Source of the DNA: a virus
Lineage: Duplodnaviria > Heunggongvirae > Uroviricota > Caudoviricetes
Virus record (IMG/VR): IMGVR_UViG_3300037067_005176
Span: 125,081-189,080 of that record
DNA: 64,000 nucleotides
Reading direction: 5' to 3' (one strand)
Shown: positions 1 to 64,000 of the stretch, piece by piece
Position numbering within the stretch: the first letter of the stretch is position 1
Layout of the letters: each line of letters opens with the position of its first letter
The notes under the pieces: generated by a model
Told to the model about the DNA's origin: nothing
The model's database searches: none
What the model saw: the letters and a program-made list of their open reading frames with translations, nothing else
Made by a program: the position numbers and the translations under genes

Positions 1-1
1 T

Positions 2-208
2 TTATATTATTCTCAAGAACATGTTTATCATCAACCACATGGTGATGACTTAAGAGTAAAATATACAAAAGAAAAAAATAAGTGGGTTTCGAATGCTAAG
101 AACTTGAGTGCTTCAAGATTGCGTTTTAAAGACGTTTTAATTGAAGAGTATAAAAACCCATATAAAATTTACTATCATGATGGAACTGTGAGGTCTTATA
201 ATGAATGA
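2..208 (+). CDS. 3' end of an upstream gene (partial, hypothetical; ...KNPYKIYYHDGTVRSYNE*)
   Basis: Open frame from window start to TGA at 206-208, overlapping the next start (ATGA). Confidence 0.4.
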   Translation, partial: LYYSQEHVYHQPHGDDLRVKYTKEKNKWVSNAKNLSASRLRFKDVLIEEYKNPYKIYYHDGTVRSYNE

Positions 209-935
209 AGAGATGCGTTATGTTGAGTTAAGTTTAAAAGTTGGTTGTAAAAACGCATGTAAGTATTGTCCTCAAGATGTTTATTTAAAAGCATATAAAG
301 GTGATACTAAGGAAATGTCTTTAGATGATTTTAAAAGAATGCTAAAAAACATTCCAAACAAATATGCATTGCAAATTGCAGGAAAGGCTGAACCATTTTT
401 GAATAAAGATTTTCCTGATATGTTAATTTATGCAAGTGAACAAGGATATAAAATAAACTTGTTCACAACGCTTGTTGGATTCAATGAAGAGATTGCGAAA
501 AAGTTAAACGCAGCAAAAGTAAAAATCGATCATACGATATTACATATCTTCAATAGCCCGTCTTTTAAACCAATTGAATTCGCAAAGAATAAATCACTGT
601 TTTTGAGAAATGTATGTTCAGTTTTCACAAACACAACAGTAGTGTCAAATCCTGTTAGTATTGCTGGGAACTTGTTTAAGATTGAACCACAAACAGGTAC
701 AATGAAAAGCATATGTTCAAGAGCTTATAACAATAGCATCGATGTTGATGGAAGTATATACTTCTGTTGTATGGACTGGGCTTTAAAATATAAGCTTGGA
801 AATATATATGAGCACGCAATTGATTCTGAAGAAATAAATTTCAAGAGAATGGAGTTTATTGAAAAGATGAAATCTGATGATATGAATTTTATTTGTAGAC
901 ATTGTGAATGGTTTGATGAAAGCAAACGTCCATAA
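201..935 (+). CDS. Radical SAM domain protein (CX3CX2C: CKNACKYC near N-terminus; Cys-rich C-terminus CRHCEW)
   Basis: Canonical CX3CX2C motif at aa 16-23 and GxxEP-like segment QIAGKAEP. Start preceded by gtgagg. Confidence 0.55.
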   Translation: MNEEMRYVELSLKVGCKNACKYCPQDVYLKAYKGDTKEMSLDDFKRMLKNIPNKYALQIAGKAEPFLNKDFPDMLIYASEQGYKINLFTTLVGFNEEIAKKLNAAKVKIDHTILHIFNSPSFKPIEFAKNKSLFLRNVCSVFTNTTVVSNPVSIAGNLFKIEPQTGTMKSICSRAYNNSIDVDGSIYFCCMDWALKYKLGNIYEHAIDSEEINFKRMEFIEKMKSDDMNFICRHCEWFDESKRP

Positions 936-958
936 AGACTGATAACCTCAGTCTTTTT
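936..958 (+). terminator. Rho-independent terminator (agactgaTAACCtcagtct + TTTTT)
   Basis: Perfect 7-bp stem followed by T-run directly after the stop of 201..935. Confidence 0.6.
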
Positions 959-1082
959 CAGTATGATTTTTATAGAACTTTAGTTGACAGACTTTCATAG
1001 AAGAATTATATTTAAATACATAGAAATTTAGAAACGAAATAATTAACTTCTTCCGTTAGGAAGAAAACGATGGAGAATATAA

Positions 1083-1931
1083 ATGGCATATTTAGTTGCA
1101 ACAGCATGGATTAAAGATGAAGCACCATATTTAGCACAATGGATCGAATTTCATTTGCTTCAAGGGTTTGAGAAGTTTTACTTTTTCGATAATGGGTCCA
1201 CTGATGGAACTGCTGAAGTATTAGCTCCATACATAAAAGAAGGAATTGTTGAGTTCAATACATATCCTGCTGAAGTAACTCAACGCAAAAACTTTTGGGT
1301 TATTCGTCATTCATTAGACTCATTTAAGAATGTTCATAAATGGTTATTTCATCATTCAATTGATGAATATATGTTTTGTCCAAATGGCGAGAAAGTTTCA
1401 AACTTCTTGAAGCGATTTGAAAATAATGCAGGCGTATGTATCCCTTGGATGAATTTTAATTCTTCGGGAAAAGACATGATGGAAGATGGATTAGTGATTG
1501 AGAGATTTGATACTTGGGTTGATGATCCTAATAGACATATCAAGACTGTAGTTCAACCAGATAAAACATATGATTCGGTTGGAAACCCTCACTGTTTTAT
1601 TTATCTTAAGGATTATGCTGTATATGCAAATGGACAACAGCACAATGTAATGAAAATTCATGGTGGAGCAATGCATAACGATCCATATCTTTTAAATGAT
1701 ATTCGCATTCACCATTATTGCACAATGAGTCGTGAAGAATATGATACGAAAATGAATAAAGGTTTATTGGATATTTCTCAAGAGAAACAACGCAGAGCCG
1801 ATGCAGAAAATTTTTGGACTGCAATGCATCCAAATCAATCGCTTCAAAATAAAGATACATCACTATTTAAATATATCGAAATAGTCAAGGAAAATATGAG
1901 GAAACGATATGAGCAAGCTGGTGATATTTGA
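1083..1931 (+). CDS. Glycosyltransferase (GT-A fold, FDNGSTDGT motif)
   Basis: DNGSTDGT signature typical of family-2-like glycosyltransferases. Confidence 0.5.
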   Translation: MAYLVATAWIKDEAPYLAQWIEFHLLQGFEKFYFFDNGSTDGTAEVLAPYIKEGIVEFNTYPAEVTQRKNFWVIRHSLDSFKNVHKWLFHHSIDEYMFCPNGEKVSNFLKRFENNAGVCIPWMNFNSSGKDMMEDGLVIERFDTWVDDPNRHIKTVVQPDKTYDSVGNPHCFIYLKDYAVYANGQQHNVMKIHGGAMHNDPYLLNDIRIHHYCTMSREEYDTKMNKGLLDISQEKQRRADAENFWTAMHPNQSLQNKDTSLFKYIEIVKENMRKRYEQAGDI

Positions 1932-3291
1932 TTTGGATGGAGTTTTGATTGATTCAAGAGATTTACATTTTGAATGTTTGAATAAGGCCTTGGGTGAAAT
2001 ATCTCAAGACTTTGTTATTTCTATGAAAGAACACTTAACAAAGTATGATGGTTTATCAACTAATCAAAAGTTAAAAAAACTTAACACAAATAAAGGATTA
2101 TCTGAAAAGTATTTTGAACAAGTTTGGAAAAACAAACAGGAATATACATTTAAAATGCTACATAAAACAATGGATCATGATATTAAATTGGTTGAAATGT
2201 TTTCTTATATCAAGTCTAAAGGTTATAAAATTTGTGTTGCATCAAATTCTATTCGTAAGACTATTGATATTGTTTTAAAAAGAAAGGACATTGATAGATT
2301 TGTCGATTTGATTGTATCGAATGAAGATGTCGAATTTCCAAAACCAAATCCTCAGATTTATTTAACTTGTATGAGGCAATTCGGTATTGGACCAAAAAAC
2401 ACATACATTTTTGAAGATAGTCATATTGGAAGGTTATCAGCGTTTGCTTCTGGAGCAAACGTTTGTACTGTAAATAATTCAAAAGATTTAACATGGGCTT
2501 ATGTGACGGAATCAATTAATAAAAAGGATAATATGAATATGAAATGGGTTAATAAAAAAATGAATGTTTTGATTCCTATGGCAGGAGAAGGCTCACGATT
2601 TGCAAAGGCTGGGTTTACGTTTCCAAAGCCTTTAATTGAAGTTAATGGAAAACCAATGATTCAAGTGGTTATTGAAAATTTGAATATTGATGCAAACTTT
2701 ATTTTCCTTGTAAGAAAGGAACATGATGATAAGTTTAATATTGCATCAATGCTTAAAGCTATAATTCCTGATTGTAAAGTAGTTTTAGTTGACAAGTTGA
2801 CGGAAGGGGCTGCTTGTACAACATTGCTTGCTAAAGATTTCATTGATGATGATAATTCGTTGCTTATTGCAAACTCTGACCAATTTCTTGAATGGGAATC
2901 ATGTGAATTTTATCATTCAGTAAATACATCTGTAGATGGTAGCATTCTTACTTTTGAGAATTATCATCCTAAATGGTCCTATGTAAAACTTGACGAAGAT
3001 GGCAATGTGTTACATGTTGCTGAAAAGGAAGTTATTTCAAATAAAGCAACAGTCGGAATTTATTACTTTGCGAAAGGCTCGGATTATGTTAAATATGCAG
3101 AACAAATGATAGAAAAAGATATTCGATACGGTCAATCATTCAATGGAACTGGTGAATTTTATGTTGCTCCTGTTTATAACGAGGCTATTGCTGATGGAAA
3201 GATTATTAAGACCTTTGATATTAAGAAGATGCATGGACTAGGTACACCTGAAGATCTTCAAACATTTAAGGATAACAATTATGGAAATTAA
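1909..3291 (+). CDS. Bifunctional HAD-superfamily phosphatase (IFDLDGVLIDS) plus sugar-phosphate nucleotidyltransferase (IPMAGEGSRF); possibly two genes with an internal start near 2533
   Basis: HAD motif I DxDGV at N-terminus. NTP-transferase G-rich loop LIPMAGEGSRF mid-protein. The ORF overlaps the upstream gene by 23 nt. Confidence 0.55.
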   Translation: MSKLVIFDLDGVLIDSRDLHFECLNKALGEISQDFVISMKEHLTKYDGLSTNQKLKKLNTNKGLSEKYFEQVWKNKQEYTFKMLHKTMDHDIKLVEMFSYIKSKGYKICVASNSIRKTIDIVLKRKDIDRFVDLIVSNEDVEFPKPNPQIYLTCMRQFGIGPKNTYIFEDSHIGRLSAFASGANVCTVNNSKDLTWAYVTESINKKDNMNMKWVNKKMNVLIPMAGEGSRFAKAGFTFPKPLIEVNGKPMIQVVIENLNIDANFIFLVRKEHDDKFNIASMLKAIIPDCKVVLVDKLTEGAACTTLLAKDFIDDDNSLLIANSDQFLEWESCEFYHSVNTSVDGSILTFENYHPKWSYVKLDEDGNVLHVAEKEVISNKATVGIYYFAKGSDYVKYAEQMIEKDIRYGQSFNGTGEFYVAPVYNEAIADGKIIKTFDIKKMHGLGTPEDLQTFKDNNYGN

Positions 3292-3357
3292 CACTTATAC
3301 AAAGATGCAAGAAAAACAATATGAGAATTGGATATTCTTTAGCGCGGAGAAATAAAA

Positions 3358-3669
3358 ATGAATGTTGATAATTTTGTGAAAGGCTGGCTTGTAGGTGACT
3401 TTGACCCAGTATTGATTAAGTCGAAAGATATTGAAGTTGGTCTTAAATATTACAATGCTGGTGCAACAGAATGTCGTCATGTTCATAACATTGTTAAGGA
3501 ATACACCATAGTCGTTTCTGGTCTCATTTCGATGAATAACCAGACTTATGGACCTGGACGTATTGTGGAAATATTGCCTGGAGTTTCTACCGACTTTAAA
3601 GCCCTGGAAATGACGACAACGCTAGTAATAAAAACACCAAGCATTCCAAGCGATAAGGAGTTTGTATGA
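3358..3669 (+). CDS. Small cupin-fold protein
   Basis: 103-aa beta-rich protein with cupin-like G(x)5HxH-type segments. Start overlaps the context of the next gene. Confidence 0.3.
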   Translation: MNVDNFVKGWLVGDFDPVLIKSKDIEVGLKYYNAGATECRHVHNIVKEYTIVVSGLISMNNQTYGPGRIVEILPGVSTDFKALEMTTTLVIKTPSIPSDKEFV

Positions 3670-4100
3670 TATTGATTTCCCATCGCGGTAATTTGAAAGG
3701 AAGCAATAAAGAACGAGAAAATACGCCTGATTATATCGATGAGGCTATTAACGGTTTGAACTTTGTTGAAGTTGACATACGAATGATAAAAGGAGATTTT
3801 TATTTAGGGCATGACGAACCTAAATATAAAGTATCCCGTTCATGGTTGAATACAAGAAATCACTTCTTAATTCTTCATTGCAAAAATGTTGAAGCGTTAA
3901 AAGAACTAAAGGCTGATTTTAAATGTTTCTCGCATGATAAAGACGATTGTGTTTTGATGTCAAATTGTTTTTGGATTTGGACATATCCGGGTTCTGAACT
4001 TACTGAAGATTCGATTGCTGTAATGCCAGAAGATGCCTTCGGTTGGAATATAAGCAAATGTTACGGAATTTGTTCTGATTTTATTGAAAACTATAAGTGA
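3666..4100 (+). CDS. Glycerophosphodiester phosphodiesterase (GDPD)-like protein
   Basis: N-terminal ISHRG...ENTP...EVDIRM...HDEP matches the GDPD HRG/ENT/E-D/HD motif order. Confidence 0.45.
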   Translation: MILISHRGNLKGSNKERENTPDYIDEAINGLNFVEVDIRMIKGDFYLGHDEPKYKVSRSWLNTRNHFLILHCKNVEALKELKADFKCFSHDKDDCVLMSNCFWIWTYPGSELTEDSIAVMPEDAFGWNISKCYGICSDFIENYK

Positions 4101-4106
4101 GGGTTT

Positions 4107-4850
4107 ATGAAAGATTTGAGTTTAATCACATGTTCGTTTGAAACACCTTTAATTACTGAAACAATGTTAAAGTCGTTTAAATCTATACACAACGAATTTG
4201 ATTCAATGAATATAGTTATTATGGAGAATTCAAGAGACGAAGAAACTCGTAATATGCTTGATTCTTACGGAATTCCATATGTAAAGAATTCAGGAGGAAC
4301 TCATTCTAAGTCAATGGATATTGCGTTTGAAAAGTGCAAGACTAAATACGCTTTAGTTGTTGACACTGATATCATTTTCAAGAAGAATATCGTTCCTGTT
4401 TTTGGGATGATTCAAAATAATAAAATTGATTTATGCGGTCTTGAATGTGGCGATCGCGGTGGATATAAGTTGATGACTCGCATTCATCCTTGGTTTATGT
4501 TTGTTAATGTTGAAAAGATTAATAAGTTAGGAATAAAGTTTCACGATGAAGACAGAATTAATAAAACACAGTCTCAAGGCTTTTATCAAAATGTGCCAAT
4601 CAATAACATCAAGCTTGATGAACCAATGTATGATGTCGGATCAACTTTTTATGAAGATGTAAAGAATCATGGTTTAAAAATTGCAAACACTCCAGTAATT
4701 CAAAATTGGTTCCAACATTATGAAGGATCGTCTTGGCAAAGAAAGTCTGGCCATGCCGGATTTGAACAACTTGGAAATTATGTTTGGGATTTGTATCAAA
4801 AAGAAATTTCAGCTGTGAAGGATATTGATATAAAAGGATACTACATATAA
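4107..4850 (+). CDS. Hypothetical protein (possible glycosyltransferase; DTD motif)
   Basis: 247-aa ORF with RBS gtgagggtttATG. LVVDTDIIF resembles a GT DxD motif. Confidence 0.3.
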   Translation: MKDLSLITCSFETPLITETMLKSFKSIHNEFDSMNIVIMENSRDEETRNMLDSYGIPYVKNSGGTHSKSMDIAFEKCKTKYALVVDTDIIFKKNIVPVFGMIQNNKIDLCGLECGDRGGYKLMTRIHPWFMFVNVEKINKLGIKFHDEDRINKTQSQGFYQNVPINNIKLDEPMYDVGSTFYEDVKNHGLKIANTPVIQNWFQHYEGSSWQRKSGHAGFEQLGNYVWDLYQKEISAVKDIDIKGYYI

Positions 4851-4858
4851 ATATTCGT

Positions 4859-6013
4859 ATGAAATACATAAAACAAATTATTCTTATATTGTTGCTTTCT
4901 GTTGCAACAATAAATGCGGCGATATATAGTTCAAAATGTCCAGATTGGAGCAGCGCAATACCTTATGCTGTTGGTTCATGCGTATCAGATGAAGGAAATA
5001 ATTACATTGCACATGTACCAATTGGCGCATATCAAAGACCTATTTATGGAAATCAATGGGATGCTTGTTCACCTGGAGAATGTGAAGATCAATTTTTAAC
5101 TTGTGCAGATAATTCTTCTGTAGTTAATGATACTATTCACGTTGTTGAATATGACACTACGAATGTTGCTGTAAGTATATTTGATACTACACATTTCGCT
5201 GTGAACTTGTTTGATACAACACGAACTGCAGTTTCAATTTTTGATACGACACGATTTGCTGTAAGTTTATATGACACTACAAGATTTGCTGTTAGCATAT
5301 ATGATACGACTAAGTTCGTTATTAATAAATATGACACTGTAAATAATATCATTAATGTATATGATACTACAAGATTTGCTGTAAGTATTTTTGACACAAC
5401 TAGGTTTGCTGTTAATATGTACGATACAACAAACATATACGATACAAATTATGTAAGTATCACAGACACCGTTCGCGATACAACAAACATATACGATACA
5501 ACGCATCAGCAAGTTGTTATTTATGATATTACATATGAAGATGTTTATTCATATGATACTATCACATTAACTGATACATTGTTTTATTTAGATACTAATA
5601 AGTTCAGTATATTGGATAGTGTTTATATAAACAATAAAATGTTTACCGTTTCAACTATCGTTAAAGACGACTTAGAATCAGCTCCTATATTGGTCACATT
5701 AATTGACACCAACATATTTAATGTTGGTGTCGGAGATACTGTTACTTTTCATTTCGATCTTAATGTATATGATAATGCAGGACAATTTGTTAATAGAATT
5801 AAAGGTGTTGAAATATTATTTGATGGTTATGAGTTTCACGTTAGTAAAATACAGCTTATAAGTATTGATAGCGATGGGTATTTAATATCAAAAGCTGGAA
5901 AAAAACTTGGAAATGGCGTTTATATTTTAAAAGGTATTGGTTTAATAAAAGTAAATGGTAATAACCAAAAAACATACTTTTATAATAGTACTGAAGGATA
6001 TAGGAGAAAATAA
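4859..6013 (+). CDS. Secreted protein with N-terminal signal peptide and about 8 tandem 13-aa repeats (FDTTRFAVSIYDTT)
   Basis: Signal-peptide-like MKYIKQIILILLLSVATINAA. Tandem 39-bp coding repeats at about 5141-5445. Confidence 0.6.
   Translation: MKYIKQIILILLLSVATINAAIYSSKCPDWSSAIPYAVGSCVSDEGNNYIAHVPIGAYQRPIYGNQWDACSPGECEDQFLTCADNSSVVNDTIHVVEYDTTNVAVSIFDTTHFAVNLFDTTRTAVSIFDTTRFAVSLYDTTRFAVSIYDTTKFVINKYDTVNNIINVYDTTRFAVSIFDTTRFAVNMYDTTNIYDTNYVSITDTVRDTTNIYDTTHQQVVIYDITYEDVYSYDTITLTDTLFYLDTNKFSILDSVYINNKMFTVSTIVKDDLESAPILVTLIDTNIFNVGVGDTVTFHFDLNVYDNAGQFVNRIKGVEILFDGYEFHVSKIQLISIDSDGYLISKAGKKLGNGVYILKGIGLIKVNGNNQKTYFYNSTEGYRRK
5141..5445 (+). repeat. 39-bp tandem coding repeats (about 8 units) inside 4859..6013
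   Basis: Repeated tttgatacNacacgatttgctgtaagtata-type units giving the peptide repeats. Confidence 0.6.
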
Positions 6014-6540
6014 TGGGTATTCCTAATACATTTCAAAACGATTCGTGGTCGTTAATATTTTCTAATATTCCAAATGCTGATCCTAGTGAAGCGATTGATA
6101 ATAAATTATTTGACTTATATGTAAAAAGCTTTGCTTTACCAGATTTACAACTTGATACCGCAAACACGGATTTTAAAGAAGGATCAATTAGACAAGTAAT
6201 GTCAAGAGCAAATGATAATCTTCAACAATTATCTATTGAGTTTAAAGTTTCTGAAGATATGAGAAACTATTTTATCCTATATCAATACTTAATGGCAACA
6301 CGATATGGTAAGATTTTAGATAAACAACAATGGCTTAGAAACAATGTTATAAAAAACATTAAGCTTGTTTGTTTAGATAATCAAAGACGCGAAATTGGCG
6401 GCATGATTTTTACAAATGCGATTATAACAAGCGTTGGCTCTTTGAGTTTACAAATGGGTGTTGCGGACCAGGTAACATTTTCCGTCACATTCTTTTACGA
6501 AGAATCTAAACTTTACACTAAGGAAATATTTGGAACGTAA
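6013..6540 (+). CDS. Hypothetical protein
   Basis: 175-aa ORF, start overlaps previous stop (TAATG). RBS taggag. Confidence 0.5.
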   Translation: MGIPNTFQNDSWSLIFSNIPNADPSEAIDNKLFDLYVKSFALPDLQLDTANTDFKEGSIRQVMSRANDNLQQLSIEFKVSEDMRNYFILYQYLMATRYGKILDKQQWLRNNVIKNIKLVCLDNQRREIGGMIFTNAIITSVGSLSLQMGVADQVTFSVTFFYEESKLYTKEIFGT

Positions 6541-7358
6541 TGTATCAATATCACTACTTGTATAAAATAACCAATCTTATTAACAATAAGATTTATATAG
6601 GAGTACATTCCACTGATAAATTGGATGACGGTTATTTTGGTTCTGGTAGTGCAATAATTTATTCTTTAAAGAAGCACGGTAAAGAAAACTTCAAGAAAGA
6701 AATCCTCGAATGGTTTGATTGGCGTTGTGAAGCTTTAAATCGTGAAGCTGAAATTGTTAATTTTGAATTTGTTAAACAAAGAGATACATATAATCTTCAA
6801 ACCGGTGGATTCAATCCTATTTTGGTATCCAATGAAAGTAAATTAAAAATGCGAAATGCAAAACTTGGAACGCATTCATGGTTGTATGGAAAAAAAGGGA
6901 TGGGATTTGTAAAATCTTGGAACAAAGGTTTAAAATTGAAGCCACTTTCCGTTGAACATAAACAAAAGATTTCAATTAAAGGGCTCGGAATTAAGCGAAG
7001 CGAAACATTTAAACAAAAGTTAAAGGCTGCAGACAAATCTCATCTTTTTGTCGGATGCGAAATTGATAATATAAAATTTCAGTCTATAAAAGAAGCAAAC
7101 GTATATGCTAAGTTTAAATATAATATGGATCCTCATCATGTTATTATTGCTATGAATGATGAAAGTAATAATAAATTTAAGAGATTAAGAAATTTTAAAT
7201 CTTCACAATGCGTAAAGGTTTCAATTGATGGTATAATTTTTGATTCAAAACGATTAGCTGAAGTATATGTTAAAGGAAAATATGGTATAGGACGTTTACA
7301 AATGGAAAACCGATTGACGTCTAACAAGTTTGAAAATTGGGTTACTATAGGAGAATAA
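6540..7358 (+). CDS. GIY-YIG homing endonuclease (Seg-like) with NUMOD3-type repeats
   Basis: YLYKITN...IYIGVHS (GIY-YIG) and repeated G..H..E.K.KIS motifs. Confidence 0.75.
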   Translation: MYQYHYLYKITNLINNKIYIGVHSTDKLDDGYFGSGSAIIYSLKKHGKENFKKEILEWFDWRCEALNREAEIVNFEFVKQRDTYNLQTGGFNPILVSNESKLKMRNAKLGTHSWLYGKKGMGFVKSWNKGLKLKPLSVEHKQKISIKGLGIKRSETFKQKLKAADKSHLFVGCEIDNIKFQSIKEANVYAKFKYNMDPHHVIIAMNDESNNKFKRLRNFKSSQCVKVSIDGIIFDSKRLAEVYVKGKYGIGRLQMENRLTSNKFENWVTIGE

Positions 7359-7505
7359 ATGACAAAGAAAGAAATACTTGAAAGAGATTTGAATCGTTAT
7401 TATAGTGAATACGAAGTTGCTGTTTTGTTAGATAGCGATCGTTTAAAGAAATCTACGTTAGATAAGATTGAGTTTGTCGAGAGAGAACTCAAGTCAATAG
7501 TTTAA
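7359..7505 (+). CDS. Small hypothetical protein (48 aa)
   Basis: ORF starting at TAAATG overlap with the 6540..7358 stop. Below the 60-aa ORF-track cutoff. Confidence 0.3.
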   Translation: MTKKEILERDLNRYYSEYEVAVLLDSDRLKKSTLDKIEFVERELKSIV

Positions 7506-7553
7506 CATAGCGAAGTGCTTATAATAAATAATAAAAAGTAAATGAGGTTTATT

Positions 7554-7946
7554 ATGAGTACATTCGATAAATTGATTGAAATAAAGCCAATGGTTGACAT
7601 TGCGGTGATAAATGAAACATTATCGCGATGCGGAATTGCAAATAAAAAGAAAAAAATCCTTTATCCTTCATGCTATTTGTATGAAGCTTTTGGTGTTTAT
7701 TATATTGCTCATTTTAAGCAATTATTTCTTTTGACGCGCCAAGACGGATATGGAAATTTATCTGACGATGATATAAAGAGAAGAAATGCAATAATATTTT
7801 GTCTTAAAAATTGGGGATTGATAAATGTGAATGATGATGATATAAAAGAACATGATACTTTTATATTTGTATTACCATTTAAAGAAAAAAAATTATGGAC
7901 AATATGCAATAAATTTAATATTAATAATATAGAACGGGCTGAATAA
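7554..7946 (+). CDS. regA: RegA-like translational repressor
   Basis: LSRCGIANKKKKILYPSCYLY..GVYYIAHFK matches T4 RegA (LTRMGIAN..VLYQSCHIL..GLYYIVHFK). RBS tgagg 6 nt upstream of ATG 7554 (the ORF track starts at 7542). Confidence 0.65.
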   Translation: MSTFDKLIEIKPMVDIAVINETLSRCGIANKKKKILYPSCYLYEAFGVYYIAHFKQLFLLTRQDGYGNLSDDDIKRRNAIIFCLKNWGLINVNDDDIKEHDTFIFVLPFKEKKLWTICNKFNINNIERAE

Positions 7947-7994
7947 ATCGTCAAAATAATATGATAAACATGTTATTGATATTTGGGAGAGGCA

Positions 7995-8720
7995 ATGAGA
8001 TTTAAGGAATTATATTTGATGGAAACCCCAATTGCTTATGACGATGAAACATCTGAAAAAGTTGGAACCATTGATTCTATTTCAAAAACTAAATGGGGTA
8101 AGGCTCCATCACCAAAGATTGGGTTATATGATTTGAAATATTGGGTTAATAATGCAATACATGAAAATATATTAACCGATATAACATTAGGAACAGGTGC
8201 AACAAAGATATGTAAGTTTAATGAAGATGAAAAGACTGTTTTTAAATATAATTGGAATCTTTCTTCATACGGAAATCAAATTGCAAAAGAAGTTAAAATT
8301 TATAAAAAGTATTCATCTAAATATGAATCAATTCTTCCTAAATTTTATAAATGGGGCGATCATTGGTTAATCCAAGAATATGTTGAGCCTTTGAAATATA
8401 ATGAATCAGTTTTTAAGAAAGTTACTGGCATTGATTGGAATGAATGGGACTCATATTGTTCAGTGTTTCATTTAGCACAATTATCATGGAATGAATTTCA
8501 TCATCCAAAAGATACAATATTAAGTACAATTAAAAGTCAAATGAAAAACGCCTCAGAATCATTGATTATTAAAATTAATAAAATTTTAAATAATAAAAAT
8601 CTTTATAAAATTATTGAGTTTTGTTTTAAAACTAAAGTAAGTATAAATGATATGCATGAAGGAAATTTAGCATTTACTAAAAATCGTAAAACAATAAAAA
8701 TTATCGACTTTGGTATTTAG
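7995..8720 (+). CDS. Hypothetical protein (starts MRFKELYLME)
   Basis: RBS gggagagg upstream of ATG 7995. The ORF track begins 12 nt earlier. Confidence 0.5.
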   Translation: MRFKELYLMETPIAYDDETSEKVGTIDSISKTKWGKAPSPKIGLYDLKYWVNNAIHENILTDITLGTGATKICKFNEDEKTVFKYNWNLSSYGNQIAKEVKIYKKYSSKYESILPKFYKWGDHWLIQEYVEPLKYNESVFKKVTGIDWNEWDSYCSVFHLAQLSWNEFHHPKDTILSTIKSQMKNASESLIIKINKILNNKNLYKIIEFCFKTKVSINDMHEGNLAFTKNRKTIKIIDFGI

Positions 8721-8732
8721 GAGAATTTATTA

Positions 8733-9200
8733 ATGAGATTTAAGGAATTGTATGAATCAAAAAAATTTGGCAAAGATTTGGCACCTTGTAAAAATCATTC
8801 CTATTTTGATATTAACTGTGATGATTGTGTTGACGTTAATGATATCAACATTGACGATTTTGATGATGATTGGGATGATGATTGGGATGATGAATGGAGC
8901 GCAATATCTGAAAATGACATACTTGATGAAAGCGTCAAAAAGAAATATGTCATTAGAAACAACAAGAAAGTTATTAAATATGTAACTAATAGGCCTCTAA
9001 CTAGAATTGAAATGCAAAATGGACGTCCTAAGGAAATCAAGATGATGCCTCAGGAAATATTAAAACGCAAAAGAGCCCAAAAGCGAGCTCAACTTCGTAG
9101 AAAATCCAAAATGCCAAGAATGCAAATAAAGAGAAAACGATCTATTAAAAAGCGCAAAATGATGGGTTTACCTTCAATGTTTAAAACACAAAGGAAGTAA
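8733..9200 (+). CDS. Bipolar charged protein: acidic DDW repeats (DDDWDDDWDDEW) plus Lys/Arg-rich C-terminal tail
   Basis: Composition read from the translation. Starts MRFKELYE. Confidence 0.5.
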   Translation: MRFKELYESKKFGKDLAPCKNHSYFDINCDDCVDVNDINIDDFDDDWDDDWDDEWSAISENDILDESVKKKYVIRNNKKVIKYVTNRPLTRIEMQNGRPKEIKMMPQEILKRKRAQKRAQLRRKSKMPRMQIKRKRSIKKRKMMGLPSMFKTQRK

Positions 9201-9201
9201 T

Positions 9202-9543
9202 ATGAGATTTAAAATGATATATGAAGGTGGTAGGTCGTATGATGTTATATCAGCTGGGTATAAATCATTTGAAGATTTAGCAAAAGATTTAAAAGACTTC
9301 CAATCAAAAGCTTCGATTTTAATTAATAAAATTTCAACTGACATTGGTAATTTAAAAAATAAATTATTAAATTACAACTATCATTCAAAATGGAGCTCTA
9401 AAAATGATAATATCGCTAAATATAAAATACAAAAACTTGAAGAAAAGAAAAAGAATTGGATTGATAAATTGAATAAGTTAAATGATTCAAGCAATTATTC
9501 AAATTTAAAGAAATGGATTAAGGAAGTTGAAATAGAACTTTAA
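9202..9543 (+). CDS. Hypothetical protein (starts MRFKMIYE)
   Basis: 113-aa ORF adjacent to the previous stop with an RBS. Confidence 0.45.
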   Translation: MRFKMIYEGGRSYDVISAGYKSFEDLAKDLKDFQSKASILINKISTDIGNLKNKLLNYNYHSKWSSKNDNIAKYKIQKLEEKKKNWIDKLNKLNDSSNYSNLKKWIKEVEIEL

Positions 9544-9607
9544 TGACTTATATTTAAAAGAGAGTTCCTTTGGTTTAAAAGAGTATCAAGATGCTATTTG
9601 GGCAATT

Positions 9608-10253
9608 ATGAACCAGCTTAATACTGATCTTGAAACAATAAAAAAGAAAGAAGCTGAGTTTCATCCTACTTGGAAACATACTAATGAAAAAAATAAAGAA
9701 AATGAAATGGATTCTGTAAAAAAGAAAATAAAATTTTATAATTACAGATTGAAAAATTCTAAATCCATTGATGAGAAAACTTTAAAGCTTTGGATTGATG
9801 AATTCCACAAAGAATACAACTATAAGTGATTCATATTTAGGTAGTGGATTAATTTTAAATAGAGCTATTAAGAAATATGGAAGAGAAAATTTTAATAGGG
9901 AAATACTTGAAATAGTTTCAAAAGATACTTGGCAAGAACGCGAAAAACATTGGATTAAAGACACTGATGCTATTAATAAAGGCTATAATATTATGTTTGG
10001 TGGCAATGGTGGAAATACGATTACTAATCATCCTGATAAAGCTATAATACTTGAAAAAATAAGTAAAAAATTAAAAGGTAGGATTAGCGAAAAACACGGG
10101 GTTAAAAATACAAAATTAAAAGGGCGTGTTAGTCCAACAAAAGGTATGAAAATGTCACCGCAATTTTTTAAATATATGAGCGTACTTCAAACAGGAATAG
10201 GTAATAGTTTTTTGGAAAACATCATTCTGATAGCTTTATTAAAAATAGAATAG
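9608..10253 (+). pseudogene. GIY-YIG endonuclease relic split across two frames (9608..9829 and 9795..10253)
   Basis: 9795..10253 aligns with 6540..7358 from SYLGSG..KYGRENFNREILE onward but lacks the GIY half-motif. The upstream ORF ends ...KFYNYRLKN (a GIY-like sequence) in another frame. Confidence 0.4.
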
Positions 10254-10395
10254 AAAATAATCCAAATTCTAAATGTGTAAATTATTTCGGTATTGTTTAT
10301 AAATCAAAATCAAAATGCATGAAGGCAAATAATATTACACGACATAAATTTGATAATTTGATTAAAAATGGTGTTATACACTATATTGAGGGTTT

Positions 10396-10884
10396 ATGAA
10401 ATTTAGAGACGTTTATAATAAAAAGTATGAGGTTTGGTGCGATATGGATGGCGTTTTGGTTAACTTTAAAAACGCTATTGAAAAATTAGGATTAACTATA
10501 AAAAAACTTGATGATGAACCGAATAAAGCTTGGCCAATCATTGCAAAGGCTGGTGAAAATTTTTGGTCGCAAGCTCCATGGACGAATGACGGTAAAGAGT
10601 TGTGGGATTATGTAAAGAAATATAATCCAACAATTTTATCAGCGCCTTCTCAAGCTAATTCATCAAAGACAGGTAAACGAATTTGGGTGAAAAATGAACT
10701 GGGCCAAAATGTTAAAGTTATTTTATGTAAAGCCGCAGAGAAACAACAATACGCAAATTATAAATCTATCCTTATTGATGATATGGAAAAGAACATAGAT
10801 CAATGGGTTGCGAATGGCGGTGTTGGAATTTTGCATAAGAGTGCTAAGGAAACTATAAAGAAACTACAAGATCTTGGACTTTGA
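10396..10884 (+). CDS. 5'(3')-deoxyribonucleotidase-like HAD protein (NT5C family; CDMDGVLVNF)
   Basis: N-terminal DMDGVL motif of NT5C-type nucleotidases. Confidence 0.5.
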   Translation: MKFRDVYNKKYEVWCDMDGVLVNFKNAIEKLGLTIKKLDDEPNKAWPIIAKAGENFWSQAPWTNDGKELWDYVKKYNPTILSAPSQANSSKTGKRIWVKNELGQNVKVILCKAAEKQQYANYKSILIDDMEKNIDQWVANGGVGILHKSAKETIKKLQDLGL

Positions 10885-10887
10885 CGC

Positions 10888-10941
10888 ATGAATTACCAAA
10901 GAATACATGCGAAAAACGAAGTCAACTTGGTCGTAATATAA
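10888..10941 (+). pseudogene. Footprint of an HNH homing endonuclease 5' end (MNYQRIHAKNEV...*)
   Basis: atgaattaccaaagaatacatg matches the 5' ends of the HNH genes at 14152 and 30377 (atgaactaYcaaagaatatatgatgc). Confidence 0.4.
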
Positions 10942-10968
10942 ATAATTCAAAATAATTAGAGAGGTTTT

Positions 10969-11256
10969 ATGAAAGGCGATTTTATTAAATATTTAAGAGA
11001 AGGTTCAATGTCCTTTGGATACACTACTGTTGACTGCGGTAGAGATGGCGATAATCATAGGCATCAATTTAAAGTTGATAAACAAGGAAACGGTATAACG
11101 TCCGAAAACGGTGACTCTGTTCACACGCACATGATAGTGATGGGTCAAGTACATTACGCAAATGGTCACCAACATTCGATGGGTCCTGCAATGGAAGACC
11201 AATCTGAATTCAGAACTGGCGATGAATTTGGTAATGATCTTGGCGTACATCACTAA
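10969..11256 (+). CDS. His/Gly/Asp-rich hypothetical protein (possible metal-binding)
   Basis: 95-aa ORF with RBS agagagg. Multiple H clusters (HRHQF, HTHMIVMGQVHYANGHQH). Confidence 0.45.
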   Translation: MKGDFIKYLREGSMSFGYTTVDCGRDGDNHRHQFKVDKQGNGITSENGDSVHTHMIVMGQVHYANGHQHSMGPAMEDQSEFRTGDEFGNDLGVHH

Positions 11257-11265
11257 GAGGTGAAA

Positions 11266-11910
11266 ATGAAACTTAAAGACTATATTAATGAGCATTTCAT
11301 TTTTGAAAAGACTTATAATGTCAAGTCTTTGACAAAGCAATTGACAAATTATTACAAGATACCGCAAAGTTCAAATCCAGGTGAAATTATGCAGCGTGCG
11401 GGTTCAATTGATAATGCATTAAGTATGATTCTTAAATCTGGTGATACATTTACAGCCGATGAAGAAATTCGGAACCCGGAAACTGGCGAAGTTTATTTTG
11501 CAAAAGGATTTCATAAATCAGGTAAAGACATAGCAATTGCAAACAAGAAAACCAAACAAAAGTATAAAAATATTATACGTCAAGCTAATAAAGATGTAAG
11601 TAAAGCTGAGGTTCCTCCTTTGTTTAAAAATGCAAAAGATATTTCGGACTTTGCATCTTTCTATGATATTGAAGAAAAATCATTAAGCAATATTTACGAT
11701 CATTCTGAAGAAGGCACTTCAGATTATGATTTTGATGTTTCAGTTCCTGTAAAAATTACTCGTAATGATAAGTATAAAATGAGTACTGAAGATAAAGCCA
11801 ATATGAAGAGATTGGTGACTCTTTTGAAAAAGTCGCATAACAATATTGATTTCGCTGGTGAAATGGCTCAAGGTGGAAAATTTTATACAATTGATGTGTA
11901 TTTGAAATAG
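11266..11910 (+). CDS. Hypothetical protein (starts MKLKDYINE)
   Basis: RBS aagagg 5 nt upstream of ATG 11266. The ORF track uses GTG 11260. Confidence 0.5.
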   Translation: MKLKDYINEHFIFEKTYNVKSLTKQLTNYYKIPQSSNPGEIMQRAGSIDNALSMILKSGDTFTADEEIRNPETGEVYFAKGFHKSGKDIAIANKKTKQKYKNIIRQANKDVSKAEVPPLFKNAKDISDFASFYDIEEKSLSNIYDHSEEGTSDYDFDVSVPVKITRNDKYKMSTEDKANMKRLVTLLKKSHNNIDFAGEMAQGGKFYTIDVYLK

Positions 11911-11921
11911 GAGATTTTACA

Positions 11922-12335
11922 ATGGCATTTACGAATTATTTAAAAGAAATGGATGAAGCGCGTTTTGGTGAGATTGGTGAATTTGTGTTTGATTTGTTAT
12001 TCTTTTCAGTTCAAGTTCATGCTTGGCATTTGCAGACAGGATCGTATGCAGCTCACATGGCATTGAATGATCTTTATGATGGTTTGCCAGGTTTGGCTGA
12101 TGATATTGCTGAAGCATTAATAGGCATTAATAGAAAGCTAGTTCTTCCTACAAAGCCTTATACTTTTATTCAAGATAATACCGCAGACACCAACGGAATT
12201 GTTGCAGCAATAAATAGTTTCAAAAGTAGAGCGACACAGCTTACAACCAACGATGAAGTTGGAATCGGTAATACTTTAGCTGATGTCGTTTCGTTGCTTG
12301 ATAAAACAATTTATAAATTATCAAATCTTAAGTAA
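11922..12335 (+). CDS. Dps/ferritin-like protein
   Basis: VQVHAWHLQTGSYAAHMALNDLYDGLPGLADDIAEAL matches the Dps HxWNV.G..F..H.....Y.EL...D..AER pattern. Confidence 0.45.
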   Translation: MAFTNYLKEMDEARFGEIGEFVFDLLFFSVQVHAWHLQTGSYAAHMALNDLYDGLPGLADDIAEALIGINRKLVLPTKPYTFIQDNTADTNGIVAAINSFKSRATQLTTNDEVGIGNTLADVVSLLDKTIYKLSNLK

Positions 12336-12344
12336 AAGGATTTT

Positions 12345-13184
12345 ATGAGTTTTAAACAAAATTATTATGATACGTTGATATGCGAAGCAACAAAAAGACC
12401 TGCGTATGTTTATGCGTTTGATCCATCACGTACTCATATTCCATTAACAACGGATATGATTAGGCGTGTAATTGGCACTCCTAGAATAAAAGCATATCAT
12501 ATTACAGATTCAAAAGGATTTCAAAAATTACAGTCTCTGCAAGGAAAGAAATCTCAAATAAGTTGTTTTACTAATATTGAAGATTTAGCCGGTCAAATGT
12601 CTGGAGTTAATACTACAGGAGGTGTTCTTGTAAAATTGGATGCTGATGAAATTTTAAACACTGCGTTTGATTCATATTCGGTTGTTGATACTGGAGGGAG
12701 ACGTTGGGTTTCTACTGAAGAAATGCATGGCGGATTTCACACGAAGATTTCAAACATCAAAGAAAAAATTATAAAGAAGTTTCTTCAAAATAAAAAGAAC
12801 ATTCGTTCGTGGATTGAAAGACATAATGTCAAAATTCATTCGGATATGGAAAAGAAATTATCAAGCGATTTTCTTTTATTTTATGAACAAGTTTTGAATC
12901 ATCACGCTGTTGAGTTTCTGGAATCTTGTGATAAGTCTGATTTGTATAAAGCGTTGATTGATTTTCATAATGAAATTGAACCAATATTTGAAAAACATAA
13001 AGATGATATTATGAATCAAAGAAAATTCAAAAGCGGTTCAAATTACAATGAAGTGATATGCAATAATATAACAATAACTAAAGTATATGTTATGAAAAAC
13101 ATCGTGAAAGAATTTGAGGAAATAAATCCTGGGTGGAATCCTATCCAAGTTGATTCAAAATCGCTAAAGCTAATCAAATTATAG
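12345..13184 (+). CDS. Hypothetical protein
   Basis: 279-aa ORF with RBS aaaagga. Confidence 0.5.
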   Translation: MSFKQNYYDTLICEATKRPAYVYAFDPSRTHIPLTTDMIRRVIGTPRIKAYHITDSKGFQKLQSLQGKKSQISCFTNIEDLAGQMSGVNTTGGVLVKLDADEILNTAFDSYSVVDTGGRRWVSTEEMHGGFHTKISNIKEKIIKKFLQNKKNIRSWIERHNVKIHSDMEKKLSSDFLLFYEQVLNHHAVEFLESCDKSDLYKALIDFHNEIEPIFEKHKDDIMNQRKFKSGSNYNEVICNNITITKVYVMKNIVKEFEEINPGWNPIQVDSKSLKLIKL

Positions 13185-13191
13185 GAGTGTT

Positions 13192-13470
13192 ATGTCATTT
13201 AGTAATTATATAAAAGAAAAAACAGAAGATCATTCAAATAAGAACTTTGTTGCGATAAATATGGAACGTGAAGGTAAACCTGTTATGCTTACTTCAGGTA
13301 AAGAGTTGGAAAATACGACCGTTTTGTCTTGTACAAAAAATGCTTTAACTTATATTCATGTTGAGCACGATATTGCATCAATTGAACAAATAATTTTAAC
13401 ACCGCCAAGAGAAGTAACATTGCGCTTGGATGTTAATAAATTAAAAAATAATGTAAAACATATTAAATAA
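13192..13470 (+). CDS. Hypothetical protein
   Basis: 92-aa ORF with RBS taggag. Confidence 0.45.
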   Translation: MSFSNYIKEKTEDHSNKNFVAINMEREGKPVMLTSGKELENTTVLSCTKNALTYIHVEHDIASIEQIILTPPREVTLRLDVNKLKNNVKHIK

Positions 13471-13510
13471 TTTTTAAAATCTGGTTGACAAACAATCGGA
13501 TTTTTTATTT
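13471..13510 (+). terminator. Putative weak terminator hairpin with embedded TTGACA followed by T-run
   Basis: aaaatctggTTGACAaacaatcggatttttt. Imperfect stem, T7 run. Confidence 0.3.
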
Positions 13511-13622
13511 TTGTAGATGATCTGGACGCTCTAGATGAGTTGTAATATTCTTTATGTATCAATACTTACAGTAAAACAAACGAGATCTAAAAATGATCTA
13601 AATGAAAATAGGATAAACTATA

Positions 13623-14174
13623 ATGATAAAACTAAATCAAGACAAAAAACTGTTCTTTTTATCGGATGCTCATTTGATGCATGCGAATATCATCAAATAT
13701 TGCAATCGCCCATTCGCTGATGCACAGGAGATGACCGAAACAGTTATACGAAATTGGAATAAAGTTGTTACTGATGAAGATCAGATTGTGTTTTTGGGTG
13801 ACTTTATTTGTGGATGTAAAAATGCTAAAGAAACTTCAGAATACTTTTATGAGTGCCTGAATGGCGAAAAGCATTTCATCCGTGGCAACCATGATACCGA
13901 TGATAAGATGTCGGATAAGTTGAATTGGTATAAGAATGATGAGAACCTTTATAGAACTCACTACAAAGGTTATGATTTGGTATTAAGCCACTATCCTTTT
14001 GAGCGAAAACATTTTAAGCCGTTGGCTAATGCGATTTATATTAGTGGTCATACGCATGATACGGATTTGATTTATGATAAATATAATAAATGTGTAAATG
14101 TGTGTTGCGAAGCTGTAAATTATACACCCATTTTATTTGAAAATATTTTAAATGAACTATCAAAGAATATATGA
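13623..14174 (+). CDS. Metallophosphoesterase (calcineurin-like; DAH..GDF..GNHD..GHTH motifs)
   Basis: Ordered MPP motifs read from the translation. Confidence 0.6.
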   Translation: MIKLNQDKKLFFLSDAHLMHANIIKYCNRPFADAQEMTETVIRNWNKVVTDEDQIVFLGDFICGCKNAKETSEYFYECLNGEKHFIRGNHDTDDKMSDKLNWYKNDENLYRTHYKGYDLVLSHYPFERKHFKPLANAIYISGHTHDTDLIYDKYNKCVNVCCEAVNYTPILFENILNELSKNI

Positions 14175-14757
14175 TGCTATAATTGAACGCGCTAAACTAC
14201 GCGGGCTTAACAAGAAGCTTCTTGATGGCTATTTTGAACGTCACCACATCATTCCTAAATGTATGAATGGAACAAATAACAAAGATAATTTAGTTCTTTT
14301 AACAGCTCGTGAACATTATCTTTGTCATTGGCTACTTTGGAAAGCAAATAAAGAAAATTATAAGTTGTTTTATGCATATCATATTATGACAACCGTAAAA
14401 TCGTTTAAGTTATCGTCTAAACAATTTGAAATAATAAAATATGTTCAAAGAAATGTAATGAGCGTTTTAAAGAAAGGCAAAAAATTTAGTGCCACTCATA
14501 AAGAAAACATTAAAAGAAATCATTTCGATTGTTCAAATTGTAATAATTCATTTTTCGGAAAAATTCATTCAGAAGAATCGAGAGATAAAATAAAATTAGC
14601 GTGGGTTGAGAGAAGAAAAACACCGATGACAAAGGATGTTAAATTAAAACATTCCGAACAAAGTTTAGGACGAAAATGGTATCATAATAACAAAGGAAAT
14701 TGTATTTTTACAAAAGATGATGTTGATTGTAATACTTGGTATCCTGGTAGATCATGA
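14152..14757 (+). CDS. HNH homing endonuclease (ERHHIIPK...N...EH..CH)
   Basis: HNH motif. The 5' end overlaps the MPP gene stop. The same 5' sequence is reused at 30377 and 10888. Confidence 0.7.
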   Translation: MNYQRIYDAIIERAKLRGLNKKLLDGYFERHHIIPKCMNGTNNKDNLVLLTAREHYLCHWLLWKANKENYKLFYAYHIMTTVKSFKLSSKQFEIIKYVQRNVMSVLKKGKKFSATHKENIKRNHFDCSNCNNSFFGKIHSEESRDKIKLAWVERRKTPMTKDVKLKHSEQSLGRKWYHNNKGNCIFTKDDVDCNTWYPGRS

Positions 14758-14775
14758 CACAAAATTAATTTCAGA

Positions 14776-14859
14776 TATAAATAATCGTATAATAAACGTA
14801 TCATGTGAAGCGGCGAACTATACGCCGATTTCATTTGAAAAAATTTTGGAGGTGTTTAA
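14776..14859 (+). other. Relic duplicate of the 3' end of the MPP gene (encodes ..NVSCEAANYTPISFEKILEVFK*), left downstream of the HNH insertion
   Basis: Translates to a near-copy of the C-terminus of 13623..14174 (CVNVCCEAVNYTPILFENILNELSKNI) and carries the RBS ggaggtg of the next gene. Confidence 0.5.
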
Positions 14860-15180
14860 ATGAAATTTAAAGATTATGTAAAAGAAAGTCTTTTGCTTGA
14901 GAAGAAAATTACAATCGGCGGAAAGGAGTTCAATTCGGCTAAAGAAGCTGGACTTTATCTTGGATCAATCGGTAAAACTGCAAAAGAGATTATGAAGCTT
15001 ATTGATACAACCGAATCAATGGCCACCTATTATGCAAGAGTTGGATCAAAGATTAAAAGTTCTGCTCCAAAAACTGCTTCGCTTCCAGTTGTTGCGAAGA
15101 CTACAGGAACTTTAACCGGCACAAAAACAATTGCTCCTGGTGCACGGCTTGGGCAAAAACACAAGAATTTAAGTCGGTAA
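14860..15180 (+). CDS. Hypothetical protein, N-terminal-domain paralog of 47333..47830 (GGKEF..DTTE.MA)
   Basis: Strong similarity to 47333 over aa 1-70. RBS ggaggtg. Confidence 0.55.
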   Translation: MKFKDYVKESLLLEKKITIGGKEFNSAKEAGLYLGSIGKTAKEIMKLIDTTESMATYYARVGSKIKSSAPKTASLPVVAKTTGTLTGTKTIAPGARLGQKHKNLSR

Positions 15181-15257
15181 AAGATGTTTCTGATATTCTT
15201 GGACCTCGCGGAAAGTCAAGTGAAGAAGCCGTTATTGCATTCCTTAAAAAGAATAAG

Positions 15258-15491
15258 ATGAGTGATGATCTTATGGCAAATGTTATTGGTTATTACGGTA
15301 TTGATGGTGAAGATTATTTTGATGATAATGGAAATTGGAAAGATACATCAAAGAAAACTGAATCTAAGAAGACTGTACCCAATAAGAAATTCGCTGATAA
15401 GAAAACATTTTCAGAAGATAAACCGTTTATAAAGCATCGTCAGGATAAAAACTTCACACTTGTTGTAAAAAATAAAAAACAACGCCTTTAG
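15258..15491 (+). CDS. Hypothetical protein; possibly the frameshifted C-terminal part of the 14860 gene (frame open from 15057)
   Basis: Frame 0 is open 15057-15491 overlapping the 14860 ORF. GIDGEDYFDDNGN resembles YHDGTGDF..GDEYGN in the single-ORF paralog 47333. Confidence 0.35.
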   Translation: MSDDLMANVIGYYGIDGEDYFDDNGNWKDTSKKTESKKTVPNKKFADKKTFSEDKPFIKHRQDKNFTLVVKNKKQRL

Positions 15492-15747
15492 TATAAATGT
15501 TGGTCCAACTATTGGCGGAGATAAATGACGTACACATTATTCGGGCGAAGCCATTTCAGATAATAACGCTGGTATTATGAAAATTATAAATTCATATTTT
15601 CCAAACACTGTAAAGGAAATGAGTGGTGGCGGATTGTTTGGAAACATTTCCGATGAGAATCCTGATAAAGCTAAAATAGAAAAAATGTATAATGAACTTG
15701 ACACATATTTGGATGAATTGCGAAGCAAAGTAAAGAAATAAATTTGA

Positions 15748-15779
15748 AGACCGGTTGACAAAACAGCCGGTCTTTTTTA
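15748..15779 (+). terminator. Rho-independent terminator (gaccggTTGACAaaacagccggtc + TTTTTT), also containing a TTGACA -35-like hexamer
   Basis: GC stem plus T6. Confidence 0.6.
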
Positions 15780-15808
15780 TTTTTGTTTTTTACTTTGGAG
15801 ACAAAATA

Positions 15809-16444
15809 ATGCTTATTAATATTGAAGTTCCTGATAAGAATGATAACGCTAAAACTATCGCACTTGTTCGTTATGCTATTGATCGAAGAGAAGAACCTAC
15901 AGCAGTTTTATTTGGTTGTTTTTCTCCATTCACAGGTCCAAACGGTCACGGACGAATGCTTCGTTTTGCTTTTGAAAACAACATAAAGAAGTTTGCAGTT
16001 GTGATGCCAACTAAGGATGATTCAAAAGACACTGATAGAAATATGTTTACCCAAGAACAACGACTTAAAATTGCAAAGATTGGCGCAAAAGAATGCGGAT
16101 TTGATGTTGATGTATTCAATGTTGAAACAACAAATCCTCTTGGTATGTTCAGAGAGATCGCAAGTAAGATCGCTAGACCTGTGTTGATTGTTGGGCCTGA
16201 TAGGAAGATTCAGTTTGAAAAGATGTTTTTAACATTCAGTAAAGAAAATAAATATATTACTGATCCTAACGAAAAGAATTTCGGTAAAGGTGAAATGTTA
16301 GGCATGATTGATAGAGGTGATGTTAACACTTCAGCTACCGATGTTAGAAATTCATTGAAAGAAAACAACAAAGCACAATTCATTCGCCTTACAGGCTATT
16401 CAAGTAAGATATATAAATATTTGAAAAGTTTAATAATGCAATGA
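15809..16444 (+). CDS. Cytidylyltransferase-like nucleotidyltransferase (GCFSPFTGPNGHGRML, an (H/T)xGH-type motif)
   Basis: HxGH-like motif of class I nucleotidyltransferases (NMNAT/PPAT/TagD family). RBS tttggagacaaaataATG at 15809; the ORF track starts inside the terminator. Confidence 0.4.
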   Translation: MLINIEVPDKNDNAKTIALVRYAIDRREEPTAVLFGCFSPFTGPNGHGRMLRFAFENNIKKFAVVMPTKDDSKDTDRNMFTQEQRLKIAKIGAKECGFDVDVFNVETTNPLGMFREIASKIARPVLIVGPDRKIQFEKMFLTFSKENKYITDPNEKNFGKGEMLGMIDRGDVNTSATDVRNSLKENNKAQFIRLTGYSSKIYKYLKSLIMQ

Positions 16445-16450
16445 GGCATA

Positions 16451-17380
16451 ATGCGATTTAAACAATTATTTGAAGCTGAAGAAACCGATAGCAACGAAAT
16501 GAATATAAAGGATGTGTTTAAGGTTAAGACAAAACATCCTTTAAACAAATTCGCTAAGCTCACCGTTTATGGTGTACTTAAAAAGTACGTCAAATCTGAG
16601 GATCTTGGAAAAGTTGCTGAAACGCTTGCATCAAGAAAGTTTAATCTTTCTCAAGGAACTCATTCAATTGACGATGCAATTTCTGATATTCCAGTTTCAA
16701 AAGATTTCTTTGAAGAGATTTACAACAAAAAGAAAGACAGGAATATGAATATGATGGGTCCTGGCGAATTGATGCTTTGGGCTATGTATTCAAACGTGAA
16801 TTTCAATCCTACAGCAGGCGATTTAATTATTGATGGAAAGGTTGTTGAAGTCAAAGCCGCAAGAGGACAATTTGGCGGTGATCCTAAGAAAGGATGGAAA
16901 TCTTGGTCTGATGCAAAAGAAAAAGTGAAGAAAGTAGCTGATGATTTGGATATTGATACAAAGGACTTGGATAAAAACAGAAGTTTGGTTCAGGCAAACT
17001 TACCATCATTATTTTCAATCATAAAAGATACTTTTGATTCAAAGAATAGCAAGGAAATATTTGATCTTGCGACTGCGCTTGTCAATAATGAATCCGCAAC
17101 AATCTTTACAACGCAATTGGAAAAATCATTAAAGAAAGCAAAAGATGCTAACGATGCTTGGCTGATGATGCTTGCGGTTCATTCTCAAATTTATCAAGCG
17201 AAGTATAAGTTTGAATATATTATAAAGTTCAATAGCACAAATAGAAAGTTCCCTCATTCTATAACTGTTATAAATCCTAACGCACATTCAATTGAAAGCC
17301 TCGTTGAGTTTTTCAAATCGAATAACATAAGACCTGAAGAATGGGCATCAACTCGCTCAGGTGGAATGGCTGCAAAGTAA
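16451..17380 (+). CDS. Hypothetical protein with possible PD-(D/E)xK nuclease core (GPGEL...GDLIID...VEVKA)
   Basis: E...D...E-V-K order consistent with the restriction-endonuclease-like fold. Starts MRFKQLFE. Confidence 0.3.
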   Translation: MRFKQLFEAEETDSNEMNIKDVFKVKTKHPLNKFAKLTVYGVLKKYVKSEDLGKVAETLASRKFNLSQGTHSIDDAISDIPVSKDFFEEIYNKKKDRNMNMMGPGELMLWAMYSNVNFNPTAGDLIIDGKVVEVKAARGQFGGDPKKGWKSWSDAKEKVKKVADDLDIDTKDLDKNRSLVQANLPSLFSIIKDTFDSKNSKEIFDLATALVNNESATIFTTQLEKSLKKAKDANDAWLMMLAVHSQIYQAKYKFEYIIKFNSTNRKFPHSITVINPNAHSIESLVEFFKSNNIRPEEWASTRSGGMAAK

Positions 17381-17400
17381 AAATAAAATTATTTCTTAAA

Positions 17401-17428
17401 ATCCGGTAAAACCTACCGGATTTTTTTA
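17401..17428 (+). terminator. Rho-independent terminator (atccggtaAAACCtaccggat + T7)
   Basis: Perfect 8-bp stem plus T7. Confidence 0.65.
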
Positions 17429-17459
17429 TTATTGTTGAAACTTTAAAAAGGAATTTTTT

Positions 17460-18575
17460 ATGGGCGGAAATGTAAAACTTCCAACAGGTGAAAGAGCTGA
17501 AAAGATTAACATCGCTCTTATGAATATCGATGCGTTTAACGATTTCAAAAGAGAATTGCGCAATACATTTCATGACTTCAATATTATGTTTGAAAGAACG
17601 TACAATTATCGTTTATGGCCTAAGTATGATATTTTGTTTTCAAATCAAAAGTTATTTTCAGGCTCAACACGATTGATGTTTAAAAAGTCTTTCAGTCAAT
17701 TCGCTTTATATAAACCAAGCGTCGGCGATATTGATATTCAAGTTCCAAACGAATGTATGACAGATCTTAAATCGTTTCTTTTGAATAACCGCAATATGAT
17801 GTTTGGACACTTCAAATATCTTGGCTTTACAAATACTGGGATGCAACTTAATTGCCTTTTTAAAAGCCCTAAAGAATATAAGATGTTCTCTAAGTATGTT
17901 CAGATTGACTTTGAGGGAACTGAATATGTAAATGACGAACCTTCGGAATTTTCAGCTTTTGGACATTACAGTTCTTGGACTGATGTGAAGGCCGGGATTA
18001 AAGGATTTGCAAACAAGTATCTTTTGAGATCGCTCGCTGCAGGTATTGCAAAGGCTGAAGTTGTTATCATCTCAAGCAAGACAGGTAAACCTATTAAATC
18101 AAAGCCGATGGAAAATCTTTTTGGTTTTTCGGTTGATAAAGGATTTAGAGAAAAGATAAAACCAAATTATGATGAGAACGGAAATCATATAATGATTGAT
18201 AATAAGTATTCATATTTTAAGATTGAACCTAAAGATGCAGTTTATGATAAAGATTTGAGTTCAATATTTGAAAAGATCTTTGATGCTTTACCAAGGGATG
18301 GTGAAAAGTATTCTTTATTCTCATTCATTAGAACACTTGATCTTATGAGTACTTATTGTGCAGATTCAATTGTTGAATCGGTGTTTGAAGATTTTGTTGA
18401 ATTACTTTGGGGTAAGGAAGCACAACGGATTGAGCGTGATGATCCGAAGCTTGATGAAGAGATAAAGAACAAGATGTATAAAGCATTTGTTATAAAGTTT
18501 CCAATTCTTAAAGCGAAGAACAAAAGCATTCTTGTTGTGAAAAAATCCTTTTATGAAAATTATAAAATTTCGTAA
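17460..18575 (+). CDS. Hypothetical protein (371 aa)
   Basis: Long ORF. GS...VGDIDIQV is loosely Pol-beta-NTase-like but not convincing. Confidence 0.5.
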   Translation: MGGNVKLPTGERAEKINIALMNIDAFNDFKRELRNTFHDFNIMFERTYNYRLWPKYDILFSNQKLFSGSTRLMFKKSFSQFALYKPSVGDIDIQVPNECMTDLKSFLLNNRNMMFGHFKYLGFTNTGMQLNCLFKSPKEYKMFSKYVQIDFEGTEYVNDEPSEFSAFGHYSSWTDVKAGIKGFANKYLLRSLAAGIAKAEVVIISSKTGKPIKSKPMENLFGFSVDKGFREKIKPNYDENGNHIMIDNKYSYFKIEPKDAVYDKDLSSIFEKIFDALPRDGEKYSLFSFIRTLDLMSTYCADSIVESVFEDFVELLWGKEAQRIERDDPKLDEEIKNKMYKAFVIKFPILKAKNKSILVVKKSFYENYKIS

Positions 18576-18582
18576 AAACCAT

Positions 18583-18611
18583 TGACATTAAAAACAATTT
18601 ACTAAATTTGA
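18583..18611 (+). promoter_or_regulatory. Candidate sigma70-like promoter (ccaTTGACA, weak -10)
   Basis: TTGACA at 18583-18588, poor -10 (atttga/taaatt). Confidence 0.3.
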
Positions 18612-18643
18612 TTCGTCAAACAATTAACAAAAGGTTCTGCTAA

Positions 18644-18973
18644 ATGACAACTCCTGCTACTCTTGCAACAAAGCTCGAAAACATCATCGATCTTCATGCT
18701 GTTCAACATCGTACAACTAAGTTCAGTTATCCTTTTACATCCGACGGTCGTCCTGCTCGTTTCTGGGAAATCTGTTGCTTTGTAGCTGATCGAAAAAACA
18801 CGGCAATCTCCGACATCAATCGCAGCTTTTATGGAAGCATGAAGTCCGATTGGCATAGTGTAATTCTTTATCTTTGCAATGTTGGTTTGCTTTCTCGCCG
18901 TGATGGAGTAATTCGTCCAGGCCATAAACTTGAACAATACCGTCGCACTATTATTGCAGAGATTAATGAATGA
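18644..18973 (+). CDS. Small winged-helix-like protein with C-ending codon bias (probable highly expressed regulator)
   Basis: GC and codon usage differ from neighbours (ctc, atc, cgt, tcc). The antisense ORF 18602..18997 is taken as an artefact. Confidence 0.45.
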   Translation: MTTPATLATKLENIIDLHAVQHRTTKFSYPFTSDGRPARFWEICCFVADRKNTAISDINRSFYGSMKSDWHSVILYLCNVGLLSRRDGVIRPGHKLEQYRRTIIAEINE

Positions 18974-18988
18974 TATAAATATTTTTAT

Positions 18989-19547
18989 GAAATTCAAAAC
19001 ATTGTATGAATCGCTAAATAATATTGAAGCTTTACAAAAGGTGATTTACTCAGGGACGTCACCTGTCTATGTTGCTACTGCAGGTATACAAGGAAGCGGA
19101 AAATCAACATTTGCTAAAGAGAACTTCAAAACTATTGAAATACTTGATCTTGATGAAATCAATAAAGATATTTCAAATGGTGATATGGAAGCGTTTCAAA
19201 GAAATAGATCAAAAGCAATTTCAAAGAAGAATGAGATGCTTAGAGATTTGTTTAAGAAAAGAAAATCATTTATTGATGCAGGTACTGCAGCCAATACTCA
19301 ATCTCTGTTGAAGAAACTTACTTATGCAAAATCTTTAGGATACACAACTGCTGTAGTGTATGTGAATATTCCAATAGAAGTTGCAATTGAAAGAAACTTA
19401 AAACGAATTGAAAGCGGTTCTCATGGAGTTCCCATTGAACGTGTTCAAGAAATTATAAACCGTACAGATATGAATGTTAGACAAACTATTAAAGAAATAA
19501 AAGACAATGCTGATCTTGTTGATTTCTTTATTGAAAAAGGACTATAA
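18989..19547 (+). CDS. P-loop kinase (Walker A GIQGSGKST; AAA_33/polynucleotide-kinase-like)
   Basis: Walker A GxxGSGKST near the N-terminus. Starts MKFKTLYES. Real start likely ATG 18989, downstream of the ORF-track start. Confidence 0.5.
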
Positions 19548-19548
19548 A

Positions 19549-20454
19549 ATGACAATTCAATCAACCGCTCGTAAAGGTATTCCTCACCTTTGGTTCCCAG
19601 GCAATTCAATGGAAATGAAGCCTTTGGATTTTTTGGACTTTATCAAATTACTTAGGCGCAATGCTGGCGTTATAAGTTACAAGAATACAAGTCTTTCTGA
19701 AAAGATTGATGGCGCCGGAATTCGATTCGGATGTGATGTTGATAAAAGATTCTTTATCGAGTCTTCTCGCTCAGGTCCTATCTTTGTACCTAAAGCATTT
19801 TCTAAATTTGCTGAAAACAAATTCGGCTCAACCAACGCAACAGCAAATGGGTATGATGCGATATTCGACGAGTTGGATGCGGATAATGTTTTATACTTTA
19901 TACTCAATAAGTATAACAAAAATGGTATAAAGGTTATAGGCGAAGTTCTTTTAAACCAATTTGGAGTTAAACATGATACTGAACAGAATCTTGTTAAATT
20001 TGTCAATACTTGGTATGATAGTACCAAGTTGGGGTCGTTTGCAACTTTTGTGTTATTTACCGTTCAAGATTCTGAAGGCAATACGCATAGAAGTTCAGAT
20101 GAAATTATAAGCCTACTAAAAGCAATATCAAATGACCGTATAAAATTTGAGACTGCTGAGATCAATGAATTTGAACCTTTAGATTTCTCAAAGCATATTG
20201 AGGGATTTGCAAAGGTTATGAAAACTGCATTTGATAATGACATAGATAACTTTATCTTGAAAAAGAAGAAGGATGCTGATGTTATTCTTTACATAAACAC
20301 TCTCCAAAAAATTCTCAATGCCCATTTATCTGCTTTAATCAATAAAGGAAAGTTTGGGCCAAACTATGAAGGACTTGTATTTGAATTTGATAATAAAATC
20401 AAGTTTAAGATTACAACGGAAACATTTAAAGATGCTAAAAGAAAATCCAAATAA
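19549..20454 (+). CDS. Ligase-like nucleotidyltransferase (motif I KIDGAG, motif IV EGLVFEF, motif V KIKFKI); candidate RNA ligase
   Basis: KxDG lysine-adenylation motif plus EGxV and KxK motifs in the correct order. Lies immediately downstream of the P-loop kinase. Confidence 0.4.
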   Translation: MTIQSTARKGIPHLWFPGNSMEMKPLDFLDFIKLLRRNAGVISYKNTSLSEKIDGAGIRFGCDVDKRFFIESSRSGPIFVPKAFSKFAENKFGSTNATANGYDAIFDELDADNVLYFILNKYNKNGIKVIGEVLLNQFGVKHDTEQNLVKFVNTWYDSTKLGSFATFVLFTVQDSEGNTHRSSDEIISLLKAISNDRIKFETAEINEFEPLDFSKHIEGFAKVMKTAFDNDIDNFILKKKKDADVILYINTLQKILNAHLSALINKGKFGPNYEGLVFEFDNKIKFKITTETFKDAKRKSK

Positions 20455-21481
20455 AATATATTTTAACCTATCAATCACTCCAGATGCAACGACTATAGGT
20501 TGTATTGATAAACATAATCCGCATTGCGAAATTATATTTGATGAAATTTCACGATTGTTAATGAGAACCGAAATTAACAAAGGTTTTCAACACTTCTGGA
20601 AAAAGAAGAAAAATGATAAGCTTTTAAATGAACGAAAACTAATGCATTCGCAATTTATTCAATCCTATACTCTTAAAAACTATTTAAGCGAAATTGATAA
20701 AATTGGACGCGTCTTTGCTAAGCATACATTCGATTGTAAAGATGGAGTGTATCCTTTAAGTGAACTAACAAAAGAAGTTTCAAAATACTTCAATCCCATA
20801 TTCTTTGATAGAATTCTCAATACAAAAATAAAGATCACTCAACCTGTAGAAGGTCCTGGTGAAAACTATTTGTGGTCTTTATTTTCAAATCTTGACTTTG
20901 CTCAAAGCAAGGGAGATTTGGTTGATACGATAAACAACTACAAGATAGAAGTAAAAGGCGATTCAGGTTCATTAGGTTCAAATACTACTGGGCGCGAATG
21001 GAATGAAAAATCTTCTAAAGATTTGTGTTCATTGATTGATACTTCAATAAGTGAAAAAGAAAGAACTTACTTGATGAAGTCTTGTACATTCGGAACTGAA
21101 GTTGCCCGTTGTTTAGAAACCGCTTTAAAATCAAATCCTTCTGATCAGGTGCTTGAAAAGATATGCTATATCATTTCAAATTACAATGACATACCTAAAG
21201 AAGATATTAAAAGCTTTATTCAATTGGTACGCCTTAAACCAGATTATCAAAACATTCTAAAACTTGTTATTGCATTGCATATGAAGCTTTATTCTGAAGA
21301 TGAGAACTTTGATAAATTATTTCTCTTCAACGGAGGATCTGAAAGAAGTATAAATAAATTAATAGTAATGACTGCGAAACAAGACATTTATACTTTGCTT
21401 ACGGATATTGATAAGTATAACATTACTTCAAAGAATTGGGGCGCAGGCAAGAAAGGAATTAGAATAGCAGCAAACATCTGA
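20366..21481 (+). CDS. Hypothetical protein (start uncertain: 20354 TTG, 20366 ATG or about 20429 ATG)
   Basis: Long ORF overlapping the 3' end of the upstream gene. Confidence 0.45.
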   Translation: MKDLYLNLIIKSSLRLQRKHLKMLKENPNKIYFNLSITPDATTIGCIDKHNPHCEIIFDEISRLLMRTEINKGFQHFWKKKKNDKLLNERKLMHSQFIQSYTLKNYLSEIDKIGRVFAKHTFDCKDGVYPLSELTKEVSKYFNPIFFDRILNTKIKITQPVEGPGENYLWSLFSNLDFAQSKGDLVDTINNYKIEVKGDSGSLGSNTTGREWNEKSSKDLCSLIDTSISEKERTYLMKSCTFGTEVARCLETALKSNPSDQVLEKICYIISNYNDIPKEDIKSFIQLVRLKPDYQNILKLVIALHMKLYSEDENFDKLFLFNGGSERSINKLIVMTAKQDIYTLLTDIDKYNITSKNWGAGKKGIRIAANI

Positions 21482-21488
21482 GGTATTG

Positions 21489-22064
21489 ATGAAGTTTAAA
21501 TCTTTATATGAATCAAGCGGAATGCTTTTTGAATATACTCATAGAGAGTTAGTAAAAATGTCAGATGCTGGTCGTAAGCAACGTTCAAAAGGAATGCCTG
21601 CTTATTATAAAGGTTTAACTCAAACCGATGACAAGAAACATCTCAAAACAATTTGGAATGTTAATAGTGCATCAAAACCTGATGTTGTATATGAACAAGT
21701 TGTAGAAGTTATTCCGAAAAAGTCGAATGTATTTAAAATATCAAAAGATAAATGGGATCTTAAACGCTTTGTAGATGTAATGAAAAACTCGGATGTGAAA
21801 GTTTATTGCTCCTGCCCAGATTTCTTGTGGGGTGGCCAAAAGTACAACATTGGACCTCATGGAGATTATGATGATTCTTTAGCACCTGGAAATATTGGTG
21901 ATTTCTTTGATGGAGATAAAGAAGTTGTTGATATTGCTCCAAATGTCAGAGACCCAGAACGTGAACATGTTTTGTGCAAACACTTAATTGCTGTAACAAA
22001 AGTATTCGACGCGAATACAATTGATATTATGAAAGATGCAAAGCGTTTTAAAGTCATTAAGTGA
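21489..22064 (+). CDS. SWIM zinc-finger domain protein (CSCPDF...CKH)
   Basis: CxC-x(n)-CxH arrangement. Starts MKFKSLYES. Confidence 0.4.
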   Translation: MKFKSLYESSGMLFEYTHRELVKMSDAGRKQRSKGMPAYYKGLTQTDDKKHLKTIWNVNSASKPDVVYEQVVEVIPKKSNVFKISKDKWDLKRFVDVMKNSDVKVYCSCPDFLWGGQKYNIGPHGDYDDSLAPGNIGDFFDGDKEVVDIAPNVRDPEREHVLCKHLIAVTKVFDANTIDIMKDAKRFKVIK

Positions 22065-22105
22065 TCATCAATATAAATAATTAAAATTTTAATACGAGGT
22101 TCAAA

Positions 22106-22576
22106 ATGGATAAATATTTAAGCAAAGCTTCTTACTTTATGACTGATTCAGATCAGCTTATTACAGAAGCGAAGAAAGAAGATGCTGCAGCTGCTGTTGT
22201 TATTGCAACAGAAGGCAAGAAAGAAGATGCTGATAAAAAAGTTGTTGCCGCTCTTTCTAAGGACAATTTAACAAAGTTTCCAAACAAGGCTGGGATGTTT
22301 AAAAAGAAGAAAGCGATCAAGGAAGAAGAAGACGAAGAAGATGTCGATGCTGATACTCTTGAAGAGAAGGTTGAAGAGAAGGACGCAGTTCGCGAAGATG
22401 AAGATGACGGTTCCGAAGATGGTGAGAAAGACGAATTGACTGAAGGTGAAGAAGATGATGAAACTGGTGAAGAAGAAGGCGATGAAATTGCTGACGACGA
22501 CCAAGTTGAAGATCCTAAGAAAAAGAAGAATGTTGTTGAAAGCTATTTAGCTCATGCTTCTCGTTGGGTTGACTAA
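22106..22576 (+). CDS. Highly acidic Glu/Asp-rich protein (candidate DNA mimic or scaffold)
   Basis: C-terminal half is more than 50% D/E. Confidence 0.5.
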   Translation: MDKYLSKASYFMTDSDQLITEAKKEDAAAAVVIATEGKKEDADKKVVAALSKDNLTKFPNKAGMFKKKKAIKEEEDEEDVDADTLEEKVEEKDAVREDEDDGSEDGEKDELTEGEEDDETGEEEGDEIADDDQVEDPKKKKNVVESYLAHASRWVD

Positions 22577-22604
22577 TGACTCTAAGTTTTAAATAAACAC
22601 ATAG

Positions 22605-22631
22605 AGCCTGAGACTAGTCTCAGGCTTTTTA
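22605..22631 (+). terminator. Rho-independent terminator (agcctgagac TAG tctcaggct + TTTTT)
   Basis: Perfect palindromic 10-bp stem plus T5. Confidence 0.7.
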
Positions 22632-22693
22632 TCGGATCTCGTGAGAGAAAACCGCTAGGCTAAAGACCTAGCGAATGAATCGAACAAAAATAA

Positions 22694-23614
22694 TTTAACT
22701 TTTTTCGAGGAAATGCTGAATTCCCTAGCTTCAAATCAAGAAAATCAAAGAATTCCTTCCGTGTTCCTCAACACATAACAATTGAAGAAGGTAAAATCCG
22801 AGTTCCAAAATTCAATGACGGTATCAAATTAATAAAACATAGAGAATTCAAAGGCGAGATTCGCCAATGCGCATTCTCAAGAGATTGTAGAAATCAATAT
22901 TTCGTATCTATCTTGGTAGCAACTACCCATGAACAACTACCACACACAGGTAAGCCAGTTGGTATTGATCTAGGTATTAAGGATTTCGCTATAACAAGCG
23001 ATGGTGTTAAGTACAAGAATCATCGTTATACTAAGCGATATGAAAGAGAACTGAAAGTAGCACAACAACATCTATCTCGTAAACAGAAAGGTAGTCGTCA
23101 ATCCGAAAAACAAAGATTGAAGGTTGCTCGTATTCATGAGAAGATATCTAATTCACGAAAAGATACGCTTCACAAAATATCTACCAAAATAGTTGCATCA
23201 TACGATGTGATTTGCTTGGAAGATTTGAATGTGAAAGGTATGGTAAAAAACCATAAGTTAGCTAAACATATTTCGGATTGTGGATGGGGTCTGTTTGTTT
23301 CCATGTTAGAATACAAAGCTAAGTGGAATAATAAACAGATCGTTAGAATCAATAGATTCTTTCCATCATCAAAGACATGCGCTGATTGCGGTTGGATCAA
23401 ATCTAATTTAACGCTGAATGATCGTGAATGGGTATGTGAATCATGTGGATGTGAGCATGATCGAGATGTAAATGCTGCTAAAAACATATTAACAGAAGGT
23501 GTAAGCCTTCTTTCGGTGGGAACCATCGAATACACTGATGGAGACGATGTTAGCCGTAGCAATACGCTGTTGTTTATGAAGTCAGAAGCCCATGAGTCTT
23601 TAGCTCAAGGGTAG
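22694..23614 (+). pseudogene. tnpB: 5'-truncated TnpB (IS200/IS605-family OrfB, RuvC-like; reads ..FRGNAEFPSFKSRK..GIDLGIKDF..CxxC..CxxC..DRDVNAAKNI)
   Basis: Frame open from 22694 (no start codon). RuvC-I GIDLG, zinc finger CADCG..CESCG and RuvC-III DVNAAKNI are present. About 100 N-terminal residues are missing. Confidence 0.6.
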
Positions 23615-23925
23615 TTCACAACATCGATGGAATTGAACAAGCTTTAAGACTTCATCGTGGATACAAATATTTTAAACGCAAATCAATTCACCGACTTGTT
23701 GCAAAGGCATATTGTGAAGAGTGGTTTGATGGTTGTGAGATTCACCACTTGGATCATAACAAGCTTAACAATGACATTTCTAACTTAGTATGTATTTCCA
23801 AATCAGAACATAAAAAATTCCATGCCAACGACATCCAAACGACGATAAAAGAAGTTGGTAAGTCAAGACGCAAGAAGAAAACTCAGAAGCATTGTTTCAA
23901 CAAGAAGTTCGTTATAAACAAATAA
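23596..23925 (+). pseudogene. HNH endonuclease C-terminal fragment (..HRLVAKAY..GCEIHHLDHNKLNNDISNL..SEHKKFHA)
   Basis: Open frame without start codon, beginning where the TnpB frame ends. HNH_3-type motif. Confidence 0.5.
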
Positions 23926-23930
23926 CAAAA

Positions 23931-23963
23931 AAGAGGAATCGTTTTGATTCCTCTTTTCGTTTT
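23931..23963 (+). terminator. Rho-independent terminator (gaggaatcGTTTTgattcctc + TTTTCGTTTT)
   Basis: 8-bp stem plus T-rich tail. Confidence 0.65.
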
Positions 23964-24083
23964 GACGATTGTAAGTTTTCTTTTTGTCTTTACGAATCCT
24001 AGTCATTAAGGTTCGTCCGTTGTTTGACTCACTTATACGATCTTGTCGTAAATAGTGATCAAGATTTTTCTTTTGGTCCTGGA

Positions 24084-24480
24084 TCATATATTTTTCCTTT
24101 TATAGATTCTTCCTAATACCCACCCTAAATTAACATAACTATCAACATCATTTTTATTTATAAATTTTGATGCCTTGTTATTTGTTATCCAAACTTTATT
24201 ACATTGAACTTTTGAAATATTATTTCGCCATTCGCTTGTCAATTTACGTCCTGTCATCGATGCTTTTGACACTTGTGATATAATCTTTTTAGTTTCTTCT
24301 GTATGGTTAAGATGTATTGCTCCATGCCCACCAATACACATGTTATATGTATCGTTTTGATTTATAAAAGCTTTTGTGATTATTGAGTGTTCTCTATTAA
24401 AAGCTTTGCATTTTCAATCAAACCATTCCAAAATCTCTTTCTTGAAATTTTCTTTACGATACTTCTTTATTGATTGTTTA
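24084..24480 (-). pseudogene. GIY-YIG endonuclease pseudogene (copy of 6540..7358 with in-frame stop: ..KENFKKEILEWFD*KCKAFNREHS..)
   Basis: Minus-strand translation aligns with 6540..7358 (KENFKKEILEWFDWRCEALNREAE) but has a stop and lacks the N-terminal domain. NUMOD3-like C-terminus at 24084..24341. Confidence 0.5.
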
Positions 24481-24492
24481 ACTTTATTTTAT

Positions 24493-24519
24493 AGAGGTTA
24501 TTAGTAGTAACCTCTTTTA
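24493..24519. terminator. Stem-loop terminator (agaggttaTTAGTAGtaacctct with T/A-rich flanks), usable in either direction
   Basis: Perfect 8-bp stem. + strand tail tttatatctattt. Confidence 0.4.
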
Positions 24520-24603
24520 TATCTATTTATAATTGCAGTAAGATTATTCCAAGAATAAAAATAATCAAATGACTACTAATCATCCGTCCTGCATCAATAT
24601 TTA

Positions 24604-24885
24604 TTATTTAGTTAATTCGTCAATTTCTTTAGAAATCATTTCGCATTTAGTGTTATAATCATATATAATCATAGCGATTTCACACCAAGAATAGAAGTCA
24701 GTAATATAAATGGATGCATCTTCTTGTGAATTAAGAAGATGCACATACTCTTCCATCATAAACTTGAAGTTCTCAATCCCAATGCGAGAAAGAGCCATTT
24801 TTTCCGAATCAGTCAAACTGATCGCGTGAGCCTCGTACTCTTCTAATGGGCGTGACTTCTTAAGTCTTTTTTCATCATGAAACAT
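24604..24885 (-). CDS. Hypothetical protein (93 aa), second gene of a leftward two-gene unit
   Basis: RBS ggagagaatgaATG. Overlap-coupled to the upstream 58-aa ORF. Confidence 0.45.
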   Translation of the reverse strand: MFHDEKRLKKSRPLEEYEAHAISLTDSEKMALSRIGIENFKFMMEEYVHLLNSQEDASIYITDFYSWCEIAMIIYDYNTKCEMISKEIDELTK

Positions 24886-24896
24886 TCATTCTCTCC

Positions 24897-25073
24897 TTAG
24901 GGACAAGTCCAAGTGTTGTATGCTTTTTCGCTAATCACCTTGTCTGTGCGAAGCGCATCTGTAAAACTGTTCCGAGCTTCACTTCTCATAACAGCATCAC
25001 CTTTCGGTAAATTTTTATGAGATTCCCTAAAGAGAGAAACAACTTCTTTCTTTGTCAATTGTTTTCTGGACAT
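24897..25073 (-). CDS. Small hypothetical protein (58 aa, MSRKQLTKKEVVSLFRESHKNLPKGDAV...)
   Basis: ORF below the track cutoff, read by hand. Divergent from the 25373 gene. Confidence 0.35.
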   Translation of the reverse strand: MSRKQLTKKEVVSLFRESHKNLPKGDAVMRSEARNSFTDALRTDKVISEKAYNTWTCP

Positions 25074-25303
25074 AAAAACTCCGGTTAAAATTGAACTTCA
25101 AATATAATAATAATCTAGAGATCTGTCAATCGAACTTTTTCTCCCGGAATTCGTGAAATTCCTTAAGTTATGAGATTTTAGTGAGAAAAATATGAAAAAC
25201 TATTGACGGCAGAGATTTTTAGTTGTATATTTGATTCATAAGGTTGGTAAACAACTGATTCGTTAAGAAAAAGGTTTATAAGAAAAAAGTTCAAATAAAC
25301 CAT

Positions 25304-25332
25304 TGACAAACGAAAAACAGATTGTTATATTA
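25304..25332 (+). promoter_or_regulatory. Consensus sigma70-like promoter TTGACA-N17-TATATT
   Basis: TTGACA 25304-25309, 17-nt spacer, TATATT 25327-25332, followed by RBS aaaaggag and ATG 25373. Confidence 0.6.
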
Positions 25333-25372
25333 ACCACATAACTGATAACAAACCACTCGAAAAGGAGTCAAC

Positions 25373-25900
25373 ATGACCACTGCAACAAAGTCCACCGCCG
25401 CCAAGTCTTCTTCCAAGTCCAAGAAGGCTGCTGAACCAAAAACCGAAGCTGTTGTGCTGCCTGTTGCTGCACCTGCAGTTGAAGTTGAAGGCTCTGCACC
25501 AATTGCAGAGCCCATTGCCGAAAAGACCAAGAAGGTTTTGACACCTTCCGACAAGATCGCCCTGAAGGTTGTTTCCGCAATCCGTTCCGATCGCTCGCAG
25601 TTCAACAAGGCCTTCGAACTTTCCGAAGACGGCAATACCGCGACCCATACTTTCTCCGCAAAGCTTGGATCCGCAATTGTTACCTTCGGCCGTCATGAAG
25701 TTGCAGGCAAGAAGACCCGCGAGACAATCGCCCGTGCATTCATCCATGTCAAGCCCGAAGGTTCCGAGAAGCATCTCGAAATCACCGGACCAATGGCTGC
25801 CCGTGCATGGTACGCAATGAACCATGCTCCTAAGGGTCACATCAAGTCCGAACCTGATGCAGAAGCTGTTGCCGCAGCTGAAGCCGCTCTCGGCCTGTAA
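25373..25900 (+). CDS. GC-rich (about 50% vs about 35% locally) protein with Lys/Ala/Ser-rich N-terminal tail and a conserved about 115-aa core ending ..EAALGL; paralog of 26023..26373
   Basis: Strong C-ending codon bias. The many overlapping ORFs on both strands here are GC artefacts. The core aligns with 26023..26373 (SDKIALKVV../..EALIALGLE). Confidence 0.6.
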   Translation: MTTATKSTAAKSSSKSKKAAEPKTEAVVLPVAAPAVEVEGSAPIAEPIAEKTKKVLTPSDKIALKVVSAIRSDRSQFNKAFELSEDGNTATHTFSAKLGSAIVTFGRHEVAGKKTRETIARAFIHVKPEGSEKHLEITGPMAARAWYAMNHAPKGHIKSEPDAEAVAAAEAALGL

Positions 25901-26022
25901 TCAAATCGTTACACAGACTGAATGGGTTTAGGGTGTGGGTTTTATCGCCCACGTAATTCCTGGGAGGACTCGATTGCCTCCCTCAGTCCTATCAAATCAA
26001 AACCTCTAAAGGAGAATAGTGT

Positions 26023-26373
26023 ATGTCCGTAAAGTTCACCCTTTCCGATAAGATTGCAGTCGCTGTAATTGAAAGCTTGCGTGCAGGCGTTCAACTTCGG
26101 CCAACGATCGGAAAGACAGCTCATGGAAATATGAATGGGTTTATGTTTACAAATGAAAAGAATGCAACAATTCATATTCAAGCCTTCACAAAGGAAGGCG
26201 GAAAAAATGCAAAGTTTGTTATCGCAATAACTCCAGCTGAAGGTCGCACCACGGAAATTTTTGGTAAACATGCTTCGCTCGCATGGAAGATAATCAATAA
26301 TCCAACGACTTCAAGACGTGAAGTTGATATTGAAACTTTAAACGAAGCACTTATAGCTCTTGGTTTAGAATAA
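26023..26373 (+). CDS. Paralog of the 25373 protein core (116 aa, ends ..EALIALGLE)
   Basis: Shared motifs SDKIA[LV].V[VI]..R and C-terminal A..ALGL. RBS aaaggag. Confidence 0.55.
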   Translation: MSVKFTLSDKIAVAVIESLRAGVQLRPTIGKTAHGNMNGFMFTNEKNATIHIQAFTKEGGKNAKFVIAITPAEGRTTEIFGKHASLAWKIINNPTTSRREVDIETLNEALIALGLE

Positions 26374-26410
26374 TATTATATTCAATCCTAGCAAGAAAAA
26401 AATAAAAATT

Positions 26411-26449
26411 AAAAGTTCTAGATAACTTCAAAAATCCAGAACTTTTTTA
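26411..26449 (+). terminator. Rho-independent terminator (aaaagttctag...ccagaactttt + T6)
   Basis: 7/8-bp stem plus T6. Confidence 0.45.
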
Positions 26450-26490
26450 TATTTAAATTTCCATTAAAACAATAAACAAGGAAGGTTAAA

Positions 26491-26676
26491 ATGGTCACTT
26501 TCACAGTACTCGCATATTCAGTTGATTCTACAGGTCGTATTTATGGTGAGGCAAAGCCGAAGCATGTTTGGACGAAGGAGTTAATGGAATCCTACCGAGG
26601 GATGCGTTATGTGTCAATGATTTTTGAAAATGAGAACGGAAAGTCTAAACTTATTTGGGAAAATCGTCGGGGTTAA
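26491..26676 (+). CDS. Small hypothetical protein (61 aa)
   Basis: RBS aaggaagg. Confidence 0.4.
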   Translation: MVTFTVLAYSVDSTGRIYGEAKPKHVWTKELMESYRGMRYVSMIFENENGKSKLIWENRRG

Positions 26677-26961
26677 TTATGACAAAGAAAACGGTGATTG
26701 TTAATAAGATACCGTTTTCCTAGTCAAGTGTTCATCTCGTGGTTATAATGTACAAAATTTGAACACAAAGATTTGGATGAAAGTTTGTGTTAGAAACGAA
26801 AAGAACTTGAATTACATTTAAGAGGTATATGATGCAATGATTATGAAGGACGTCCTTAGCGCAAAGTAACTTGTCCGCCCAGAGAGCGATGAATCCGTTG
26901 AAACTTTTGGTGAAGCGGAAGAACTTATTAAATGCCTCTTTAACAAACTGGGAATTTGTAA

Positions 26962-27489
26962 ATGATTAAAATTATATCCGATGGTGAAACTGGTGTTGGA
27001 CAAGCTGCCCTAGCTGCGGCTTTTCTATGTGATACTGAATATATTGGCTATGTCAGGGCCGGTTATATAACATGTAACGGCCCATGCGAAAAATTAAAGC
27101 ATTTAAATTGTCAAACTTTAGAAACTGATCGTCTTCGTGACTGTGCTCAAAAGTGCATTGATGAATGTAATGGTGTTCTTATTTTCCGTTCGGGTGAATG
27201 CTCAAAGATTGAAGACAATGTTAAGTCTTTAATAGGTGAGTCTCGCCCTGTTATGGAATTTGATTTTCTAAAGCCAATTGATCCAAGATCAATTACAGTT
27301 TGGCTCCTCACTGAAGGAATCACAAAGCTGTATGTGACTGGACGCAACGATACAATGGGTTTAGATATCTTTTATAATAAAGCGTTACCTTTGATGACTC
27401 ATATTATAAAAGATATTAACAACGAGCTTGAAAGAAAAGAGCTTGACAACAAAAGAAAAGCAAAAGCAAAAGCTGAAGTGAAAAAGTAA
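26962..27489 (+). CDS. SLOG-superfamily protein (YpsA / putative MoCo-carrier-like; ISDGETGVGQAALAAA)
   Basis: N-terminal GxTGVxxAAL motif characteristic of the YpsA/MoCo_carrier SLOG family. Confidence 0.45.
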   Translation: MIKIISDGETGVGQAALAAAFLCDTEYIGYVRAGYITCNGPCEKLKHLNCQTLETDRLRDCAQKCIDECNGVLIFRSGECSKIEDNVKSLIGESRPVMEFDFLKPIDPRSITVWLLTEGITKLYVTGRNDTMGLDIFYNKALPLMTHIIKDINNELERKELDNKRKAKAKAEVKK

Positions 27490-27527
27490 TTCGGCTTGTT
27501 TATAAGTTACGACGCAGGAGTGATAAT

Positions 27528-28328
27528 ATGTTAAAAGGTTTTGTGATTTCGGATATTCACATTGATCATATTGGTAATGGAAGTCCAAGCAGAGACAAGA
27601 TGCTTCGGTATCTTGAACCAAAGTTATGTCCCGCTGATGTAGTTTTTATTGGCGGAGATATTTCAAATAGCGGCTCTGCGTTCTCAAAGCTCGTCGATAC
27701 ACTTAGTGAGTTATATCCTAAGGTTGTATATTGTCTTGGTAATCATGATTACGCAGTGCATCCAAACAAGAATGAAACTTCTTTTCAAAAAGTTGAGCGT
27801 TCTGTTAATGGTGTAAAATCTATCAACTCCGTATTTCTTAATGGTGGGCATCATGATCTTTCAGACTTCACAAGAGTCGGAGGAACTATGGGTGCTTATG
27901 ATATGTCATATTCTGAAAAGCATTTTGGTTTATCATATGATCACATGTTAAGAGAATGGAATAATTGGTATGATGGTCGTTATTGGGATTTGAACGGGAT
28001 GACATACACAGAATTTATGAACCGTGAATTTGATAAGATTGATGATTTGATAAATGATAAGCAGTGCAATATAATGCTTACACATATCGGTCCATTTGCT
28101 TGGGGAATACCACCAAAGTTTCATAACGCACAGACTGGATTCTTTTACTTTGATGGGAAAAGATATCTTGATGCGATGCCAAACGATTCTGTTTGGATTT
28201 TTGGCCATACTCACGATCAAAAAATTCTTGACCTTGGCAACGTTCGTCTTCTTTGCAATCCTCTTGGGTACATTGGAGAAAGCAGAACAACGATTCCAAA
28301 AGAAGAGTTTTTATTTGATATAAAATAA
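27528..28328 (+). CDS. Metallophosphoesterase (calcineurin-like; GDISNSG..GNHDY..GHTHD)
   Basis: Ordered MPP motifs. RBS gcaggag. Confidence 0.55.
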   Translation: MLKGFVISDIHIDHIGNGSPSRDKMLRYLEPKLCPADVVFIGGDISNSGSAFSKLVDTLSELYPKVVYCLGNHDYAVHPNKNETSFQKVERSVNGVKSINSVFLNGGHHDLSDFTRVGGTMGAYDMSYSEKHFGLSYDHMLREWNNWYDGRYWDLNGMTYTEFMNREFDKIDDLINDKQCNIMLTHIGPFAWGIPPKFHNAQTGFFYFDGKRYLDAMPNDSVWIFGHTHDQKILDLGNVRLLCNPLGYIGESRTTIPKEEFLFDIK

Positions 28329-28343
28329 ACAAAGAAGGTATAA

Positions 28344-28802
28344 ATGATAGTATATGTTGATATGGATAATGTGATGTGTGATTTTAATCGCGCAAAGAAA
28401 TTAGCAATTAAAAACACTCCTGATAATGCGTATCCTCATAGTCAAGTAGATTTTTTTAGACAACTTGAAGAAATTGATGGAGCTATTGATGCTTTGATTG
28501 ACTTATGCGAGGCTGGAATTGACGTTTATATTCTTACTGCACCTTCGACATTGAATCCAATGAGTTATATGGAAAAGATGCTTTGGGTCCGTGATCATCT
28601 TGGACAATGGTGGGTTGAGCGGTTAATTATTAGTAAGCATAAACATCTTAATGTTGGCGATTACCTTGTTGATGATATGGCAGGAGGGTGTGGACAAGAA
28701 CAATTTATAGGCACTCTCCTTCAATTCGGAAGTAAGCAATATCCAAATTGGATCACTGTAAAAGAATTTCTTATTCACAAAAAACAAAGTGAGGATGTAT
28801 GA
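28344..28802 (+). CDS. 5'(3')-deoxyribonucleotidase (NT5C-family HAD; VYVDMDNVMCDF)
   Basis: DMDxV motif I and overall size typical of NT5C. Confidence 0.5.
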   Translation: MIVYVDMDNVMCDFNRAKKLAIKNTPDNAYPHSQVDFFRQLEEIDGAIDALIDLCEAGIDVYILTAPSTLNPMSYMEKMLWVRDHLGQWWVERLIISKHKHLNVGDYLVDDMAGGCGQEQFIGTLLQFGSKQYPNWITVKEFLIHKKQSEDV

Positions 28803-29173
28803 GTTTATATAATATGCTATTTGGGGTGAATGCTTTATCCCCTGTGCTTTTGAAAATCATCAATCTTGAAATGGGAATTATACCAAGATTCAGAGATTGC
28901 TATATTGACGGCGAATACATTATTGTTCATACACGGTCGGGTGGTGGAAACAGAGAATGGCTTGAAGAAGAAAATAATATGCTTGAAGCAAATGAAAATT
29001 ATTCGCATGATGAAGACGATGATTTTGATTGTACTTATGCGAATTTTTATTTCAACATTCCAAGTGAATATGCTGAAGATATTAATGCCCTTGTAAATAA
29101 AGATGAAACTTATAAACCTTCAGAGAAGTGGGCAAAACTATTTGAAGGATTGGAAAAGAAAGATGAAAATTGA
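28799..29173 (+). CDS. Acidic hypothetical protein (124 aa)
   Basis: ATGA-overlap start. RBS gtgagg. Confidence 0.45.
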   Translation: MSLYNMLFGVNALSPVLLKIINLEMGIIPRFRDCYIDGEYIIVHTRSGGGNREWLEEENNMLEANENYSHDEDDDFDCTYANFYFNIPSEYAEDINALVNKDETYKPSEKWAKLFEGLEKKDEN

Positions 29174-29242
29174 ATATAAAATTGTTAATGCAAATGATGA
29201 AACTAAAGTACTTTTTGAAGATGGCTTCGGAAAGGAGATTGA

Positions 29243-29395
29243 ATGAAATGCGGAAAATGTAATATTGGTAAACTTAAATATAATGAGAAAGGTATTTATT
29301 TTTGGTATACTTGTAATAATTGTGATTATGAAACACGCAAAGAAGTAAATACAATAAATAAAAGACTTATAAAAGAGAAAACTTATGGGACGTAA
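29243..29395 (+). CDS. Small zinc-ribbon protein (50 aa; CGKC...CNNCDYE)
   Basis: RBS aaaggag 5 nt upstream. Below the ORF-track cutoff. Same architecture as the - strand zinc-ribbon family. Confidence 0.4.
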   Translation: MKCGKCNIGKLKYNEKGIYFWYTCNNCDYETRKEVNTINKRLIKEKTYGT

Positions 29396-30380
29396 ACTTG
29401 CATCAATTCAGCGCATTTGGAAAATTGAACCAATTGAAGGAGCTGACAGAATTGAATTAGTTCGTGTAATGGGCTGGCAGTGTATAGCAAAGAAAGAAGA
29501 GTTCGAAAAGTATGATCTATGTGTATACATCGAAATTGACTCTGTATGCCCAAAAGAAGATGAACGATTTGCTATGCTTGCTTCAACCAATTGGAAGGTT
29601 AAAACAAGAAAGATGAAAAATACTCTCTCGCAAGGTATTGCATTACCACTTTCTTTATTCGGCTGGACTGATGCTGATGTTACACTTGAAGAGGATGTTT
29701 CTGAAAAGCTAGGTATTAAACTTTTTGAAAATTATGAAACATTTAATGCAGTCGAAGCAAAAGGTGGATTTCCAGGATTCATTCGTAAGACTGACCAAGA
29801 AAGATCAGCCAATTTAAGTCAAAAAACTTATGAAAATTATAGCAAAATGAAATTTGAAGTTACTGAAAAATGCGAAGGATCTAGTTCCACTTGGTTTTTA
29901 CGCGATAATGAATTCTTTGCATGTTCTCGCAATCTTGTGATGAGACTTATTGACGGTTCTCGTTGGAAATATTTAAACTACAAATACAATCTTGAAAATA
30001 AGTTAAAAACTTATGGAAAGAATATTGCTATTCAAGCGGAAATATTAGGGCCAGGAATACAGAAAAATTATTATGGTTTAAGTTCTTATGAGATTAAAAT
30101 ATTTGATGTGTTTGATATTGATGCACAAAGATATTTAAATCCTGATGAAAGATATAAAGTTCTTGAAGAGCTAGGTCTTATGCATATTCATGTTCCAATT
30201 GTGCATAAAGAATTTTCGTTTGAAGGAATAACTCATGATGAGTTGATGAAATTAGCCAACGGAAAATCTATGATTTCTTCAAACAAGATTCGTGAAGGTT
30301 TGGTTTATAAGTGCATATCAAATGGAGATTATCACTTTAAAACCGTTGATCCAATTTACTTGCTCAAAGAAGATCAATGA
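29385..30380 (+). CDS. RNA-ligase-family nucleotidyltransferase-like protein (variant motif I EKCEGSS, motif IV EGLVYK, motif V FKTVD) with N-terminal extra domain
   Basis: EGxVxK motif IV and K-x-[DE]-G motif I in appropriate order and spacing. Confidence 0.4.
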   Translation: MGRKLASIQRIWKIEPIEGADRIELVRVMGWQCIAKKEEFEKYDLCVYIEIDSVCPKEDERFAMLASTNWKVKTRKMKNTLSQGIALPLSLFGWTDADVTLEEDVSEKLGIKLFENYETFNAVEAKGGFPGFIRKTDQERSANLSQKTYENYSKMKFEVTEKCEGSSSTWFLRDNEFFACSRNLVMRLIDGSRWKYLNYKYNLENKLKTYGKNIAIQAEILGPGIQKNYYGLSSYEIKIFDVFDIDAQRYLNPDERYKVLEELGLMHIHVPIVHKEFSFEGITHDELMKLANGKSMISSNKIREGLVYKCISNGDYHFKTVDPIYLLKEDQ

Positions 30381-30637
30381 ACTACCAAAGAATATATGAT
30401 GCAATAAAAAGAACTTCTATTGCTAATAAAGGCCGTAAAAATACAATTGAATCGAATAAGCGAATAAGCGACTCTATAATTGGAAAGCACAAAGGCTTAA
30501 AAAATCCAAACTTTGGAAAGTATAATACGGATTCACCAAACTATGGAAGAAGATGGTTTCATAATAAAATCGGTGAACGCGTATACAAAAATCCGGATGA
30601 AGTTGATCATAACATTTGGATTTTTGGTATGAAATGA
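30377..30637 (+). pseudogene. Internally deleted HNH endonuclease relic (MNYQRIYDAI... lacks the HNH catalytic motif)
   Basis: N- and C-termini match 14152..14757 but the middle (ERHHIIPK...EHYLCH) is absent. Confidence 0.45.
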
Positions 30638-30700
30638 CATAAATTTTCACTATAGTTTATTTTTCGTGAAATACCGCGAGAAAAAAAATCATTTTTACCA

Positions 30701-30729
30701 TTGCAAAGTGGTAAAATAGTTTGTATATT
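30701..30729 (+). promoter_or_regulatory. sigma70-like promoter TTGCAA-N17-TATATT within a repeated promoter-leader cassette
   Basis: Near-identical to the cassette at 48069-48192. Confidence 0.5.
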
Positions 30730-30770
30730 GTATCTATCGAAAGGCAACAAACTCCAAAGAGGATACTAAA

Positions 30771-31151
30771 ATGATTAGGTTTTTCTATAATGGTTTTAAA
30801 ATTGATGATGACAAAAAGTTGTATAAAGTATACTTTACACCATGCACCAATGGAACGATTCGTGTTACATCTGAAGATTATATAGCCTTCCCAAAAGCAA
30901 CCCGCGATCAATTTGTAGTCGTTAATAATACTAACATTATGATTGATTATTTTGAGAATGAATATTTTGAAATTTCAACGACCCATGAGTTGTTCAAATT
31001 TGCAAAAATTGCTTTGTTACAAAATTCCCTTAAATATTTTACTAGCCAATATAAGAAATGCCTAAAATATTCTTGGGAAAAGAAAGGTGAGTTTGTCCAA
31101 GCCAAAATAAATGAGTATCAAGAACAAATAAAAGCTTTGGAGAACGCATGA
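30771..31151 (+). CDS. Hypothetical protein (126 aa)
   Basis: RBS aaagagga downstream of the repeated promoter cassette. Confidence 0.5.
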   Translation: MIRFFYNGFKIDDDKKLYKVYFTPCTNGTIRVTSEDYIAFPKATRDQFVVVNNTNIMIDYFENEYFEISTTHELFKFAKIALLQNSLKYFTSQYKKCLKYSWEKKGEFVQAKINEYQEQIKALENA

Positions 31152-31348
31152 AGATAAATGACTTTATGAAAGAACTTGAAATTGAAATCCAAAATGCTAA
31201 AATTGATGAAAATTTATTGTATGTTTTGGTTCGTATCAGTGATCAAAAACATATTTCTCCTGCAATGCCAATGAAAGATTCTGTGATTCAATGGATTAAG
31301 AAAAACACCGAAGAAATTTATTTCAAGCTATTTTATGAGGAGGATTAA
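31148..31348 (+). CDS. Hypothetical protein (66 aa)
   Basis: ATGA overlap with upstream gene. Confidence 0.4.
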   Translation: MKINDFMKELEIEIQNAKIDENLLYVLVRISDQKHISPAMPMKDSVIQWIKKNTEEIYFKLFYEED

Positions 31349-31548
31349 TGAAGCCCATTGGTTTGACTAAGAAAGGCTGCGCGTGGGATTTTATTGATAT
31401 TCGCGCATTTAAAAATTCTAATGATAGACATTCAACGTCGGGAGATCGTTCCGCACGTAAAACATTACGACGAATCGTTCGTTCGTTAAAGAGATCGGAA
31501 AAGCAAAAATTTATAACACAACGTCTTAACGAGGAGATGAATGAATGA
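31348..31548 (+). CDS. Small basic protein (66 aa, Arg/Lys-rich)
   Basis: TAATG overlap. RBS gaggagg. Confidence 0.4.
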   Translation: MKPIGLTKKGCAWDFIDIRAFKNSNDRHSTSGDRSARKTLRRIVRSLKRSEKQKFITQRLNEEMNE

Positions 31549-31661
31549 ACTAAATATTTTAAAACTAAAAATCTGTAAATTCAAGTATTAGCAATGTATG
31601 CTATAATCAAGTTCAAAATTTCAAATCGTAAAACATAATCACTTAAATAGGAGACATAAAT

Positions 31662-32852
31662 ATGTCAATTTATAAATTATTCTCAATTGTAGGAATTACA
31701 ATTTTAATTTTTGCAGTGCTTTTCACTCTTCCAAGAATTATTGAAAACATTGATACAACAGAATATAAAATCAAGCAAGCAGCAATATCTGGTGATATGT
31801 CTTGTCATAATGAATCTGGGTGGTTTTGGCAAAGTTTAGGTAATGTTGTAACATACGACAAAACCGGTACTTTTTATTTTTCTGAAGAAAATATTGATGG
31901 TGGCGAAGGCGAAGACGCTGATCCATTGCATGCTACATTCCAAGGTAATTCCACAGGAAAGATTAGTGGTTATCTTAAATATAGATTGCCTTCAAAATGT
32001 GATAATCAGTTATCACTGAATTCTGAATATAAGAATAAAGAGTCTGTTCGTATGGATTTAATTCGAAATGCAATTTCAACTGCTATTGGTCAAGCAGGGC
32101 CATTGTTCACTGCTGAAGAAGCAAATATTGATCGTCGTCCAGAGTTTACAAAAATTATTCGAGATATTCTTGAAGAAGGCGAATTTTTAACAGTTACATC
32201 CGAAGTTAATAGGATTGAAGATAATGATTCAACTAACATTCAAAGGTTTAAAGTAACAAAGATGTGGTTGGATTCGACAGGCAAACGAATGATCACAAAA
32301 CCATCAGTTTTAAAACGTTATGGAATTGAAGTGATTGCTTTGGATATTAAGAAAATTAATTTTGATATCAAGACAAGAGAATTGATGGATGCAAAGAAGA
32401 ATGCTGAACAACAACGAATTGCTTCTAAAGCTTTAGCGGAAAAATCTAAGCAAGACGCTATTACCGAACGTGAACAAGGTAATGCTCGTGTTGCAAAAGC
32501 AAAAGCTGATGAAGAAGTTATTAAAATTGCTGAAGTGACACAAGCTGAAAAACAATTTGAAGTTGCACGATTAGCTGCGGCAACTGCTTTAGAAGATGCA
32601 AAGAAAGTTAAAGCTCAAGGTGAAGCTGAAGCGTATGCTGCACGTGCTAAGGTATCCGCAGGTTTAACACCACAAGAACGTGCAGAATGGGATTTCAAAA
32701 TCGCTGATGCTGTATCACGAAATCTTGCTCAATCTACAGTTAAATGGGTGCCTGAAATTATAATTAGCGGTGAAGGTAAAGGTGGATCAAATCCGTTGGA
32801 TGCTGTAGGCATGAATATGTTGTTAGATGTTGCAAGTAAAATGAAAAAGTAA
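31662..32852 (+). CDS. SPFH/band-7 (stomatin/flotillin-like) membrane protein
   Basis: N-terminal TM helix, then Ala/Glu/Lys-rich coiled-coil region typical of the SPFH family. Confidence 0.5.
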   Translation: MSIYKLFSIVGITILIFAVLFTLPRIIENIDTTEYKIKQAAISGDMSCHNESGWFWQSLGNVVTYDKTGTFYFSEENIDGGEGEDADPLHATFQGNSTGKISGYLKYRLPSKCDNQLSLNSEYKNKESVRMDLIRNAISTAIGQAGPLFTAEEANIDRRPEFTKIIRDILEEGEFLTVTSEVNRIEDNDSTNIQRFKVTKMWLDSTGKRMITKPSVLKRYGIEVIALDIKKINFDIKTRELMDAKKNAEQQRIASKALAEKSKQDAITEREQGNARVAKAKADEEVIKIAEVTQAEKQFEVARLAAATALEDAKKVKAQGEAEAYAARAKVSAGLTPQERAEWDFKIADAVSRNLAQSTVKWVPEIIISGEGKGGSNPLDAVGMNMLLDVASKMKK

Positions 32853-32874
32853 TATTTAAAACAAAGGAATGATT

Positions 32875-33996
32875 ATGAATAAGAAATACAAATTAACTAA
32901 AGAGACTATAGTCATTAGTTCATCAACTTTATATAGAATAAAGGCTCTAATTGACATTCCTTCTTCTAATGTTAAAAAAGGTGATCCGGGTGGATTCATT
33001 GAAAATGAATCCAATCTAAGTCATGAAGGTTCTTGCTGGGTCGCTGATAATGCAAGAGTCTTTGGTGATGCATGGGTCTTTGGTGATGCATGGGTCTTTG
33101 GTTCTGCAAGAGTTTATGGTAATGCAGGTGTCTTTGGTAATGCATTGGTCTTTGGTAATGCATTGGTCTTTGGTAATGCAAAGGTCTTTGGTTCTGCAAA
33201 GGTCTCTGATAATGCAAGAGTCTATGATAATGCATGGGTCTATGGTAATGCAAGAGTTTATGGTTCTGCATGGGTCTCTGGTAATGCAAAGGTCTTTGGT
33301 AATACATGGGTCTATGATAATGCAAGAGTTTATGGTAATACAAATGTCTATGATAATGCAAAGGCCTATGGTGATGCATCGGTCTATGGTGATGCAAAGG
33401 TCTATGGTGATGCATTGGTCTATGATAATGTAAAGGTCGCTGATAATGCAAGAGTCTTTGGTGATGCATGGGTCTTTGGTGATGCATGGGTCTTTGGTTC
33501 TGCAAAGGTCTCTGATTCTGCAAGAGTTTATGGTTCTGCAAGAGTCTCTGGTGATGCAAGAGTCTATGGTTCTGCAAAGGTCGCTGGCAATGCAAATGTC
33601 TTTAGTAATGCAAAGGTCGCTGATAATGCATGGGTCTATGGTAATGCAAGAGTCTCTGATAATGCAAGAGTCTTTGGTAATGCAAAGGTCTATGATAATG
33701 CATTGGTCTATGATAATGCAATAGTCTCTGGTTCTGCAAAGGTATATGGTGATGCAAAGGTCTATGATACTGCAAGAATCTATGATAATGCATTGGTCTT
33801 TGGTAATACATGGGTCTATGGTAATGCATTGGTCTCTGATAATGCACCTGCGGTAGCGAAGTATTATATTGATGGTGAACAGGTTTTATTTGAAGTATTT
33901 AAAGAGCGGACTAAAGAACCTGAAAATGAAGTTGTTATGACCATAAAAGAAATTGAACAAAAACTTGGAATACCTAATTTAAAAATTACACGGTAA
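32875..33996 (+). CDS. Hexapeptide-repeat (left-handed beta-helix-like) protein, family copy 1: conserved 55-aa N-module plus about 45 tandem x-V-[FYS]-[GD]-[NDS]-A repeats
   Basis: Protein periodicity of 6 aa, DNA periodicity of 18 bp. N-terminus MNKKYKLTKET..TLYRIKAL..KKGD.GGFIENESNLSHEG.CWV shared with 43431 and 47016. Confidence 0.65.
   Translation: MNKKYKLTKETIVISSSTLYRIKALIDIPSSNVKKGDPGGFIENESNLSHEGSCWVADNARVFGDAWVFGDAWVFGSARVYGNAGVFGNALVFGNALVFGNAKVFGSAKVSDNARVYDNAWVYGNARVYGSAWVSGNAKVFGNTWVYDNARVYGNTNVYDNAKAYGDASVYGDAKVYGDALVYDNVKVADNARVFGDAWVFGDAWVFGSAKVSDSARVYGSARVSGDARVYGSAKVAGNANVFSNAKVADNAWVYGNARVSDNARVFGNAKVYDNALVYDNAIVSGSAKVYGDAKVYDTARIYDNALVFGNTWVYGNALVSDNAPAVAKYYIDGEQVLFEVFKERTKEPENEVVMTIKEIEQKLGIPNLKITR
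33041..33850 (+). repeat. 18-bp tandem coding repeat array (hexapeptide repeats)
   Basis: Units of the form ggtaatgcaaaggtcttt repeated about 45 times with variation. Confidence 0.7.
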
Positions 33997-34147
33997 AGGA
34001 ATATTTCAAACGCAAAATGGAACATTAGTAACTTATGGCTTTTAACTTACATTTTACACAAAGGTGCATTTAACTATTGCACCTTAATTAAATAAGTTGT
34101 ATATTATATTTAGACAGGTACAACTAAACATTAAAGAGGATAAGTCA

Positions 34148-35059
34148 ATGAAAAAGATAGCCTTAACAATTCTGCTCTTAGCCTTGATAGGATGCAGTTC
34201 GCCATCATCAATAAATGGTGCAACAGAATATTCGTCTCAAGAAACTATGTTGTCATCCCAAGAAGAATACTCTTCTTCTATTGTTGACTTATCCTCTTCA
34301 TCCTCCTCTGATAGCACTCCACAATATTCCTCTTCGGATATTGTTGCAACCATAAGTTCTTCAATCGTTACAATTCAATCAAGTTCATCTATTGTAAGAA
34401 GCAGTAGTTCGTTGATTGCATTAAGTTCTTCAACTGTGTTACCTTCTTCAAGCAGTAGTTCGTTGATTGCATTAAGTTCTTCAACTGTGTTACCTTCTTC
34501 AAGCAGTATCGCCGTATCATCAAGTTCAATAATTGAACCGTCGTCTTCAAGCATTGCAAGTTCTTCTTCACTTGCACAAAGTAGCTCTTCTTATAAGACT
34601 GCTATTTATATGTTTGATCTTGCCTATGCATCAGGAGTAGAGTTTTATAAGACTCATGGAACAAGCACCTCTCCTGATTATGAAATAATCGGTAATGTTA
34701 TTAAAGGGTACGAACATTATTATGGGCTTGATACATTGGTTGTAGGTGAATTAATCGAATCTCTCAACATTGAACGCAGAAGAATGAATACTGCGTCCTC
34801 TTGGGTTAAAGATTTGACATCAGGTGAAATTATATCCGTTGTGTCGGGTGTTATAAATTTACAAGGAACGCCTTTCGTTGCAAGCGCTGTTCATACAGTA
34901 AATAACAAAAGCGTATTTGTTTTAAAGAGAACTAATTGGGGTGATGAAGTATGTTTTTGGTATGACACTAATTCATTGAAGTGGATAGGATCAGGAACGC
35001 AAGCAAGCGATACTAATTTTCAAAATGTATGTGGTAATATAAACGATTATAGTTTTTAG
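34148..35059 (+). CDS. Lipoprotein (lipobox LIGC) with Ser-rich low-complexity region containing an exact 52-bp tandem duplication
   Basis: MKKIALTILLLALIGCSS. 34409-34460 is duplicated at 34461-34512. Confidence 0.55.
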   Translation: MKKIALTILLLALIGCSSPSSINGATEYSSQETMLSSQEEYSSSIVDLSSSSSSDSTPQYSSSDIVATISSSIVTIQSSSSIVRSSSSLIALSSSTVLPSSSSSSLIALSSSTVLPSSSSIAVSSSSIIEPSSSSIASSSSLAQSSSSYKTAIYMFDLAYASGVEFYKTHGTSTSPDYEIIGNVIKGYEHYYGLDTLVVGELIESLNIERRRMNTASSWVKDLTSGEIISVVSGVINLQGTPFVASAVHTVNNKSVFVLKRTNWGDEVCFWYDTNSLKWIGSGTQASDTNFQNVCGNINDYSF

Positions 35060-35072
35060 TGAGGACTTTTTA

Positions 35073-35465
35073 ATGAATTATGGATTTGATTATCACGGCG
35101 TGTTGAATCTTGAAAGTGATAAATTTAGAAATATTGCGGCACAGTTAGTTTCAGAAGGACATGAAGTCCATGTGATGACTGGGTCCACCGAAAAGTATTG
35201 GTTAGAAGAATCTAAAGATTTGCTTGAAAAAGGAATTCATTATACACACTTCTTTAGTGTTGCGGATTATCTTAAAGATTTAGGAATTCCAAGTGGCGGC
35301 ACATACGATAGTCCTCGTTATGAAGATGATCGTTGGAATTCTGCAAAAGGTGAATATGCTTTTTATATTGGACTTATTGAACATACTGATGATTGTAGTA
35401 AATATCAGGAACATTTTCCAAAGTCCTGCAAATTCAATCTTGTGATTAATGGAGAGATTATATGA
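35073..35465 (+). CDS. Hypothetical protein (130 aa)
   Basis: ORF with RBS gtgagga. Confidence 0.45.
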   Translation: MNYGFDYHGVLNLESDKFRNIAAQLVSEGHEVHVMTGSTEKYWLEESKDLLEKGIHYTHFFSVADYLKDLGIPSGGTYDSPRYEDDRWNSAKGEYAFYIGLIEHTDDCSKYQEHFPKSCKFNLVINGEII

Positions 35466-35959
35466 GTATGAAGTTTTCAGAATATGCAAAAGATGTAATG
35501 GGGAAAATTTCCGCGGCATGTTTATTGTACAGAGAAGATCGCGGCCCAAGAGAATATTTTATTGTTCATCCGGGTGGTCCTTATTATACTAACAAATGGA
35601 AAGGTTATTGGAGCATTCCAAAAGGTATGGCTGAAAACGACGAAGACTTGAAGATCGCTGCTCGTAGAGAGTTGAAAGAAGAAACTGGTTTAGTGCCTGA
35701 TGGATTTTTAACTGATCTTGGCACTACAGTTTTGAACTCTGGGAAAATCATTCATGCGTTTCTTGCTAAAGGCAGTGGTGAATGGCAAGGCTCTAATACT
35801 TTTGAAATGGAATGGCCACCTAAGTCAGGGAAGAAAGAGAAGTTCCCTGAAATTGACTCGGGCGAATGGTACAATGCTGAAGCCTGCAAAGAGATGTTAG
35901 GAATCAATCAAACTATTTTCATAGACCGAGCTGAGAAGATTCTAGACAAGGTCAAATAA
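35462..35959 (+). CDS. Nudix hydrolase
   Basis: Nudix box G(x5)E(x7)REL.EETG (GMAENDEDLKIAARRELKEETGL). Confidence 0.65.
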   Translation: MSMKFSEYAKDVMGKISAACLLYREDRGPREYFIVHPGGPYYTNKWKGYWSIPKGMAENDEDLKIAARRELKEETGLVPDGFLTDLGTTVLNSGKIIHAFLAKGSGEWQGSNTFEMEWPPKSGKKEKFPEIDSGEWYNAEACKEMLGINQTIFIDRAEKILDKVK

Positions 35960-36049
35960 ACTTTTCATATATTCCATCATAAAATTTTTACGATGTTCAA
36001 AACACATTTAAACGACGAAAAAATTATTTCAAAAAAATTGTTTTTGCTA

Positions 36050-36078
36050 TTGTCAATATCGTAAAAAGTTTTTATATT
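36050..36078 (+). promoter_or_regulatory. sigma70-like promoter TTGTCA-N17-TATATT
   Basis: Same architecture as the other ccaTTGaCA promoters. Confidence 0.4.
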
Positions 36079-36236
36079 GATTGCATAAAGAAAACTCAAA
36101 ACAGTGCTTAGGAGATATAATGTATCGCATTGCTTTATTCGTCCAAAAATACCATCGTGATGCAATGACATCAGAGCCGTTCGTCAACCTCATTAGTGCA
36201 TCAATTTGCTTTGCAATTCAAGGATCGGGTATTTAA

Positions 36237-36431
36237 ATGACAAAGGCATTCAAGGCATTTCCAAGTCCTAAGGATTGTATTTTGCCCAATGATGATGAGT
36301 TTGAAGATATCGTTTTATTAGATGAAGAAGATGAGCTTGAAGAGCAATACCTTCCAAATATGAAGAAGGCTCAAAAACGTCAAGCCGCCGCTGCTGATTC
36401 AAAAAAGAATCGTTGGCGCATAAGGGATTAA
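36237..36431 (+). CDS. Small acidic hypothetical protein
   Basis: 64-aa ORF. Confidence 0.35.
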   Translation: MTKAFKAFPSPKDCILPNDDEFEDIVLLDEEDELEEQYLPNMKKAQKRQAAAADSKKNRWRIRD

Positions 36432-36452
36432 CACAAACGGCATGGAGGCTGT

Positions 36453-36638
36453 ATGAATGTTACTGAAGTAAAACTTACAAACGCTTTAGAGTGTGAGACG
36501 AAACTCAAGACTGACCTTCAAAAAGAGAAGGACAGAAACAAAAAACTTGAGGGCACTCTTGCAAAAGTTACTCAGCATAACATTGCCCTTTCATCCGAGC
36601 TTAAAGGAACTGGTGGAAACATTAACTTGATAGGATAA
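36453..36638 (+). CDS. Small hypothetical protein (coiled-coil-like)
   Basis: 61-aa ORF with RBS tggaggc. Confidence 0.35.
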   Translation: MNVTEVKLTNALECETKLKTDLQKEKDRNKKLEGTLAKVTQHNIALSSELKGTGGNINLIG

Positions 36639-36642
36639 GCTT

Positions 36643-36900
36643 ATGCATACTTTACCAAAACATTTTGTGTTTATAAAAAACGCAAATGTTATAAGCGAAG
36701 AATTATTCAATTTGCTTTTGCGGCAGATTGATAAGTATGAACTTCATGAAGCATTGAAAACTATTGATGTGATTCATAAGATTCTAGGTCCTTTACCATC
36801 TCGCATTAGTATAAGCGGATATCGTAATAACACGATTCTTCGATTGAACTCTATTAAGAAGGTACTCAATGCCCATTTGGACACAAGAACAACTTTTTGA
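36643..36900 (+). CDS. Hypothetical protein (85 aa)
   Basis: ORF. Confidence 0.35.
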   Translation: MHTLPKHFVFIKNANVISEELFNLLLRQIDKYELHEALKTIDVIHKILGPLPSRISISGYRNNTILRLNSIKKVLNAHLDTRTTF

Positions 36901-37072
36901 AATTGTTGTAAGCAACTATAAAGGTATCAAAGAAGCTGAAGGAAAGGCTCCTCAAGATCAACTTGATAAGGCGTTACAACAAACACAACTTATGGAATCG
37001 TGGCTTGACGCTCCTTTCCGTGATCAGCTTGATGAAATGTTTGAAAGGACTTATGATGAAGAAACAAACTGA
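36869..37072 (+). CDS. Hypothetical acidic protein (67 aa)
   Basis: ORF overlapping the upstream gene by 32 nt. Confidence 0.35.
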   Translation: MPIWTQEQLFEIVVSNYKGIKEAEGKAPQDQLDKALQQTQLMESWLDAPFRDQLDEMFERTYDEETN

Positions 37073-37334
37073 TACATTTCATTGTACAAAGAAAGACGTA
37101 ATGGAAATTGCGTTGTATCAAGCTGTAAGACATGAAGGTTTTGCAGGTGAAGCGCAAAATGTGATTGAATTTATAAAAGCACAAAATGAAACATTTGGAT
37201 ATGAGTCTTTTATGTGTAAGATCATTCCAAATTTCAAAAGCGGAAAGCTGCATGACAGTGTTGATAGATTCATCAGACCATTTATGATTTGCATGAAGAA
37301 ATACAAACAAGGTAAGGACTGGAAACTAATATGA
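37053..37334 (+). CDS. Hypothetical protein (93 aa; start taken at MMKKQTD with RBS aaagga)
   Basis: The ORF-track start 36963 lies inside the upstream gene. Confidence 0.4.
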   Translation: MMKKQTDTFHCTKKDVMEIALYQAVRHEGFAGEAQNVIEFIKAQNETFGYESFMCKIIPNFKSGKLHDSVDRFIRPFMICMKKYKQGKDWKLI

Positions 37335-37603
37335 TTAGTTTATTAGGAATCTTAGGTGCAATATTCTTTGGCATTTGCGCCTTGCCACAAGTAGTGCAAG
37401 TTTGGAAAACTCAAGACACGTCATCCTTATCAAAATTGTTTTTAATTTTTTGGGGATTAGGTGAAGTTTGCATGTGGATTTATATCATTATGCAAAACGC
37501 ATCAGTTGGAATTATTCAATGGCCATTGCACGCAAACTATTTCTTTAATGGTTTGATGTTGATTTATCTACTTTACAAAAAGTTAACGGAGAAAAAGAAA
37601 TGA
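37331..37603 (+). CDS. PQ-loop / SemiSWEET-like 3-TM membrane protein
   Basis: About 90 aa, three hydrophobic helices, LPQ motif in TM1 (ICALPQVVQ). Confidence 0.4.
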   Translation: MISLLGILGAIFFGICALPQVVQVWKTQDTSSLSKLFLIFWGLGEVCMWIYIIMQNASVGIIQWPLHANYFFNGLMLIYLLYKKLTEKKK

Positions 37604-37881
37604 AATATTATTATTCGGAACCAAATAATACGACAAAATATAAAATTATTGAAACATGGTATCAAGGGGATGTATCTTATACAATACAGTGTATATATTT
37701 TCAACGAAAATTTACTTTTTTTGGAAAAAAAGTTGAAAAGACTTCATTATTGACTCATATAGGTTGTAAAGCTATTGCTAGTTTTTCATCACTTAGTGAA
37801 GCCCAAAAAGAATTAATTAAATTCAACACCAATTCTGTAAAAGTTGTTAAAGAAATTGAAAAGCGTCAAATAAAGGAATGA
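37600..37881 (+). CDS. Hypothetical protein (93 aa)
   Basis: ATGA overlap. Confidence 0.4.
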   Translation: MKYYYSEPNNTTKYKIIETWYQGDVSYTIQCIYFQRKFTFFGKKVEKTSLLTHIGCKAIASFSSLSEAQKELIKFNTNSVKVVKEIEKRQIKE

Positions 37882-37882
37882 T

Positions 37883-38224
37883 ATGATCATAAACATTGTT
37901 GATGAAGAATTAAGAAAGGAAGTGAGACGGGTTTTTACTGAAGAGATTACACGCACAATGCGTTCAGATATTGATACATTGCTTCCTGAAATGATTGTGA
38001 AGAGGTTGGATAACAATTATAAAACTATTGTGAATGATAGAGTTGGAAAAACTCTCGCTGATCACATGGAAATTGCAACTACAATATTCCTTCAGAAAGA
38101 ATTACTGAAGCAAGAATCATTCATGCGTCAACGATTTGATGAATGCATTGAAAAGGTTCTTGCTGGAATTGACTTTGACAATTACTTCAAGACATTACTA
38201 GGAAGAAATATATGCGATCGTTGA
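37883..38224 (+). CDS. Hypothetical protein (113 aa)
   Basis: ORF with RBS. Confidence 0.4.
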   Translation: MIINIVDEELRKEVRRVFTEEITRTMRSDIDTLLPEMIVKRLDNNYKTIVNDRVGKTLADHMEIATTIFLQKELLKQESFMRQRFDECIEKVLAGIDFDNYFKTLLGRNICDR

Positions 38225-38284
38225 TGAACGTATCAAGCAGCAGTTAAAGAAATCGTTTACAGTTGAAATCAAGGAGAACAAATA

Positions 38285-38548
38285 ATGCTAGGACTTGCAT
38301 TGATGATTATTGGTACCGTAGCATGGGCTTGGAAAGGTTATATTGAACTTGGCCTTATTATTTGCGCTTGGCGTCGCCGTGTTGAAATTAAGAACACTGA
38401 AAACAAAACTGTATGTGCGATAAATCATAAAAAGGTTGACGCAATACCATTTAACATTGGTCTCGCTGGTGGACAATACAGTGTTGAAGACGAAAATATT
38501 GAAAACTTTATAAAGGATTCAGAGGCAATGTTTAAATATGTACGATGA
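38285..38548 (+). CDS. Small membrane protein (N-terminal TM)
   Basis: MLGLALMIIGTVAWAW hydrophobic N-terminus. Confidence 0.4.
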   Translation: MLGLALMIIGTVAWAWKGYIELGLIICAWRRRVEIKNTENKTVCAINHKKVDAIPFNIGLAGGQYSVEDENIENFIKDSEAMFKYVR

Positions 38549-39080
38549 AGAAATTAAAAGAAGAAGATTAATAGATAAACAACTTCGGGATTCATTTCCA
38601 TACTACTTACCAAATGACAGCGAAGGAAGCGGCGTATTTTTTAGTGCGCATATTGGAACTTCCGATGAATACTCTATACTTATACGAATAAACTTCGATA
38701 AGTCATCTGTGACATTTGGTATAGTTGATGATCATCATCATCAGTTTCTTTTAAACAATATTGAAGATCTCAAAGCAAAAGCATCTGAGATTATAAAGAA
38801 GCGTATTGATAAAGATAAAGATAGCAAAAAGAATGCTATGAAAGCAGATTTGGAATCAATGAAGCTTTGTGGATTTCTTACACGGAATGATCTTACATAT
38901 TCTCTTGAGAAAAATGTTACGCGTACTGTTGTAAATATCTTCGGAACGGCTTTTGAGAAGTTACCAATTTACATTTACAAGAGTGATCCTAATGTATATG
39001 TTATTGTAACTCCTAGAGCTTCATTTAACCAAAAACAAGTCGAATCGTTTGTTTTAACATGTAAATCATTGAAGGAGTAA
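38538..39080 (+). CDS. Hypothetical protein (180 aa)
   Basis: ORF overlapping upstream stop. Confidence 0.45.
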   Translation: MYDEEIKRRRLIDKQLRDSFPYYLPNDSEGSGVFFSAHIGTSDEYSILIRINFDKSSVTFGIVDDHHHQFLLNNIEDLKAKASEIIKKRIDKDKDSKKNAMKADLESMKLCGFLTRNDLTYSLEKNVTRTVVNIFGTAFEKLPIYIYKSDPNVYVIVTPRASFNQKQVESFVLTCKSLKE

Positions 39081-39084
39081 CACT

Positions 39085-39261
39085 ATGAAGATAGAAATTT
39101 TGAAAGAACTACTTAAAGGCTCAAAGCCATATTCAACGAATCATCAGTTTGCTCCTATACTGGAAGAAATGTTTTGGAATGGAGAAGTTTCATTCCGTGG
39201 AAATTTGGTTGAAATTACCGATTTAGGTAGAAAACATTATGCTGAATTGACCATACAATAA
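39085..39261 (+). CDS. Small hypothetical protein (58 aa)
   Basis: RBS gaaggag 8 nt upstream. Below the ORF-track cutoff. Confidence 0.35.
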   Translation: MKIEILKELLKGSKPYSTNHQFAPILEEMFWNGEVSFRGNLVEITDLGRKHYAELTIQ

Positions 39262-39291
39262 TTTATAAAAATTATTAAGGAGAATACGTAA

Positions 39292-39651
39292 ATGGATTAT
39301 AAAGATTTTCTTTATTATATAGACGAGTCAACAAACGTAATTTATTTTAACCCAATTTCAACTTGGGAATCTGAAGGAAGTTTAGCTGATTCTTATACTG
39401 ATGAAGAGGACTGTTTTATTGAAGAAGTTGCTAAAGAGCTTGGTTTATTTGGTTCTATTAAATCTGGATATGAACCTATTAAAATAAAGAACGTTATTGG
39501 GTATGAATCGAAACTATTAAATCTTGGATTTATTTATGATAAATCATTTGTAAGATTTATGAAATCATGCTTGGGGAAAATCAACGAAGAAGATGCTGAT
39601 TTGTTTGAAGATTCTTTGGATGAACCTGAAGAACTTAATTTTGATGCATAA
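39292..39651 (+). CDS. Acidic hypothetical protein (119 aa)
   Basis: RBS aaggag. Confidence 0.45.
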   Translation: MDYKDFLYYIDESTNVIYFNPISTWESEGSLADSYTDEEDCFIEEVAKELGLFGSIKSGYEPIKIKNVIGYESKLLNLGFIYDKSFVRFMKSCLGKINEEDADLFEDSLDEPEELNFDA

Positions 39652-39716
39652 ATAAAAAAGAAGTATGCTGAAGGTTTAAATTTAATAATTGGCTACTTGG
39701 ATAATAAGGAGATATA

Positions 39717-40022
39717 ATGAAAACGAATAACGATAAAATCTTTGTGCAAGAAATTGAAGTTAAAGACCGTAAATTGGGAGGAATTTATATTCCAAACGCT
39801 ATAGGATTAACAATTAAGAAAGGCGAAGTTGTTGAAGTTGGCCCAGGCCGTCTTAATGCCGACGGCACTCGAACTCCATGTTCATGCAAAGTGGGAGATA
39901 TTATTATGTTTGCAGCCCACGCCGGAATGCCAATCGAGTTTAAAAAGAACGGAGAAACATTAAAGCTTTTAGTGATGCCTGATATTGAAATCATTGGAAC
40001 ATTTGAATCAGACGAAGAATAA
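39717..40022 (+). CDS. groES: GroES-like co-chaperonin (cpn10 family)
   Basis: Typical cpn10 length (101 aa) and mobile-loop/roof pattern (..KLGGIYIPN...GEVVEVGPG...VKVGDIIMF..). Confidence 0.55.
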   Translation: MKTNNDKIFVQEIEVKDRKLGGIYIPNAIGLTIKKGEVVEVGPGRLNADGTRTPCSCKVGDIIMFAAHAGMPIEFKKNGETLKLLVMPDIEIIGTFESDEE

Positions 40023-40166
40023 GCTTATAGGCTTTTAAATTTCAGAAAAAACATTGATTATCAAAAAACCAATGTTTTTATGTAGAAAAAAGTTCATTTT
40101 TGCCATTGCCGAATTGTAAAAATGTTTTTAAATTGAATCAATGATTTTGAAAAATAGAATCGATTT

Positions 40167-40550
40167 ATGAAAATTACTCTTGACTTAAAAGAAATTGAGT
40201 ATATAATCAATTTAGGCGTAAAAGCATTATTTAAAGAGACATCTAATGTCACAGATATCGTCACTCCATTAGGAACATTTCATATTAATAATGCTCGCAT
40301 TAATCGCAAAAATATATGCGATACAATTATTGAAGCAACAGATCGCAAAAATATATTAGAAGCAACAAAATATGTTCGTTTGAATATTGGATGCAGACTT
40401 AAAGACGCAAAATATTTTTGTGAAAAGATTAGAGACGATCAGAATTTTCGTGATTCTTGGGTCAACGGAAGCGATGATTGGATTCATGCCAATTGGGACC
40501 CAACAAGCATAGATTTTTATTTGATTTGGCTAAACAAAACGGAGACTTGA
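40167..40550 (+). CDS. Hypothetical protein (127 aa)
   Basis: ORF. Confidence 0.4.
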   Translation: MKITLDLKEIEYIINLGVKALFKETSNVTDIVTPLGTFHINNARINRKNICDTIIEATDRKNILEATKYVRLNIGCRLKDAKYFCEKIRDDQNFRDSWVNGSDDWIHANWDPTSIDFYLIWLNKTET

Positions 40551-40553
40551 AAT

Positions 40554-40796
40554 ATGGAATATGAACATATAAAATTTCATTATATAACTTTTGGACACAT
40601 CAAGTCTGGGCTTATTTGTAATTGCTGTAAAATGGTAACAATTAAACCGGCATATATACTTCCTTTAATAAACACTAATGAGATTCCTGAAGATGAATCT
40701 TATCAATCTATTGTATGCTTACAAGAAGTCATTGATACAAATAATAAGCATGTACTTTTATATTTTGGTGTTTGGGTTGAACACACAGGAGAATGA
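40554..40796 (+). CDS. Hypothetical protein (80 aa, CNCCK)
   Basis: ORF. Confidence 0.35.
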   Translation: MEYEHIKFHYITFGHIKSGLICNCCKMVTIKPAYILPLINTNEIPEDESYQSIVCLQEVIDTNNKHVLLYFGVWVEHTGE

Positions 40797-40916
40797 TGTG
40801 ATTGTACAATATAGCACGATGATTAATGGATTTCTTGAAGCCAAAATTGGCGGAGTTTGGCATATTCTTAAATATGGACGTTGGGTTGTTAATACCAATC
40901 GCTTAAAGGTTTGATT

Positions 40917-41672
40917 ATGTATGATTTAGTTTATGACATCGAAGAAATGAAAAAATTTCATTCGTTTATGCATCCTCTTAAACCAGGTGAAGCATACTTT
41001 GTTTCAATGTCCGCAAGAGACAAATATTTGACAAAAGAAGAACGCGTCGAGTTCTCCTTAGGCCGTCCAGAAATGTTCGGTCGTAAAATTGTAAAAGGAC
41101 CAACATTTGATGAGTTCCTTCGCGTTGTCCGTTCAATGGAAGTGAATGAAGGTGGATATACAACTCGCAATGGTTTGAATATTCCAAAGAAGTGTATGAT
41201 TATTTATGTAAATATTAACGCGAGCTCAGGTTATAAAGCTCTGAAAGAATTCAATGGAAAGATTAACGAGCTTATGTTTGAAACACTTCACAATGTTGAT
41301 ACTCTCAAGCATTTCGCAAGTCTTGATTCCATGCTTATGAATTGTTTTCAAAGGCAAGCAGGAACAAAGTATCTTATTGATGCAGACTTTGATGTTCCTA
41401 AGAACGAGCGTGGGTTTGAACTTCTTCAGATGTTCCTTTGCCATTTGAGAGGAAACAGAACCACTTATAAGGTTATTGAAACACATGGTGGTTATCATGT
41501 CCTTATGGTTCGTGATACTCTTCGTTTCAATTATGTCGCCGAACTCAATGCGCTTGATGTAATTGCAAAGAAAGAGTTTGGTAAGGCTGAAATCGTCCGT
41601 AATGTGAATGATATGGTTCCTCTTCCTGGGTGTTATCAGGGCCTATTTCCTGTTCATTTTATTGATGTTTAA
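40917..41672 (+). CDS. Hypothetical protein (about 251 aa)
   Basis: Long ORF. ATG 40917 chosen over TTG 40911. Confidence 0.5.
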   Translation: MYDLVYDIEEMKKFHSFMHPLKPGEAYFVSMSARDKYLTKEERVEFSLGRPEMFGRKIVKGPTFDEFLRVVRSMEVNEGGYTTRNGLNIPKKCMIIYVNINASSGYKALKEFNGKINELMFETLHNVDTLKHFASLDSMLMNCFQRQAGTKYLIDADFDVPKNERGFELLQMFLCHLRGNRTTYKVIETHGGYHVLMVRDTLRFNYVAELNALDVIAKKEFGKAEIVRNVNDMVPLPGCYQGLFPVHFIDV

Positions 41673-41729
41673 AATATTTTCTTTGGTATTTTATAAATAA
41701 AAATAATATGATACCAAAGAGAGGTTAAA

Positions 41730-42602
41730 ATGGGAATTATTTATAAGTTAATTTCACCAAGCGGGAAAATTTACATTGGAAAAGCGAATGACTTTGATAC
41801 GCGAATGAAAGGACATCTGTATTGTGCAAATAAAGGTAGAAAGAACGCATTATACGAATCAATAAGAATGCATGGATTTGATTCATTTAAAAAGATTATT
41901 ATTGATTGTGAAGATATTCAAAGCGTTTTAAATGACAAAGAAAAGTTTTGGATAAGCCATTACAAATCAAACGAACGCAAGTTCGGTTATAATATGACTG
42001 TTGGCGGAGATGGTGGCGATACACGAAAAGGATTATCAAATGATAAGTTGAATGAAATTAAACAAAAAGCAAAACAAAGATGTGCTGAAAGAAATCCAAA
42101 TAGAAGTCATTTGATAGAAGTAAAACAAAAAATATCCAAATCGATTTTAAAGCATCTTGAAACATTAAGTGAATCTGAAAAGCAAAGACGATTCAATATG
42201 ACTAAAAGAGGCTTGATTGAATATTATAAATCTGAAAAAGGTAAACTACATGCTTTAAGTACACAAGAAAGAATGAAAGGTGAAAAGAATCCACAATATG
42301 GACTTAAAGGGGAGCTTTCGCCAAATTGGAAAAGACAACAAAGCGAATATTGTAAAAGAAAAGCTTTTGAAACGCATAAAGGAAAACTTGTTTCAGAAAC
42401 TACAAAAAGAAAACAACAATTAAGGTGCGAAGAACGAAACTTGTTAATGAACATAAAGAATAATATTTCAAATGAAATATTTGAAACAAAAAATCTTTTA
42501 AAGTTTTGTGATGAACATAATTTGAATTACAATGTTATGTACAATAAGTTAAAAGGCGCGACATCAAGAACTTTAAAAGAATGGGAATTCATTGAGGTAT
42601 AA
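41730..42602 (+). CDS. GIY-YIG homing endonuclease with NUMOD repeats
   Basis: GIIYKLISPSGKIYIGKAND...R...H. Multiple NPN.S..K.KIS repeats. Confidence 0.75.
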   Translation: MGIIYKLISPSGKIYIGKANDFDTRMKGHLYCANKGRKNALYESIRMHGFDSFKKIIIDCEDIQSVLNDKEKFWISHYKSNERKFGYNMTVGGDGGDTRKGLSNDKLNEIKQKAKQRCAERNPNRSHLIEVKQKISKSILKHLETLSESEKQRRFNMTKRGLIEYYKSEKGKLHALSTQERMKGEKNPQYGLKGELSPNWKRQQSEYCKRKAFETHKGKLVSETTKRKQQLRCEERNLLMNIKNNISNEIFETKNLLKFCDEHNLNYNVMYNKLKGATSRTLKEWEFIEV

Positions 42603-42604
42603 CA

Positions 42605-42754
42605 ATGTTTAAAGTTGTTATTATCAAATCGTATCTTGATCAAAGAGATCTTGAAAATGCATTGAAGGATGGGTATGAAATTTATCATACAACATCCTGT
42701 CATAGTGAGCATGGGTTTATTGTTTACACACTCAAAAAGGAAAAGACGAAATGA
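42605..42754 (+). CDS. Small hypothetical protein (49 aa)
   Basis: Below the ORF-track cutoff. ATGA overlap with downstream gene. Confidence 0.3.
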   Translation: MFKVVIIKSYLDQRDLENALKDGYEIYHTTSCHSEHGFIVYTLKKEKTK

Positions 42755-43428
42755 ATAAGTATCACATCATCAAAGACATCATAATCCTTATATGCATTAT
42801 ACGCGTTGGGTTTGGTGTTAAAATTGGATATGATTCGGTTCAACATAATAAAGAAAAGCTGAATCACTTTGAAAGATCTTTGACCGAAATGGGAACAGGA
42901 ATCTCAATTGATAACCAAAGAAAGGCAAAGATTCAAAAAGGAACAGAGATGATCCTTTTGAGAAACAAAAAGATACCTTATGAAGTTGCAATGAACTATG
43001 CAGAATGGTTTGTTGATGAAGCTGATAAATATCCCAATGTTGACTTCGTATTGCTTATAGCGATTGCATCACAAGAGTCGGCATTCAATTATAAAGCTTT
43101 AAGTCCAACAGGTGCAAAGGGCTTGATGCAACTTATACCGACTACAGCGATGGATGTATGTGAATATTTAAGAATTAGTTATAATGATACACTTCTATAT
43201 GACCCCAAAACTAATATTAGGTTGGGAGCAAGATATGTTAATCATATGATGACATACTTTAACAATGTTGAGCATACCATATCAGCATATAATGCAGGTC
43301 CTGGCGGAGCAATGAAATATAAGTTATACAAAGCAGGAAAATTAGGAAAGGAATTTGTTGCTGAAGAAAACTTAAAGTATATTCCTGCCGTATTAAACTT
43401 CAAAGCACAATTCGAAAAATTATTATAA
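42751..43428 (+). CDS. Lytic transglycosylase (SLT domain) with N-terminal TM anchor
   Basis: SQESAFNYKALSPTGAKGLMQLIPTTA matches the SLT ES..N...S..GA.GLMQ motif. Confidence 0.65.
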   Translation: MNKYHIIKDIIILICIIRVGFGVKIGYDSVQHNKEKLNHFERSLTEMGTGISIDNQRKAKIQKGTEMILLRNKKIPYEVAMNYAEWFVDEADKYPNVDFVLLIAIASQESAFNYKALSPTGAKGLMQLIPTTAMDVCEYLRISYNDTLLYDPKTNIRLGARYVNHMMTYFNNVEHTISAYNAGPGGAMKYKLYKAGKLGKEFVAEENLKYIPAVLNFKAQFEKLL

Positions 43429-43430
43429 TT

Positions 43431-44162
43431 ATGAAAAAGAAATATGAATTAACCAAAGAGACCATTATTGTTGGTTCATCAACTCTATATAAAATCAAAG
43501 CTCTGATTGACATTCCTTCTAAAGATATTAAAAAAGGTGATCTAGGTGGATTCATTGAAAATGAATCCAATCTAAGTCATGAAAATACTTGCTGGGTCTA
43601 TGATAATGCATTGGTCTCTGGTTCTGCAAGAGTCTCTGGTAATGCAGGTGTCTCTGGTGATGCATCGGTCTCTGGTAATGCAAAGGTCTATGGTGATGCA
43701 TGGGTCTCTGGTAATGCAGAGGTCTTTGGTAATGCAAAGGTCTTTGGTAATGCAAAGGTCTATGGTGATGCAAAGGTCTATGATGATGCAAGAGTTTATG
43801 GTAATGCAGAGGTCTTTGGTTATGCAAATGTCTTTGGTAATGCAAATGTCTTTGGTAATGCATGGGTCTTTGGTAATGTATGGGTCTCTGATTCTGCAAG
43901 AGTCTCTGGTGATGCAGTTGTCTTTGATTCTGTAAAGGTCTATGGTAATGCAAAGGTCTATGGTAATGCAAAGGTCTATGGTAATGCAAGAGTTTATGGT
44001 TCTGCAAGAGTCTCTGGTAATACAAATGTCTATGGTGATGCAGGTGTCTTTGGTAATGCATTGGTCTATGGTAATGCAAAGGTCTTTGGTAATGCAAAGG
44101 TCTTTGGTAATGCAAAGGTCTATGATAAATTCACATTAACTGATGATGAAATTTTATGCTGA
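43431..44162 (+). CDS. Hexapeptide-repeat protein, family copy 2 (about 30 repeats; C-terminus ..YDKFTLTDDEILC)
   Basis: Same N-module and repeat type as 32875..33996. Confidence 0.65.
   Translation: MKKKYELTKETIIVGSSTLYKIKALIDIPSKDIKKGDLGGFIENESNLSHENTCWVYDNALVSGSARVSGNAGVSGDASVSGNAKVYGDAWVSGNAEVFGNAKVFGNAKVYGDAKVYDDARVYGNAEVFGYANVFGNANVFGNAWVFGNVWVSDSARVSGDAVVFDSVKVYGNAKVYGNAKVYGNARVYGSARVSGNTNVYGDAGVFGNALVYGNAKVFGNAKVFGNAKVYDKFTLTDDEILC
43600..44130 (+). repeat. 18-bp tandem coding repeat array
   Basis: ggtaatgcaaaggtctat-type units. Confidence 0.7.
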
Positions 44163-44172
44163 AGGATGTATA

Positions 44173-44361
44173 ATGAATGAAAAGTTATTGATAAAGATTC
44201 TTGAGGAAATGCAAAAGACTGGTGATATGTCATTTACATGTCCTGTATGCAAAGATATTATTGCCTTTGATAATCCTAAATGCGATTGTGGATTCTTGAA
44301 TCCAGTGCAGAATGGAGCAATAGAAAAGAAGAATATAAACAATCATAGGTGGTTAACATGA
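44173..44361 (+). CDS. Small zinc-finger protein (CPVC...CDC)
   Basis: RBS gaagg. The ORF track starts earlier at MMKFYAE, which overlaps the hexapeptide gene end exactly as at 63556. Confidence 0.4.
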   Translation: MNEKLLIKILEEMQKTGDMSFTCPVCKDIIAFDNPKCDCGFLNPVQNGAIEKKNINNHRWLT

Positions 44362-44606
44362 AATACTTATTAGTGTTATTGATTTTATCGTTTTTAGTTG
44401 TATGGATCCTTGGTGATGATAAACAATACGCCCATCCTTTAATGAGTTGTCTCCCTGCTGAAGCTCACTTCATTAAGGCTTATAAAGATAATCATAACGA
44501 TAGCTTAAAGAATTCACAATGGATCAAATATGAATTAGAAGGTGAATGCTTTATCTTTTCAAGTTATTATAACAATATGAACACTAAAGTTGATTGTAAT
44601 CCATGA
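44358..44606 (+). CDS. Small secreted protein (signal peptide MKYLLVLLILSFLVVWILG)
   Basis: RBS aggtgg 5 nt upstream of ATG 44358. Confidence 0.45.
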   Translation: MKYLLVLLILSFLVVWILGDDKQYAHPLMSCLPAEAHFIKAYKDNHNDSLKNSQWIKYELEGECFIFSSYYNNMNTKVDCNP

Positions 44607-44745
44607 AATTGATGGACCTGTTCCAAAATTGATGCGTCCAAAAGAAAATGGGTATGGTGATTACATCGTTATGGATATTGACGAAAATGGTCAAATCCAA
44701 AAATGGACATCTAACCTAAAAGATTTTATTGAAGATTAAACGTGT

Positions 44746-44778
44746 TGCCTAACAGTCATTGATCGTGACTGTTAGGCA
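44746..44778 (+). promoter_or_regulatory. Perfect 13-bp stem-loop (tgcctaacagtcaTTGATCGtgactgttaggca) without U-tract
   Basis: Read directly. Sits just upstream of the RBS of 44801. Confidence 0.5.
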
Positions 44779-44800
44779 TACGAAACAAAGCGAGGAAGAT

Positions 44801-44977
44801 ATGAAAAAGCAAATAACAAAGTTCACAAAAGAACAAGAATCAAAAATATTAGCGCTAATTAAATGTTATCTAAATGAACACGAGGCATGGGGAGGCGAAA
44901 TAGTTTCACAAGATGATCAAGCGCAAACAGATGCGACGGAAGCTTGCTTGCGACATAGCCGATACAGTTTCTTTTGA
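44801..44977 (+). CDS. Small hypothetical protein (58 aa)
   Basis: RBS gaggaag upstream of ATG 44801. The ORF-track start 44759 lies inside the hairpin. Confidence 0.35.
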   Translation: MKKQITKFTKEQESKILALIKCYLNEHEAWGGEIVSQDDQAQTDATEACLRHSRYSFF

Positions 44978-45042
44978 ATTTGGGGGATACTCGGACTAAA
45001 ATTCCTGTTGCAAACTTTTTTTCACTTTTTTATAAAAACCTA

Positions 45043-45071
45043 TTGACAACCTAATCTAGATTAGTTATATT
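45043..45071 (+). promoter_or_regulatory. Consensus sigma70-like promoter TTGACA-N17-TATATT
   Basis: TTGACA 45043-45048, TATATT 45066-45071. Confidence 0.55.
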
Positions 45072-45118
45072 ATCTGTATGGACGAAAGCAATACCACAGA
45101 GTCTAAAAGGAATAAAAA

Positions 45119-45322
45119 ATGAAAATCGAAATCGATATGGTGAACGGAATGGATGTAGTAACTGAATTTTCTGCTGAAACAGAAATCGTTACAGGATCTT
45201 TGAAACTCAAAGATTTTTTAAAAGATGAGTTAGATAACTGCCTTGGCTTTGAAGTTACAGAAGATGAGGCGCAAGAAATTTTAGACATGAACTACGGAAT
45301 AAAAGGCTTTACTGGAAAATGA
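45119..45322 (+). CDS. Small acidic protein (67 aa)
   Basis: Downstream of a consensus promoter. RBS aaaagga. Confidence 0.45.
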   Translation: MKIEIDMVNGMDVVTEFSAETEIVTGSLKLKDFLKDELDNCLGFEVTEDEAQEILDMNYGIKGFTGK

Positions 45323-45350
45323 TCTGCCCACACTGCAAAAAACAACGAAA

Positions 45351-45374
45351 AGAGAGCGGTCACCGCTCTCTTTT
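45351..45374 (+). terminator. Rho-independent terminator (gagagcggTCAccgctctc + TTTT)
   Basis: 8-bp GC-rich stem plus T4. Confidence 0.55.
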
Positions 45375-45500
45375 CGGATACGATGCCTAACAAACGGTGA
45401 TGCCGATAGCGCCTTAACTGGGCACAATGTCGCCGTATATCTTGATATATAGCATACAAAATTAAAAAAATTACATTTCTATTTTACAAGGATTAAAAAT

Positions 45501-45962
45501 ATGGCTGGATGTTTTGGCGGATCTGACATTGATCGTTGGATGAAACAAAATCTTGATCGTTATCTTGATGAAGGAAAATCAGGAAATCGTGAATTGCTTC
45601 TCAAGCTGTTCAAAGGAAAGAAGTTAATCAAAGAGTTTTGGAAAGATGTTTCAAATGAAGACGATTGTTATCATGTGATGAAAGAAGCACTTATTGAAAT
45701 TCACACTCGTCAGTTGAAGAAATATCTTTACGAGATGACTTCTGGGCCAACTTTGTTTCACACTCCTTATAAAGGTGCTCACACTTTTTATAACCCCGAA
45801 ACTTGCTGCAGTTATTATTGGTCAATTGACAAATATGCTCAACAAAAGATTCTTGAGAAGTGGGCAATGTTACCAAAGACTTTTCACATTAAGAATAAAG
45901 AATTCAACTTGTTACGAATGGGTAAGTACTCAATCGTATGCTCAGACATATATGAACAATAA
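45501..45962 (+). CDS. Hypothetical protein (153 aa)
   Basis: ORF with RBS aaggatt. Confidence 0.45.
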   Translation: MAGCFGGSDIDRWMKQNLDRYLDEGKSGNRELLLKLFKGKKLIKEFWKDVSNEDDCYHVMKEALIEIHTRQLKKYLYEMTSGPTLFHTPYKGAHTFYNPETCCSYYWSIDKYAQQKILEKWAMLPKTFHIKNKEFNLLRMGKYSIVCSDIYEQ

Positions 45963-45984
45963 ACCAAAAAGGAAGAGACACAAA

Positions 45985-47019
45985 ATGAATGAAAAAAAAG
46001 AAAAGACATATTGTGTTTATGTTGGACGCTTTCAGCCTTGCCACTTGGCACATGTGAAGACAATTCAAAATGCTTTAGCGATCGCTGATGAAGTTTGTAT
46101 TATCATCGGCTCTTATCGCCAAACTCCTACGGTGAAAAACCCATGGACGTTTGATATGCGAGAGAAGATGATTCGCGCTTGCTTCAGCATTCAAGACAAT
46201 GAACGAATCAAAGTGGCTCCTATGCGAGACTATCTTTACAACGATAATACTTGGATCACTTCCATGTATGACATCATTGCAAAGATGACAAACAATTCCG
46301 AGAATGTTCAAATCATTGGACATAAAAAGGATAAGTCCACCGAGTATCTTGAATTCTTTCCATCCTGGACTTGGGTCCCTCAACCAAATTTCGACAACAT
46401 CAATGCAACAGACATCCGCATGGATTTGTTTACTCACTGTATGGTGAAAGAAACATCCGGCACTGTGCATCCTGAAGTTGTAAAACTTATTCACAATTGG
46501 AAAGCAGGCAACGAGCTCTTTACGAATCTTGTTGCTGAATTTGAATTTGTGAAGAAGTATCGTGAATCTTGGAAGGTTGCACCATATCCTCCAACATTTG
46601 TTACATCTGATGCAGTATGTGTCAAGTCTGGGCATGTGTTGGTAATCAAGAGAGGTATGAATCCTGGTAAAGGGCTCTTTGCTCTCCCAGGTGGATTTGT
46701 AAATCAAAATGAAGATGTTCGTACAGCATCTATCCGCGAGCTTCGAGAAGAGACTGGAAAATGGATGAGCGTTGATGATCTTGATGAAAAGATTGTTGCA
46801 GAACATGTCTTTGATCATCCTAAACGCGATCCTCGTGGTCGTTGCATTACACATGCGTTTTTGTTCAAGCTTAATGATAAAGGACCTCTTCCTTTAGTTA
46901 AGGCTGACGATGATGCAAGCGATGCAATTTGGATGCCGTTCTCTGATGTGATTGCAAGTGAAGAAAGCTTCTATGCTGATCATGCGCATATAATTTGTTA
47001 TTTTGTTAATAAGCTATGA
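45985..47019 (+). CDS. Bifunctional NMN adenylyltransferase / Nudix hydrolase (NadM-Nudix, NatV-like)
   Basis: N-terminal GRFQPCHLAH (HxGH-type NMNAT motif) and C-terminal Nudix box SIRELREETGKW. RBS aaaggaagag upstream of ATG 45985; the ORF-track start 45775 overlaps the upstream gene. Confidence 0.65.
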   Translation: MNEKKEKTYCVYVGRFQPCHLAHVKTIQNALAIADEVCIIIGSYRQTPTVKNPWTFDMREKMIRACFSIQDNERIKVAPMRDYLYNDNTWITSMYDIIAKMTNNSENVQIIGHKKDKSTEYLEFFPSWTWVPQPNFDNINATDIRMDLFTHCMVKETSGTVHPEVVKLIHNWKAGNELFTNLVAEFEFVKKYRESWKVAPYPPTFVTSDAVCVKSGHVLVIKRGMNPGKGLFALPGGFVNQNEDVRTASIRELREETGKWMSVDDLDEKIVAEHVFDHPKRDPRGRCITHAFLFKLNDKGPLPLVKADDDASDAIWMPFSDVIASEESFYADHAHIICYFVNKL

Positions 47020-47201
47020 ATAAGAAATACAAATTAACCAAAGAGACCATTATTGTTGATTCATCAACTCTATATAGAATAAAGGCTCTAAACGACATTC
47101 CTTCTTCTAATGTTAAAAAAGGTGATCTAGGTGGATTCATTGAAAATGAATCCAATCTAAGTCATGAAGGTTCTTGCTGGGTCGATCGCGATGTTTATTA
47201 A
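47016..47201 (+). pseudogene. Truncated hexapeptide-repeat gene: conserved N-module only (61 aa), repeat array deleted
   Basis: MNKKYKLTKETIIVDSSTLYRIKALNDIPSSNVKKGDLGGFIENESNLSHEGSCWV then stop. Confidence 0.55.
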
Positions 47202-47218
47202 TCGTCTTTAATTGATTT

Positions 47219-47249
47219 AAGATTCCCACCTTTCAGTGGGAATCTTTTC
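47219..47249 (+). terminator. Rho-independent terminator (gattcccacCTTTCAGgtgggaatc + TTTT)
   Basis: 9-bp stem plus T4. Confidence 0.6.
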
Positions 47250-47332
47250 AGTATATAAATAATCAAAACAATATTTAGTTGGATTTTGATGATATTGTAT
47301 AATGAATACAATAAATTTAGTATGAGGTTATA

Positions 47333-47830
47333 ATGGGATTTAAAGATTATATTTCGGAATCATTGATTATTACTGAAGCCAAAGTAAAAGTTGGCGGTAA
47401 GGAGTTTTCTTCAAAGCGTGAGGCAGCAATTGCGATGGCCAAAGCAGGGGCAACATTTCAAAAAATTATAAAAGCTGTTGATACAACCGAAAGAATGGCG
47501 AAACATTTTGTTTCAAAGTATGGAAATGAAAACAGAAACGGTATCACTCCTGCCACTAAAGGCCAACAGGCTCTTGATAAAGAAAATGCTGATCGTAAGA
47601 AAGAACAATCTTTAAAATTAACTAAGCATTTTAATTTGAAGGGGGCTAATCATATCAAATTAAAAGGTTACACCCATAATCTTCAAGCGATATATCATGA
47701 TGGAACTGGTGATTTTCCTAAAGGTTATGAAATTGGCGATGAATATGGTAACGAAATTTATACTGGTCCAGATAAAGAAAAAGCGATACGCCGCATTTTA
47801 AAACACAAAGAAACTAAAATCAAAAACTAA
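47333..47830 (+). CDS. Hypothetical protein, full-length paralog of 14860..15491
   Basis: MGFKDYISESLIITEAKVKVGGKEFSSK..DTTERMAKHF aligns with 14860. Confidence 0.55.
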   Translation: MGFKDYISESLIITEAKVKVGGKEFSSKREAAIAMAKAGATFQKIIKAVDTTERMAKHFVSKYGNENRNGITPATKGQQALDKENADRKKEQSLKLTKHFNLKGANHIKLKGYTHNLQAIYHDGTGDFPKGYEIGDEYGNEIYTGPDKEKAIRRILKHKETKIKN

Positions 47831-47954
47831 AAAGCACAGGTTTATTTATTGAAGCTGGTGAATTGAACGATAAGTTAAAAGTTGCTGAAGATAAAATGAA
47901 AGTTCTTATAAAGAAGGAACAAGACGCAATCGGTTAAACTTTAAACGTCATATC

Positions 47955-47992
47955 AGACCTCTCAAAAGTGATTTTGAGAGGTCTTTCTGTTT
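47955..47992 (+). terminator. Rho-independent terminator (13-bp stem agacctctcaaaa GTGA ttttgagaggtct + T-rich)
   Basis: Long perfect stem. Confidence 0.65.
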
Positions 47993-48133
47993 CCATTGTA
48001 TCAATACCAAGAAAATTTTGTTCCAAAGCCACAAAGCTTTAAAATGACAAAGAAAGTATAGTGCTTTTTAATGAAATTTTCACTATAGTTCATTTAAAGC
48101 ATAAAACCGGAAGAAAAAAGTTCATTATAACCA

Positions 48134-48162
48134 TTGCAAGCGGATGAAATAGTTTGTATATT
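48134..48162 (+). promoter_or_regulatory. sigma70-like promoter TTGCAA-N17-TATATT in the second copy of the repeated promoter-leader cassette
   Basis: 48069-48192 closely matches 30641-30770. Confidence 0.5.
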
Positions 48163-48192
48163 GTATCTATCAAACGGAACAAAGGATATACA

Positions 48193-48291
48193 ATGAAACA
48201 CATGACCGCAAAAGAGTTGCGTACAAAGCCAAATTTGATTGCAAAATTCATGTTGATTCAAATGAAGAAGAGGATATCTTTCATTAATTAA
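48193..48291 (+). CDS. Very small ORF (32 aa) at the position equivalent to gene 30771 downstream of the repeated cassette
   Basis: RBS aaagga 6 nt upstream. Confidence 0.3.
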   Translation: MKHMTAKELRTKPNLIAKFMLIQMKKRISFIN

Positions 48292-48308
48292 TTTATGATA
48301 AAATTATT

Positions 48309-49574
48309 ATGGCAGATTTAAAATCTAATTGCGACAAATTGAACAATAATGAGTTTAATATGCGAATGCTTGAACTTGGTAAAGAATTGCTTCATGATAT
48401 TGTAAAAGCAAATTATGAAGCATATATCGTTGGCGGTACTGTAAGAGATATCGCAATGGGCCATGATGACATTCATGATGTTGACATTGCAACTAATATG
48501 CCGATTGAAATTATCAAAAATACCTACAAGACTGTTGAATATGGTGGTGGTGAAAAGCACGGTACTATTATTGTAGTTTACAAAGGTTATTCATTTGAGT
48601 TGACACAATTTAGATGTGATGGATTTTATACTGATGGACGACGTCCTGATGATGTAACATTCGTTGAAGACTTCAAGACGGATTGTTCTCGCAGAGATTT
48701 TACAATCAATGCAATGGGAATGAATACTTTTGGAAGCATTGTAGACTTCTTTAATGGAATGTCAGATATTCAATTAGGTATAATCAAAACAGTAGGCAAT
48801 GCTCACGACAGGTTCAATGAAGATGCATTGAGAATGATTCGTGCTTGCAGATTTGCTGGTCGTTTTAACTTTAAGATTGAAGATGATACCATTGAAGCAA
48901 TAAAATCAAATAAACATCTTATATCAAATGTTTCTAAAGAACGTATACTTGATGAAATTAAAAAAGCAAGTTCTTATGGCGGAATCGCCTTTGCGAAGTT
49001 CATTACATACATGTACACAACGGGACTTCTTGATCTTATTATATGCATTAAGTTATCAAGTAAAAATTTTAAAGAAATAATAAGTGCCTTAGAATATAAC
49101 GACTCAAAAGACTTCAACACAAATCTTGTAATTCTTTTATTTGAATGCGATGAAAGTGTTAAAGACGATTTGAAACTTTCAAATGAAAATTTGGAAGTTA
49201 TTAAGTTTGTAAATGATAATTACAGTTCTTATTCTTTACTTAATCAAATGTCAAGAATAAAAGCATATGAAATATGCTCTCATAAGCATTTCAAAGTCTT
49301 AAGAGCGTGTTATATTGCATTTGAAAAACATTGTGAGTTACAAGACACTATGGTTTCTTATGTCTTGGAATACAAAGACGCATATGATCAGCAATCAATC
49401 ATCAGTGACGAGATGCTTAAAACTGTTAAGCCAAGTAAAGCATTTGGATTTATGAAAAGAGAGATGTTAGAATCTCACTTACATGAATTTGAAATGACTA
49501 AAAAGTTGAAAAGCGAAGATAAGATTCGTATATGGGTTGATGAATGGCTACAAGAAGATAAAATTTTTGGATGA
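48309..49574 (+). CDS. cca: CCA-adding enzyme / tRNA nucleotidyltransferase (class II Pol-beta NTase with C-terminal HD-like region)
   Basis: GGTVRD...DVDIAT...RRDFTINAM motifs. Confidence 0.6.
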   Translation: MADLKSNCDKLNNNEFNMRMLELGKELLHDIVKANYEAYIVGGTVRDIAMGHDDIHDVDIATNMPIEIIKNTYKTVEYGGGEKHGTIIVVYKGYSFELTQFRCDGFYTDGRRPDDVTFVEDFKTDCSRRDFTINAMGMNTFGSIVDFFNGMSDIQLGIIKTVGNAHDRFNEDALRMIRACRFAGRFNFKIEDDTIEAIKSNKHLISNVSKERILDEIKKASSYGGIAFAKFITYMYTTGLLDLIICIKLSSKNFKEIISALEYNDSKDFNTNLVILLFECDESVKDDLKLSNENLEVIKFVNDNYSSYSLLNQMSRIKAYEICSHKHFKVLRACYIAFEKHCELQDTMVSYVLEYKDAYDQQSIISDEMLKTVKPSKAFGFMKREMLESHLHEFEMTKKLKSEDKIRIWVDEWLQEDKIFG

Positions 49575-49583
49575 GGAGTTTAT

Positions 49584-49823
49584 GTGTTAGTAAAATTCAA
49601 AAAAGCAAATGTTTCTCAAGCACAGATAAATTGGGGAGGTCATAACGACCCTCGCGGTGTGCTTGAAGTTGGAAAGGAATATGAAATTGCTTATGCTGAT
49701 GTACGATCATCGCATACAAAGATATTCTTGAAGGACTTCCCAATGATAGCGTTCAATTCAGTTTGGTTCACTTGGTCGGAAACTGACGATATTTTTGAAC
49801 TTCCTGGCATAAATCGGTCGTAA
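49584..49823 (+). CDS. Hypothetical protein (79 aa)
   Basis: RBS gaggag. Confidence 0.45.
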   Translation: MLVKFKKANVSQAQINWGGHNDPRGVLEVGKEYEIAYADVRSSHTKIFLKDFPMIAFNSVWFTWSETDDIFELPGINRS

Positions 49824-49912
49824 AGAATTTGAATACAGAAAAAGTAATGTTATTCAAGTTATAGATTTCGTTGATAATTATAAAGATGCACAAGCATATG
49901 TTTAACCGTTAA

Positions 49913-50380
49913 ATGCATATGAAAATAGACACAAACATAAATACAAAACATTGTGATTTACAATCATTAAGAACACCTAAAATTTCTGATGTTCCTGATT
50001 TTATTCATTGTCCTTACTTTGTTACTGGTAGTGTGAAATTTGGATGTGCAAAGCGGAGCAGTGATTTGGATATTGCAATTCCTATTAACTACAAAAGTAG
50101 CATTTTCAAAAGTAAATATTTTCCATCTGAATATAATGCAGGATTCAAATTTATGCACAACGGCATTTGCCTAAATATTATTCCATTACACCCTTTGGAT
50201 TATGTTGCTTGGAATCATGCATCAAAAATTATTTGTACGCTTGGCCTGTTTATTAACCCAATGCCTTTATCAAAATATAAGCGTTATTCTTTACATGAAA
50301 TGTATATAGCAGCATCAAAAATGGCTATTGGCCAATATAATATTGATTTTGAAAATTATGAAGAGTTTTTAAAATTTTAA
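49913..50380 (+). CDS. Minimal nucleotidyltransferase (Pol-beta superfamily; GSVKFGCAKRSSDLDIAI)
   Basis: GS-x9-DxD NTase signature. Confidence 0.45.
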   Translation: MHMKIDTNINTKHCDLQSLRTPKISDVPDFIHCPYFVTGSVKFGCAKRSSDLDIAIPINYKSSIFKSKYFPSEYNAGFKFMHNGICLNIIPLHPLDYVAWNHASKIICTLGLFINPMPLSKYKRYSLHEMYIAASKMAIGQYNIDFENYEEFLKF

Positions 50381-50599
50381 ATCTGAGGAAGTATTCAATT
50401 GAATATAAAATCAAAGCAATAAATTATTAAAGTAAAGGAATACTATGATTGAATTGTTCAAAAGAAATAGATTTGTTCAATGGCCGTTTGTCATTATATG
50501 TCTTTCTTATTCCTGTATGTGTTGTTATAATCGCAGGAGTTGCGATTACATGGTCGTTTCATAAGTTAGGTGATTAAGATTAAAATATGAGGAAAGAAA

Positions 50600-51760
50600 A
50601 TGATTGAATTACAAGGTAAGTATAATACCGCAAAGGTATTTACTGATAATTTGGATGAAGGAAGTACTTCACAAATTATAAAGATGATGAATCATCAAGT
50701 TTTTAAAGATTCGTCTGTTCGTATAATGCCCGATTGCCATTTAGGAAAGGGTTCGGTAATTGGATTTACTGCATCGCTAACAGACAAAGTAATTCCTAAT
50801 GTGATTGGCGTTGATATTGGCTGTTCCATTAGTATTGGAAAAATTGAATCCAAAAAACCATGGACATTTGAAACTCTTGATAAGATTATTCGCGGTCACA
50901 TTCCATTTGGAACTAATACGCATTCAAGCCAAGTAAAAATCTTAAAGAATTCAAATTCAAAGCTTGGGGTGATTTTTAATTCAATTGAAAGCGACGTTGA
51001 AAAAATTTCAAAGAAGATCGGTATTGATGTTGATCGCATAAAGTGTTCAATTGGGTCTCTTGGTTCTGGTAACCACTTTATTGAAATTGATACAAACTCC
51101 AATGATGAAAAATATTTAGCATTACATTCAGGTTCAAGAAACTTTGGATTGCAGGTTGCGAATTATCATCAAAAGAAAGCAATCAATTTTATTGAAAAAT
51201 CCCAAGGAACACTTGACGGTTCAGCAAAAGAACTTGCATGGCTTGAAGGAACTGATGCTGAAGAATATTACAAAGATATGAAGACTGCGCAAATTTATGC
51301 GTCGTTGAATCGTTTAACGATGCAGCATATTATATGTTCCGAAATGAATTGGAATATTGATGAAAGTAATTACATTGAAAGCATTCATAATTATATTGAT
51401 TTTGATGCAAAGATGATTAGAAAAGGCGCAATCTCTGCGCAGAAAGATGAAATGGTTGTTGTTCCAATTTCAATGGGCGATGGAATTATTATCGGACGAG
51501 GTCTTGGAAACAAAGACTGGAATTTCAGTTGTGCGCATGGAGCAGGAAGAATTTATTCAAGATCAAAAGCGAAAGAACTTTTATCAATGGATGAGTTTAA
51601 GCAGCGTATGAATGGAATTTGGTCTTCATGTATTTCAACTTCCACATTGGATGAAAGTCCTATGTCATATAAGTCTTTGGATTATATTGTTGAATATGTA
51701 AAGCCGACCATCGAAGTTGTTGAAATCATTAAACCTGTGTACAACTTTAAGGCTAATTGA
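50600..51760 (+). CDS. rtcB: RtcB-family RNA ligase (3'-phosphate/5'-hydroxyl)
   Basis: MPDCHLGKGSVIG, GVDIGC, GSGNHFIEI, AHGAGR motifs. Confidence 0.7.
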   Translation: MIELQGKYNTAKVFTDNLDEGSTSQIIKMMNHQVFKDSSVRIMPDCHLGKGSVIGFTASLTDKVIPNVIGVDIGCSISIGKIESKKPWTFETLDKIIRGHIPFGTNTHSSQVKILKNSNSKLGVIFNSIESDVEKISKKIGIDVDRIKCSIGSLGSGNHFIEIDTNSNDEKYLALHSGSRNFGLQVANYHQKKAINFIEKSQGTLDGSAKELAWLEGTDAEEYYKDMKTAQIYASLNRLTMQHIICSEMNWNIDESNYIESIHNYIDFDAKMIRKGAISAQKDEMVVVPISMGDGIIIGRGLGNKDWNFSCAHGAGRIYSRSKAKELLSMDEFKQRMNGIWSSCISTSTLDESPMSYKSLDYIVEYVKPTIEVVEIIKPVYNFKAN

Positions 51761-51829
51761 TGAAGCTTTGTTTGAAATGTCAGAAGCCTGTCTTACAATT
51801 TTTAGACAGGCTTCTGTAATTCGTATAGA

Positions 51830-52363
51830 GATAAAAGCGGTGTAAATAATCCTTTCTTTGGTAAGACTCATAGCATTGAAACAATTGATGCAATGAAAAT
51901 AAAATGCAGAATAAAATCAAAAGAACTTTGGTTAAAAGATGATTACAGAAGCAAAGTGATTGAAAGATCTTCAAAGCCAAGACATAAAGATTTTAAAACA
52001 GATCAAAGTAAAAGCACAAAGAAATATTATAATGAACACCAAGAACAAAAAGTCATTCGTTCAATTAAAATGAAAAAACGTTGGCTTTCAGGTGAAATGA
52101 ATGGTATCGTTAAAAAGGAAAGTCTTGCTGAAAAGGAAATGTTCAACGCATTAAAGCTTTTGTTTGTCGATGTTGAAAAGAAACTGATTATTATAAATGA
52201 AAAGGCTTATGTTCCTGATTGTATATGCTTTGGAAATACAATCATAGAATATTATGGTGATTGTTGGCACGCTAATCTAAATAAGTATAAAAAGAATGAT
52301 ATAGTGCATAGTAATAAAACTGCTGAAAAGACTCAAAAGTTACTTGAAGGCAAACAATCGTAA
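51830..52363 (+). pseudogene. Homing-endonuclease-related fragment: NUMOD3 motif (NPFFGKTHS) plus C-terminal nuclease-like domain (PDCI...IEYYGDCWH), no N-terminal catalytic domain
   Basis: Frame open from 51830 without start. The ORF track begins at an internal Met 51893. Confidence 0.4.
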
Positions 52364-52391
52364 CAAAACAAACGAGATTTATAACACATTT

Positions 52392-52418
52392 AAAGGCGAT
52401 CGTATTGACCGCCTTTTT
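52392..52418 (+). terminator. Rho-independent terminator closing the rightward gene block
   Basis: aaaggcg...cgccttt + T5. Confidence 0.55.
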
Positions 52419-52584
52419 AGTCTTTTTTCGTGAAATTTATGATGGTACTTTGATTGTTCTCTAATGTCATTTTAATGCTTTATAAACACTTCCAGTTTTC
52501 TGACATATATTGTATCAAATAATCTATCCGGTAAGTATCCGGATCATTCTGGTGTCCGTTTAAAACACGATTTCTTGTTATAAA

Positions 52585-52617
52585 GACAAAAAACCGCAAG
52601 CTTTTGATCTGCGGTTA
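52585..52617 (-). terminator. Rho-independent terminator closing the leftward gene block
   Basis: On the - strand: aaccgcaGATCAAAAGCTtgcggtt + T6. Confidence 0.55.
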
Positions 52618-52634
52618 ATTTTATGCTTTATATT

Positions 52635-52913
52635 TTAAACGGAATTTACTTCACCGCTTCTTTCAGGAAATGAAAGAGGAACTGATTGACTGTTCTTTGA
52701 ATCGTTTTTTGAATCTTCTCTTGACATTGAAAGATCTTTTAATCTTACTTCAATATCTTTTCCATCGACACTTATCCAAAGATGATTCTTATCATTGGTT
52801 TCTTTATCAATAATTTTTACTTTGTTTCCTTTGTAGTATCTTTGATTGTCAGGCATGTCAGAGAAGTGATTGTTCATGCCTTCAGTTTTATAATAATGTG
52901 TCTTAAATTTCAT
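52635..52913 (-). CDS. Hypothetical protein (92 aa)
   Basis: ORF with RBS. Confidence 0.45.
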   Translation of the reverse strand: MKFKTHYYKTEGMNNHFSDMPDNQRYYKGNKVKIIDKETNDKNHLWISVDGKDIEVRLKDLSMSREDSKNDSKNSQSVPLSFPERSGEVNSV

Positions 52914-53074
52914 TGTGAAACCTCATGAGATTGTTTCAAGTATTTATTGTTTCATTATTGTTATGAAATTATTTTCATATCCGCATTTAGTTCTGTGCTT
53001 ATTAAAACAAAAAGAACAACTATGACCCTTTGTCTTAGTTGTTCTCAATAATTTATTAATATCTTTTTGTATAA

Positions 53075-53257
53075 TCATAAGAGTGTTAGTCTATGAACTT
53101 GTGATGTACAAAACATTCCACTTTTATCAATATGTGTTTTCCATTCGGTGATTATTTTATATCTTAAGCCGCAGACGAAACATTCAATCACATCATCAGA
53201 TTTGTAATCTTTGCCGTCTTTCATTAAAATATCATTACACATTCCACATCGTTTCAT
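53075..53257 (-). CDS. Small Cys4 zinc-ribbon protein (CGMC...CFVCG)
   Basis: Two CxxC pairs. Confidence 0.4.
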   Translation of the reverse strand: MKRCGMCNDILMKDGKDYKSDDVIECFVCGLRYKIITEWKTHIDKSGMFCTSQVHRLTLL

Positions 53258-53276
53258 ATCAACACCTCAATGATAT

Positions 53277-53591
53277 TTATTTAAAGCCTTTCCTTCGTCG
53301 TTCATATTCTTCCAATTCTTTCATAACGTTTTCGTAATAAGGCTCGGGATCATCGGCATAAACCAAATCGCAAAAAGGACAAGCATAAAAAGCATCAAGA
53401 ATTATTAACTTCGTATGTCCTGTCCTAAAGTCAAATCCAATTTTATAAGGAACAGCGTTAACGAATACTTTATCAGCTTGTCCAAAGTATTCGCTCCAAC
53501 CGAAACGAGATACAAACTCTTCATCTACGATCATTTGTATTCGATCAACATAAGGAACGAAATGTTTTCTACAAGATGGGCATTGTTTCAT
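53277..53591 (-). CDS. Zinc-ribbon family protein (CPSC...CPFCD), 104 aa
   Basis: CPxC...CP[FY]CD pattern. Confidence 0.45.
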   Translation of the reverse strand: MKQCPSCRKHFVPYVDRIQMIVDEEFVSRFGWSEYFGQADKVFVNAVPYKIGFDFRTGHTKLIILDAFYACPFCDLVYADDPEPYYENVMKELEEYERRRKGFK

Positions 53592-53633
53592 TTAAGATGT
53601 TCTCTAAAATCAATTGCACTAGGTTCATTACAC

Positions 53634-53861
53634 TTAGGACAACTGATAACTAATGTATATCCTTTTTCTTTCTTTTTCTTTTACACAATTTTCGATATAA
53701 GAAAACAATTCAATAGGATTGCTATTCTCACCAGTCATGAATGATTTGTAAAAGCTTTTACAAGAAGGACAGCGTGTTTCATAGAACTTGTTGCCCTTTT
53801 TATACTTGAAGTTATCTTGAATAAAAGGATGAAGCTTATCAAATGTTATTTCTTCTTTCAT
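53634..53861 (-). CDS. Zinc-ribbon family protein (CPSCKSFY), 75 aa
   Basis: CxxC motif, family N-terminal pattern. Confidence 0.4.
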   Translation of the reverse strand: MKEEITFDKLHPFIQDNFKYKKGNKFYETRCPSCKSFYKSFMTGENSNPIELFSYIENCVKEKERKRIYISYQLS

Positions 53862-53872
53862 AAAATTTCCAA

Positions 53873-54292
53873 TTACCCGTTCAAGATTTCCTTAAGAATA
53901 GTTGAAGCAATCTTCATATCCATTCCTTCATGAGATTTGAATTCACCCATGAACTTTCCAACAGGTGTACCATGACCAAGACGATCAACAGCTTCTTCAA
54001 CGATTGCGCGAATGGCAATCTCATGTAAAGACTTTGGTCTGAAATTGTCAAGCACAGAAATCAAATGAACTGACTCGGAATAATCAACGCCTTTGTCTTT
54101 GCACATTGCGATTGTTTCTTCGGCATTCTTTGCCATCTTTTGAACGACAGTAACAATCACATCATCAGCAGTGCCTTTGATATCTTTGATTCTGTCAACT
54201 TCTCCAAGCAACACAGTAAGAACACCTTTAAGAGCCTCGTCCTTAGCTTTCATTGCAGTCATTCTCATTTCTTTAATCCTTTCGTAAATCAT
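53873..54292 (-). CDS. GatB/YqeY-domain protein
   Basis: MIYERIKEMRMTAMKAKDEALKGVLTVLLGEVDR... matches the YqeY pattern (MKAKD...L..L...I). Confidence 0.5.
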   Translation of the reverse strand: MIYERIKEMRMTAMKAKDEALKGVLTVLLGEVDRIKDIKGTADDVIVTVVQKMAKNAEETIAMCKDKGVDYSESVHLISVLDNFRPKSLHEIAIRAIVEEAVDRLGHGTPVGKFMGEFKSHEGMDMKIASTILKEILNG

Positions 54293-54301
54293 ATAATCTC
54301 C

Positions 54302-54568
54302 TTAATCGTAATACGATTCTCTATATGTGTATGTAGTTGCAAACTTTTTAATATAAACGTAGTGCAGTTGAGTGTTGTTCCATGCATCTAAAGAATTCTT
54401 TCTTAATGTTATAACTACAGGATAACACTTAGGACAACCGAACACATCAATAAGTTGCTTATCAGGTGACTTATCCCATCCGCATTTGTAAACTTTAGCA
54501 ATGAAGGCTTTGAATTCATCAAAGTTGTTTATCAACACGCCGTTTGATTCTTGGTTATCTTTAATCAT
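54302..54568 (-). CDS. Hypothetical protein (88 aa)
   Basis: ATGA-coupled to queC. Confidence 0.4.
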   Translation of the reverse strand: MIKDNQESNGVLINNFDEFKAFIAKVYKCGWDKSPDKQLIDVFGCPKCYPVVITLRKNSLDAWNNTQLHYVYIKKFATTYTYRESYYD

Positions 54569-55287
54569 GAGTGTACCGGATCAAGATCTTTAAGTTGTTC
54601 AACCGGTTCATCAACACATTTCAATACTTCGCATTCATAATCAAACTTACAATCATACACAAGATTTGCAAATTGAAATGAACCATTTCTGTTTCTCTTA
54701 TGGATATCCATCATCGTTAATGCGTCCTCATAAGTTCTACAAGGAACGCATTCACCACATCGTCCTGTTGCGATATTTCTATTAGGATATTCGCAGAAGT
54801 GAGTCAACTTATCCAATCCCCATTCTTGAATCGTTGCAACTATTTGTTCTTTAGTTGAAAATCGTAATGGAAAACTAAATTTGATATTCTTGTCGCCCAT
54901 AACTTTAAGCATGAGATCGGATGCTTTGAGCATATTATGTTGATGAGCAAAGAAGTCATCACCCTTATGATATCCCATGTGATAAGTTGTTTCGTCTTCA
55001 CCAAATATAGAAAGCATGGTGATCATGGCAGGCTGTTGAAACATACCTCCATTATAACCTTTAAGTCCATTTGTTATTGGGAAGTCAAGCTTAACCTTTT
55101 GAACATCAATCTCTTTCTTTAAATAACGCATAATATCAAATCTTGCGCGTTCTTCAAACTCTTTCTTGAGAATTCCAAAGTTATCAGTTTCAAACACAAT
55201 AGCATTCACTTTTACGCCTTTATTTACAAGATCGCAAAGAATCAAAGTTGAATCCATTCCACCTGACCAAACTACAGTATGCTTCAT
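54565..55287 (-). CDS. queC: QueC-like 7-cyano-7-deazaguanine synthase (PP-loop ATP pyrophosphatase)
   Basis: VVWSGGMDST PP-loop and C-terminal CGxCxxCxxR zinc motif (CGECVPCRTY). RBS gaggt upstream of ATG 55287. Confidence 0.6.
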   Translation of the reverse strand: MKHTVVWSGGMDSTLILCDLVNKGVKVNAIVFETDNFGILKKEFEERARFDIMRYLKKEIDVQKVKLDFPITNGLKGYNGGMFQQPAMITMLSIFGEDETTYHMGYHKGDDFFAHQHNMLKASDLMLKVMGDKNIKFSFPLRFSTKEQIVATIQEWGLDKLTHFCEYPNRNIATGRCGECVPCRTYEDALTMMDIHKRNRNGSFQFANLVYDCKFDYECEVLKCVDEPVEQLKDLDPVHS

Positions 55288-55443
55288 ATTACCTCGGGAT
55301 TTATGCAAACTTATAAAAAGTATTATGCATCAGTTTAATAAATATAACAAAAATGTAACGATTATGAATTTAAATTCGAAAAATAATTTTTATGCTTATA
55401 TAAGATCGCAGGATTCAATCACAGCCAAAGCTGGAACTCCATA

Positions 55444-55659
55444 TTACATAGGTAAAGGTTGTGGAATGCGAGCGTTTAAAAAACACAGAAATGGTATAAA
55501 AGTAAACAAAGACAATGCAACGGCGAAATTTATAAAGGGTACAAGGCCGATGATCATATAAAATACACTGCGCATATTATACTTCTTTGCCATATTCTTA
55601 AAGAATATTACACTAAAGACATACATCGTAATAATCGTTACAAGAGCAAATACTATCAT
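55444..55659 (-). CDS. Small 2-TM membrane protein (71 aa)
   Basis: RBS aggaga. The ORF-track start 55728 overlaps the upstream gene. Confidence 0.4.
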   Translation of the reverse strand: MIVFALVTIITMYVFSVIFFKNMAKKYNMRSVFYMIIGLVPFINFAVALSLFTFIPFLCFLNARIPQPLPM

Positions 55660-55669
55660 TGTGATTCTC

Positions 55670-56083
55670 CTATTTTTCGCTGCAAACAACAACAGAAACA
55701 TCGTCCGTTGTCCATGAACCAGTGCCAAATATATTCAACCCTTTGTTATGTATAACACATAGTTGTTCAGGCTTGTATTCTCTAATCAATTCAACTTCAT
55801 TTCTTTTTGATGTTCTATAACTCTCACTACCTTTTAAGTAATAATTAATCTCATAGAATCCGCCTGATTCATTTAATGTGTTTGAAACAATTGCATTCTC
55901 TTGCTTCTTTATTGAAAATTCTGACACTTCAAGATATGCAACAGCTAGGCCTACAAGTATAAGGGAAGAGAATGCTAATGCAACCTTTTTATCTCCATCA
56001 TCTAAAGCTATACTTAATCCTGCAATACCTATAATGAATAAAACAAGCATCACAACTAAAGCAAATAATTCAAGTATGATCAT
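55670..56083 (-). CDS. Membrane-anchored protein (N-terminal TM plus soluble domain)
   Basis: RBS ggag. ATGA overlap with upstream small ORF. Confidence 0.45.
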   Translation of the reverse strand: MIILELFALVVMLVLFIIGIAGLSIALDDGDKKVALAFSSLILVGLAVAYLEVSEFSIKKQENAIVSNTLNESGGFYEINYYLKGSESYRTSKRNEVELIREYKPEQLCVIHNKGLNIFGTGSWTTDDVSVVVCSEK

Positions 56084-56084
56084 T

Positions 56085-56249
56085 TTTTAATCTCCTGTTT
56101 GTTAATTATTGGAATTTGACATTTATCACCGCCACAAAACTGATGAACGTTATCAGAATTTAAAAGTTGTTTAAGTTTCATACATCCATTATATGGAACA
56201 CCATTTAATATCACGCTTTTAAAGTATGGACAGTTTATTTGATATTGCA
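56085..56249 (-). CDS. Small zinc-ribbon-like protein (54 aa; CPYF...C..GGDKC)
   Basis: Below the track cutoff, read by hand. Confidence 0.3.
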
Positions 56250-56283
56250 TTCAGTTGTCTCCTTAATTTCTTGTAAAACAAAT

Positions 56284-56487
56284 TTAATAAATTCTTTGGA
56301 AAATTGTTGATTTGTTTTGAAAAATATTTACTTTTTTATGAAGAAATAAACAATCACAATAAGGACAACATACTAATGAACGCCAAACATCACCATAAAC
56401 TCTTGCATCAAGAAATATATCACCGCCAAATTCGTTTTTGCATTTAATACATTTTATTGATTGAGGGCCGCATTCTAAATACATCAC
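56284..56487 (-). CDS. Zinc-ribbon family protein (CIKCKNEF...CPYCDCLF)
   Basis: Family motif. Confidence 0.45.
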   Translation of the reverse strand: MMYLECGPQSIKCIKCKNEFGGDIFLDARVYGDVWRSLVCCPYCDCLFLHKKVNIFQNKSTIFQRIY

Positions 56488-56675
56488 ATCCTCATCTTGA
56501 AAACAACTTTAATATACTTATCGCATATAGGACAAATAGTCAGCATTGACCTATCGCTTGAGTTTTCTTTATAGTGAGTGAATTGTCTTTTACATTTGTA
56601 ACAATACACATACACAAAGGTTGCATTTGCTCCTTTGTTATCCATATTTTTTTCAAAGATTGTTATATTCATCAT
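56484..56675 (-). CDS. Zinc-ribbon family protein (CYKCKRQF...CPICDKY)
   Basis: Family motif. ATGA-coupled. Confidence 0.45.
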   Translation of the reverse strand: MMNITIFEKNMDNKGANATFVYVYCYKCKRQFTHYKENSSDRSMLTICPICDKYIKVVFKMRM

Positions 56676-56694
56676 TATAATAGTTTTGTAATTT

Positions 56695-56937
56695 TTATAT
56701 CATTTTAATTAGTTTATCACCCGCACGCCTTAAAAATTTTTTATCGCAATAAGGACACATTACAAACTCATAATATTTATCTTTATATGTTATCATCAAT
56801 GAATCACTAAAAATATTTTTTCTTTCTATATCAAAATGTTTCATACACTCAAAGCAATATAATGTTCTATTAACAGGGTGTTCAATCCACCATGATTCAT
56901 TATTTTTATAAGCCCATACAGCATTATGTTTCTTCAT
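56695..56937 (-). CDS. Zinc-ribbon family protein (CFECMKHF...CPYCDKKF)
   Basis: Family motif. Confidence 0.45.
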   Translation of the reverse strand: MKKHNAVWAYKNNESWWIEHPVNRTLYCFECMKHFDIERKNIFSDSLMITYKDKYYEFVMCPYCDKKFLRRAGDKLIKMI

Positions 56938-57103
56938 ATCCAGCCTTCACAACAATTATGTAATCACAGTAAGGGCATTGAGATATTAAAAGGGCATGTG
57001 AAGCAAATTCATTAATTAAATTATTGCTTTTATCAACATACGCTTTTACATTACCATTACAATGTTCGCATTTCCATAAAACTATTTGCTCATTAACAAT
57101 CAT
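56924..57103 (-). CDS. Zinc-ribbon family protein (59 aa; CEHC...CPYCDY), not in the ORF track
   Basis: Hand-translated. Overlaps neighbours by a few codons. Confidence 0.35.
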   Translation of the reverse strand: MIVNEQIVLWKCEHCNGNVKAYVDKSNNLINEFASHALLISQCPYCDYIIVVKAGYEET

Positions 57104-57453
57104 TTAATATACCATTTTGTCCAAAAATGATTTATTGTTTTCTTTAATAATATACTTGCACAATTGCATCTTGGGCAACACGCAATATTGTTCTCATTGA
57201 ATGAATTGAAAACTTTATTACATTGTAGGCAAAGAATATCAACCCACACAAAAATCTTACCAACAAACATTCCTCGTGATTTCAATATTTTATATGACAA
57301 ATTATCATCTATAAATATGATAGAATTTGCTTTTGCTATAAGAAACGTATTTTCGATAAATAGTTTAAAACAAAGAACATCAATGTGACGAATCTCAGTA
57401 TAATATCGTTCAGGTTTTAAATCTTTTCTTGTAAGTATTAATTCATTCATCAT
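57100..57453 (-). CDS. Zinc-ribbon family protein (CLQCNKVF...CPRCNC), 117 aa
   Basis: Family motif at C-terminus. Confidence 0.45.
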   Translation of the reverse strand: MMNELILTRKDLKPERYYTEIRHIDVLCFKLFIENTFLIAKANSIIFIDDNLSYKILKSRGMFVGKIFVWVDILCLQCNKVFNSFNENNIACCPRCNCASILLKKTINHFWTKWYIK

Positions 57454-57812
57454 TTACCTGCAAGCCTTAAAGCAATACGATCAAGAATCAAATTGCGATC
57501 ACTTTCGGTTGGTTCATAATCCCCCATAAACATTGAAGGGATTCCTTCAAATGAATCACTATAATTTGTAACATTAAAGCCACGACGAATACATTCATCA
57601 AAAATTGTTTTATAGCGAGCTTGCAAAAACGCAATGCGAGTATAAAAGAACTTGACATGACCTTGGCCAAGAGTAAATTGTTTAGGCTGACCTGTCAAAT
57701 GGAAACGACCCGACTTGATAACATTAGGAATACGTTTGATCTCTCTATGTTCAGCAATCAACATCTTGGTATTAAGCTCACGAGGATCAACACCAACATT
57801 TATTCTTGTCAT
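57450..57812 (-). CDS. denV: Endonuclease V (DenV, pyrimidine-dimer DNA glycosylase)
   Basis: MTRINVGVDPRELNTKMLIAEHREIKRIP and later GHVKFFY / RGFNV match T4 DenV ([27 protein letters not shown] ... GHVTFFY ... RGFNI). Start moved to Met 57812. Confidence 0.65.
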   Translation of the reverse strand: MTRINVGVDPRELNTKMLIAEHREIKRIPNVIKSGRFHLTGQPKQFTLGQGHVKFFYTRIAFLQARYKTIFDECIRRGFNVTNYSDSFEGIPSMFMGDYEPTESDRNLILDRIALRLAGK

Positions 57813-57897
57813 AAAAATTCCTTTGAAATAATTAAAACAAAAATACAAAAAGATTCCAATTTTGTCAATAGGAATTTAAGTACCAAAAAATGGTTGA

Positions 57898-58139
57898 TTA
57901 GTTTGAATATTCTGTGTGAATAAAAACTTTATCACATCGTAGGCAAGAGTAAATTCTATCTTCAAACTCACCGCCATAATTGCTTTCCAAGTCTGGGCGA
58001 ATGCTTATCAATTCACAATCAGTATGATGAACTAAAAAGTTTCTTTTACATTCATATCAATAAAAACATTATTCTCATCAATATAAAAGTCGTCGGCTAA
58101 CCTGTTGCATCCATTGCATTCAATGTTGTGCGCAGTCAT
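57898..58139 (-). pseudogene. Frameshifted zinc-ribbon family gene (N-terminus MTAHNIECNGCNRL.., C-terminus ..YSCLRCDKVF in another frame)
   Basis: Two halves in different frames. Length is not a multiple of 3. Confidence 0.35.
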
Positions 58140-58265
58140 TCATCAACCTTTACGCATATGTTATAACTTCTGAAACTCTGTAAAAATCGCAAAAGGAACA
58201 TGTGAATAAAGCATTTGATTTTTGATTATCTTTAAACAACTTTCGTTTACTCATAGCATATGCCT

Positions 58266-58544
58266 TCAAAGATAATAAACAATATCAACAACAATCACAT
58301 CACCATTCAAATCAACACCTAAGCTTCTCTTTTGTTGTCCGCCATAATGTTTAACAAAAACACAATCACAATAAGGACAAACAAAGCAATGCTTTAACAA
58401 AAAGGAATTATACACTTCTATTTGAGCACGGAACTCTTGCTTGCAAGAAGTGCAAGCAAGCTTAAAGAACAATAAAGAATCTCGAATAAAGTCGATATCA
58501 TCAATCTTCTCTGTCATCATCACTCCTAGCAAACATCGTTGCAA
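58266..58544 (-). CDS. Zinc-ribbon family protein (CTSCKQEF...CPYCDCVF)
   Basis: Family motif. Confidence 0.45.
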   Translation of the reverse strand: MQRCLLGVMMTEKIDDIDFIRDSLLFFKLACTSCKQEFRAQIEVYNSFLLKHCFVCPYCDCVFVKHYGGQQKRSLGVDLNGDVIVVDIVYYL

Positions 58545-58547
58545 ACT

Positions 58548-58772
58548 CTATGCTATACACCCGTTTCTTTTATGTCCGTACTTCCCAAGAGAAACCTCTT
58601 TAAAACGAACTTTCCTTATCAAAATACTATCACAAAAACAACAAGAGATATCTTTAACAAACTCTCTTTCAAGGAACCCAGAAATATCATTGTAATAATC
58701 GTAATATAACTTAAACTCTCTATTACAATAATCACATAAAATAACACAATCATAAGAGCTCATAAAAACCAT
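58548..58772 (-). CDS. Zinc-ribbon family protein (CDYCNREF...CCFCDS)
   Basis: Family motif. Confidence 0.45.
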   Translation of the reverse strand: MVFMSSYDCVILCDYCNREFKLYYDYYNDISGFLEREFVKDISCCFCDSILIRKVRFKEVSLGKYGHKRNGCIA

Positions 58773-58973
58773 ACAAACATTAAAACTTTGTCAGAAACAA
58801 AATACAACAAAAACAAATATAATTTCATTAACAAAATCTGCAATGGAATCAATAGAAAATAATTATACAATAAACGAAGAAGTGGTTGCATAAAAATAAG
58901 AAAGAAATACAATACAGAAACATACATAAAGAGAGAACAAAACAATAGAGAAAATACTGTTACAACTTTAAAC

Positions 58974-58990
58974 TCTCTCTCTCTCTCTTT
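58974..58990. repeat. (CT)8 dinucleotide microsatellite
   Basis: ctctctctctctctct read directly. Confidence 0.8.
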
Positions 58991-59704
58991 CACCCAATTC
59001 ATTCACCGTAGTATATAAGTACATACATGTCCTCCGCCTTCGCACTGTAGCACTAGATTTAAACAGTGTGTGTCTTCGCACTATCTAACTAAAAATTTTT
59101 TACCAAGTAGCGTACACACTATGTGATCACATGAATCCTATATTCTATATGGCATTCTACTCATTTGATTCTATCATTCTTTTCAAACCGCAAAAGGATC
59201 TGTACTTCCATTTACCACAAACGCTTGAACTAAATTTCTTTAAACGCCATCCTTCGTATATTCTTATAACAAAGTTCTTATGGCGGTGTGTTCCTTGCCA
59301 AGTAAAATTTCTTTTCTTTAATAAGTTATTATTGTATATCATTTGTTCATCATTCCGTACCAACTCCTACAGTGTCCACCTTTTAGTGTTTGAGTTTGTA
59401 TATTCCAATTGGTTGTTGTAAAGATTGCGCACTGTTCTCTTTTATACTTGGGAGTAACAATTATTTGCATATGCATTGTATGGTTTGTATTATATGGAAA
59501 TGAAATATCATTTCCATCTTTGAATATTGTCTACTATTGTATTGTTTGGTTCATTTGAGTTTTATAGCAAGCTTCTTCAAAAGTTATCCTATTAGTGATT
59601 GCATAATATAAACAATCAGTCCAGAGGCGAGAGTGCAGTCTTGTGAATCTTTTGTTTTGATATGGCATTGAGAAGATTGAATTCTTTGACATGTAAGAGG
59701 TATT

Positions 59705-59893
59705 TTATTGTTGTATATCATATATGTGTACCAATACATCTGAACCATTATTCAATATAATGAACTGCACTATACAATTGCAATATGGACAAGGAGAGAT
59801 GAAGGATGCTGCTTTACCTAAAGGTAAAATCGTTTGCTCCATATAGCTGAAATATTGTTTGCAGTGAGGGCATGTAAGAGGTATTTTATTCAT
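59705..59893 (-). CDS. Zinc-ribbon family protein (CPHCKQYF...CPYCNC)
   Basis: Family motif. Confidence 0.45.
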   Translation of the reverse strand: MNKIPLTCPHCKQYFSYMEQTILPLGKAASFISPCPYCNCIVQFIILNNGSDVLVHIYDIQQ

Positions 59894-59899
59894 AATATT

Positions 59900-60085
59900 T
59901 CATCTGACATTTGAACCATATAAGTTCGTGGAGCACGATTCATGATTTTGTCTAGGGATTTCTGTCATTCGTGCCATAAGGACTGTATATTTTTTATAGT
60001 GTGAAAATTGATCATCTATACCATATACATTCGTTACACAAGTATATGGTTCCATCTTATTTGTCATATTGCTCAATATAACCAA
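59900..60085 (-). CDS. Hypothetical protein (61 aa)
   Basis: ORF. Confidence 0.3.
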   Translation of the reverse strand: MVILSNMTNKMEPYTCVTNVYGIDDQFSHYKKYTVLMARMTEIPRQNHESCSTNLYGSNVR

Positions 60086-60241
60086 GCACTTAAATTGTTG
60101 CTCTCTTATCTAAACCTAATTGCGTACCAATTTCAAGTTTCCTAATTGATTTGCAACCATAATAGGATACACGAGCCTTTGAGCATTTTGTTATTCTTTT
60201 GTTTGCGCTACTTGACAAACATAATTTCATTAACTTATAAA

Positions 60242-60430
60242 TCATATATGTTGCATCCTACTTATTGAGCGACGATTAGTTTTTGATCGCATAAAACATT
60301 TTGCTTCAAACCAATTGCTTTTAACATACCTTCGAATATAAGTGCAAATTGAGTTGTGGATTGCAACTGAACCGAAAGCTTTATCAAATCCAAGCTTTAC
60401 CTTACCGCCTTTTATTGATTTGTATATCAT
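60242..60430 (-). CDS. Hypothetical protein (62 aa)
   Basis: ORF. Confidence 0.3.
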   Translation of the reverse strand: MIYKSIKGGKVKLGFDKAFGSVAIHNSICTYIRRYVKSNWFEAKCFMRSKTNRRSISRMQHI

Positions 60431-60758
60431 CCTATTTTACTTGAGAGCATATTGTGCATACCGCAATTTGTTGAATCGTTTTCAGTCCATAGAATATCGT
60501 AATGAGTATTGAAACAAAAGGAGCGCCTTGATTTTGTTGTCTTCTGTTGTTCATCGTTATTCCTATTGCGGAATAACGATAACCTTTCTTGTCAACATTC
60601 CACAAGGAGCGTATGTTTCTTGTTGTATAACGCAGTAGAATAAGTATAAGAAATTCTTTTGTTTATACAACAAAAAACAAGTTCATTGCATTCAAATTTG
60701 TTCAGTGAACTTATTGGTTTTTGATTACATCTTGACTTTTGCAAATAAGTTTTTAATA

Positions 60759-60962
60759 TCATAGTGTGTACTTATCCCTATACCAACAAAGGCTTAGATA
60801 ACCGAACATATGAAAACCACAACGGATATATAAATCGTTTTTAATCACTATTGTATGGCACTTATTATTTGCAAGCGAACATTCTCTTTGCTTACAACAA
60901 GTTTTCCTCAATGCAATTGTCTTTGATAGCGATGCGTTAAATACATTGTATATCATTATCAA
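60759..60962 (-). CDS. Hypothetical Cys-rich protein (67 aa)
   Basis: ORF. Confidence 0.3.
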   Translation of the reverse strand: MIMIYNVFNASLSKTIALRKTCCKQRECSLANNKCHTIVIKNDLYIRCGFHMFGYLSLCWYRDKYTL

Positions 60963-61273
60963 TAATCCTTAGTACAATTCAAATATCAATTAAACTTATA
61001 TTCACAAGTGAGAATAAGGCTATATAAAATAACCTTATAACTTATACACTTATATTCCATAAGTCTTCATAAGGGTAGGTTGATATAAGGCTTATGCAAC
61101 AGGCATCCGAATTGTTGCAACTATATTCTTAATACTACAATGCGCCATTTTGATGAGTCGTTAATTCATCATCTCGTTCAATCAATTATTTTATTTGTTA
61201 GGGTGTTCAAACTAATCTCAAATTCACCCATGACCTAGTGCACTCCTTTGGGCCGATCAAAGGCCGTACTCGG

Positions 61274-61600
61274 TTATACAATCAGGATTTTAATGTCTTT
61301 AATACTTTCTAAAAATACATCAACTTTATTTGATTCAATACAAATACTTTCATTGATATACCCTTTCTTGTTCAATCTTACAATGTCATTTTTCATCATT
61401 ATATACGCACCTGTTAGATACGCATAATCAAATATCTTGGTCAACAAATAATGAGCCATACAGTGCTCAGAATATGTTAAAAGCATTATGTTTGATTCAA
61501 CATCCTTACCTCCAATACAACGAGGTATTATATGATGAATTTCAAGATAACCTCTATGCTTGCATTTGCTAATACCTCTATATTGAGCCTTTGAAATCAA
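61274..61600 (-). CDS. HNH endonuclease domain protein (LEIHHIIPRCIGG...N...EH..AH), probably a fragment (TTG start, no RBS)
   Basis: HNH motif. Short (108 aa). Confidence 0.5.
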   Translation of the reverse strand: MISKAQYRGISKCKHRGYLEIHHIIPRCIGGKDVESNIMLLTYSEHCMAHYLLTKIFDYAYLTGAYIMMKNDIVRLNKKGYINESICIESNKVDVFLESIKDIKILIV

Positions 61601-62198
61601 TTGACAATAAGCATCAATATAGGAGCTTGTAATAGTCGGTTCGATATAGAACGAGGCTTCCTACGCTTGACAATTGATGCAGGCCTTAGCTTCCTATATT
61701 CCTGCAACGTAACACATCGTAAATTGCTTGGAATATTGTTGAAATAATTTCCACCAATATGAACGATATAACAGCCCTTAAACCAACCGTCAATTGAGCG
61801 TTGAGTTTAGCGATCGCAAAATGATCTTGCTTAGGTCGTCCTGATTTATAAAAATTCATAAAACAAATATAACAAAAATTTATCAATAATACAGCAGGCA
61901 TATACAAAAATTTTATCAGCGATCATACTCCTAGCGATCACTAAAAATATCTCACTGACACCAGCACCATATACATGAAAGGAACCAGCGAACTCACTAA
62001 GGAACTATCAGTAAATGGATAGGTGTGTTAAGCCGTGTTAAGTCTCTTACTTTTTTCTGGTGCACCATGGCCACCATGGTGATGGTGCCAATAACTAATA
62101 TGCAAGTGTGTGTGTCGTTCTAGAAGGTTCTTGGTAATTGTTGTATCTCATTTTTTCCATGGAGCGTTTTCTATAATCTCTGACCATTCAAAAAATTT

Positions 62199-62378
62199 CT
62201 AGAAAATTTTAATCTCTACCATAGTCGTCCCATAATTGATCGTATTCTTTTTTTTGAGCTTTTCATATTCCTTATATTCAACCCAGTTGCCATTGTCACT
62301 TGATATCATCATTGCGTATGGAGTTACATTAGGATTGCCAAAAGCAATCGGTTCGTATCTTTGTATTGGTTTGTTCAT
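62199..62378 (-). CDS. Small hypothetical protein (59 aa), not in the ORF track
   Basis: Hand-translated ORF with weak RBS aagg. Confidence 0.25.
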   Translation of the reverse strand: MNKPIQRYEPIAFGNPNVTPYAMMISSDNGNWVEYKEYEKLKKKNTINYGTTMVEIKIF

Positions 62379-62628
62379 AATGTACCTTTTAATATTGGTA
62401 TCTTGCTAACGAATGTTAGCTTTGATGTGTTTCTGATAAAGTCACAATAAGGGCAGGAGTACAAATAAGGACTTGGGTTGATTGTCATCTGTTGGATTAC
62501 TGAAAAATAAGGCTCCCTGCCGTGACTATATTTTTCTTGAGCATTTAGAAATGTATTGAATTGCTTTGAGCAATTCTTGCAGACAATCCGATAGACATAA
62601 TCATAAAGATAGTCAGGATGCGTGATTC

Positions 62629-62916
62629 CTATTCACCTTTATATTGATAAAGTATTGCGTTGCATAATGAATGTACGGCTCCTATTGTCATGCCAGTATT
62701 GTGATCATGATGGAGATGTATTAGATGTCTGAAGAATCCTATTGGGAATAAATCATTATTGATTGGAAGCTTTGTAATGTCTCCTGTGGGTTTTTTGTTT
62801 AATGGTTGACCACAAGCCCAGCATAAACCTTTTTGTTCGTTTGTATATTGCTCCCTTGCTTCCTTTCTTTGTTTGAAGGTTGCGTCATCATATTTTATTG
62901 GGAGATTCAATATCAT
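62629..62916 (-). CDS. Endonuclease VII-family His-Me finger nuclease (CWACG...HLHHDHNTG..GAVHSLCNAIL)
   Basis: Recombination endonuclease VII motif CxxC...HxDHDHxTG...LC..CN. Confidence 0.55.
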   Translation of the reverse strand: MILNLPIKYDDATFKQRKEAREQYTNEQKGLCWACGQPLNKKPTGDITKLPINNDLFPIGFFRHLIHLHHDHNTGMTIGAVHSLCNAILYQYKGE

Positions 62917-63115
62917 TTATGTTTTCCTCGTTATGTATGTCTTTTATAAATCATGGGCAATATGTTAGAGGTAAATGGTTACATGTTGAATTGCAAGCCC
63001 TTTGAACTCCTAATTTCTTAAGGTTTGATTTATCATGATGAATATTTGAATTGATTAATTTTTCATCCCAGACTTTGAAAGCCTATATGAATTTATCCAA
63101 TTCATGAATATCATA

Positions 63116-63556
63116 TTACCAACAATCTCTATAATACATTGTTTTTGATTTACCAAAGAACTCAGCATTCCCTTTTATAGTTTCAAGAGCAGGTCCTTTT
63201 GGTAACTTCTCCCCTTTGATTTTGACATTTCCACAGTCTGTAGAAGCATCACCAGTGAGATCTCCATTGATTGTAATATTTCCACAATCGTTAGTAACAT
63301 TTCCGTATACTGAAGCGTTTATTGTGATGTTACCACTGTCTACAGCTACTAATTCGACATGTTCAGCGTTCACAATCACTTCAGTAACACAAAATTTTGT
63401 ATCTTTATTAAGTGTCAACTCAACGTCATCAACAAAGATCTTTCCATTGCAAATTGATATGTTACTGGAAGTAACATAAATCGACTTATCATTACCTAAT
63501 AGTCGATTTATGAATTTCTTAATATGTTTAACAACTTCAGCATAAAATTTCATCAT
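63116..63556 (-). CDS. Bactofilin-like beta-helical repeat protein (GNITINASVYGNVTNDCGNITINGDLTGDA), translationally coupled to the hexapeptide-repeat gene
   Basis: Starts MMKFYAE overlapping the hexapeptide gene stop exactly as at 44143. Repetitive G-N-[IV]-T-I-N segments. Confidence 0.4.
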   Translation of the reverse strand: MMKFYAEVVKHIKKFINRLLGNDKSIYVTSSNISICNGKIFVDDVELTLNKDTKFCVTEVIVNAEHVELVAVDSGNITINASVYGNVTNDCGNITINGDLTGDASTDCGNVKIKGEKLPKGPALETIKGNAEFFGKSKTMYYRDCW

Positions 63557-64000
63557 CAGTTAATGTAAATTTATCAATCTTTGCAGAACCATAGACTCTT
63601 GCAGAACCATAAACTCTTGCATTACCATAGACCCATGCATTATCATAGATTCTTGCAGTATCATAGACCTTTGCATCACCATATACATTTGCAGAACCAG
63701 AGACTATTGCATTACCAGAGACCTTTGCATCACCATAGACCTTTGCATTATCATAGACCTCTGCATTATCATAGACCGATGCATTGCCAAAGATCCTTGC
63801 ATTACCAGAGACCCATGCATTACCATAGACCCATGTATTATCATAGACTCTTGCATTATCAGAGACCGATGCATCACCAAAGATCCATACAGAACCAGAG
63901 ACCTCTGCATTATCATAAACTCTTGCATAATCAAAGACCTTTGCATCACCAAAGATCCATACAGAACCAGAGACCTCTGCATTATCATAGACCAATGCAT
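63537..64000 (-). CDS. Hexapeptide-repeat protein, family copy 3 (inverted orientation; 3' part only, gene continues beyond window end)
   Basis: C-terminus ..KIDKFTLTDDEILC identical in type to copy 2. 18-bp repeats. Confidence 0.6.
   Translation of the reverse strand, partial: ALVYDNAEVSGSVWIFGDAKVFDYARVYDNAEVSGSVWIFGDASVSDNARVYDNTWVYGNAWVSGNARIFGNASVYDNAEVYDNAKVYGDAKVSGNAIVSGSANVYGDAKVYDTARIYDNAWVYGNARVYGSARVYGSAKIDKFTLTDDEILC
63600..64000 (-). repeat. 18-bp tandem coding repeat array (inverted relative to arrays at 33.0-33.9 kb and 43.6-44.1 kb)
   Basis: accatagacYYttgcattacc-type units. Confidence 0.7.

Follow-up and report, generated by a model that had tools for sequence, protein, structure and literature searches.

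Remains of a TnpB-only insertion sequence with a predicted guide RNA in the resident HNH gene of an uncultured phage

How did a TnpB frame without a start codon, a start-less HNH endonuclease frame and a GIY-YIG frame interrupted by a stop come to lie side by side in one phage genome? We analysed this locus within a window of 64,000 nucleotides (the whole stretch of DNA examined here) of a genome of about 189 kb. A sequence-only reading had described the region as debris of mobile elements, in which a 5'-truncated tnpB abuts a C-terminal HNH piece and is followed by a copy of an upstream GIY-YIG gene. All three coding remnants prove real, within or close to the positions then proposed, and do form a field of decayed mobile elements in which the HNH and GIY-YIG pieces are pseudogenes. 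Our analysis leads to a more specific account of the first two, which very probably record a recently disabled, non-autonomous, TnpB-only insertion sequence (IS) in a resident HNH gene of an uncultured phage, a locus that would now be inert debris. The annotation is thereby corrected from stray fragments to one IS with both ends. The coordinates of all features are collected in Table 1.

Table 1. Features of the locus and its surroundings, in window coordinates
Feature	Position	Strand	Basis or remark
Hairpin terminating the acidic-protein gene upstream (22106-22576)	22605..22626	+	perfect 11+11 palindrome
TTTAT transposon-adjacent motif (TAM)	22628..22632	+	directly 5' of the IS left end
IS left end (LE)	22633..22706	+	~90% identity to LEs of intact copies (L002 2232-2311, L003 9875-9936)
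LE subterminal hairpin	22653..22673	+	stem CGCTAGG/CCTAGCG
tnpB remnant	22694..23614	+	Pfam, PDB alignment, 86-91% identity to P0001-P0010, dN/dS
Putative internal-deletion junction, ~324 bp lost	22697..22706	+	imperfect direct repeat
GIDLG motif, TnpB remnant	22961-22975	+	
LEDLN motif, TnpB remnant	23216-23230	+	
CxxC motifs, TnpB remnant	23378-23392 and 23435-23449	+	
DRDVNAA motif, TnpB remnant	23459-23479	+	
Predicted guide-RNA (omega-RNA) scaffold	23510..23619	+	covariance model R1; overlaps the tnpB 3' end
Right-end (RE) subterminal hairpin, terminal stem of the predicted scaffold	23588..23612	+	alignments
TTCAC, terminal five RE bases (transposon-encoded motif, TEM)	23615..23619	+	IS boundary 23619/23620
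HNH_3 endonuclease pseudogene, codons 21-121 and stop	23620..23925	+	Pfam, 89% identity to intact 121-aa P0121
Candidate guide sequence AACATCGATGGAATTGAACA, HNH codons 21-27	23620..23639	+	sister-phage comparison
Terminator-like hairpin for both directions, between HNH remnant and minus-strand genes	23927..23962	.	12+12 perfect inverted repeat, kept in L063/L064
GIY-YIG/Seg-like homing-endonuclease pseudogene	24084..24485	-	translation, relatives
Hairpin with T-run (terminator-like)	24493..24515	+	where the GIY-YIG 5' end is expected

Ends and interior of the insertion sequence

The region from 22633 to 23619 is a single 987-bp IS of the IS200/IS605 family and of the TnpB-only (IS1341-like) type, with both ends present. 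In the comparison with intact TnpB loci that the sequence-only reading had proposed, intact 397-aa copies in phage-like contigs define both the ends and a deletion between them. The left- and right-end hairpins for which that reading had suggested a search were found at subterminal positions, with no terminal inverted repeats; the RE hairpin was also inspected by MFE fold. TTTAT precedes the left end at four independent sites (the window, L002, L003 and L065), and ATTAT does so in L066. Of 35 relatives scanned at the opposite end, 29 (23 distinct sequences) keep the RE tip GGTAGTTCAC/T, each time with a different flank. A repeat scan of 22500-24700 returned only the hairpins.

Intact relatives show the sequence TCTTTAG in the hairpin loops at both ends, and the RE loop of the window copy is the same. 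Its 7-nt LE loop (22660-22666), by contrast, is inverted with respect to every intact relative: 22 nt of the window are 100% identical to the L002 LE read in reverse complement. Because of this inversion the element is probably immobile. The RE stem contains a single A.A mismatch (23592/23608), at which relatives have C-G or A-U. We found no Y1 HUH TnpA in the window by tblastn with an IS608 TnpA query, a weak test that covers 64 kb only, and no TnpA was called beside any relative. A second TnpB and further RE copies were likewise absent from the 64-kb window. The IS is non-autonomous.

The frame that had been read as TnpB proved to match the expected profiles. Its translation (22694-23613) scored against Pfam OrfB_IS605 (E = 1.5e-26) and Cas12f1-like_TNB (E = 4.4e-25), and the solved structure of ISDra2 TnpB (8bf8/8exa) aligned with it over residues 104-403 (E = 3e-58). 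The remnant comprises 306 codons and a stop, corresponding to approximately residues 92-397 of the intact 397-aa protein, so that the element still carries 77% of the frame. An open, constrained-looking frame of 306 codons fits a recent deletion and would be compatible also with retained function. Both the RuvC D-E-D triad and the zinc-finger/TNB domain are present, as judged from Pfam, the motif positions and the ISDra2 alignment. There is no start codon before 22913, where the first in-frame ATG, GTG or TTG is a TTG, 48 nt ahead of GIDLG and with no Shine-Dalgarno sequence.

The N-terminal loss had been recognised correctly in so far as about 91-95 residues and the start are missing, but the gene is not 5'-truncated: the LE persists, and an internal deletion of ~324 bp appears to have taken the 5'UTR and the start codon together with about 91-95 codons. 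A simple frameshift in tnpB was rejected. Residues 1-86 of an intact relative matched no frame of the 64-kb window in tblastn searches, and the loss is therefore a deletion, in which the DNA that encodes the N terminus is itself gone. The remnant has lost WED strand 1 and the greater part of REC, and it also lacks the N-terminal Pfam domain HTH_OrfB_IS605 (PF12323) that intact relatives carry. In ISDra2 TnpB, WED strand 1 and the REC domain are needed for recognition of the TAM and the heteroduplex. At the deletion junction, the blastn segments against L002 (22626-22706 to L002 2232-2311, and 22697-23619 to L002 2626-3548) share 10 nt, and imperfect 12-nt direct repeats read TTAACTTTTTTC in the LE and TTAATTTCTTTC in tnpB.

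We obtained dN/dS values of 0.085-0.134 between the window tnpB and intact copies, compared with 0.080-0.132 among the intact copies themselves, and only 7 substitutions were private to the window. Since dN/dS gives no sign of decay, the damage to tnpB appears to be recent, the remaining frame showing no excess of amino-acid changes.

The IS lineage is common on phage-like contigs. Intact 397-aa TnpB copies with 86-92% identity occur in other such contigs, often several per contig, and at an identity of at least 79% the lineage was found on phage-like contigs only. TnpB had been called uncommon in a lytic T4-like context; in phages it is common, and tblastn located TnpB relatives in 615 phage records. 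Among GTDB species-representative genomes there was no close copy (best 63%), and none pointed to a host or donor genome. A second copy of the same IS, on another contig (L132), is independently 5'-truncated and lacks the LE, indicating that such decay recurs. Other N-terminally short TnpB relatives (P0003, P0029, P0030 and P0054) have different breakpoints.

The resident HNH gene and its empty site

A search with the HNH protein, and only this search, led to a sister phage (L063/L064) that is syntenic and 89-90% identical overall, and in which an intact 121-aa HNH gene represents the empty site. The HNH gene is a resident of the same locus in more distant relatives too. In the window, 23617-23925 matches Pfam HNH_3 (E = 4.9e-12) with the catalytic motif region present. 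The remnant had rightly been called start-less, as it lacks the ribosome-binding site, the ATG and codons 1-20, but it is neither a mere abutting fragment nor a small C-terminal piece: it keeps 101 of 121 residues of a gene into which the IS appears to have inserted at TTTAT. Its opening, previously set at 23596, also moves, as 23596-23619 is the IS right end read in the HNH frame and HNH sequence begins at 23620, codon 21 of 121. A tblastn match of HNH protein into 23581-23619 was rejected as a chance likeness of the RE in the HNH frame, with a stop inside and 12 of 39 nt identical by hand count.

Comparison with the sister phage places the insertion to the base. Codons 19-20 of the L063 HNH gene read (G)TT TAT, and next to them comes the sequence that in the window adjoins the IS; the empty site is TTTAT/AACATT, and there is no target-site duplication. 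The terminator of the upstream acidic-protein gene is kept in L063/L064, and its T-run provides the TTTAT that now flanks the IS on the left. The 71 bp between this TTTAT and that of the HNH gene, which held the HNH ribosome-binding site, ATG and codons 1-20, have been replaced by the IS.

Independent Logan assemblies of the same phage cover 19106-22657 and 23707-32903 at 100% identity. One of them (L133) confirms the junction of terminator, TTTAT and LE up to 22657, and this independent reproduction indicates that the 71-bp loss is real. The IS interior, including the deletion junction, rests on one assembly, as the Logan contigs end at 22657 and restart at 23707. Searches for related loci by way of the neighbouring genes found none, either with 21486-22061 in viral contigs or with 20354-21478 in metagenome contigs. 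In the viral and metagenome collections, which do not include the source contig, the exact sequence of the RE-HNH junction, GGTAGTTCACAAYATYGATGGAATTGAAC, gave 0 matches, and neither a progenitor (a complete IS within an HNH gene that is otherwise whole) nor a sibling sharing the insertion was found in such collections.

The predicted guide RNA and the history of the locus

The right end appears still to specify a guide-RNA scaffold with the adjacent HNH sequence as its guide, as had been proposed from the sequence and as a covariance-model search now bears out. Model R1, for which 11 intact relatives and not the window served as input, scored the window copy at 109.9 bits (E = 4.9e-24) with all modelled pairs standard, and this was the only credible match in the window. 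The predicted structure consists of helix A (23512-23519/23523-23530), helix B (23535-23539/23581-23585), an inner helix and then the terminal hairpin. Across the 11 intact relatives, 91.7% of cells were paired and 14 of the 23 pairs showed compensatory change; none of 500 shuffles scored as high, and slid controls reached 23-48%. A search of 22000-25500 against Rfam (E up to 1) returned only terminator-like noise, with no family of guide RNAs, group I introns or IStrons, and a promoter scan did no better than shuffles (12 found, 12.1 expected). The candidate guide is unique within the window. The same 20 nt follow TTTAT in the intact L063 HNH gene with 1 mismatch (position 6), and the corresponding mismatches number 2 in L107 and 3 in L108.

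Like ISDra2 TnpB (8bf8, 8exa and 8h1j), the element combines a RuvC D-E-D triad and a zinc finger with a multi-helix scaffold that ends a few nucleotides before the guide. Unlike ISDra2, it has no tnpA and no equivalent of TnpB residues 1 to ~100, and its TAM is TTTAT, whereas the TAM of ISDra2 is TTGAT. It also resembles ISGst2, a TnpB-only element of Geobacillus stearothermophilus whose TnpB2 has a measured TAM of TTTAT (Meers et al., PMC10055086): the TEM is TTCAC, which is the wild-type TEM of ISGst elements, hairpins lie near both ends, the guide RNA overlaps the tnpB 3' end, with the right flank providing the guide, and the element has no tnpA, as is the case for most tnpB elements (PMC10055086). 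The window TnpB is, however, distant as judged from the best match to a Geobacillus phage copy (~49% identity), and the window copy further differs by its 324-bp internal deletion, its inverted LE loop and the restriction of its lineage, at identities of at least 79%, to phage-like contigs. With PATEs (palindrome-associated transposable elements) and other protein-less IS200/IS605 derivatives (PMC10055086) it shares a non-autonomous state in which LE, RE and guide-RNA scaffold are kept and proteins are needed in trans. It differs from them in that most of the tnpB frame remains, suggesting early decay rather than a minimal palindromic element, and in that it is single-copy in the window.

Three events would account for the present arrangement. 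The IS may have entered the HNH gene at its TTTAT, by means of a Y1 TnpA acting in trans or, in co-infection, by TnpB-guided cleavage of a genome lacking the IS, with copying through recombination. The 71 bp would have been lost next, through TTTAT x TTTAT recombination, through recombination of two IS copies that lay in tandem, one at each TTTAT, or, as a third route, through aberrant choice of the upstream TTTAT by TnpA and subsequent re-insertion; TnpA is able to choose alternative boundary motifs (PMC10055086). Slippage or a microhomology deletion may then have killed tnpB. Insertion, 71-bp loss and tnpB deletion may have followed one another in this order or in another, and we infer that the locus is now inert, with no TnpB and no HNH protein being made. 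If so, the locus offers a clean worked example, in which the sister-phage empty site shows to the base how a TnpB IS entered a phage gene at a TAM, and in which the IS would then have been disabled by short-repeat deletions that left the guide-RNA module intact.

A different and unlikely reading is that this module is still used. The locus would then be an orphan, PATE-like guide module whose tnpB is dead and whose guide RNA, still produced, serves in trans a closely related TnpB from another IS copy in the ~189-kb genome or from a co-infecting phage; the complex would cut siblings with an intact HNH allele (TTTAT-AACATYGATGGAATTG), biasing inheritance in favour of this locus or excluding competitors. 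The full-length scaffold with its standard modelled pairs fits this reading, but a recent deletion equally predicts an intact scaffold, and the terminal stem has the A.A mismatch. The guide fits the intact HNH allele beside TTTAT in L063, L107 and L108 with 1-3 mismatches, and the site in the window itself would be protected, since it is preceded by TTCAC rather than TTTAT; yet the sole close sister allele is mismatched at a TAM-proximal guide position. TnpBs of 86-92% identity with near-identical scaffolds are available in many phage contigs, whereas the 64-kb window holds no second TnpB. No promoter is evident either, the native region upstream of tnpB being deleted and the IS lying just past a terminator. 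Trans use of PATE guide RNAs has been proposed (PMC10055086), and an IS605 insertion is reported to have spread independently of TnpA (PMC13565253). It is quite unlikely that the locus is, in full, a protein-less guide cassette that is loaded in trans by near-identical TnpBs circulating in the phage community, cleaves siblings (TTTAT + AAYATTGATGGAATTGAACA) and serves as a hitch-hiking homing or competitor-exclusion element of a phage-restricted IS lineage spreading without TnpA. Trans use, if true, would mean that RNA-guided homing or exclusion occurs naturally here among phages that co-infect a cell, an idea so far mostly theoretical (PMC13565253); otherwise, the locus reflects ordinary decay of selfish mobile elements.

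It is very improbable that the internal deletion, and perhaps also the missing 71 bp, are an assembly artefact in which repeats of a multi-copy IS were collapsed. The IS family is multi-copy in such samples, the Logan contigs stop on either side of the IS, and the deletion junction lies in a short repeat; an assembly k-mer is, however, much longer than this imperfect repeat, the divergence of 8-14% between the window IS and every other copy extends over its full length, which argues against a chimera of other copies, the left junction recurs at 100% in an independent assembly, and L132 provides an independent truncated copy elsewhere. Also very improbable is a functional, domesticated RuvC/zinc-finger nuclease or regulator whose translation begins at the TTG at 22913 or at a non-canonical start: the frame is open, its D-E-D motifs and zinc finger are intact, its dN/dS is low and other short relatives exist, but it has no ATG and no ribosome-binding site, the TTG included, the short relatives break elsewhere (L132 by plain truncation without an LE) and thus do not represent a conserved form, guide RNA and TAM are bound in solved TnpB structures by the very WED and REC parts that are missing, and the low dN/dS is explained by divergence built up while the copy was intact.

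The downstream GIY-YIG remnant and the phage

The GIY-YIG remnant, 470 bp downstream, appears to be a separate decayed, free-standing homing-endonuclease gene that arrived by a separate insertion. It had been correctly identified as a pseudogene with an in-frame stop, a TGA at 24414-24416 that replaces a conserved Trp, but it is a paralogue, and not a copy, of the gene at 6540-7358, to whose product it is 47% identical over 83 aa. Homology to intact relatives of 205-206 aa (60% and 40% identity) starts from their residue ~43-46, the remnant lacking the ~42-45 N-terminal residues that bear the GIY and YIG motifs, and there was no Pfam match. On the minus strand, this homology stops just 3' of the terminator-like hairpin at 24493..24515. 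An independent assembly (L111) reproduces the remnant at 100%.

The remnant lies inside a block of ~510 bp (~24099-24610) that is absent from the sister phage, and a diverged tract adjoins it in the sister-phage comparison. The earlier suggestion of an insertion hotspot holds in a loose sense, with two independent insertions within 1.5 kb, both absent from the sister phage. Presence or absence between conserved sister-phage genes, with an adjacent diverged tract, likens the GIY-YIG gene to the free-standing Seg/Mob-type homing endonucleases of T4, and is the pattern described for Seg-type genes and intronless homing (PMC13565253). It differs from these in being dead, with a premature stop and no catalytic motif region.

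A T4-like context had also been assumed. In the comparisons made, nothing ties the window to T4, the structural and replication core genes lying outside it; the best RtcB matches, at 43-46%, are to Clostridioides, Bacillus and Staphylococcus phages. Segments of 3.2 kb and 25 kb had no megablast match among INPHARED phages, a tblastn search of phages with the neighbouring gene 20354-21478 was also negative, and most tested ORFs had no PHROG. The phage that carries the IS is uncultured and AT-rich.

Boundaries and internal deletion of the TnpB element

The translation of the frame at 22694-23614 (+), which has its first ATG, GTG or TTG only at 22913, matched the Pfam families OrfB_IS605 (E=1.5e-26) and Cas12f1-like_TNB (E=4.4e-25) and aligned with residues 104-403 of the solved ISDra2 TnpB (E=3e-58). 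The TnpB motifs named in the sequence-only reading are present (see table). A protein search returned 397-aa TnpB relatives (86-91% identity) with the HTH_OrfB_IS605 domain at the N terminus; they lie on phage-like contigs where nearby genes include holin and amidase, or RecA and helicase. Truncation of the 5' end had been proposed for the window gene. Instead, blastn against the relatives' loci gave two collinear segments to L002, a contig with a related copy, and the first of these is the left end (LE) of the same insertion sequence (IS), located 5' of the start codon in the relatives. The window IS therefore keeps its LE, and the loss is internal, ~324 bp comprising the 5' untranslated region, the ATG and ~91-95 codons. 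The deletion junction (22697-22706) lies within an imperfect direct repeat, TTAACTTTTTTC in the LE versus TTAATTTCTTTC in tnpB. A frameshift hiding an intact N terminus in another frame was ruled out, since tblastn with residues 1-86 of the intact relative P0002 found no match in any part of the window.

Similarity among independent insertion sites starts directly 3' of TTTAT (window, L002, L003 and L065) or ATTAT (L066), and similarity among IS copies stops at ...GGTAGTTCAC. Of 35 relatives scanned, 29 keep this tip (23 distinct sequences), and the flank beyond it differs each time. The shared start and the conserved right-end (RE) tip thus define the IS. Its transposon-adjacent motif (TAM) TTTAT and transposon-encoded motif (TEM) TTCAC are those measured for ISGst2 (PMC10055086), and all features fit an IS200/IS605 TnpB-only type with ISGst2-like TAM and TEM. 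The LE and RE hairpins of intact relatives have the loop TCTTTAG in common. The window LE loop (22660-22666, 7 nt) reads CTAAAGA, which is exactly the reverse complement of what every intact relative has there, and the window LE is 100% identical to the L002 minus strand over 22 nt. The inverted loop looks like a single hairpin-flip event and probably blocks recognition of the top strand by TnpA.

Coordinates of the locus (window numbering)
Feature	Position	Strand	Remark
IS	22633-23619	+	987 bp, versus 1310 bp in L002
TAM TTTAT	22628-22632	+	similarity among insertion sites starts directly 3' of it
LE hairpin	22653-22673	+	CGCTAGG-loop-CCTAGCG; stem unchanged versus intact relatives
GIDLG motif	22961-22975	+	tnpB remnant
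LEDLN motif	23216-23230	+	tnpB remnant
CxxC motifs	23378-23392 and 23435-23449	+	tnpB remnant
DRDVNAA motif	23459-23479	+	tnpB remnant
Helix A	23512-23519 / 23523-23530	+	alignment of relatives
Helix B	23535-23539 / 23581-23585	+	alignment of relatives
Inner helix and terminal hairpin		+	remaining two of four scaffold helices
RE hairpin	23588-23612	+	normal loop on top strand
Terminal motif TTCAC	23615-23619	+	conserved RE tip
HNH remnant	23620-23925	+	codons 21-121
GIY-YIG remnant	24084-24485	-	47% identity over 83 aa to 6540-7358 product
blastn segment 1	22626-22706		L002 2232-2311, 90% identity
blastn segment 2	22697-23619		L002 2626-3548, 88% identity

Relatives of TnpB were found in 615 phage records, contrary to the view that TnpB is uncommon in a lytic T4-like context, and the T4-like label was unsupported by phage sequence, protein and PHROG comparisons. 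Every IS relative of at least 79% identity lies on a viral or phage-like contig, and the best match in GTDB species representatives reached 63%; this distribution suggests that the IS lineage is phage-borne. Several TnpB genes lie close together in relatives, as in L003 (7758-9004 and 10001-11199), where an additional TnpB of 413 aa, on the opposite strand, ends in an RE with its last 35 nt 94% identical to the window's. On L001 (2942-4795), an IS607-type serine recombinase and TnpB adjoin the IS. L132 carries a separately 5'-truncated copy of the same IS in a phage-like contig (3997-4986, 87% identity to L002), without the LE and first ~70 codons and with an intact RE; P0029, P0030 and P0054 are likewise shortened at the N terminus. 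That tnpB loses its 5' part while the guide-RNA end is kept seems to be a recurrent pattern.

The interrupted HNH gene and the proposed order of events

The stretch 23617-23925 matched Pfam HNH_3 (E=4.9e-12), and P0121, an intact 121-aa protein, is 89% identical across the length of the fragment. P0121 is encoded on L063 (a 45.5-kb contig) and L064 (a Logan contig), sister phage sequences with gene-for-gene synteny to the window and DNA about 89-90% identical. The sister sequence reads ...CCCAGGCTTTTTAT|TTGAGGTTGTT-ATG-(codons 2-18)-GTT-TAT|AACATTGATGGAATTGAACA..., and the window reads ...CAGGCTTTTTAT|IS|AACATCGATGGAATTGAACA... at the same site. The IS thus stands in place of the 71 bp that separate two TTTAT motifs of the sister sequence, namely 11 nt of spacer and ribosome-binding site plus HNH codons 1-20. 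The HNH fragment had been taken to open at 23596; bases 23596-23619 are the RE of the IS, and HNH sequence begins at 23620. This small HNH gene also lies at the same position in the more distant relatives L104-L108, and in this phage group it is resident, not a sporadic homing gene.

The main value of the locus lies in its base-level reconstruction. The IS would have inserted at the HNH TTTAT, and the 71 bp between the two TTTATs would have been lost either before or after a slippage-type deletion within the IS. Candidate routes for the 71-bp loss are deletion between the 5-nt repeats, recombination of tandem IS copies sitting at both TTTATs, and selection of the upstream TTTAT by TnpA as an alternative boundary; flexible boundary choice by TnpA is documented for ISGst2 (PMC10055086).

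Guide RNA and present state of the locus

An Rfam search gave no match at the guide-RNA region. Alignment of the last 110-200 nt of the IS across intact relatives yielded four helices. In 11 intact relatives, with the window left out, pairs were standard in 91.7% of cells, and in 14 of 23 pairs both sides had changed. Of 500 shuffles, none reached the observed value for four of five measures (one did so for the fifth), and pairing fell to 23-48% when partners were slid as a control. The covariance model built from these relatives matched the window at 23510-23619 (109.9 bits, E=4.9e-24), with no other credible match in the window and none in L063. All modelled scaffold pairs are standard in the window; the upper part of the terminal hairpin, outside the model, has one A.A mismatch (23592/23608), at a pair that is C-G or A-U in relatives. 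The predicted guide runs from 23620 onward (AACATCGATGGAATTGAACA), and its sequence follows TTTAT within the intact HNH gene with 1 (L063), 2 (L107) or 3 (L108) mismatches. In the window it is preceded by TTCAC, the usual self-protection. Given the covariance match and a guide drawn from the HNH flank, the earlier guess of a guide RNA with adjoining HNH sequence as its guide was structurally right.

Use of this orphan guide RNA in trans by related TnpBs is unlikely. Trans use has been proposed for palindrome-associated transposable elements (PATEs; PMC10055086), as has 'non-restorative homing' among co-infecting phages (PMC13565253). Neither a second TnpB nor a TnpA was found in the window. 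The native tnpB upstream region is deleted, the IS directly follows a terminator, and a consensus promoter scan of the region performed no better than shuffles.

Less probable still is that the internal deletion is an assembly artefact. Two independent Logan assemblies of the same phage are 100% identical to the window, L133 over 19106-22657, reproducing the terminator-TTTAT-LE junction, and L111 over 23707-32903, reproducing the HNH 3' part and the GIY-YIG remnant; their support ends short of the IS interior on both sides. Within the same sample, L133 stops 25 nt inside the IS and L111 88 nt outside it. The right-hand stop is off the repeat boundary, and variation within the population across the HNH region may be the cause.

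By the Nei-Gojobori method, comparing the window remnant with five intact copies gave dN/dS of 0.085-0.134, indistinguishable from the values among intact copies (0.080-0.132), with dS to the closest copies of ~0.56-0.61. At sites that are otherwise invariant, the window copy carries 7 private substitutions (intact copies, 2-25), and its 306-codon tnpB frame is stop-free. Together, these observations argue that the deletion is recent relative to the divergence of the IS copies. The same applies to the HNH remnant, which is stop-free and, like the rest of the genome, ~90% identical to L063. Despite its open frame, a functional short TnpB is the least credible reading: no TnpB would be made because the start codon, first WED strand and most of REC are missing. 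In ISDra2 TnpB, the first WED strand and REC serve to bind the TAM and guide-target duplex; their loss here is read from alignment coverage. The HNH protein is also predicted not to be made, and the locus is most likely no longer working.

The GIY-YIG remnant and other loci

All three coding remnants of the sequence-only reading exist, on Pfam and protein matches for TnpB and HNH and a paralogue match for GIY-YIG; the last had been called a copy of gene 6540 and is a paralogue instead. Its frame is interrupted by a TGA at 24414-24416, a position at which relatives encode Trp, and homology to intact 205-206-aa relatives starts at their residue ~43-46, so that the catalytic GIY and YIG motifs are lost. 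The remnant is a separate, decayed, free-standing homing-endonuclease gene. A block of ~510 bp (~24099-24610) holding it is absent from L063 and L064. blastn against the sister phage found no similarity over 24089-24694, between flanks 78-90% identical, and this stretch takes in the last ~90 nt of the minus-strand gene 24604-24885. Such a pattern is like that of a co-conversion tract flanking a homing-endonuclease gene. In the adjoining 93-aa gene (24604-24885), the C-terminal ~30 codons are replaced or strongly diverged.

The stop of the remnant overlaps the ATG of a conserved small ORF, 23863-24087 (-), as ATGA. In L063 this ORF comes with a strong ribosome-binding site (GAGAGGAGAATATG), and gene calling picked it up in L064, L104 and L111. 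It runs through a bidirectional terminator hairpin (23927-23962) and continues antisense to the 3' end of HNH. Further genes or fragments resembling homing endonucleases lie at 6540-7358, 41730-42602, 61651-61869 (-) and 9822-9911 (two intact GIY-YIG genes, an HNH-like stretch and a short GIY-like match), and the genome is rich in such elements.

The gene at 25373-25900 has 52-54% GC (window mean, 33%) and no Pfam match. Together with 26023-26373 it is conserved in L063 at ~78% DNA identity, so the pair is not a recent acquisition relative to the split from the sister. ARAGORN found no tRNA gene over the entire 64 kb. An RNA-repair/nucleotide gene cluster (45775-51760 and 29385-30380) includes an NMN adenylyltransferase/Nudix-like gene, a CCA-adding enzyme, RtcB and an RNA ligase.

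Follow-up and report, generated by a model that had tools for sequence, protein, structure and literature searches.

Adjacent SLOG, metallophosphodiesterase and nucleotidase genes in a large phage: separately mobile nucleotide enzymes, with a specific role for the SLOG-phosphodiesterase pair as a possibility

Introduction

Do three adjacent genes for nucleotide-handling proteins in a large, low-GC phage (189 kb contig) work together as a dedicated system, or are they loosely linked enzymes of general nucleotide turnover? The genes encode a SLOG protein, a calcineurin-like metallophosphoesterase (MPP) and a 5'(3')-deoxyribonucleotidase-like (NT5C-like) HAD protein, and belong to a string of closely spaced auxiliary genes that all run in the same direction. 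The window referred to throughout is the whole 64,000-nucleotide stretch that was analysed. An earlier note on this DNA had proposed a cassette that binds and hydrolyses host nucleotide signals or restores NAD after depletion-type defences. That viral SLOGs may act against host signalling is an idea already published as a possibility: Iyer et al. 2022 (PMC9503650) reported SLOG domains in 31% of jumbo phages and predicted that viral YpsA-like SLOGs process ADP-ribose-derived immune signals. Our search of the literature found no work on phage cpYpsA proteins or on SLOG anti-defence experiments.

Results

The locus and its genomic setting

The results presented here are observations of gene integrity, family and fold assignment, conservation of catalytic motifs, and synteny statistics. 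The string occupies 26962-30637, with every gene in the same direction, gaps of at most 69 nt or stop/start overlaps, and an Rnl5-type ligase among its members. The three ORFs of interest were each intact, on the plus strand, and exactly where the earlier note had placed them.

26962..27489, +: divergent cpYpsA-clade SLOG protein, 175 aa (PF12694 39.4 bits, E 6.5e-10)
27528..28328, +: PptH-like binuclear metallophosphodiesterase, 266 aa, five MPP motifs intact (Metallophos E 2e-12; phrog_1649 E 9e-24)
28344..28802, +: NT5C-type HAD 5'(3')-deoxyribonucleotidase-like protein, 152 aa (PF06941 E 1e-13, 51.9 bits against a cut-off of 24.8; phrog_2643 E 2e-9)
28799..29173, +: 124-aa protein, start overlapping the NT5C stop by 4 nt (ORF call)
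29243..29395, +: 50-aa ORF with two CxxC pairs, overlapping the ligase start (ORF list; gene call on the Logan contig)
29385..30380, +: DraRnl/Rnl5-type ATP-dependent RNA ligase with N-terminal OB domain (PF21189 and PF09414)

The Metallophos and PF06941 matches bear out the calcineurin-like and deoxyribonucleotidase-like assignments proposed for the second and third genes. The ligase was also matched by phrog_968 (E 7e-69) and TIGR02306 RNA_lig_DRB0094 (E 4e-41), and the 50-aa ORF before it looks zinc-ribbon-like by eye. The 124-aa protein had no match in Pfam, PHROG or NCBIfam; homologues of approximately 40% identity occur in Xanthomonas phage phiXF1 and Geobacillus virus E3, in genomic contexts that were uninformative. 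Promoter and terminator scans around the three genes gave counts close to background (32 found against 25 expected and 4 against 3.3, respectively), and no tRNA genes were found in the 64-kb window. Megablast of 26000-31000 against cultured phages returned zero matches, and hence the region has no annotated close relative there.

Further genes relevant to nucleotide and RNA metabolism are spread through the window.

10396..10884, +: divergent NT5C-like HAD paralogue (BLASTP 29% identity, E 4e-8, to 28344-28802)
13623..14174, +: second small MPP, unrelated to the first, weak PdeM-like similarity (similarity searches)
15755/15809-16444: cytidylyltransferase-like ORF
18930-19547, +: polynucleotide-kinase-like P-loop kinase (AAA_33/Zeta; phrog_505 polynucleotide kinase E 3e-12)
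19507-20454, +: RNA-ligase-like ORF, overlapped by the kinase ORF (weak RNA_ligase match; L015 homologue E 1e-46)
35462-35959: second Nudix protein
45985..47019, +: NadM-Nudix bifunctional NMN adenylyltransferase / ADP-ribose pyrophosphatase, 18 kb away (NCBIfam NF003791 E 2e-108)

Pfam or NCBIfam matches confirmed the NadM-Nudix protein (Pfam domains CTP_transf_like and NUDIX), the second Nudix, the second MPP and the cytidylyltransferase-like protein, all of which the earlier note had cited. It was also right about the second NT5C-like protein, which is a divergent paralogue retaining DMDGV, SAPS and DD motifs despite having no match in Pfam or NCBIfam. The kinase and ligase-like genes at 18930..20454 constitute a second RNA-repair pair, and the window additionally encodes RtcB and a CCA-adding-type enzyme. 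That NT5C-like, MPP, Nudix and cytidylyltransferase-like proteins all occur as paralogous pairs in the window accords better with a wide range of nucleotide-metabolic functions than with a single cassette.

The SLOG protein has a remodelled pocket

PF12694 membership, which the earlier note had asked to be checked by profile search, was clear: the score of 39.4 bits lies well above the gathering score of 26.2, with residues 4-130 aligned to profile positions 1-127 of 145, and precomputed PF12694 matches were present in all 20 members of the SLOG clade. The protein has the circularly permuted SLOG Rossmannoid fold of 3imk, the Syntrophus aciditrophicus member of the cpYpsA "putative molybdenum carrier protein" family, to which it is 22% identical; a BFVD fold search returned only generic SLOG, DprA and "MoCo carrier" matches.

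The loop ISDGETGVGQAALAAA, read earlier as a SLOG signature, keeps the expected glycines but is atypical. The canonical cpYpsA loop is GGQTG[AV]D[RQ]AAL; in the window protein Q9 is replaced by E and the conserved D/E13 by G. The conserved Glu of the LxE motif, E52, is likewise replaced by T. These acids are found in 83-95% (D/E13) and 75-95% (E52) of canonical, near-outgroup and clade sequences, and clade member P0004, for example, retains E13 and E52. The window copy has lost both, which makes binding or regulation a likelier role for it than catalysis. Other departures from canonical cpYpsA are shared across the clade (Q9E, R61C, N65C, S69C, D70N, T72V, N124Y). The polar pocket residues R61, N65, D70, T72 and N124 (window numbering) have thereby become C, C, N, V and Y clade-wide, an invariant C-x3-C-x3-C (C61, C65, C69) is present together with C42, and a basic C-terminal helix has been added.

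Searched by tblastn against cultured phages, the window protein gave only a weak N-terminal match in Maribacter phages and the SLOG of another locus, L015, gave no match. Scans of IMG/VR with the clade alignment (A1) and the nearest-outgroup alignment (A3) recovered no relatives, and a scan with alignment A4 recovered one locus. Elsewhere, cpYpsA domains are fused or adjacent to IF-2B-family domains (MtnA / ribose-1,5-bisphosphate isomerase fold; P0113, P0165, L104, L108, L109), follow directly downstream of ribonucleotide reductase (L112), or are fused to DNA polymerase; these partners point to nucleotide or ribose-phosphate metabolism.

The phosphoesterase is PptH-like

The MPP carries the full PF00149 motif set (DxH, GD, GNH[DE], H, GHxH), and its metal motifs (D9/H11, G43-D44, G71-N72-H73, H186, G226-H227-x-H229) vary little or not at all across 33 sequences. 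Its resemblance is specifically to PptH (Rv2795c, Mycobacterium tuberculosis, 6unc), in both sequence and structure and over the whole chain including the PptH insertions, at 16% identity. One characterisation paper described PptH as unique to mycobacteria. This closest characterised relative cleaves a protein-linked phosphodiester and not a nucleotide, an observation that weighs against a nucleotide-turnover reading.

The earlier note had allowed that the MPP might be an ordinary DNA-repair nuclease or protein phosphatase, and neither type was matched. We rejected a Mre11/SbcD nuclease, for which that family would be the closest fold or profile with a Rad50/SbcC partner adjacent, and a PPP-type Ser/Thr phosphatase (lambda PP, calcineurin), which would show the GDxxDRG/GNHE motif and fold; the window protein shows neither pattern.

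The wider family comprises 504 IMG/VR relatives, and its neighbourhoods were surveyed at 80 loci, equivalent to 59 dereplicated groups. The recurrent neighbours were dCMP deaminase (8 groups), DNA ligase (7), RegA (7), gp62 (7), gp44 (6) and Rnl1 (6), a set that identifies the T4-type region for replication and nucleotide metabolism (gp62 being, with gp44, the clamp-loader). PptH, by comparison, sits beside a phosphopantetheinyl transferase, and the MPP neighbourhoods examined contained no gene for a carrier protein, a PPTase or fatty-acid metabolism. The DNA ligase and Rnl1 genes counted here lie within 3 kb of the MPP and are often immediately upstream; the MPP gene of Yersinia phage fHe-Yen9-04 likewise has a DNA ligase gene two positions upstream. 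Relatives of 38-51% identity, all lacking a neighbouring SLOG, adjoin an RNA-ligase-domain gene, DHFR/IMPDH-like genes or TelA: a 38%-identical relative lies between DHFR and an IMPDH-like gene, and a 46%-identical one abuts an RNA-ligase-domain gene at two loci (L011 and L012), with a NADAR gene 0.9 kb downstream in the latter. Recurrence of ligases near both MPP and SLOG genes directs attention to nucleic-acid ends rather than free nucleotides, and in that respect runs counter to a turnover reading.

The nucleotidase-like protein is of the NT5C type

The third protein matches the human cytosolic 5'(3')-deoxyribonucleotidase (cdN, 2i7d_A) at E 5e-12, within a range for cdN/mdN structures of E 5e-12 to 2e-8. 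As in cdN/mdN (PF06941) and phage homologues (phrog_2643), it has the HAD core with the DxDxV nucleophile, Thr/Ser motif, Lys and DD, visible in the translation as D6-x-D8-x-V (DMDNV), T65-A-P-S, K98/K100 and D110-D111. At 152 aa it is shorter than cdN/mdN (about 195-200 aa) and has a reduced cap, and the window holds two divergent copies. Dephosphorylation of dNMPs seems counterproductive during phage replication unless particular nucleotides need excluding, which again sits uneasily with turnover.

Conservation is limited to a pair in one clade

Comparative genomics gave the proposed three-enzyme cassette no support. SLOG is followed by MPP in 8 of 8 contexts, all of which belong to one narrow phage clade with collinear upstream genes; a different gene is inserted between them in two, and in one the genes overlap by 4 nt. 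The NT5C gene is facultative, being next in line in 3 of 7 clade contexts. Beyond the clade, a SLOG was found near the MPP in none of the 59 wider MPP groups, and a marginal NT5C match in one; outgroup SLOG loci had no NT5C neighbour (0/21) and one unrelated PPP-type MPP (1/21); bacterial cpYpsA loci had no NT5C neighbour (0/115) and one weak MPP (1/115). All three genes occurred together in none of these three sets. We thus rejected a conserved SLOG-MPP-NT5C operon, the triad being absent beyond close relatives. The complete retention of SLOG-MPP within the clade could still mean that the two proteins share a specific task, to which a generic turnover reading gives too little weight.

Other neighbours vary. 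At L003 the downstream ligase is not kept and Eco57I-like and methyltransferase-like genes are found instead. At L015 the SLOG gene overlaps the start of a DNA ligase by 4 nt, an RNA-ligase-like gene and a small MPP lie upstream, and the latter, a homologue of the window's 13623..14174, is 1.7 kb from the SLOG-DNA ligase pair. RNA-repair HAD_SAK_2 genes lie 1.6-3.7 kb from SLOG in one Maribacter phage and one clade contig. No Macro, NADAR or DUF4326 partner is fused or adjacent to the window SLOG, and none was found among approximately 50 window ORFs scanned.

Discussion

The three genes do not constitute a dedicated three-gene system; they are ordinary, separately mobile nucleotide enzymes. 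Functional coupling can be argued for the SLOG-MPP pair only, and inside one phage clade only. With regard to substrates, order of reactions and physiological purpose, which we infer from family and context, our tentative preference, held at somewhat below even confidence, is for loosely linked soluble nucleotide-turnover enzymes of a phage nucleotide and nucleic-acid metabolism region, serving pool conditioning or salvage. On this account the MPP would hydrolyse an X-O-P-O-Y phosphodiester, the NT5C-like enzyme would dephosphorylate deoxynucleoside monophosphates, and the SLOG would bind a ribonucleotide-type ligand. SLOG relatives with the acidic residues may cleave such a ligand in LOG style to base and ribose phosphate; the window SLOG, with these lost, would more probably act as a binder or regulator.

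It also should be considered that the enzymes may work on nucleic-acid ends. Phage healing-and-sealing RNA repair is known from T4 Pnkp with Rnl1/Rnl2, and Clostridium thermocellum Pnkp includes a calcineurin-type phosphoesterase domain; calcineurin-like and HAD enzymes are recognised parts of phage RNA-repair neighbourhoods. The MPP, and possibly the HAD protein, could here clean RNA or DNA ends (2',3'-cyclic phosphate, 3'-phosphate or another phosphodiester adduct) for the presumably co-transcribed DraRnl/Rnl5-type ligase and thereby restore tRNA or mRNA after cleavage by anticodon nucleases of the host. As in those systems, a phosphoesterase and a HAD phosphatase share a gene string with an ATP-dependent RNA ligase, and a polynucleotide kinase, another ligase-like protein, RtcB and a CCA-adding-type enzyme are encoded elsewhere in the window. 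Of the neighbours that recur, ligases are the easiest to interpret (the RNA-ligase-domain genes beside the 46%-identical MPP, the ligases of the wider groups and of fHe-Yen9-04, the SLOG/DNA ligase overlap at L015), the HAD_SAK_2 genes near SLOG belong to the same picture, and end-healing is therefore a real rival. We nevertheless consider it unlikely. The string is without a kinase, the closest being 8 kb off; the HAD is clearly of the NT5C (free-nucleotide) type and not Pnkp- or HAD_SAK-type; ligase linkage is lost in the nearest relatives (L003); a SLOG has no obvious part to play; and the raw ligase proximity in approximately 20% of groups may be mere co-residence in a replication and repair region.

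We give about the same low weight to counter-defence, in which the SLOG would bind, and the MPP and NT5C-like protein degrade, a nucleotide used by the host for immune signalling, for instance a cADPR isomer, another ADP-ribose derivative or a cyclic oligonucleotide, or in which the set would aid the NadM-Nudix protein in rebuilding NAD+ after depletion. Like the viral SLOGs of Iyer, Burroughs, Anand, de Souza and Aravind (2022, Viruses 14:1977), this one belongs to the YpsA-like branch predicted to process ADPr-derived signals, stands alone in a large phage, and lies in an early/auxiliary region with RNA-repair and NAD-salvage genes, here including NadM-Nudix and the second Nudix. Such a signal could be taken apart by a phosphodiesterase and a phosphomonoesterase acting together with an N-glycosidase or binder, the SLOG-MPP pair is consistently kept in its clade, a NADAR gene lies close to the 46%-identical MPP at L012, and a SLOG without catalytic activity, to which the lost acids point, could still serve as a sponge. 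Unlike the published contexts, however, the neighbours here are a PptH-like MPP and an NT5C-like HAD in an arrangement seen in this clade only, and Macro, NADAR and DUF4326 partners, the contextual basis of the prediction, are missing. Together with the loss of the SLOG acids, this leaves signal interference or NAD restoration as a possibility. A narrower form, which we regard as improbable, is a two-protein enzymatic counter-defence in which the cysteine-lined SLOG pocket would recognise an ADP-ribose-derived signal (e.g., Thoeris gcADPR or His-ADPR), the MPP would cleave it and the NT5C-like protein would mop up the products; if true, the mechanism would be distinct from the sponges Tad1 and Tad2 and from the 2H/MBL nucleases Acb1 and Apyc1. 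Least probable of all is that the MPP is a phage phosphopantetheinyl hydrolase that, like PptH, strips 4'-phosphopantetheine (or a related Ser-O-phospho adduct) from host holo-ACPs and so remodels host lipid/CoA metabolism, with SLOG and NT5C incidental. Resemblance to PptH is the starting point for this idea, but the identity is low, carrier-protein, PPTase and fatty-acid genes were absent from the neighbourhoods examined, and MPP subfamilies often switch substrate with the fold unchanged.

Nucleotide turnover thus remains the reading we tentatively prefer, and two leads emerge from the work. One is a widespread family of phage metallophosphodiesterases, with mycobacterial PptH as a specific relative and ligases as frequent neighbours; the other is the small clade of SLOG proteins whose pocket is remodelled and rich in cysteine. 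Should it be true that SLOG-MPP destroys immune nucleotide signals, this would assign the large cpYpsA family its first function and give the predicted action of viral SLOGs against ADP-ribose-based immunity its first experimental backing.

Organization of the gene string

The earlier note had placed a SLOG gene, a metallophosphoesterase (MPP) gene and an NT5C-like nucleotidase gene in succession, and our ORF listing recovered all three exactly as placed. They lie within a co-directional string of genes:

25373-25900, + strand, 175-aa ORF, first of the string after a minus-strand islet
26023-26373, + strand, 116-aa ORF upstream of SLOG
26491-26676, + strand, 61-aa ORF directly preceding SLOG
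26962-27489, + strand, SLOG
27528-28328, + strand, MPP
28344-28802, + strand, NT5C-like
28799-29173, + strand, 124-aa protein with no assigned family
29243-29395, + strand, 50-aa CxxC protein
29385-30380, + strand, RNA ligase
30377-30637, + strand, 86-aa ORF

From SLOG onward the intergenic gaps are 38, 15, -4, 69, -11 and -4 nt, a spacing that makes co-transcription plausible; promoter and terminator scans around the string returned background levels only. The window is low in G+C (~32%), and as far as ~52 kb its genes lie on the + strand, apart from the short minus-strand islet at 23.9-25.1 kb. An IS605 OrfB/TnpB-like ORF (22913-23614) precedes the four genes of the islet (to 25073), the GC skew flips sign there, and 22913-25073 is likely an insertion point bounding the SLOG transcription unit. 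A nucleotide search of the region found no cultured phage close at the DNA level. A 189,080-bp JGI contig and a Logan contig both encode the identical SLOG protein.

Profile search assigned the NT5C-like protein to PF06941 (E 1e-13); it also matches human cdN and mdN (E 5e-12 to 2e-8), and HAD motifs I-IV are readable in its translation. The ligase joins a PHA02142 OB domain to an RNA_ligase domain and matches TIGR02306 (DRB0094 type), making it of the DraRnl/Rnl5 kind, with its closest relative (39%) in a 735 kb uncultured phage. The ORFs at 25373-25900 and 26023-26373 are both matched by a single ORF of comparison locus L002 and appear to be distant paralogues; both are kept upstream of SLOG in L002, L004 and L010, and the product of the former has an Ala/Lys/Pro-rich, low-complexity N-terminus. 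Homologues of the 124-aa protein, ~40% identical, are encoded by Xanthomonas phage phiXF1 and by Geobacillus virus E3; the E3 homologue (L118, 4001-4762) makes up the N-terminus of a 253-aa protein, with genes for thymidine kinase and nucleoside 2-deoxyribosyltransferase ~0.5 kb upstream.

Other genes of the window

Further features elsewhere in the window are:

201-4850, radical-SAM/SPASM protein, GT92/GT2 glycosyltransferases and HAD_2-nucleotidyltransferase fusion, grouped
6540-7358, 41730-42602 and 14152-14757, GIY-YIG (SegE- or I-TevI-like) and NUMOD3-containing homing-endonuclease-like ORFs
18930-20454, polynucleotide-kinase-like P-loop kinase (phrog_505) overlapping an RNA-ligase-like ORF
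31662-32852, SPFH/Band-7 protein
32869-33996 and 43431-44162, two paralogues matching both YdcK beta-solenoid repeat and bactofilin Pfam models
48309-49574, CCA-adding/poly(A)-polymerase-type nucleotidyltransferase
50600-51760, RtcB ligase
54565-55308, - strand, QueC-like ORF (phrog_1550, E 9e-27)

Profile matches also bore out the NadM-Nudix fusion, second Nudix, second MPP and cytidylyltransferase-like ORF named previously, the small second MPP showing weak PdeM-like similarity. The ORF at 10396-10884, put forward as a second NT5C-like gene, had no profile match of its own; it and the NT5C-like gene are divergent paralogues. The kinase and ligase-like ORF at 18930-20454 form a Pnk + Rnl-type pair without a phosphatase domain, and a clear homologue of the ligase-like ORF (E 1e-46) lies in L015 (781-1770), adjoining a homologue of the small MPP. 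Counting RtcB, the Rnl5-type ligase and this ORF, the window holds three or four ligases, a set that together with the CCA-adding-type enzyme, encoded close to RtcB, suggests heavy investment in tRNA/RNA repair; a tRNA scan found no tRNA genes in the window. The 201-4850 group may encode a sugar-nucleotide pathway serving glycosylation of DNA or of the surface, the QueC-like ORF hints at 7-deazaguanine metabolism and possibly DNA modification, and the homing-endonuclease-like ORFs fit a mosaic, often rearranged auxiliary region.

The SLOG clade and its neighbours

Among 5.8 billion proteins searched, the SLOG clade comprises 20 members at 51-75% identity, and in a set of 1.84 billion representatives it forms one cluster at 50% identity; the closest relative outside it scores E 3e-26. 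Eight distinct clade contexts had downstream room for counting. In six of these the MPP gene immediately follows SLOG, once with a 4-nt overlap, and in two it is the second gene, after a 189-aa unknown or an NAD-dependent epimerase (the latter in relative ERZ22666135). The upstream 175-, 116- and 61-aa genes are collinear too in L002, L004 and L010, and for this reason the SLOG-MPP adjacency may be mere inherited linkage.

A conserved SLOG-MPP-NT5C cassette, as formerly proposed, does not hold up: the NT5C-like gene follows in three of the seven clade contexts with enough downstream sequence, and no NT5C-like gene occurs at the 21 metagenomic loci examined for the nearest outgroup SLOGs or at the 115 bacterial cpYpsA loci. 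An MPP adjoins SLOG at one of the outgroup loci (L100), where it is of the unrelated PPP/ApaH type, and one weak MPP match lies within 3 kb of cpYpsA among the bacterial loci; any neighbour family that recurs at the bacterial loci does so at five or fewer. There is thus no conserved three-gene system, and the SLOG-MPP pair is specific to one clade.

On L015, a 202 kb IMG/VR phage contig, a 29% identical SLOG overlaps the start of an ATP-dependent DNA ligase gene by 4 nt (4001-5835), with homologues of the window's second MPP and ligase-like ORF upstream. Across the wider family a recurrent cpYpsA partner, fused or adjacent, is an IF-2B-family domain, with the MtnA and ribose-1,5-bisphosphate isomerase fold (proteins P0113 and P0165; L104 674-1273, L108 4986-6284, L109 368-1636); this suggests release or handling of a ribose phosphate by cpYpsA proteins. 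Other fusions are to DUF6794, DNA polymerase A, Pol III alpha and a methyltransferase, and a ribonucleotide reductase lies directly upstream in one case; these partners point to ribose-phosphate/nucleotide metabolism and replication. About a dozen cpYpsA representatives are ~270 aa long, and both of those scanned carry a C-terminal DUF6794.

Comparison of 19 clade members with 16 near-outgroup and 75 canonical sequences showed that the structural glycines are retained, with clade substitutions at canonical polar positions (Q9E, P32R, R61C, N65C, S69C, D70N, T72V, N124Y). A clade-invariant C61-x3-C65-x3-C69 run on helix 58-68, together with C42, replaces Arg, Asn and Ser residues of the canonical pocket, and may form a metal or redox site or confer a new ligand specificity. 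The window SLOG alone lacks both family-conserved acidic residues (D/E13 to G, E52 to T). LOG enzymes carry a PGGxGTxxE motif, and by analogy D/E13 may be catalytic in the SLOG family; if so, the window copy would more likely be a binder than an enzyme. B. subtilis YpsA function requires the GxD/E motif (Brzozowski et al. 2019, PMC6459960).

Relatives of the MPP

MPPs occur both with and without SLOG. The 44% identical MPP of L010 has cpYpsA directly upstream. SLOG is absent beside the 51% identical MPPs of L013 and L014 (neighbours TelA and DUF2721), the 46% MPPs of L011 and L012 (RNA-ligase-domain gene directly upstream, HNH and NADAR downstream) and the 38% MPP of the P0041 contigs (flanked by DHFR and an IMPDH-like gene). 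In a rough NJ tree the L013 MPP nests among the SLOG-linked ones. The L011 (4046-6795) and L012 (1430-5491) strings run R2K ATP-grasp, 172-aa unknown, short RNA-ligase-domain protein, MPP, HNH and NADAR, a candidate RNA-repair or ADPr-processing neighbourhood.

The wider family has 504 relatives in IMG/VR. We fetched 80 IMG/VR loci and added five earlier MPP loci (85 loci, 59 dereplicated groups). The 80 contain no cpYpsA gene and one marginal NT5C-like match, within 5 kb; the census's sole SLOG match is L010, already known. Recurrent neighbours are dCMP deaminase and Hsp20 (8 groups each), ATP-dependent DNA ligase, RegA and gp62 (7 each), and gp44 and Rnl1 (6 each), that is, a T4-type replication and nucleotide-metabolism region.

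Discussion

Viral NAD+/ADPr domains were surveyed by Iyer et al. 2022 (PMC9503650), who report that 31% of jumbo phages carry SLOG domains and that viral SLOG domains fall mainly in the YpsA-like clade. Because Macro, NADAR and DUF4326 occur fused to them or in their neighbourhoods, they proposed a role for these domains in sensing or breaking down immune signals of the cADPR type, and they counted calcineurin-like and HAD enzymes among the components of RNA-repair neighbourhoods in phages. We found no experimental study of any phage cpYpsA protein in the literature. Given that prediction, the signal-interference idea of the earlier note is not new in general; it is a specific case of the published one, without the contextual partners that prompted it, as no Macro, NADAR, NAMPT or Tpt1 domain occurs among ~50 window ORFs scanned. 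A counter-defence role for the three genes is chemically coherent and, we judge, unlikely; that SLOG and MPP form an enzymatic anti-ADPr-signal pair is more doubtful still.

End healing for the neighbouring ligase draws on DNA and RNA ligases turning up repeatedly, by raw counts, next to MPP and SLOG genes in arrangements independent of one another, and on the richness of the window in RNA-repair genes. Loss of the ligase in L003 and the NT5C (free-nucleotide) character of the HAD protein weaken this explanation, which we judge as unlikely as counter-defence. That the MPP is a true phosphopantetheinyl hydrolase, like PptH of Mycobacterium tuberculosis, seems very remote.

The families of all components are known and the proposed function is already in print; mildly new are the finding that a widespread phage MPP family shows a specific relationship to PptH, and the cysteine-remodelled SLOG clade. 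The family and fold assignments and the genome setting are direct observations, and the catalytic motifs of the MPP and HAD protein are intact. Our leading, still tentative reading is that SLOG, MPP and the NT5C-like protein are loosely linked nucleotide-turnover enzymes of a phage nucleotide/nucleic-acid metabolism region, in which the MPP would cleave a phosphodiester in a nucleotide-type substrate, the NT5C-like enzyme would dephosphorylate dNMPs and SLOG would bind a ribonucleotide-type ligand.

Follow-up and report, generated by a model that had tools for sequence, protein, structure and literature searches.

Among described proteins, the one closest to those considered here is YdcK of Salmonella and E. 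coli (PDB 2F9C and 2PIG; Pfam PF18836; NCBIfam NF040481), a protein of about 326 aa encoded by one chromosomal gene, in which an N-terminal motif also found in the present copies is followed by irregular, diverged hexapeptides of the form x-A-x-[VI]-x-x, and which is classed within the left-handed beta-helix (LbH) fold (PMC4671585). The LbH acyltransferases (LpxA, LpxD, GlmU and gamma-carbonic anhydrase; PF00132) share the periodicity, with inward aliphatic and small residues. The family that unites YdcK with its phage relatives is already catalogued and is not new, being represented by PF18836, the NCBIfam YdcK model, PHROGs 7964, 5070 and 20149, and the PDB entry 2F9C; neither experiment, annotation nor the literature on YdcK-like phage proteins provides a function for any member.

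The window, by which we mean the whole 64,000-nt stretch of phage DNA analyzed, contains four loci (c1 to c4) that, judged by sequence, are paralogues within this YdcK-like beta-solenoid family, which is very large and occurs in phages and prophages. What is new here is the combination of frozen silent sites with variable exposed residues, together with whole-unit indels between near-identical phages. The explanation that best fits the locus as a whole, and which we regard as probable though far from secure, is that of YdcK-like paralogues with arrays evolving in concert and a non-structural accessory role.

Four copies of a YdcK-like gene and their family

A tblastn search of the copies against the window returned only four family loci, whose parts and immediate surroundings are as follows:

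c1, 32875..33996, plus strand: complete YdcK-like gene, 373 aa
c1 N-module, 32875-33042, plus strand
c1 array, 33049-33840, plus strand: 44 in-register hexapeptides
c1 tail, 33841-33993, plus strand: 51 aa, unique to c1
c2, 43431..44162, plus strand: complete gene, 243 aa
c2 N-module, 43431-43598, plus strand
c2 array, 43605-44126, plus strand: 29 hexapeptides, then the tail KFTLTDDEILC
c3, 63537..>64000, minus strand: partial gene, at least 23.7 units, tail KFTLTDDEILC as in c2
c4, 47016..47201, plus strand: 61-aa ORF, N-module plus DRDVY, without array
Putative terminator hairpin, 47219..47252, plus strand: inner stem-loop 47219-47246, T-rich tail TTCAGT 47247-47252
SPFH/Band_7 membrane protein, 31662..32852, plus strand: directly 5' of c1, context only
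SLT-domain lytic transglycosylase, 42751..43428, plus strand: directly 5' of c2, context only

The start of c1 lies 22 nt past the SPFH stop, with AAAGGA upstream, that of c2 lies 2 nt past the stop of the SLT transglycosylase gene, and the ATG of c4 overlaps the stop of an NMNAT-Nudix gene (ATGA). Relative to c1 and c2, c3 is inverted, and because it is on the minus strand its N-terminus falls beyond base 64000, outside the window. The preliminary description of this DNA had assigned an almost identical N-terminus to three genes, c3 among them; the visible N-modules are in fact those of c1, c2 and c4, and near-identity applies to c1 and c4 (51/56 residues) but is too strong a term for c2, which agrees with these two at 44/56 and 46/56. 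The same description was right about a fourth copy reduced to the N-module, namely c4, whose homology to c1 and c2 ends directly past CWV. The hairpin 3' of c4, which begins 18 nt past its stop and has a four-T run spanning the stem end (-19.6 kcal/mol, z -5.4, for the folded stretch 47196-47260), is likely an intrinsic terminator.

Tandem Repeats Finder reported an 18-bp period repeated 44.4 times in c1 (77% matches), 29.7 times in c2 (80%) and 22.6 times in c3 (74%), array lengths that are those of a single assembly of this phage; the earlier estimates of about 45, about 30 and at least 25 repeats come close to the 44, 29 and at least 23.7 units counted. The unit consensus is [NDS]-A-x-V-[YFS]-[GD], with Val or Ile at position 4 in 94 of the 95 units and Ala at position 2 in 85. 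The c1 tail and the tails of ten homologues matched no Pfam family, and the 'MMKFYAE' start common to two downstream ORFs proved to be merely an out-of-frame reading of the c2/c3 tail. Spurious alternative-frame ORFs are also called inside arrays by annotation pipelines.

That the family and the architecture are correctly identified is, in our judgment, close to certain. PF18836 (YdcK beta-solenoid repeat; gathering score 30 bits) matched c1 at 132.1 bits over 11 stretches, c2 at 84.2 bits and the c3 fragment at 80.4 bits; full-length matches to PHROG 7964 (E 3.7e-141 for c1, 1.2e-95 for c2) and PHROG 5070 (1.4e-124 and 8.1e-90) were obtained as well, and PHROG 20149 is a 53-position profile that, like c4, covers the N-module alone. 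Against YdcK 2F9C, phmmer gave E 5e-18 over a region that includes the N-module (residues 23-56 of c1 against 30-62 of 2F9C), and the family profile gave E 1.1e-35, its positions 16-60 corresponding to 2F9C residues 23-66; all other PDB matches of the profile below E 0.1 are hexapeptide-repeat (LbH-type) or hexapeptide-type proteins. On its own, c4 matches NF040481 at 1.5e-7. The scores of c1 and c2 against that model (127.3 and 101.2 bits) fall below its equivalog cut-off of 350 bits, and we therefore regard them as relatives of YdcK rather than its equivalents.

The hexapeptide-repeat beta-solenoid anticipated from the periodicity is seen in both AlphaFold models, which place a two-residue strand every six residues (EE----) in a regular solenoid of 18 residues per turn, with core pLDDT above 90. 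A conserved N-module of 56 residues, comprising a beta-hairpin plus a G-x-x-GG...NLS...CW motif, heads each full copy. In the predicted fold, three hexapeptides per 18-residue turn give c1 a rod some 15 turns long and c2 one of about 10, with Ala, Val and Gly directed inward, positions 1 (Asn/Asp/Ser), 3 (Lys/Arg/Trp/Leu) and 5 (Tyr/Phe/Ser) exposed, and a short copy-specific tail following the uninterrupted array. The models are right-handed, superposing at 2.4-3.4 A on the right-handed beta-helices of TibA and Ag43 but no better than 10-20 A on LbH proteins; since the solved homologue has the left-handed form, the detail of the fold is uncertain. The hand of a template-free AlphaFold solenoid is probably weak evidence, given that contact maps carry no hand information.

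Spread and genomic setting of the homologues

The spread of the family is considerable: c2 matched 7,734 90%-identity clusters at E<=1e-10, and a search with the N-module alone, which the preliminary description had proposed as a gauge of spread, returned at least 6,772 representative 50%-identity clusters. The latter number, together with PF18836 and the PHROGs, shows that the architecture is not unusual, although the same description's statement that it belongs to no characterized system remains accurate as regards function in the literature. Among the matches listed, 107 of 120 homologues carry the N-module; we located 57 family loci in IMG/VR and 68 in genomes, the latter mostly multi-copy Bartonella, and the thousands of clusters are spread over Firmicutes, Proteobacteria (Bartonella in particular), Saccharibacteria and many uncultured phages. 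Culturable phages with homologues include Streptococcus phage Sfi19, Lactobacillus phage LfeInf and Xanthomonas phage CP1. The family ranks among the larger blocks of phage 'dark matter', often multi-copy and situated in early accessory regions. Annotation pipelines mislabel its genes as LpxD, glycerol kinase, MFS transporter, carbonic anhydrase or bactofilin, and some homologues in GenBank phage records are named 'polymer-forming cytoskeletal protein'.

Within phage genomes, homologues reside in early, switch or replication regions, and further copies are often found next to them: that of Javan174 lies between cro and RecT/SSB, that of a Kafunavirus upstream of the primase, and that of Sfi19 between lysin and helicase. 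Around 32 IMG/VR loci, 18 of 120 neighbors are further family members, the others being led by Ant anti-repressors, DnaB, primase, RuvC and regulators, with no head or tail family in the top 25. The flanks of c1 (SPFH and lipoprotein genes) and of c2 (SLT and small membrane-protein genes) run counter to what this general early-region context predicts, and the envelope-gene neighborhood is local to this phage. The envelope-related neighbors named at the outset are real in the case of SPFH (Band_7) and SLT, but the supposed bactofilin-like partner, the ORF at 63116, has no Pfam match at E<=1 and no PDB relative, and matches only PHROG 3163, of unknown function. Elsewhere the region holds RNA-repair, NAD, Nudix, GroES and homing-endonuclease genes, with no structural genes among the ORFs scanned.

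A link between SPFH and hexapeptide proteins, suggested by Aeromonas phage Aeh1 (PMC1524935), was set aside because Aeh1 is absent from the 40 tblastn matches listed of 82, in which the Aeromonas phages are PS and Aer_P220. Neither megablast against phages nor the SPFH neighbor used as bait in IMG/VR and metagenomes yielded close relatives of this phage; a 52-mer had no match in IMG/VR, and a 33-mer conserved in all three N-modules had none in the metagenome collection. Membership in a known anti-phage defense system was rejected, as PADLOC returned no match at E<=0.01 for c1, c2, c4, the 63116 ORF or four neighbors.

Silent sites, exposed residues and unit number in the arrays

Third codon positions in the arrays are frozen, four of them being T (95/95 units), A (95/95), T (95/95) and T (93/95). 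The codon choices depart strongly from those in the other genes of the window: Ala is GCA in 85/85 array units against 45% elsewhere (probability 3e-30), Val is GTC in 79/90 against 7% (1e-78), Gly is GGT in 66/68 against 32% (2e-30), and Lys is AAG in 26/26 against 39% (2e-11). At array codons 1, 2 and 5, pS is 0 and pN is 0.34, 0.10 and 0.29, respectively, and the N-modules of the same copies show dS of 0.17-0.38 and dN of 0.05-0.12. The rare GTT always occurs within the haplotype AGA-GTT-TAT, which is seen in c1, c2 and c3; eleven unit types are common to different copies, and exact matches between and within arrays span 20-71 bp.

Similar silent-site freezing is found in about 14 of 33 IMG/VR homologues, with a different codon set in each. 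Dual coding by long alternative-frame ORFs within the arrays (e.g., 32996-33595, minus strand, and 33023-33433, plus strand) was considered as a cause of the freezing and rejected, because other lineages freeze other codon sets and half of the homologues are fully randomized at silent sites. Unit number, for its part, changes between close relatives. In the homologues L031 (273 aa) and L034 (219 aa), the gene is 99-100% identical apart from a single clean indel of 54 aa (9 units), with flanks 98% and 90% identical, while the N-modules of L038 and L039 are identical but their arrays are heavily diverged and contain two indels of 18 aa (3 units) each, between flanks that are 98% identical upstream and 96-97% identical downstream over the alignable parts.

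Taken together, frozen silent sites, variable exposed residues and whole-unit indels point to concerted evolution and rapid surface diversification, and suggest that the solenoid surface is a fast-evolving interface. We consider it quite probable that the arrays evolve in concert by recombination: exchange between 18-bp units, within and between copies, would shift unit number and homogenize silent sites, replacement changes would build up at exposed positions, and c4 would be a copy whose array was lost. The contrast between replacement and silent changes could in part reflect amplification of an already diverse block. A cassette driven by slippage or recombination had been proposed beforehand; the homogenized silent sites and whole-unit indels favor the recombination half of that proposal, and units that are only 74-80% identical speak against slippage.

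Functional readings and comparison with known systems

The genes would be non-structural accessories, transcribed with an auxiliary or early gene block, whose product most likely works within the infected cell as a binding or scaffold protein, rod-shaped and probably oligomeric. The face that it exposes would experience diversifying pressure, as would suit an interface of host-phage conflict such as counter-defense, host takeover or exclusion. This functional reading, of an intracellular binding or scaffold rod engaged in host-phage conflict, is a tentative one; a cytoplasmic location, an oligomeric rod and an arms-race role are each presumed, and for the last the evidence consists of the replacement-versus-silent contrast and the gene context.

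Several other identities were weighed against it. Bactofilin-type polymers, which correspond to the polymer-forming scaffold of the preliminary description and in which right-handed beta-helices would form cytoskeletal filaments within the infected cell by joining end to end, are suggested by the names in GenBank phage records, by the fit of the models to TibA and Ag43, and by PF04519, which c1 (39.3 bits) and c2 (33.0 bits) match above its 27.9-bit cut-off, as do many homologues, with the c3 fragment below it at 23.4. Every one of these matches is overlapped by a far stronger PF18836 match over the same residues, however, and after YdcK the matches of the family profile are LbH proteins, with no solved bactofilin at E<=1 among PDB sequences; YdcK itself belongs to the left-handed fold, the hand of the models probably counts for little, and a conserved globular N-module cap is foreign to bactofilin architecture, all of which makes a filament of this type unlikely. 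A role in the virion or at the cell surface, the rods decorating the capsid, the tail or the infected-cell envelope as a variable surface, was also advanced in the preliminary description and seems improbable to us. It would accommodate the envelope-related flanks of c1 and c2 and weak PHROG matches to tail and structural families (E 1e-3 to 1e-5), but the latter are repeat-composition matches, the sequences of the family proteins here contain no signal peptide or membrane segment, the surrounding region lacks structural genes, and homologues sit in early or replication modules in the three characterized phages, with no head or tail family among the recurrent neighbors of the 32 loci.

An LbH acyl- or acetyltransferase acting on a sugar, lipid or small molecule would fit the hexapeptide periodicity and the database names of many homologues ('LpxD', 'carbonic anhydrase/acetyltransferase-like'), and there are weak matches to LpxD (1.5e-6), WlbB and LpxA. 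Hexapep (PF00132), by contrast, scores 18.5, 15.9 and 18.4 bits under a gathering score of 27, the NCBIfam transferase and other enzyme models all lie 10- to 20-fold below their cut-offs, and no His, Asp, Glu or Cys is conserved, the invariant columns being only K4, G39, G40, N47 and L48 and the one His per protein, within the N-module, being Gln in many homologues. The arrays are perfectly regular, with no insertions or substrate loops and no C-terminal helical domain, and free repeat-number variation in close relatives is incompatible with a fixed active-site geometry. The acetyltransferase with conserved catalytic residues and an invariant repeat number that the preliminary description had named among the findings that would refute its reading is not what was found, and the family proteins are not enzymes; we give a transferase almost no credence. 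Programmed hypervariation, whether of a diversity-generating retroelement (DGR) target or of a slipped-strand, phase-variable contingency locus, is just as hard to credit: the repeats are tandem and variation is confined to a few unit nucleotides, several of them adenines, but unit nucleotide 6 is an adenine in every unit (95/95) while G and T positions vary, no template/variable repeat pair was found and no reverse transcriptase among the larger ORFs scanned in the 64-kb window, an 18-bp unit preserves the reading frame, and the divergence of the units makes them poor substrates for polymerase slippage. Array lengths or copy number could, lastly, be artefacts of repeat mis-assembly, as Logan short-read contigs of the same run (SRR18595300), 100% identical to the window, end at the family-copy edges 32903 and 62989; with frames intact over 44 and 29 units, distinct and unique flanks and tails, a longest exact repeat of 71 bp that paired 150-nt reads can resolve, and the same architecture and multi-copy habit in many isolate genomes, we hold this to be very unlikely.

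Returning to the rod acting within the infected cell, a more speculative extension, which we would not presently expect to be correct, is that the arrays constitute an evolvable binding scaffold, with a constant N-module and a solenoid re-dealt by unit recombination and positive selection. If this were true, the exposed ladder (positions 1, 3 and 5) and the length of the rod would be continually re-dealt without a dedicated mutator, the proteins might trap host factors that evolve rapidly, such as defense sensors, or serve as decoys for them early in infection, and multi-copy sets such as that of this phage would amount to a repertoire.

Compared with YdcK, the window copies align well over the N-terminal motif (dvkaGtsGGwvdadnvLsqqGdCWiyd in YdcK, nvkkGdpGGfienesnLsheGsCWvad here) but are distinguished by near-perfect arrays, variable length and copy-specific tails, as well as by AlphaFold models whose hand is opposite to that of the YdcK crystal fold class. 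PHROGs 7964, 5070, 20149 and 21367, of unknown function, are direct full-length matches with no structural difference, and in other phages, too, their members turn up repeatedly as paralogues lying side by side; the tails of the window copies were not seen in the listed homologues, most of which either have a 'W-x-VGCFYGTGEELIKKAY' domain at their end or are tailless. Bactofilins are similarly beta-helical with a triangular cross-section, and right-handed like the AlphaFold models, but they have one core of about 100 aa, to which disordered tails are attached, and possess neither a conserved N-module nor a long hexapeptide array. A further point of comparison is NeuO, whose gene carries at its 5' end a 7-nt repeat that drives phase variation. 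In the published account (PMC3046976), NeuO of prophage CUS-3 is a polysialic-acid O-acetyltransferase with on/off phase variation of O-acetylation, and it resembles the present proteins as a prophage-borne hexapeptide-repeat protein whose variability stems from a tandem DNA repeat. NeuO differs in being an active enzyme, and in the window the 18-bp units constitute the fold itself, with the frame preserved in every case. Were the arrays indeed an evolvable scaffold, their logic would be comparable to that of LRR-based variable receptors or DGR targets, achieved without a dedicated mutator.

The four loci and the family to which they belong

The window carries four paralogous loci, c1 to c4, all of which are members of an already catalogued and very common family of YdcK-like hexapeptide-repeat proteins:

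32875-33996, plus strand: c1, 373 aa, 44 in-register units (ORF listing and translation)
43431-44162, plus strand: c2, 243 aa, 29 in-register units (ORF listing and translation)
47016-47201, plus strand: c4, 61 aa
63537 to beyond 64000, minus strand: c3, cut by the window edge, at least 23.7 in-register units

The hexapeptide unit has the consensus [NDS]-A-x-V-[YFS]-[GD], and Tandem Repeats Finder recovers its 18-bp period, with copy numbers of 44.4 in c1 (77% matches), 29.7 in c2 (80%), and 22.6 in c3 (74%). A tblastn search with the copies as query found no fifth locus in the window, which has a GC content of 33%, and no close relative of the source, a JGI metagenome contig of 189,080 bp, was found in searches of deposited phages, of IMG/VR, and of the metagenome collection. 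The conserved N-terminal head, or N-module, is identical at 51 of 56 residues between c1 and c4, with c2 matching these two at 44 and 46 residues. The preliminary description had also placed an N-module within view in c3, which is wrong: c3 lies on the minus strand, and its N-terminus therefore falls beyond base 64000, leaving c1, c2, and c4 as the copies whose N-modules are seen.

Homology between the copies begins at the ATG, with unrelated upstream flanks, and between c2 and c3 it runs to just past the common stop codon. Because it stops there, the "MMKFYAE" starts of two downstream ORFs are an out-of-frame echo of the c2/c3 tail and do not point to a common partner. In c4 the homology is gone directly after the CWV motif, and 18 nt 3' of the gene lies a stable hairpin (-19.6 kcal/mol, z -5.4), trailed by a T-rich stretch. 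On the upstream side, the stop codon of an SPFH gene precedes c1 by 22 nt, an SLT transglycosylase gene ends 2 nt before c2, and the c4 ATG overlaps the stop of an NMNAT-Nudix gene.

The family assignment draws on several collections. With a cut-off of 30 bits, Pfam PF18836 (YdcK beta-solenoid repeat) scores 132 bits with c1 and 84 bits with c2; the E-values for PHROGs 7964 and 5070 are 1e-141 and 1e-124; and PHROG 20149 is a 53-position profile covering the N-module alone. The sole solved relative, YdcK (2F9C/2PIG), is matched by c1 (E 5e-18) and by a 66-sequence family profile (1e-35) in an alignment that spans the nonrepetitive N-module as well as the repeats. The NCBIfam YdcK equivalog scores only 127 bits against a cut-off of 350, and the proteins are therefore relatives of YdcK rather than its equivalents. 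The sense of novelty in the preliminary description came from not recognizing this family. No function of any member is described in the literature searched.

At least 7,734 clusters (90% identity) match c2 at E<=1e-10, the N-module being present in 107 of 120 homologues among the matches listed, and the 56-residue N-module alone matches at least 6,772 representative clusters (50% identity). Many of the best N-module matches hold two to four N-modules per polypeptide, as in the cluster representatives P0161 (846 aa), P0165 (1146 aa), and P0171 (2114 aa); the cassette of N-module plus array is therefore also concatenated in a single reading frame, and such proteins may have arisen by fusion of tandem paralogues or may reflect gene calls that read through a stop. 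IMG/VR holds 57 loci at 47-71% identity, with ORFs of 76-333 aa that differ in unit number and tail, and reference genomes hold 68, mostly in Bartonella with several copies per genome, the other carriers being Saccharibacteria, Eubacteriales, Acidaminococcaceae, and Aggregatibacter. Deposited phage records call homologues "glycerol kinase", "MFS-type transporter", "putative acyltransferase", or "UDP-3-O-(3-hydroxymyristoyl) glucosamine N-acyltransferase", names that seem to be mistaken annotations passed on from matches to repeat composition.

Evolution of the arrays

We compared codon use in the 95 units of c1, c2, and c3 with that of 21 other window genes. Third codon positions are near-invariant (T in 95/95 units at codon 1, A in 95/95 at codon 2, T in 95/95 at codon 5, and T in 93/95 at codon 6), and a single codon serves each amino acid, in contrast to the other genes: Ala is GCA in 85/85 units versus 45% (probability 3e-30), Val is GTC in 79/90 versus 7% (1e-78), Gly is GGT in 66/68 versus 32% (2e-30), and Lys is AAG in 26/26 versus 39% (2e-11). 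Within the unit, nucleotides vary only at codon 1 (nt 1-2), codon 3, codon 5 (nt 2), and codon 6 (nt 2), which are the codon positions of exposed residues; at codons 1, 2, and 5, pS is 0 throughout and pN is 0.34, 0.10, and 0.29. The N-modules of the same genes are normal, with dS of 0.17-0.38, dN of 0.05-0.12, and silent differences at 8 of 43 conserved codons, and the arrays are therefore either younger than the gene duplications or kept homogenized across the 10-30 kb that separate the loci. GTT, a rare silent variant, is seen only within an AGA-GTT-TAT haplotype, found in all three arrays; 11 of 60 unit types are common to more than one copy; and exact matches of 20-71 bp link the arrays within and between copies, all of which fits unit-level exchange.

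The same freezing of silent sites is seen in about 14 of 33 IMG/VR homologues, with differing codon sets (including GCT/GTT/GGT, GCA/GTG/GGC, and GCT/GTC/GGT), and thus arrays have been re-amplified repeatedly in independent lineages; in the remaining homologues silent sites are fully randomized. Near-identical phages differ by whole units. A single clean indel of 54 residues (nine units), placed between two ENACVY units, separates the homologues L031 (273 aa) and L034 (219 aa); the rest of the gene is 99-100% identical and the flanks are 98% and 90% identical. In a second pair, L038 and L039, the N-modules are identical, the upstream flanks agree at 98% and the alignable parts of the downstream flanks at 96-97%, and the arrays are strongly diverged with two 18-residue indels. 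Repeat number is accordingly not invariant across isolates, and these indels support the earlier suggestion of a variable cassette driven by recombination. Two other sources of variation were considered and rejected: a DGR, since one unit adenine is invariant in 95/95 units and non-adenine positions vary (no reverse transcriptase was found among the window ORFs scanned), and a frame-shifting contingency repeat, as the imperfect units are each 18 bp long. The evolutionary signature is the most informative result and worth keeping: silent sites are frozen, exposed residues vary, and near-identical phages are separated by indels of whole units.

Exact matches of 41-52 bp also join c1/c2 (plus strand, 33-44 kb) to the inverted c3 (minus strand, 63.5-64 kb), and a recombination event joining these inverted copies would flip the 20-30 kb that lies between. 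Two Logan short-read contigs from SRR18595300, L058 and L062, are 100% identical to the window over 56079-62989 and 23707-32903 and end exactly at the starts of family copies, which illustrates how the family genes break up assemblies of short reads; many draft contigs of Bartonella also stop within family genes. Alternative frames of the arrays hold long ORFs, with translations such as MQESLVMHGSLV... or HHQRLLQNHK..., and these are by-products of a stop-free repeat; the Sfi19 GenBank record annotates such an ORF (orf129) within orf229.

32996-33595, minus strand: alternative-frame ORF in c1 array
33023-33433, plus strand: alternative-frame ORF in c1 array
43552-44115, minus strand: alternative-frame ORF in c2 array
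43579-43935, plus strand: alternative-frame ORF in c2 array
63704-64000, minus strand: alternative-frame ORF in c3 array

Predicted fold and genomic setting

AlphaFold2 models of c2 (66-sequence alignment, pLDDT 80) and c1 (37 sequences, pLDDT 75) are alike, with an N-terminal beta-hairpin and short helix followed by a perfectly regular solenoid that has a two-residue strand per six residues and pLDDT >90 in its middle. The proposal of a hexapeptide solenoid, open to refutation by a model with no beta-helix, thus stands. For the 51-residue c1 tail the model gives, at low confidence, two strands and two short helices. A beta-helix rises about 4.8 A per turn, from which rods of about 70 A (44 units) and 46 A (29 units) would follow. 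The models are right-handed and the solved homologue YdcK is left-handed; the predicted hand is treated as unreliable, and this discrepancy is also worth keeping.

The proteins are non-enzymatic. An enzyme reading was rejected, with Pfam Hexapep and all NCBIfam transferase models scoring under their cut-offs; the invariant columns across homologues amount to one Lys, two Gly, one Asn, and one Leu; repeat register and AlphaFold models show no loops in the arrays; and unit number is free to differ among relatives.

Across the window, auxiliary genes form one long co-directional block, including a glycosyltransferase, HAD/nucleotidyltransferase, two RNA-ligase-like genes, RtcB, NMNAT-Nudix, a GroES-like gene, GIY-YIG and HNH endonucleases, a QueC-like gene, and a putative tRNA nucleotidyltransferase; no structural gene was identified in it, and ARAGORN found no tRNA genes in the 64 kb.

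19507-20454: RNA ligase
29385-30380: weak second RNA-ligase-like ORF
48309-49574: ORF that, read by sequence, looks like a CCA-adding tRNA nucleotidyltransferase
50600-51760: RtcB
45775-47019: NMNAT-Nudix fusion
54565-55308, minus strand: QueC-like fragment (with the five preceding, a dense RNA-repair and cofactor set)
6540-7358 and 41730-42602, plus strand; 61274-61600 and 62629-62916, minus strand: free-standing homing-type endonuclease genes
5149-5432: about 9 imperfect tandem copies of a 30/60-bp repeat (64-69% matches), inside a 384-aa ORF (4859-6013)
34097-35059, plus strand: Ser-rich ORF directly downstream of c1, lipobox-like N-terminus (LLLALIGCSS)
63116-63556, minus strand: ORF downstream of c3 with G-N-[IV]-T-I-N-G-like repeats

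The homing-type genes (GIY-YIG with SegE/I-TevI-like domains, HNH, and a weak Endonuclease VII match) are dispersed among accessory genes, and the 384-aa ORF has no PHROG or Pfam match. The Ser-rich ORF carries a perfect 51-bp tandem duplication (34399-34508, 2.2 copies, 100% matches), has no Pfam, PHROG, or PADLOC match, and is a candidate for a superinfection-exclusion type of phage lipoprotein. The ORF at 63116, earlier called bactofilin-like, has no Pfam, PDB, or PADLOC relative and matches only PHROG 3163 (function not assigned, E 1e-7); its translation probably begins further downstream, past the MMKFYAE artefact.

Likely role and comparison with known proteins

Homologues lie in the early or replication region of three characterized phages: between the genetic switch and RecT/SSB genes in Javan174, upstream of primase in a Kafunavirus, and between lysin and helicase in Sfi19. 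Among 120 ORFs flanking 32 nonredundant IMG/VR homologues, 18 are further family members, and thus the multicopy or tandem layout is a habit of the family; Ant anti-repressors, DnaB-like helicases, primase, RuvC, and regulators also recur, and no head or tail family is among the top 25 neighbor families. The family genes thus behave as early accessory genes. Given this context, the lack of a signal peptide in the copies, and the lack of a PADLOC match, we tentatively favor a non-enzymatic rod acting inside the cell, with a fast-evolving exposed face of the kind that would be expected at a host-phage conflict interface. The rival reading, an envelope-related role, draws on c1 lying between SPFH membrane protein and Ser-rich lipoprotein genes and c2 between SLT enzyme and small membrane protein genes, but such neighbors are not reproduced at the 32 IMG/VR loci in other phages, which leaves it a local possibility for this phage rather than a general reading.

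As regards known proteins, the family profile matches only LbH-type sequences and no bactofilin, although Pfam Bactofilin is matched just over its cut-off. Bactofilins have this marginal match and the hand of the c1/c2 models in common with our proteins, but no relationship to solved members was detected. LbH acyltransferases share the periodicity, but their catalytic features are missing here. The closest catalogued groups are PHROGs 7964 and 5070, and the closest known entity is YdcK, likewise without a described function.
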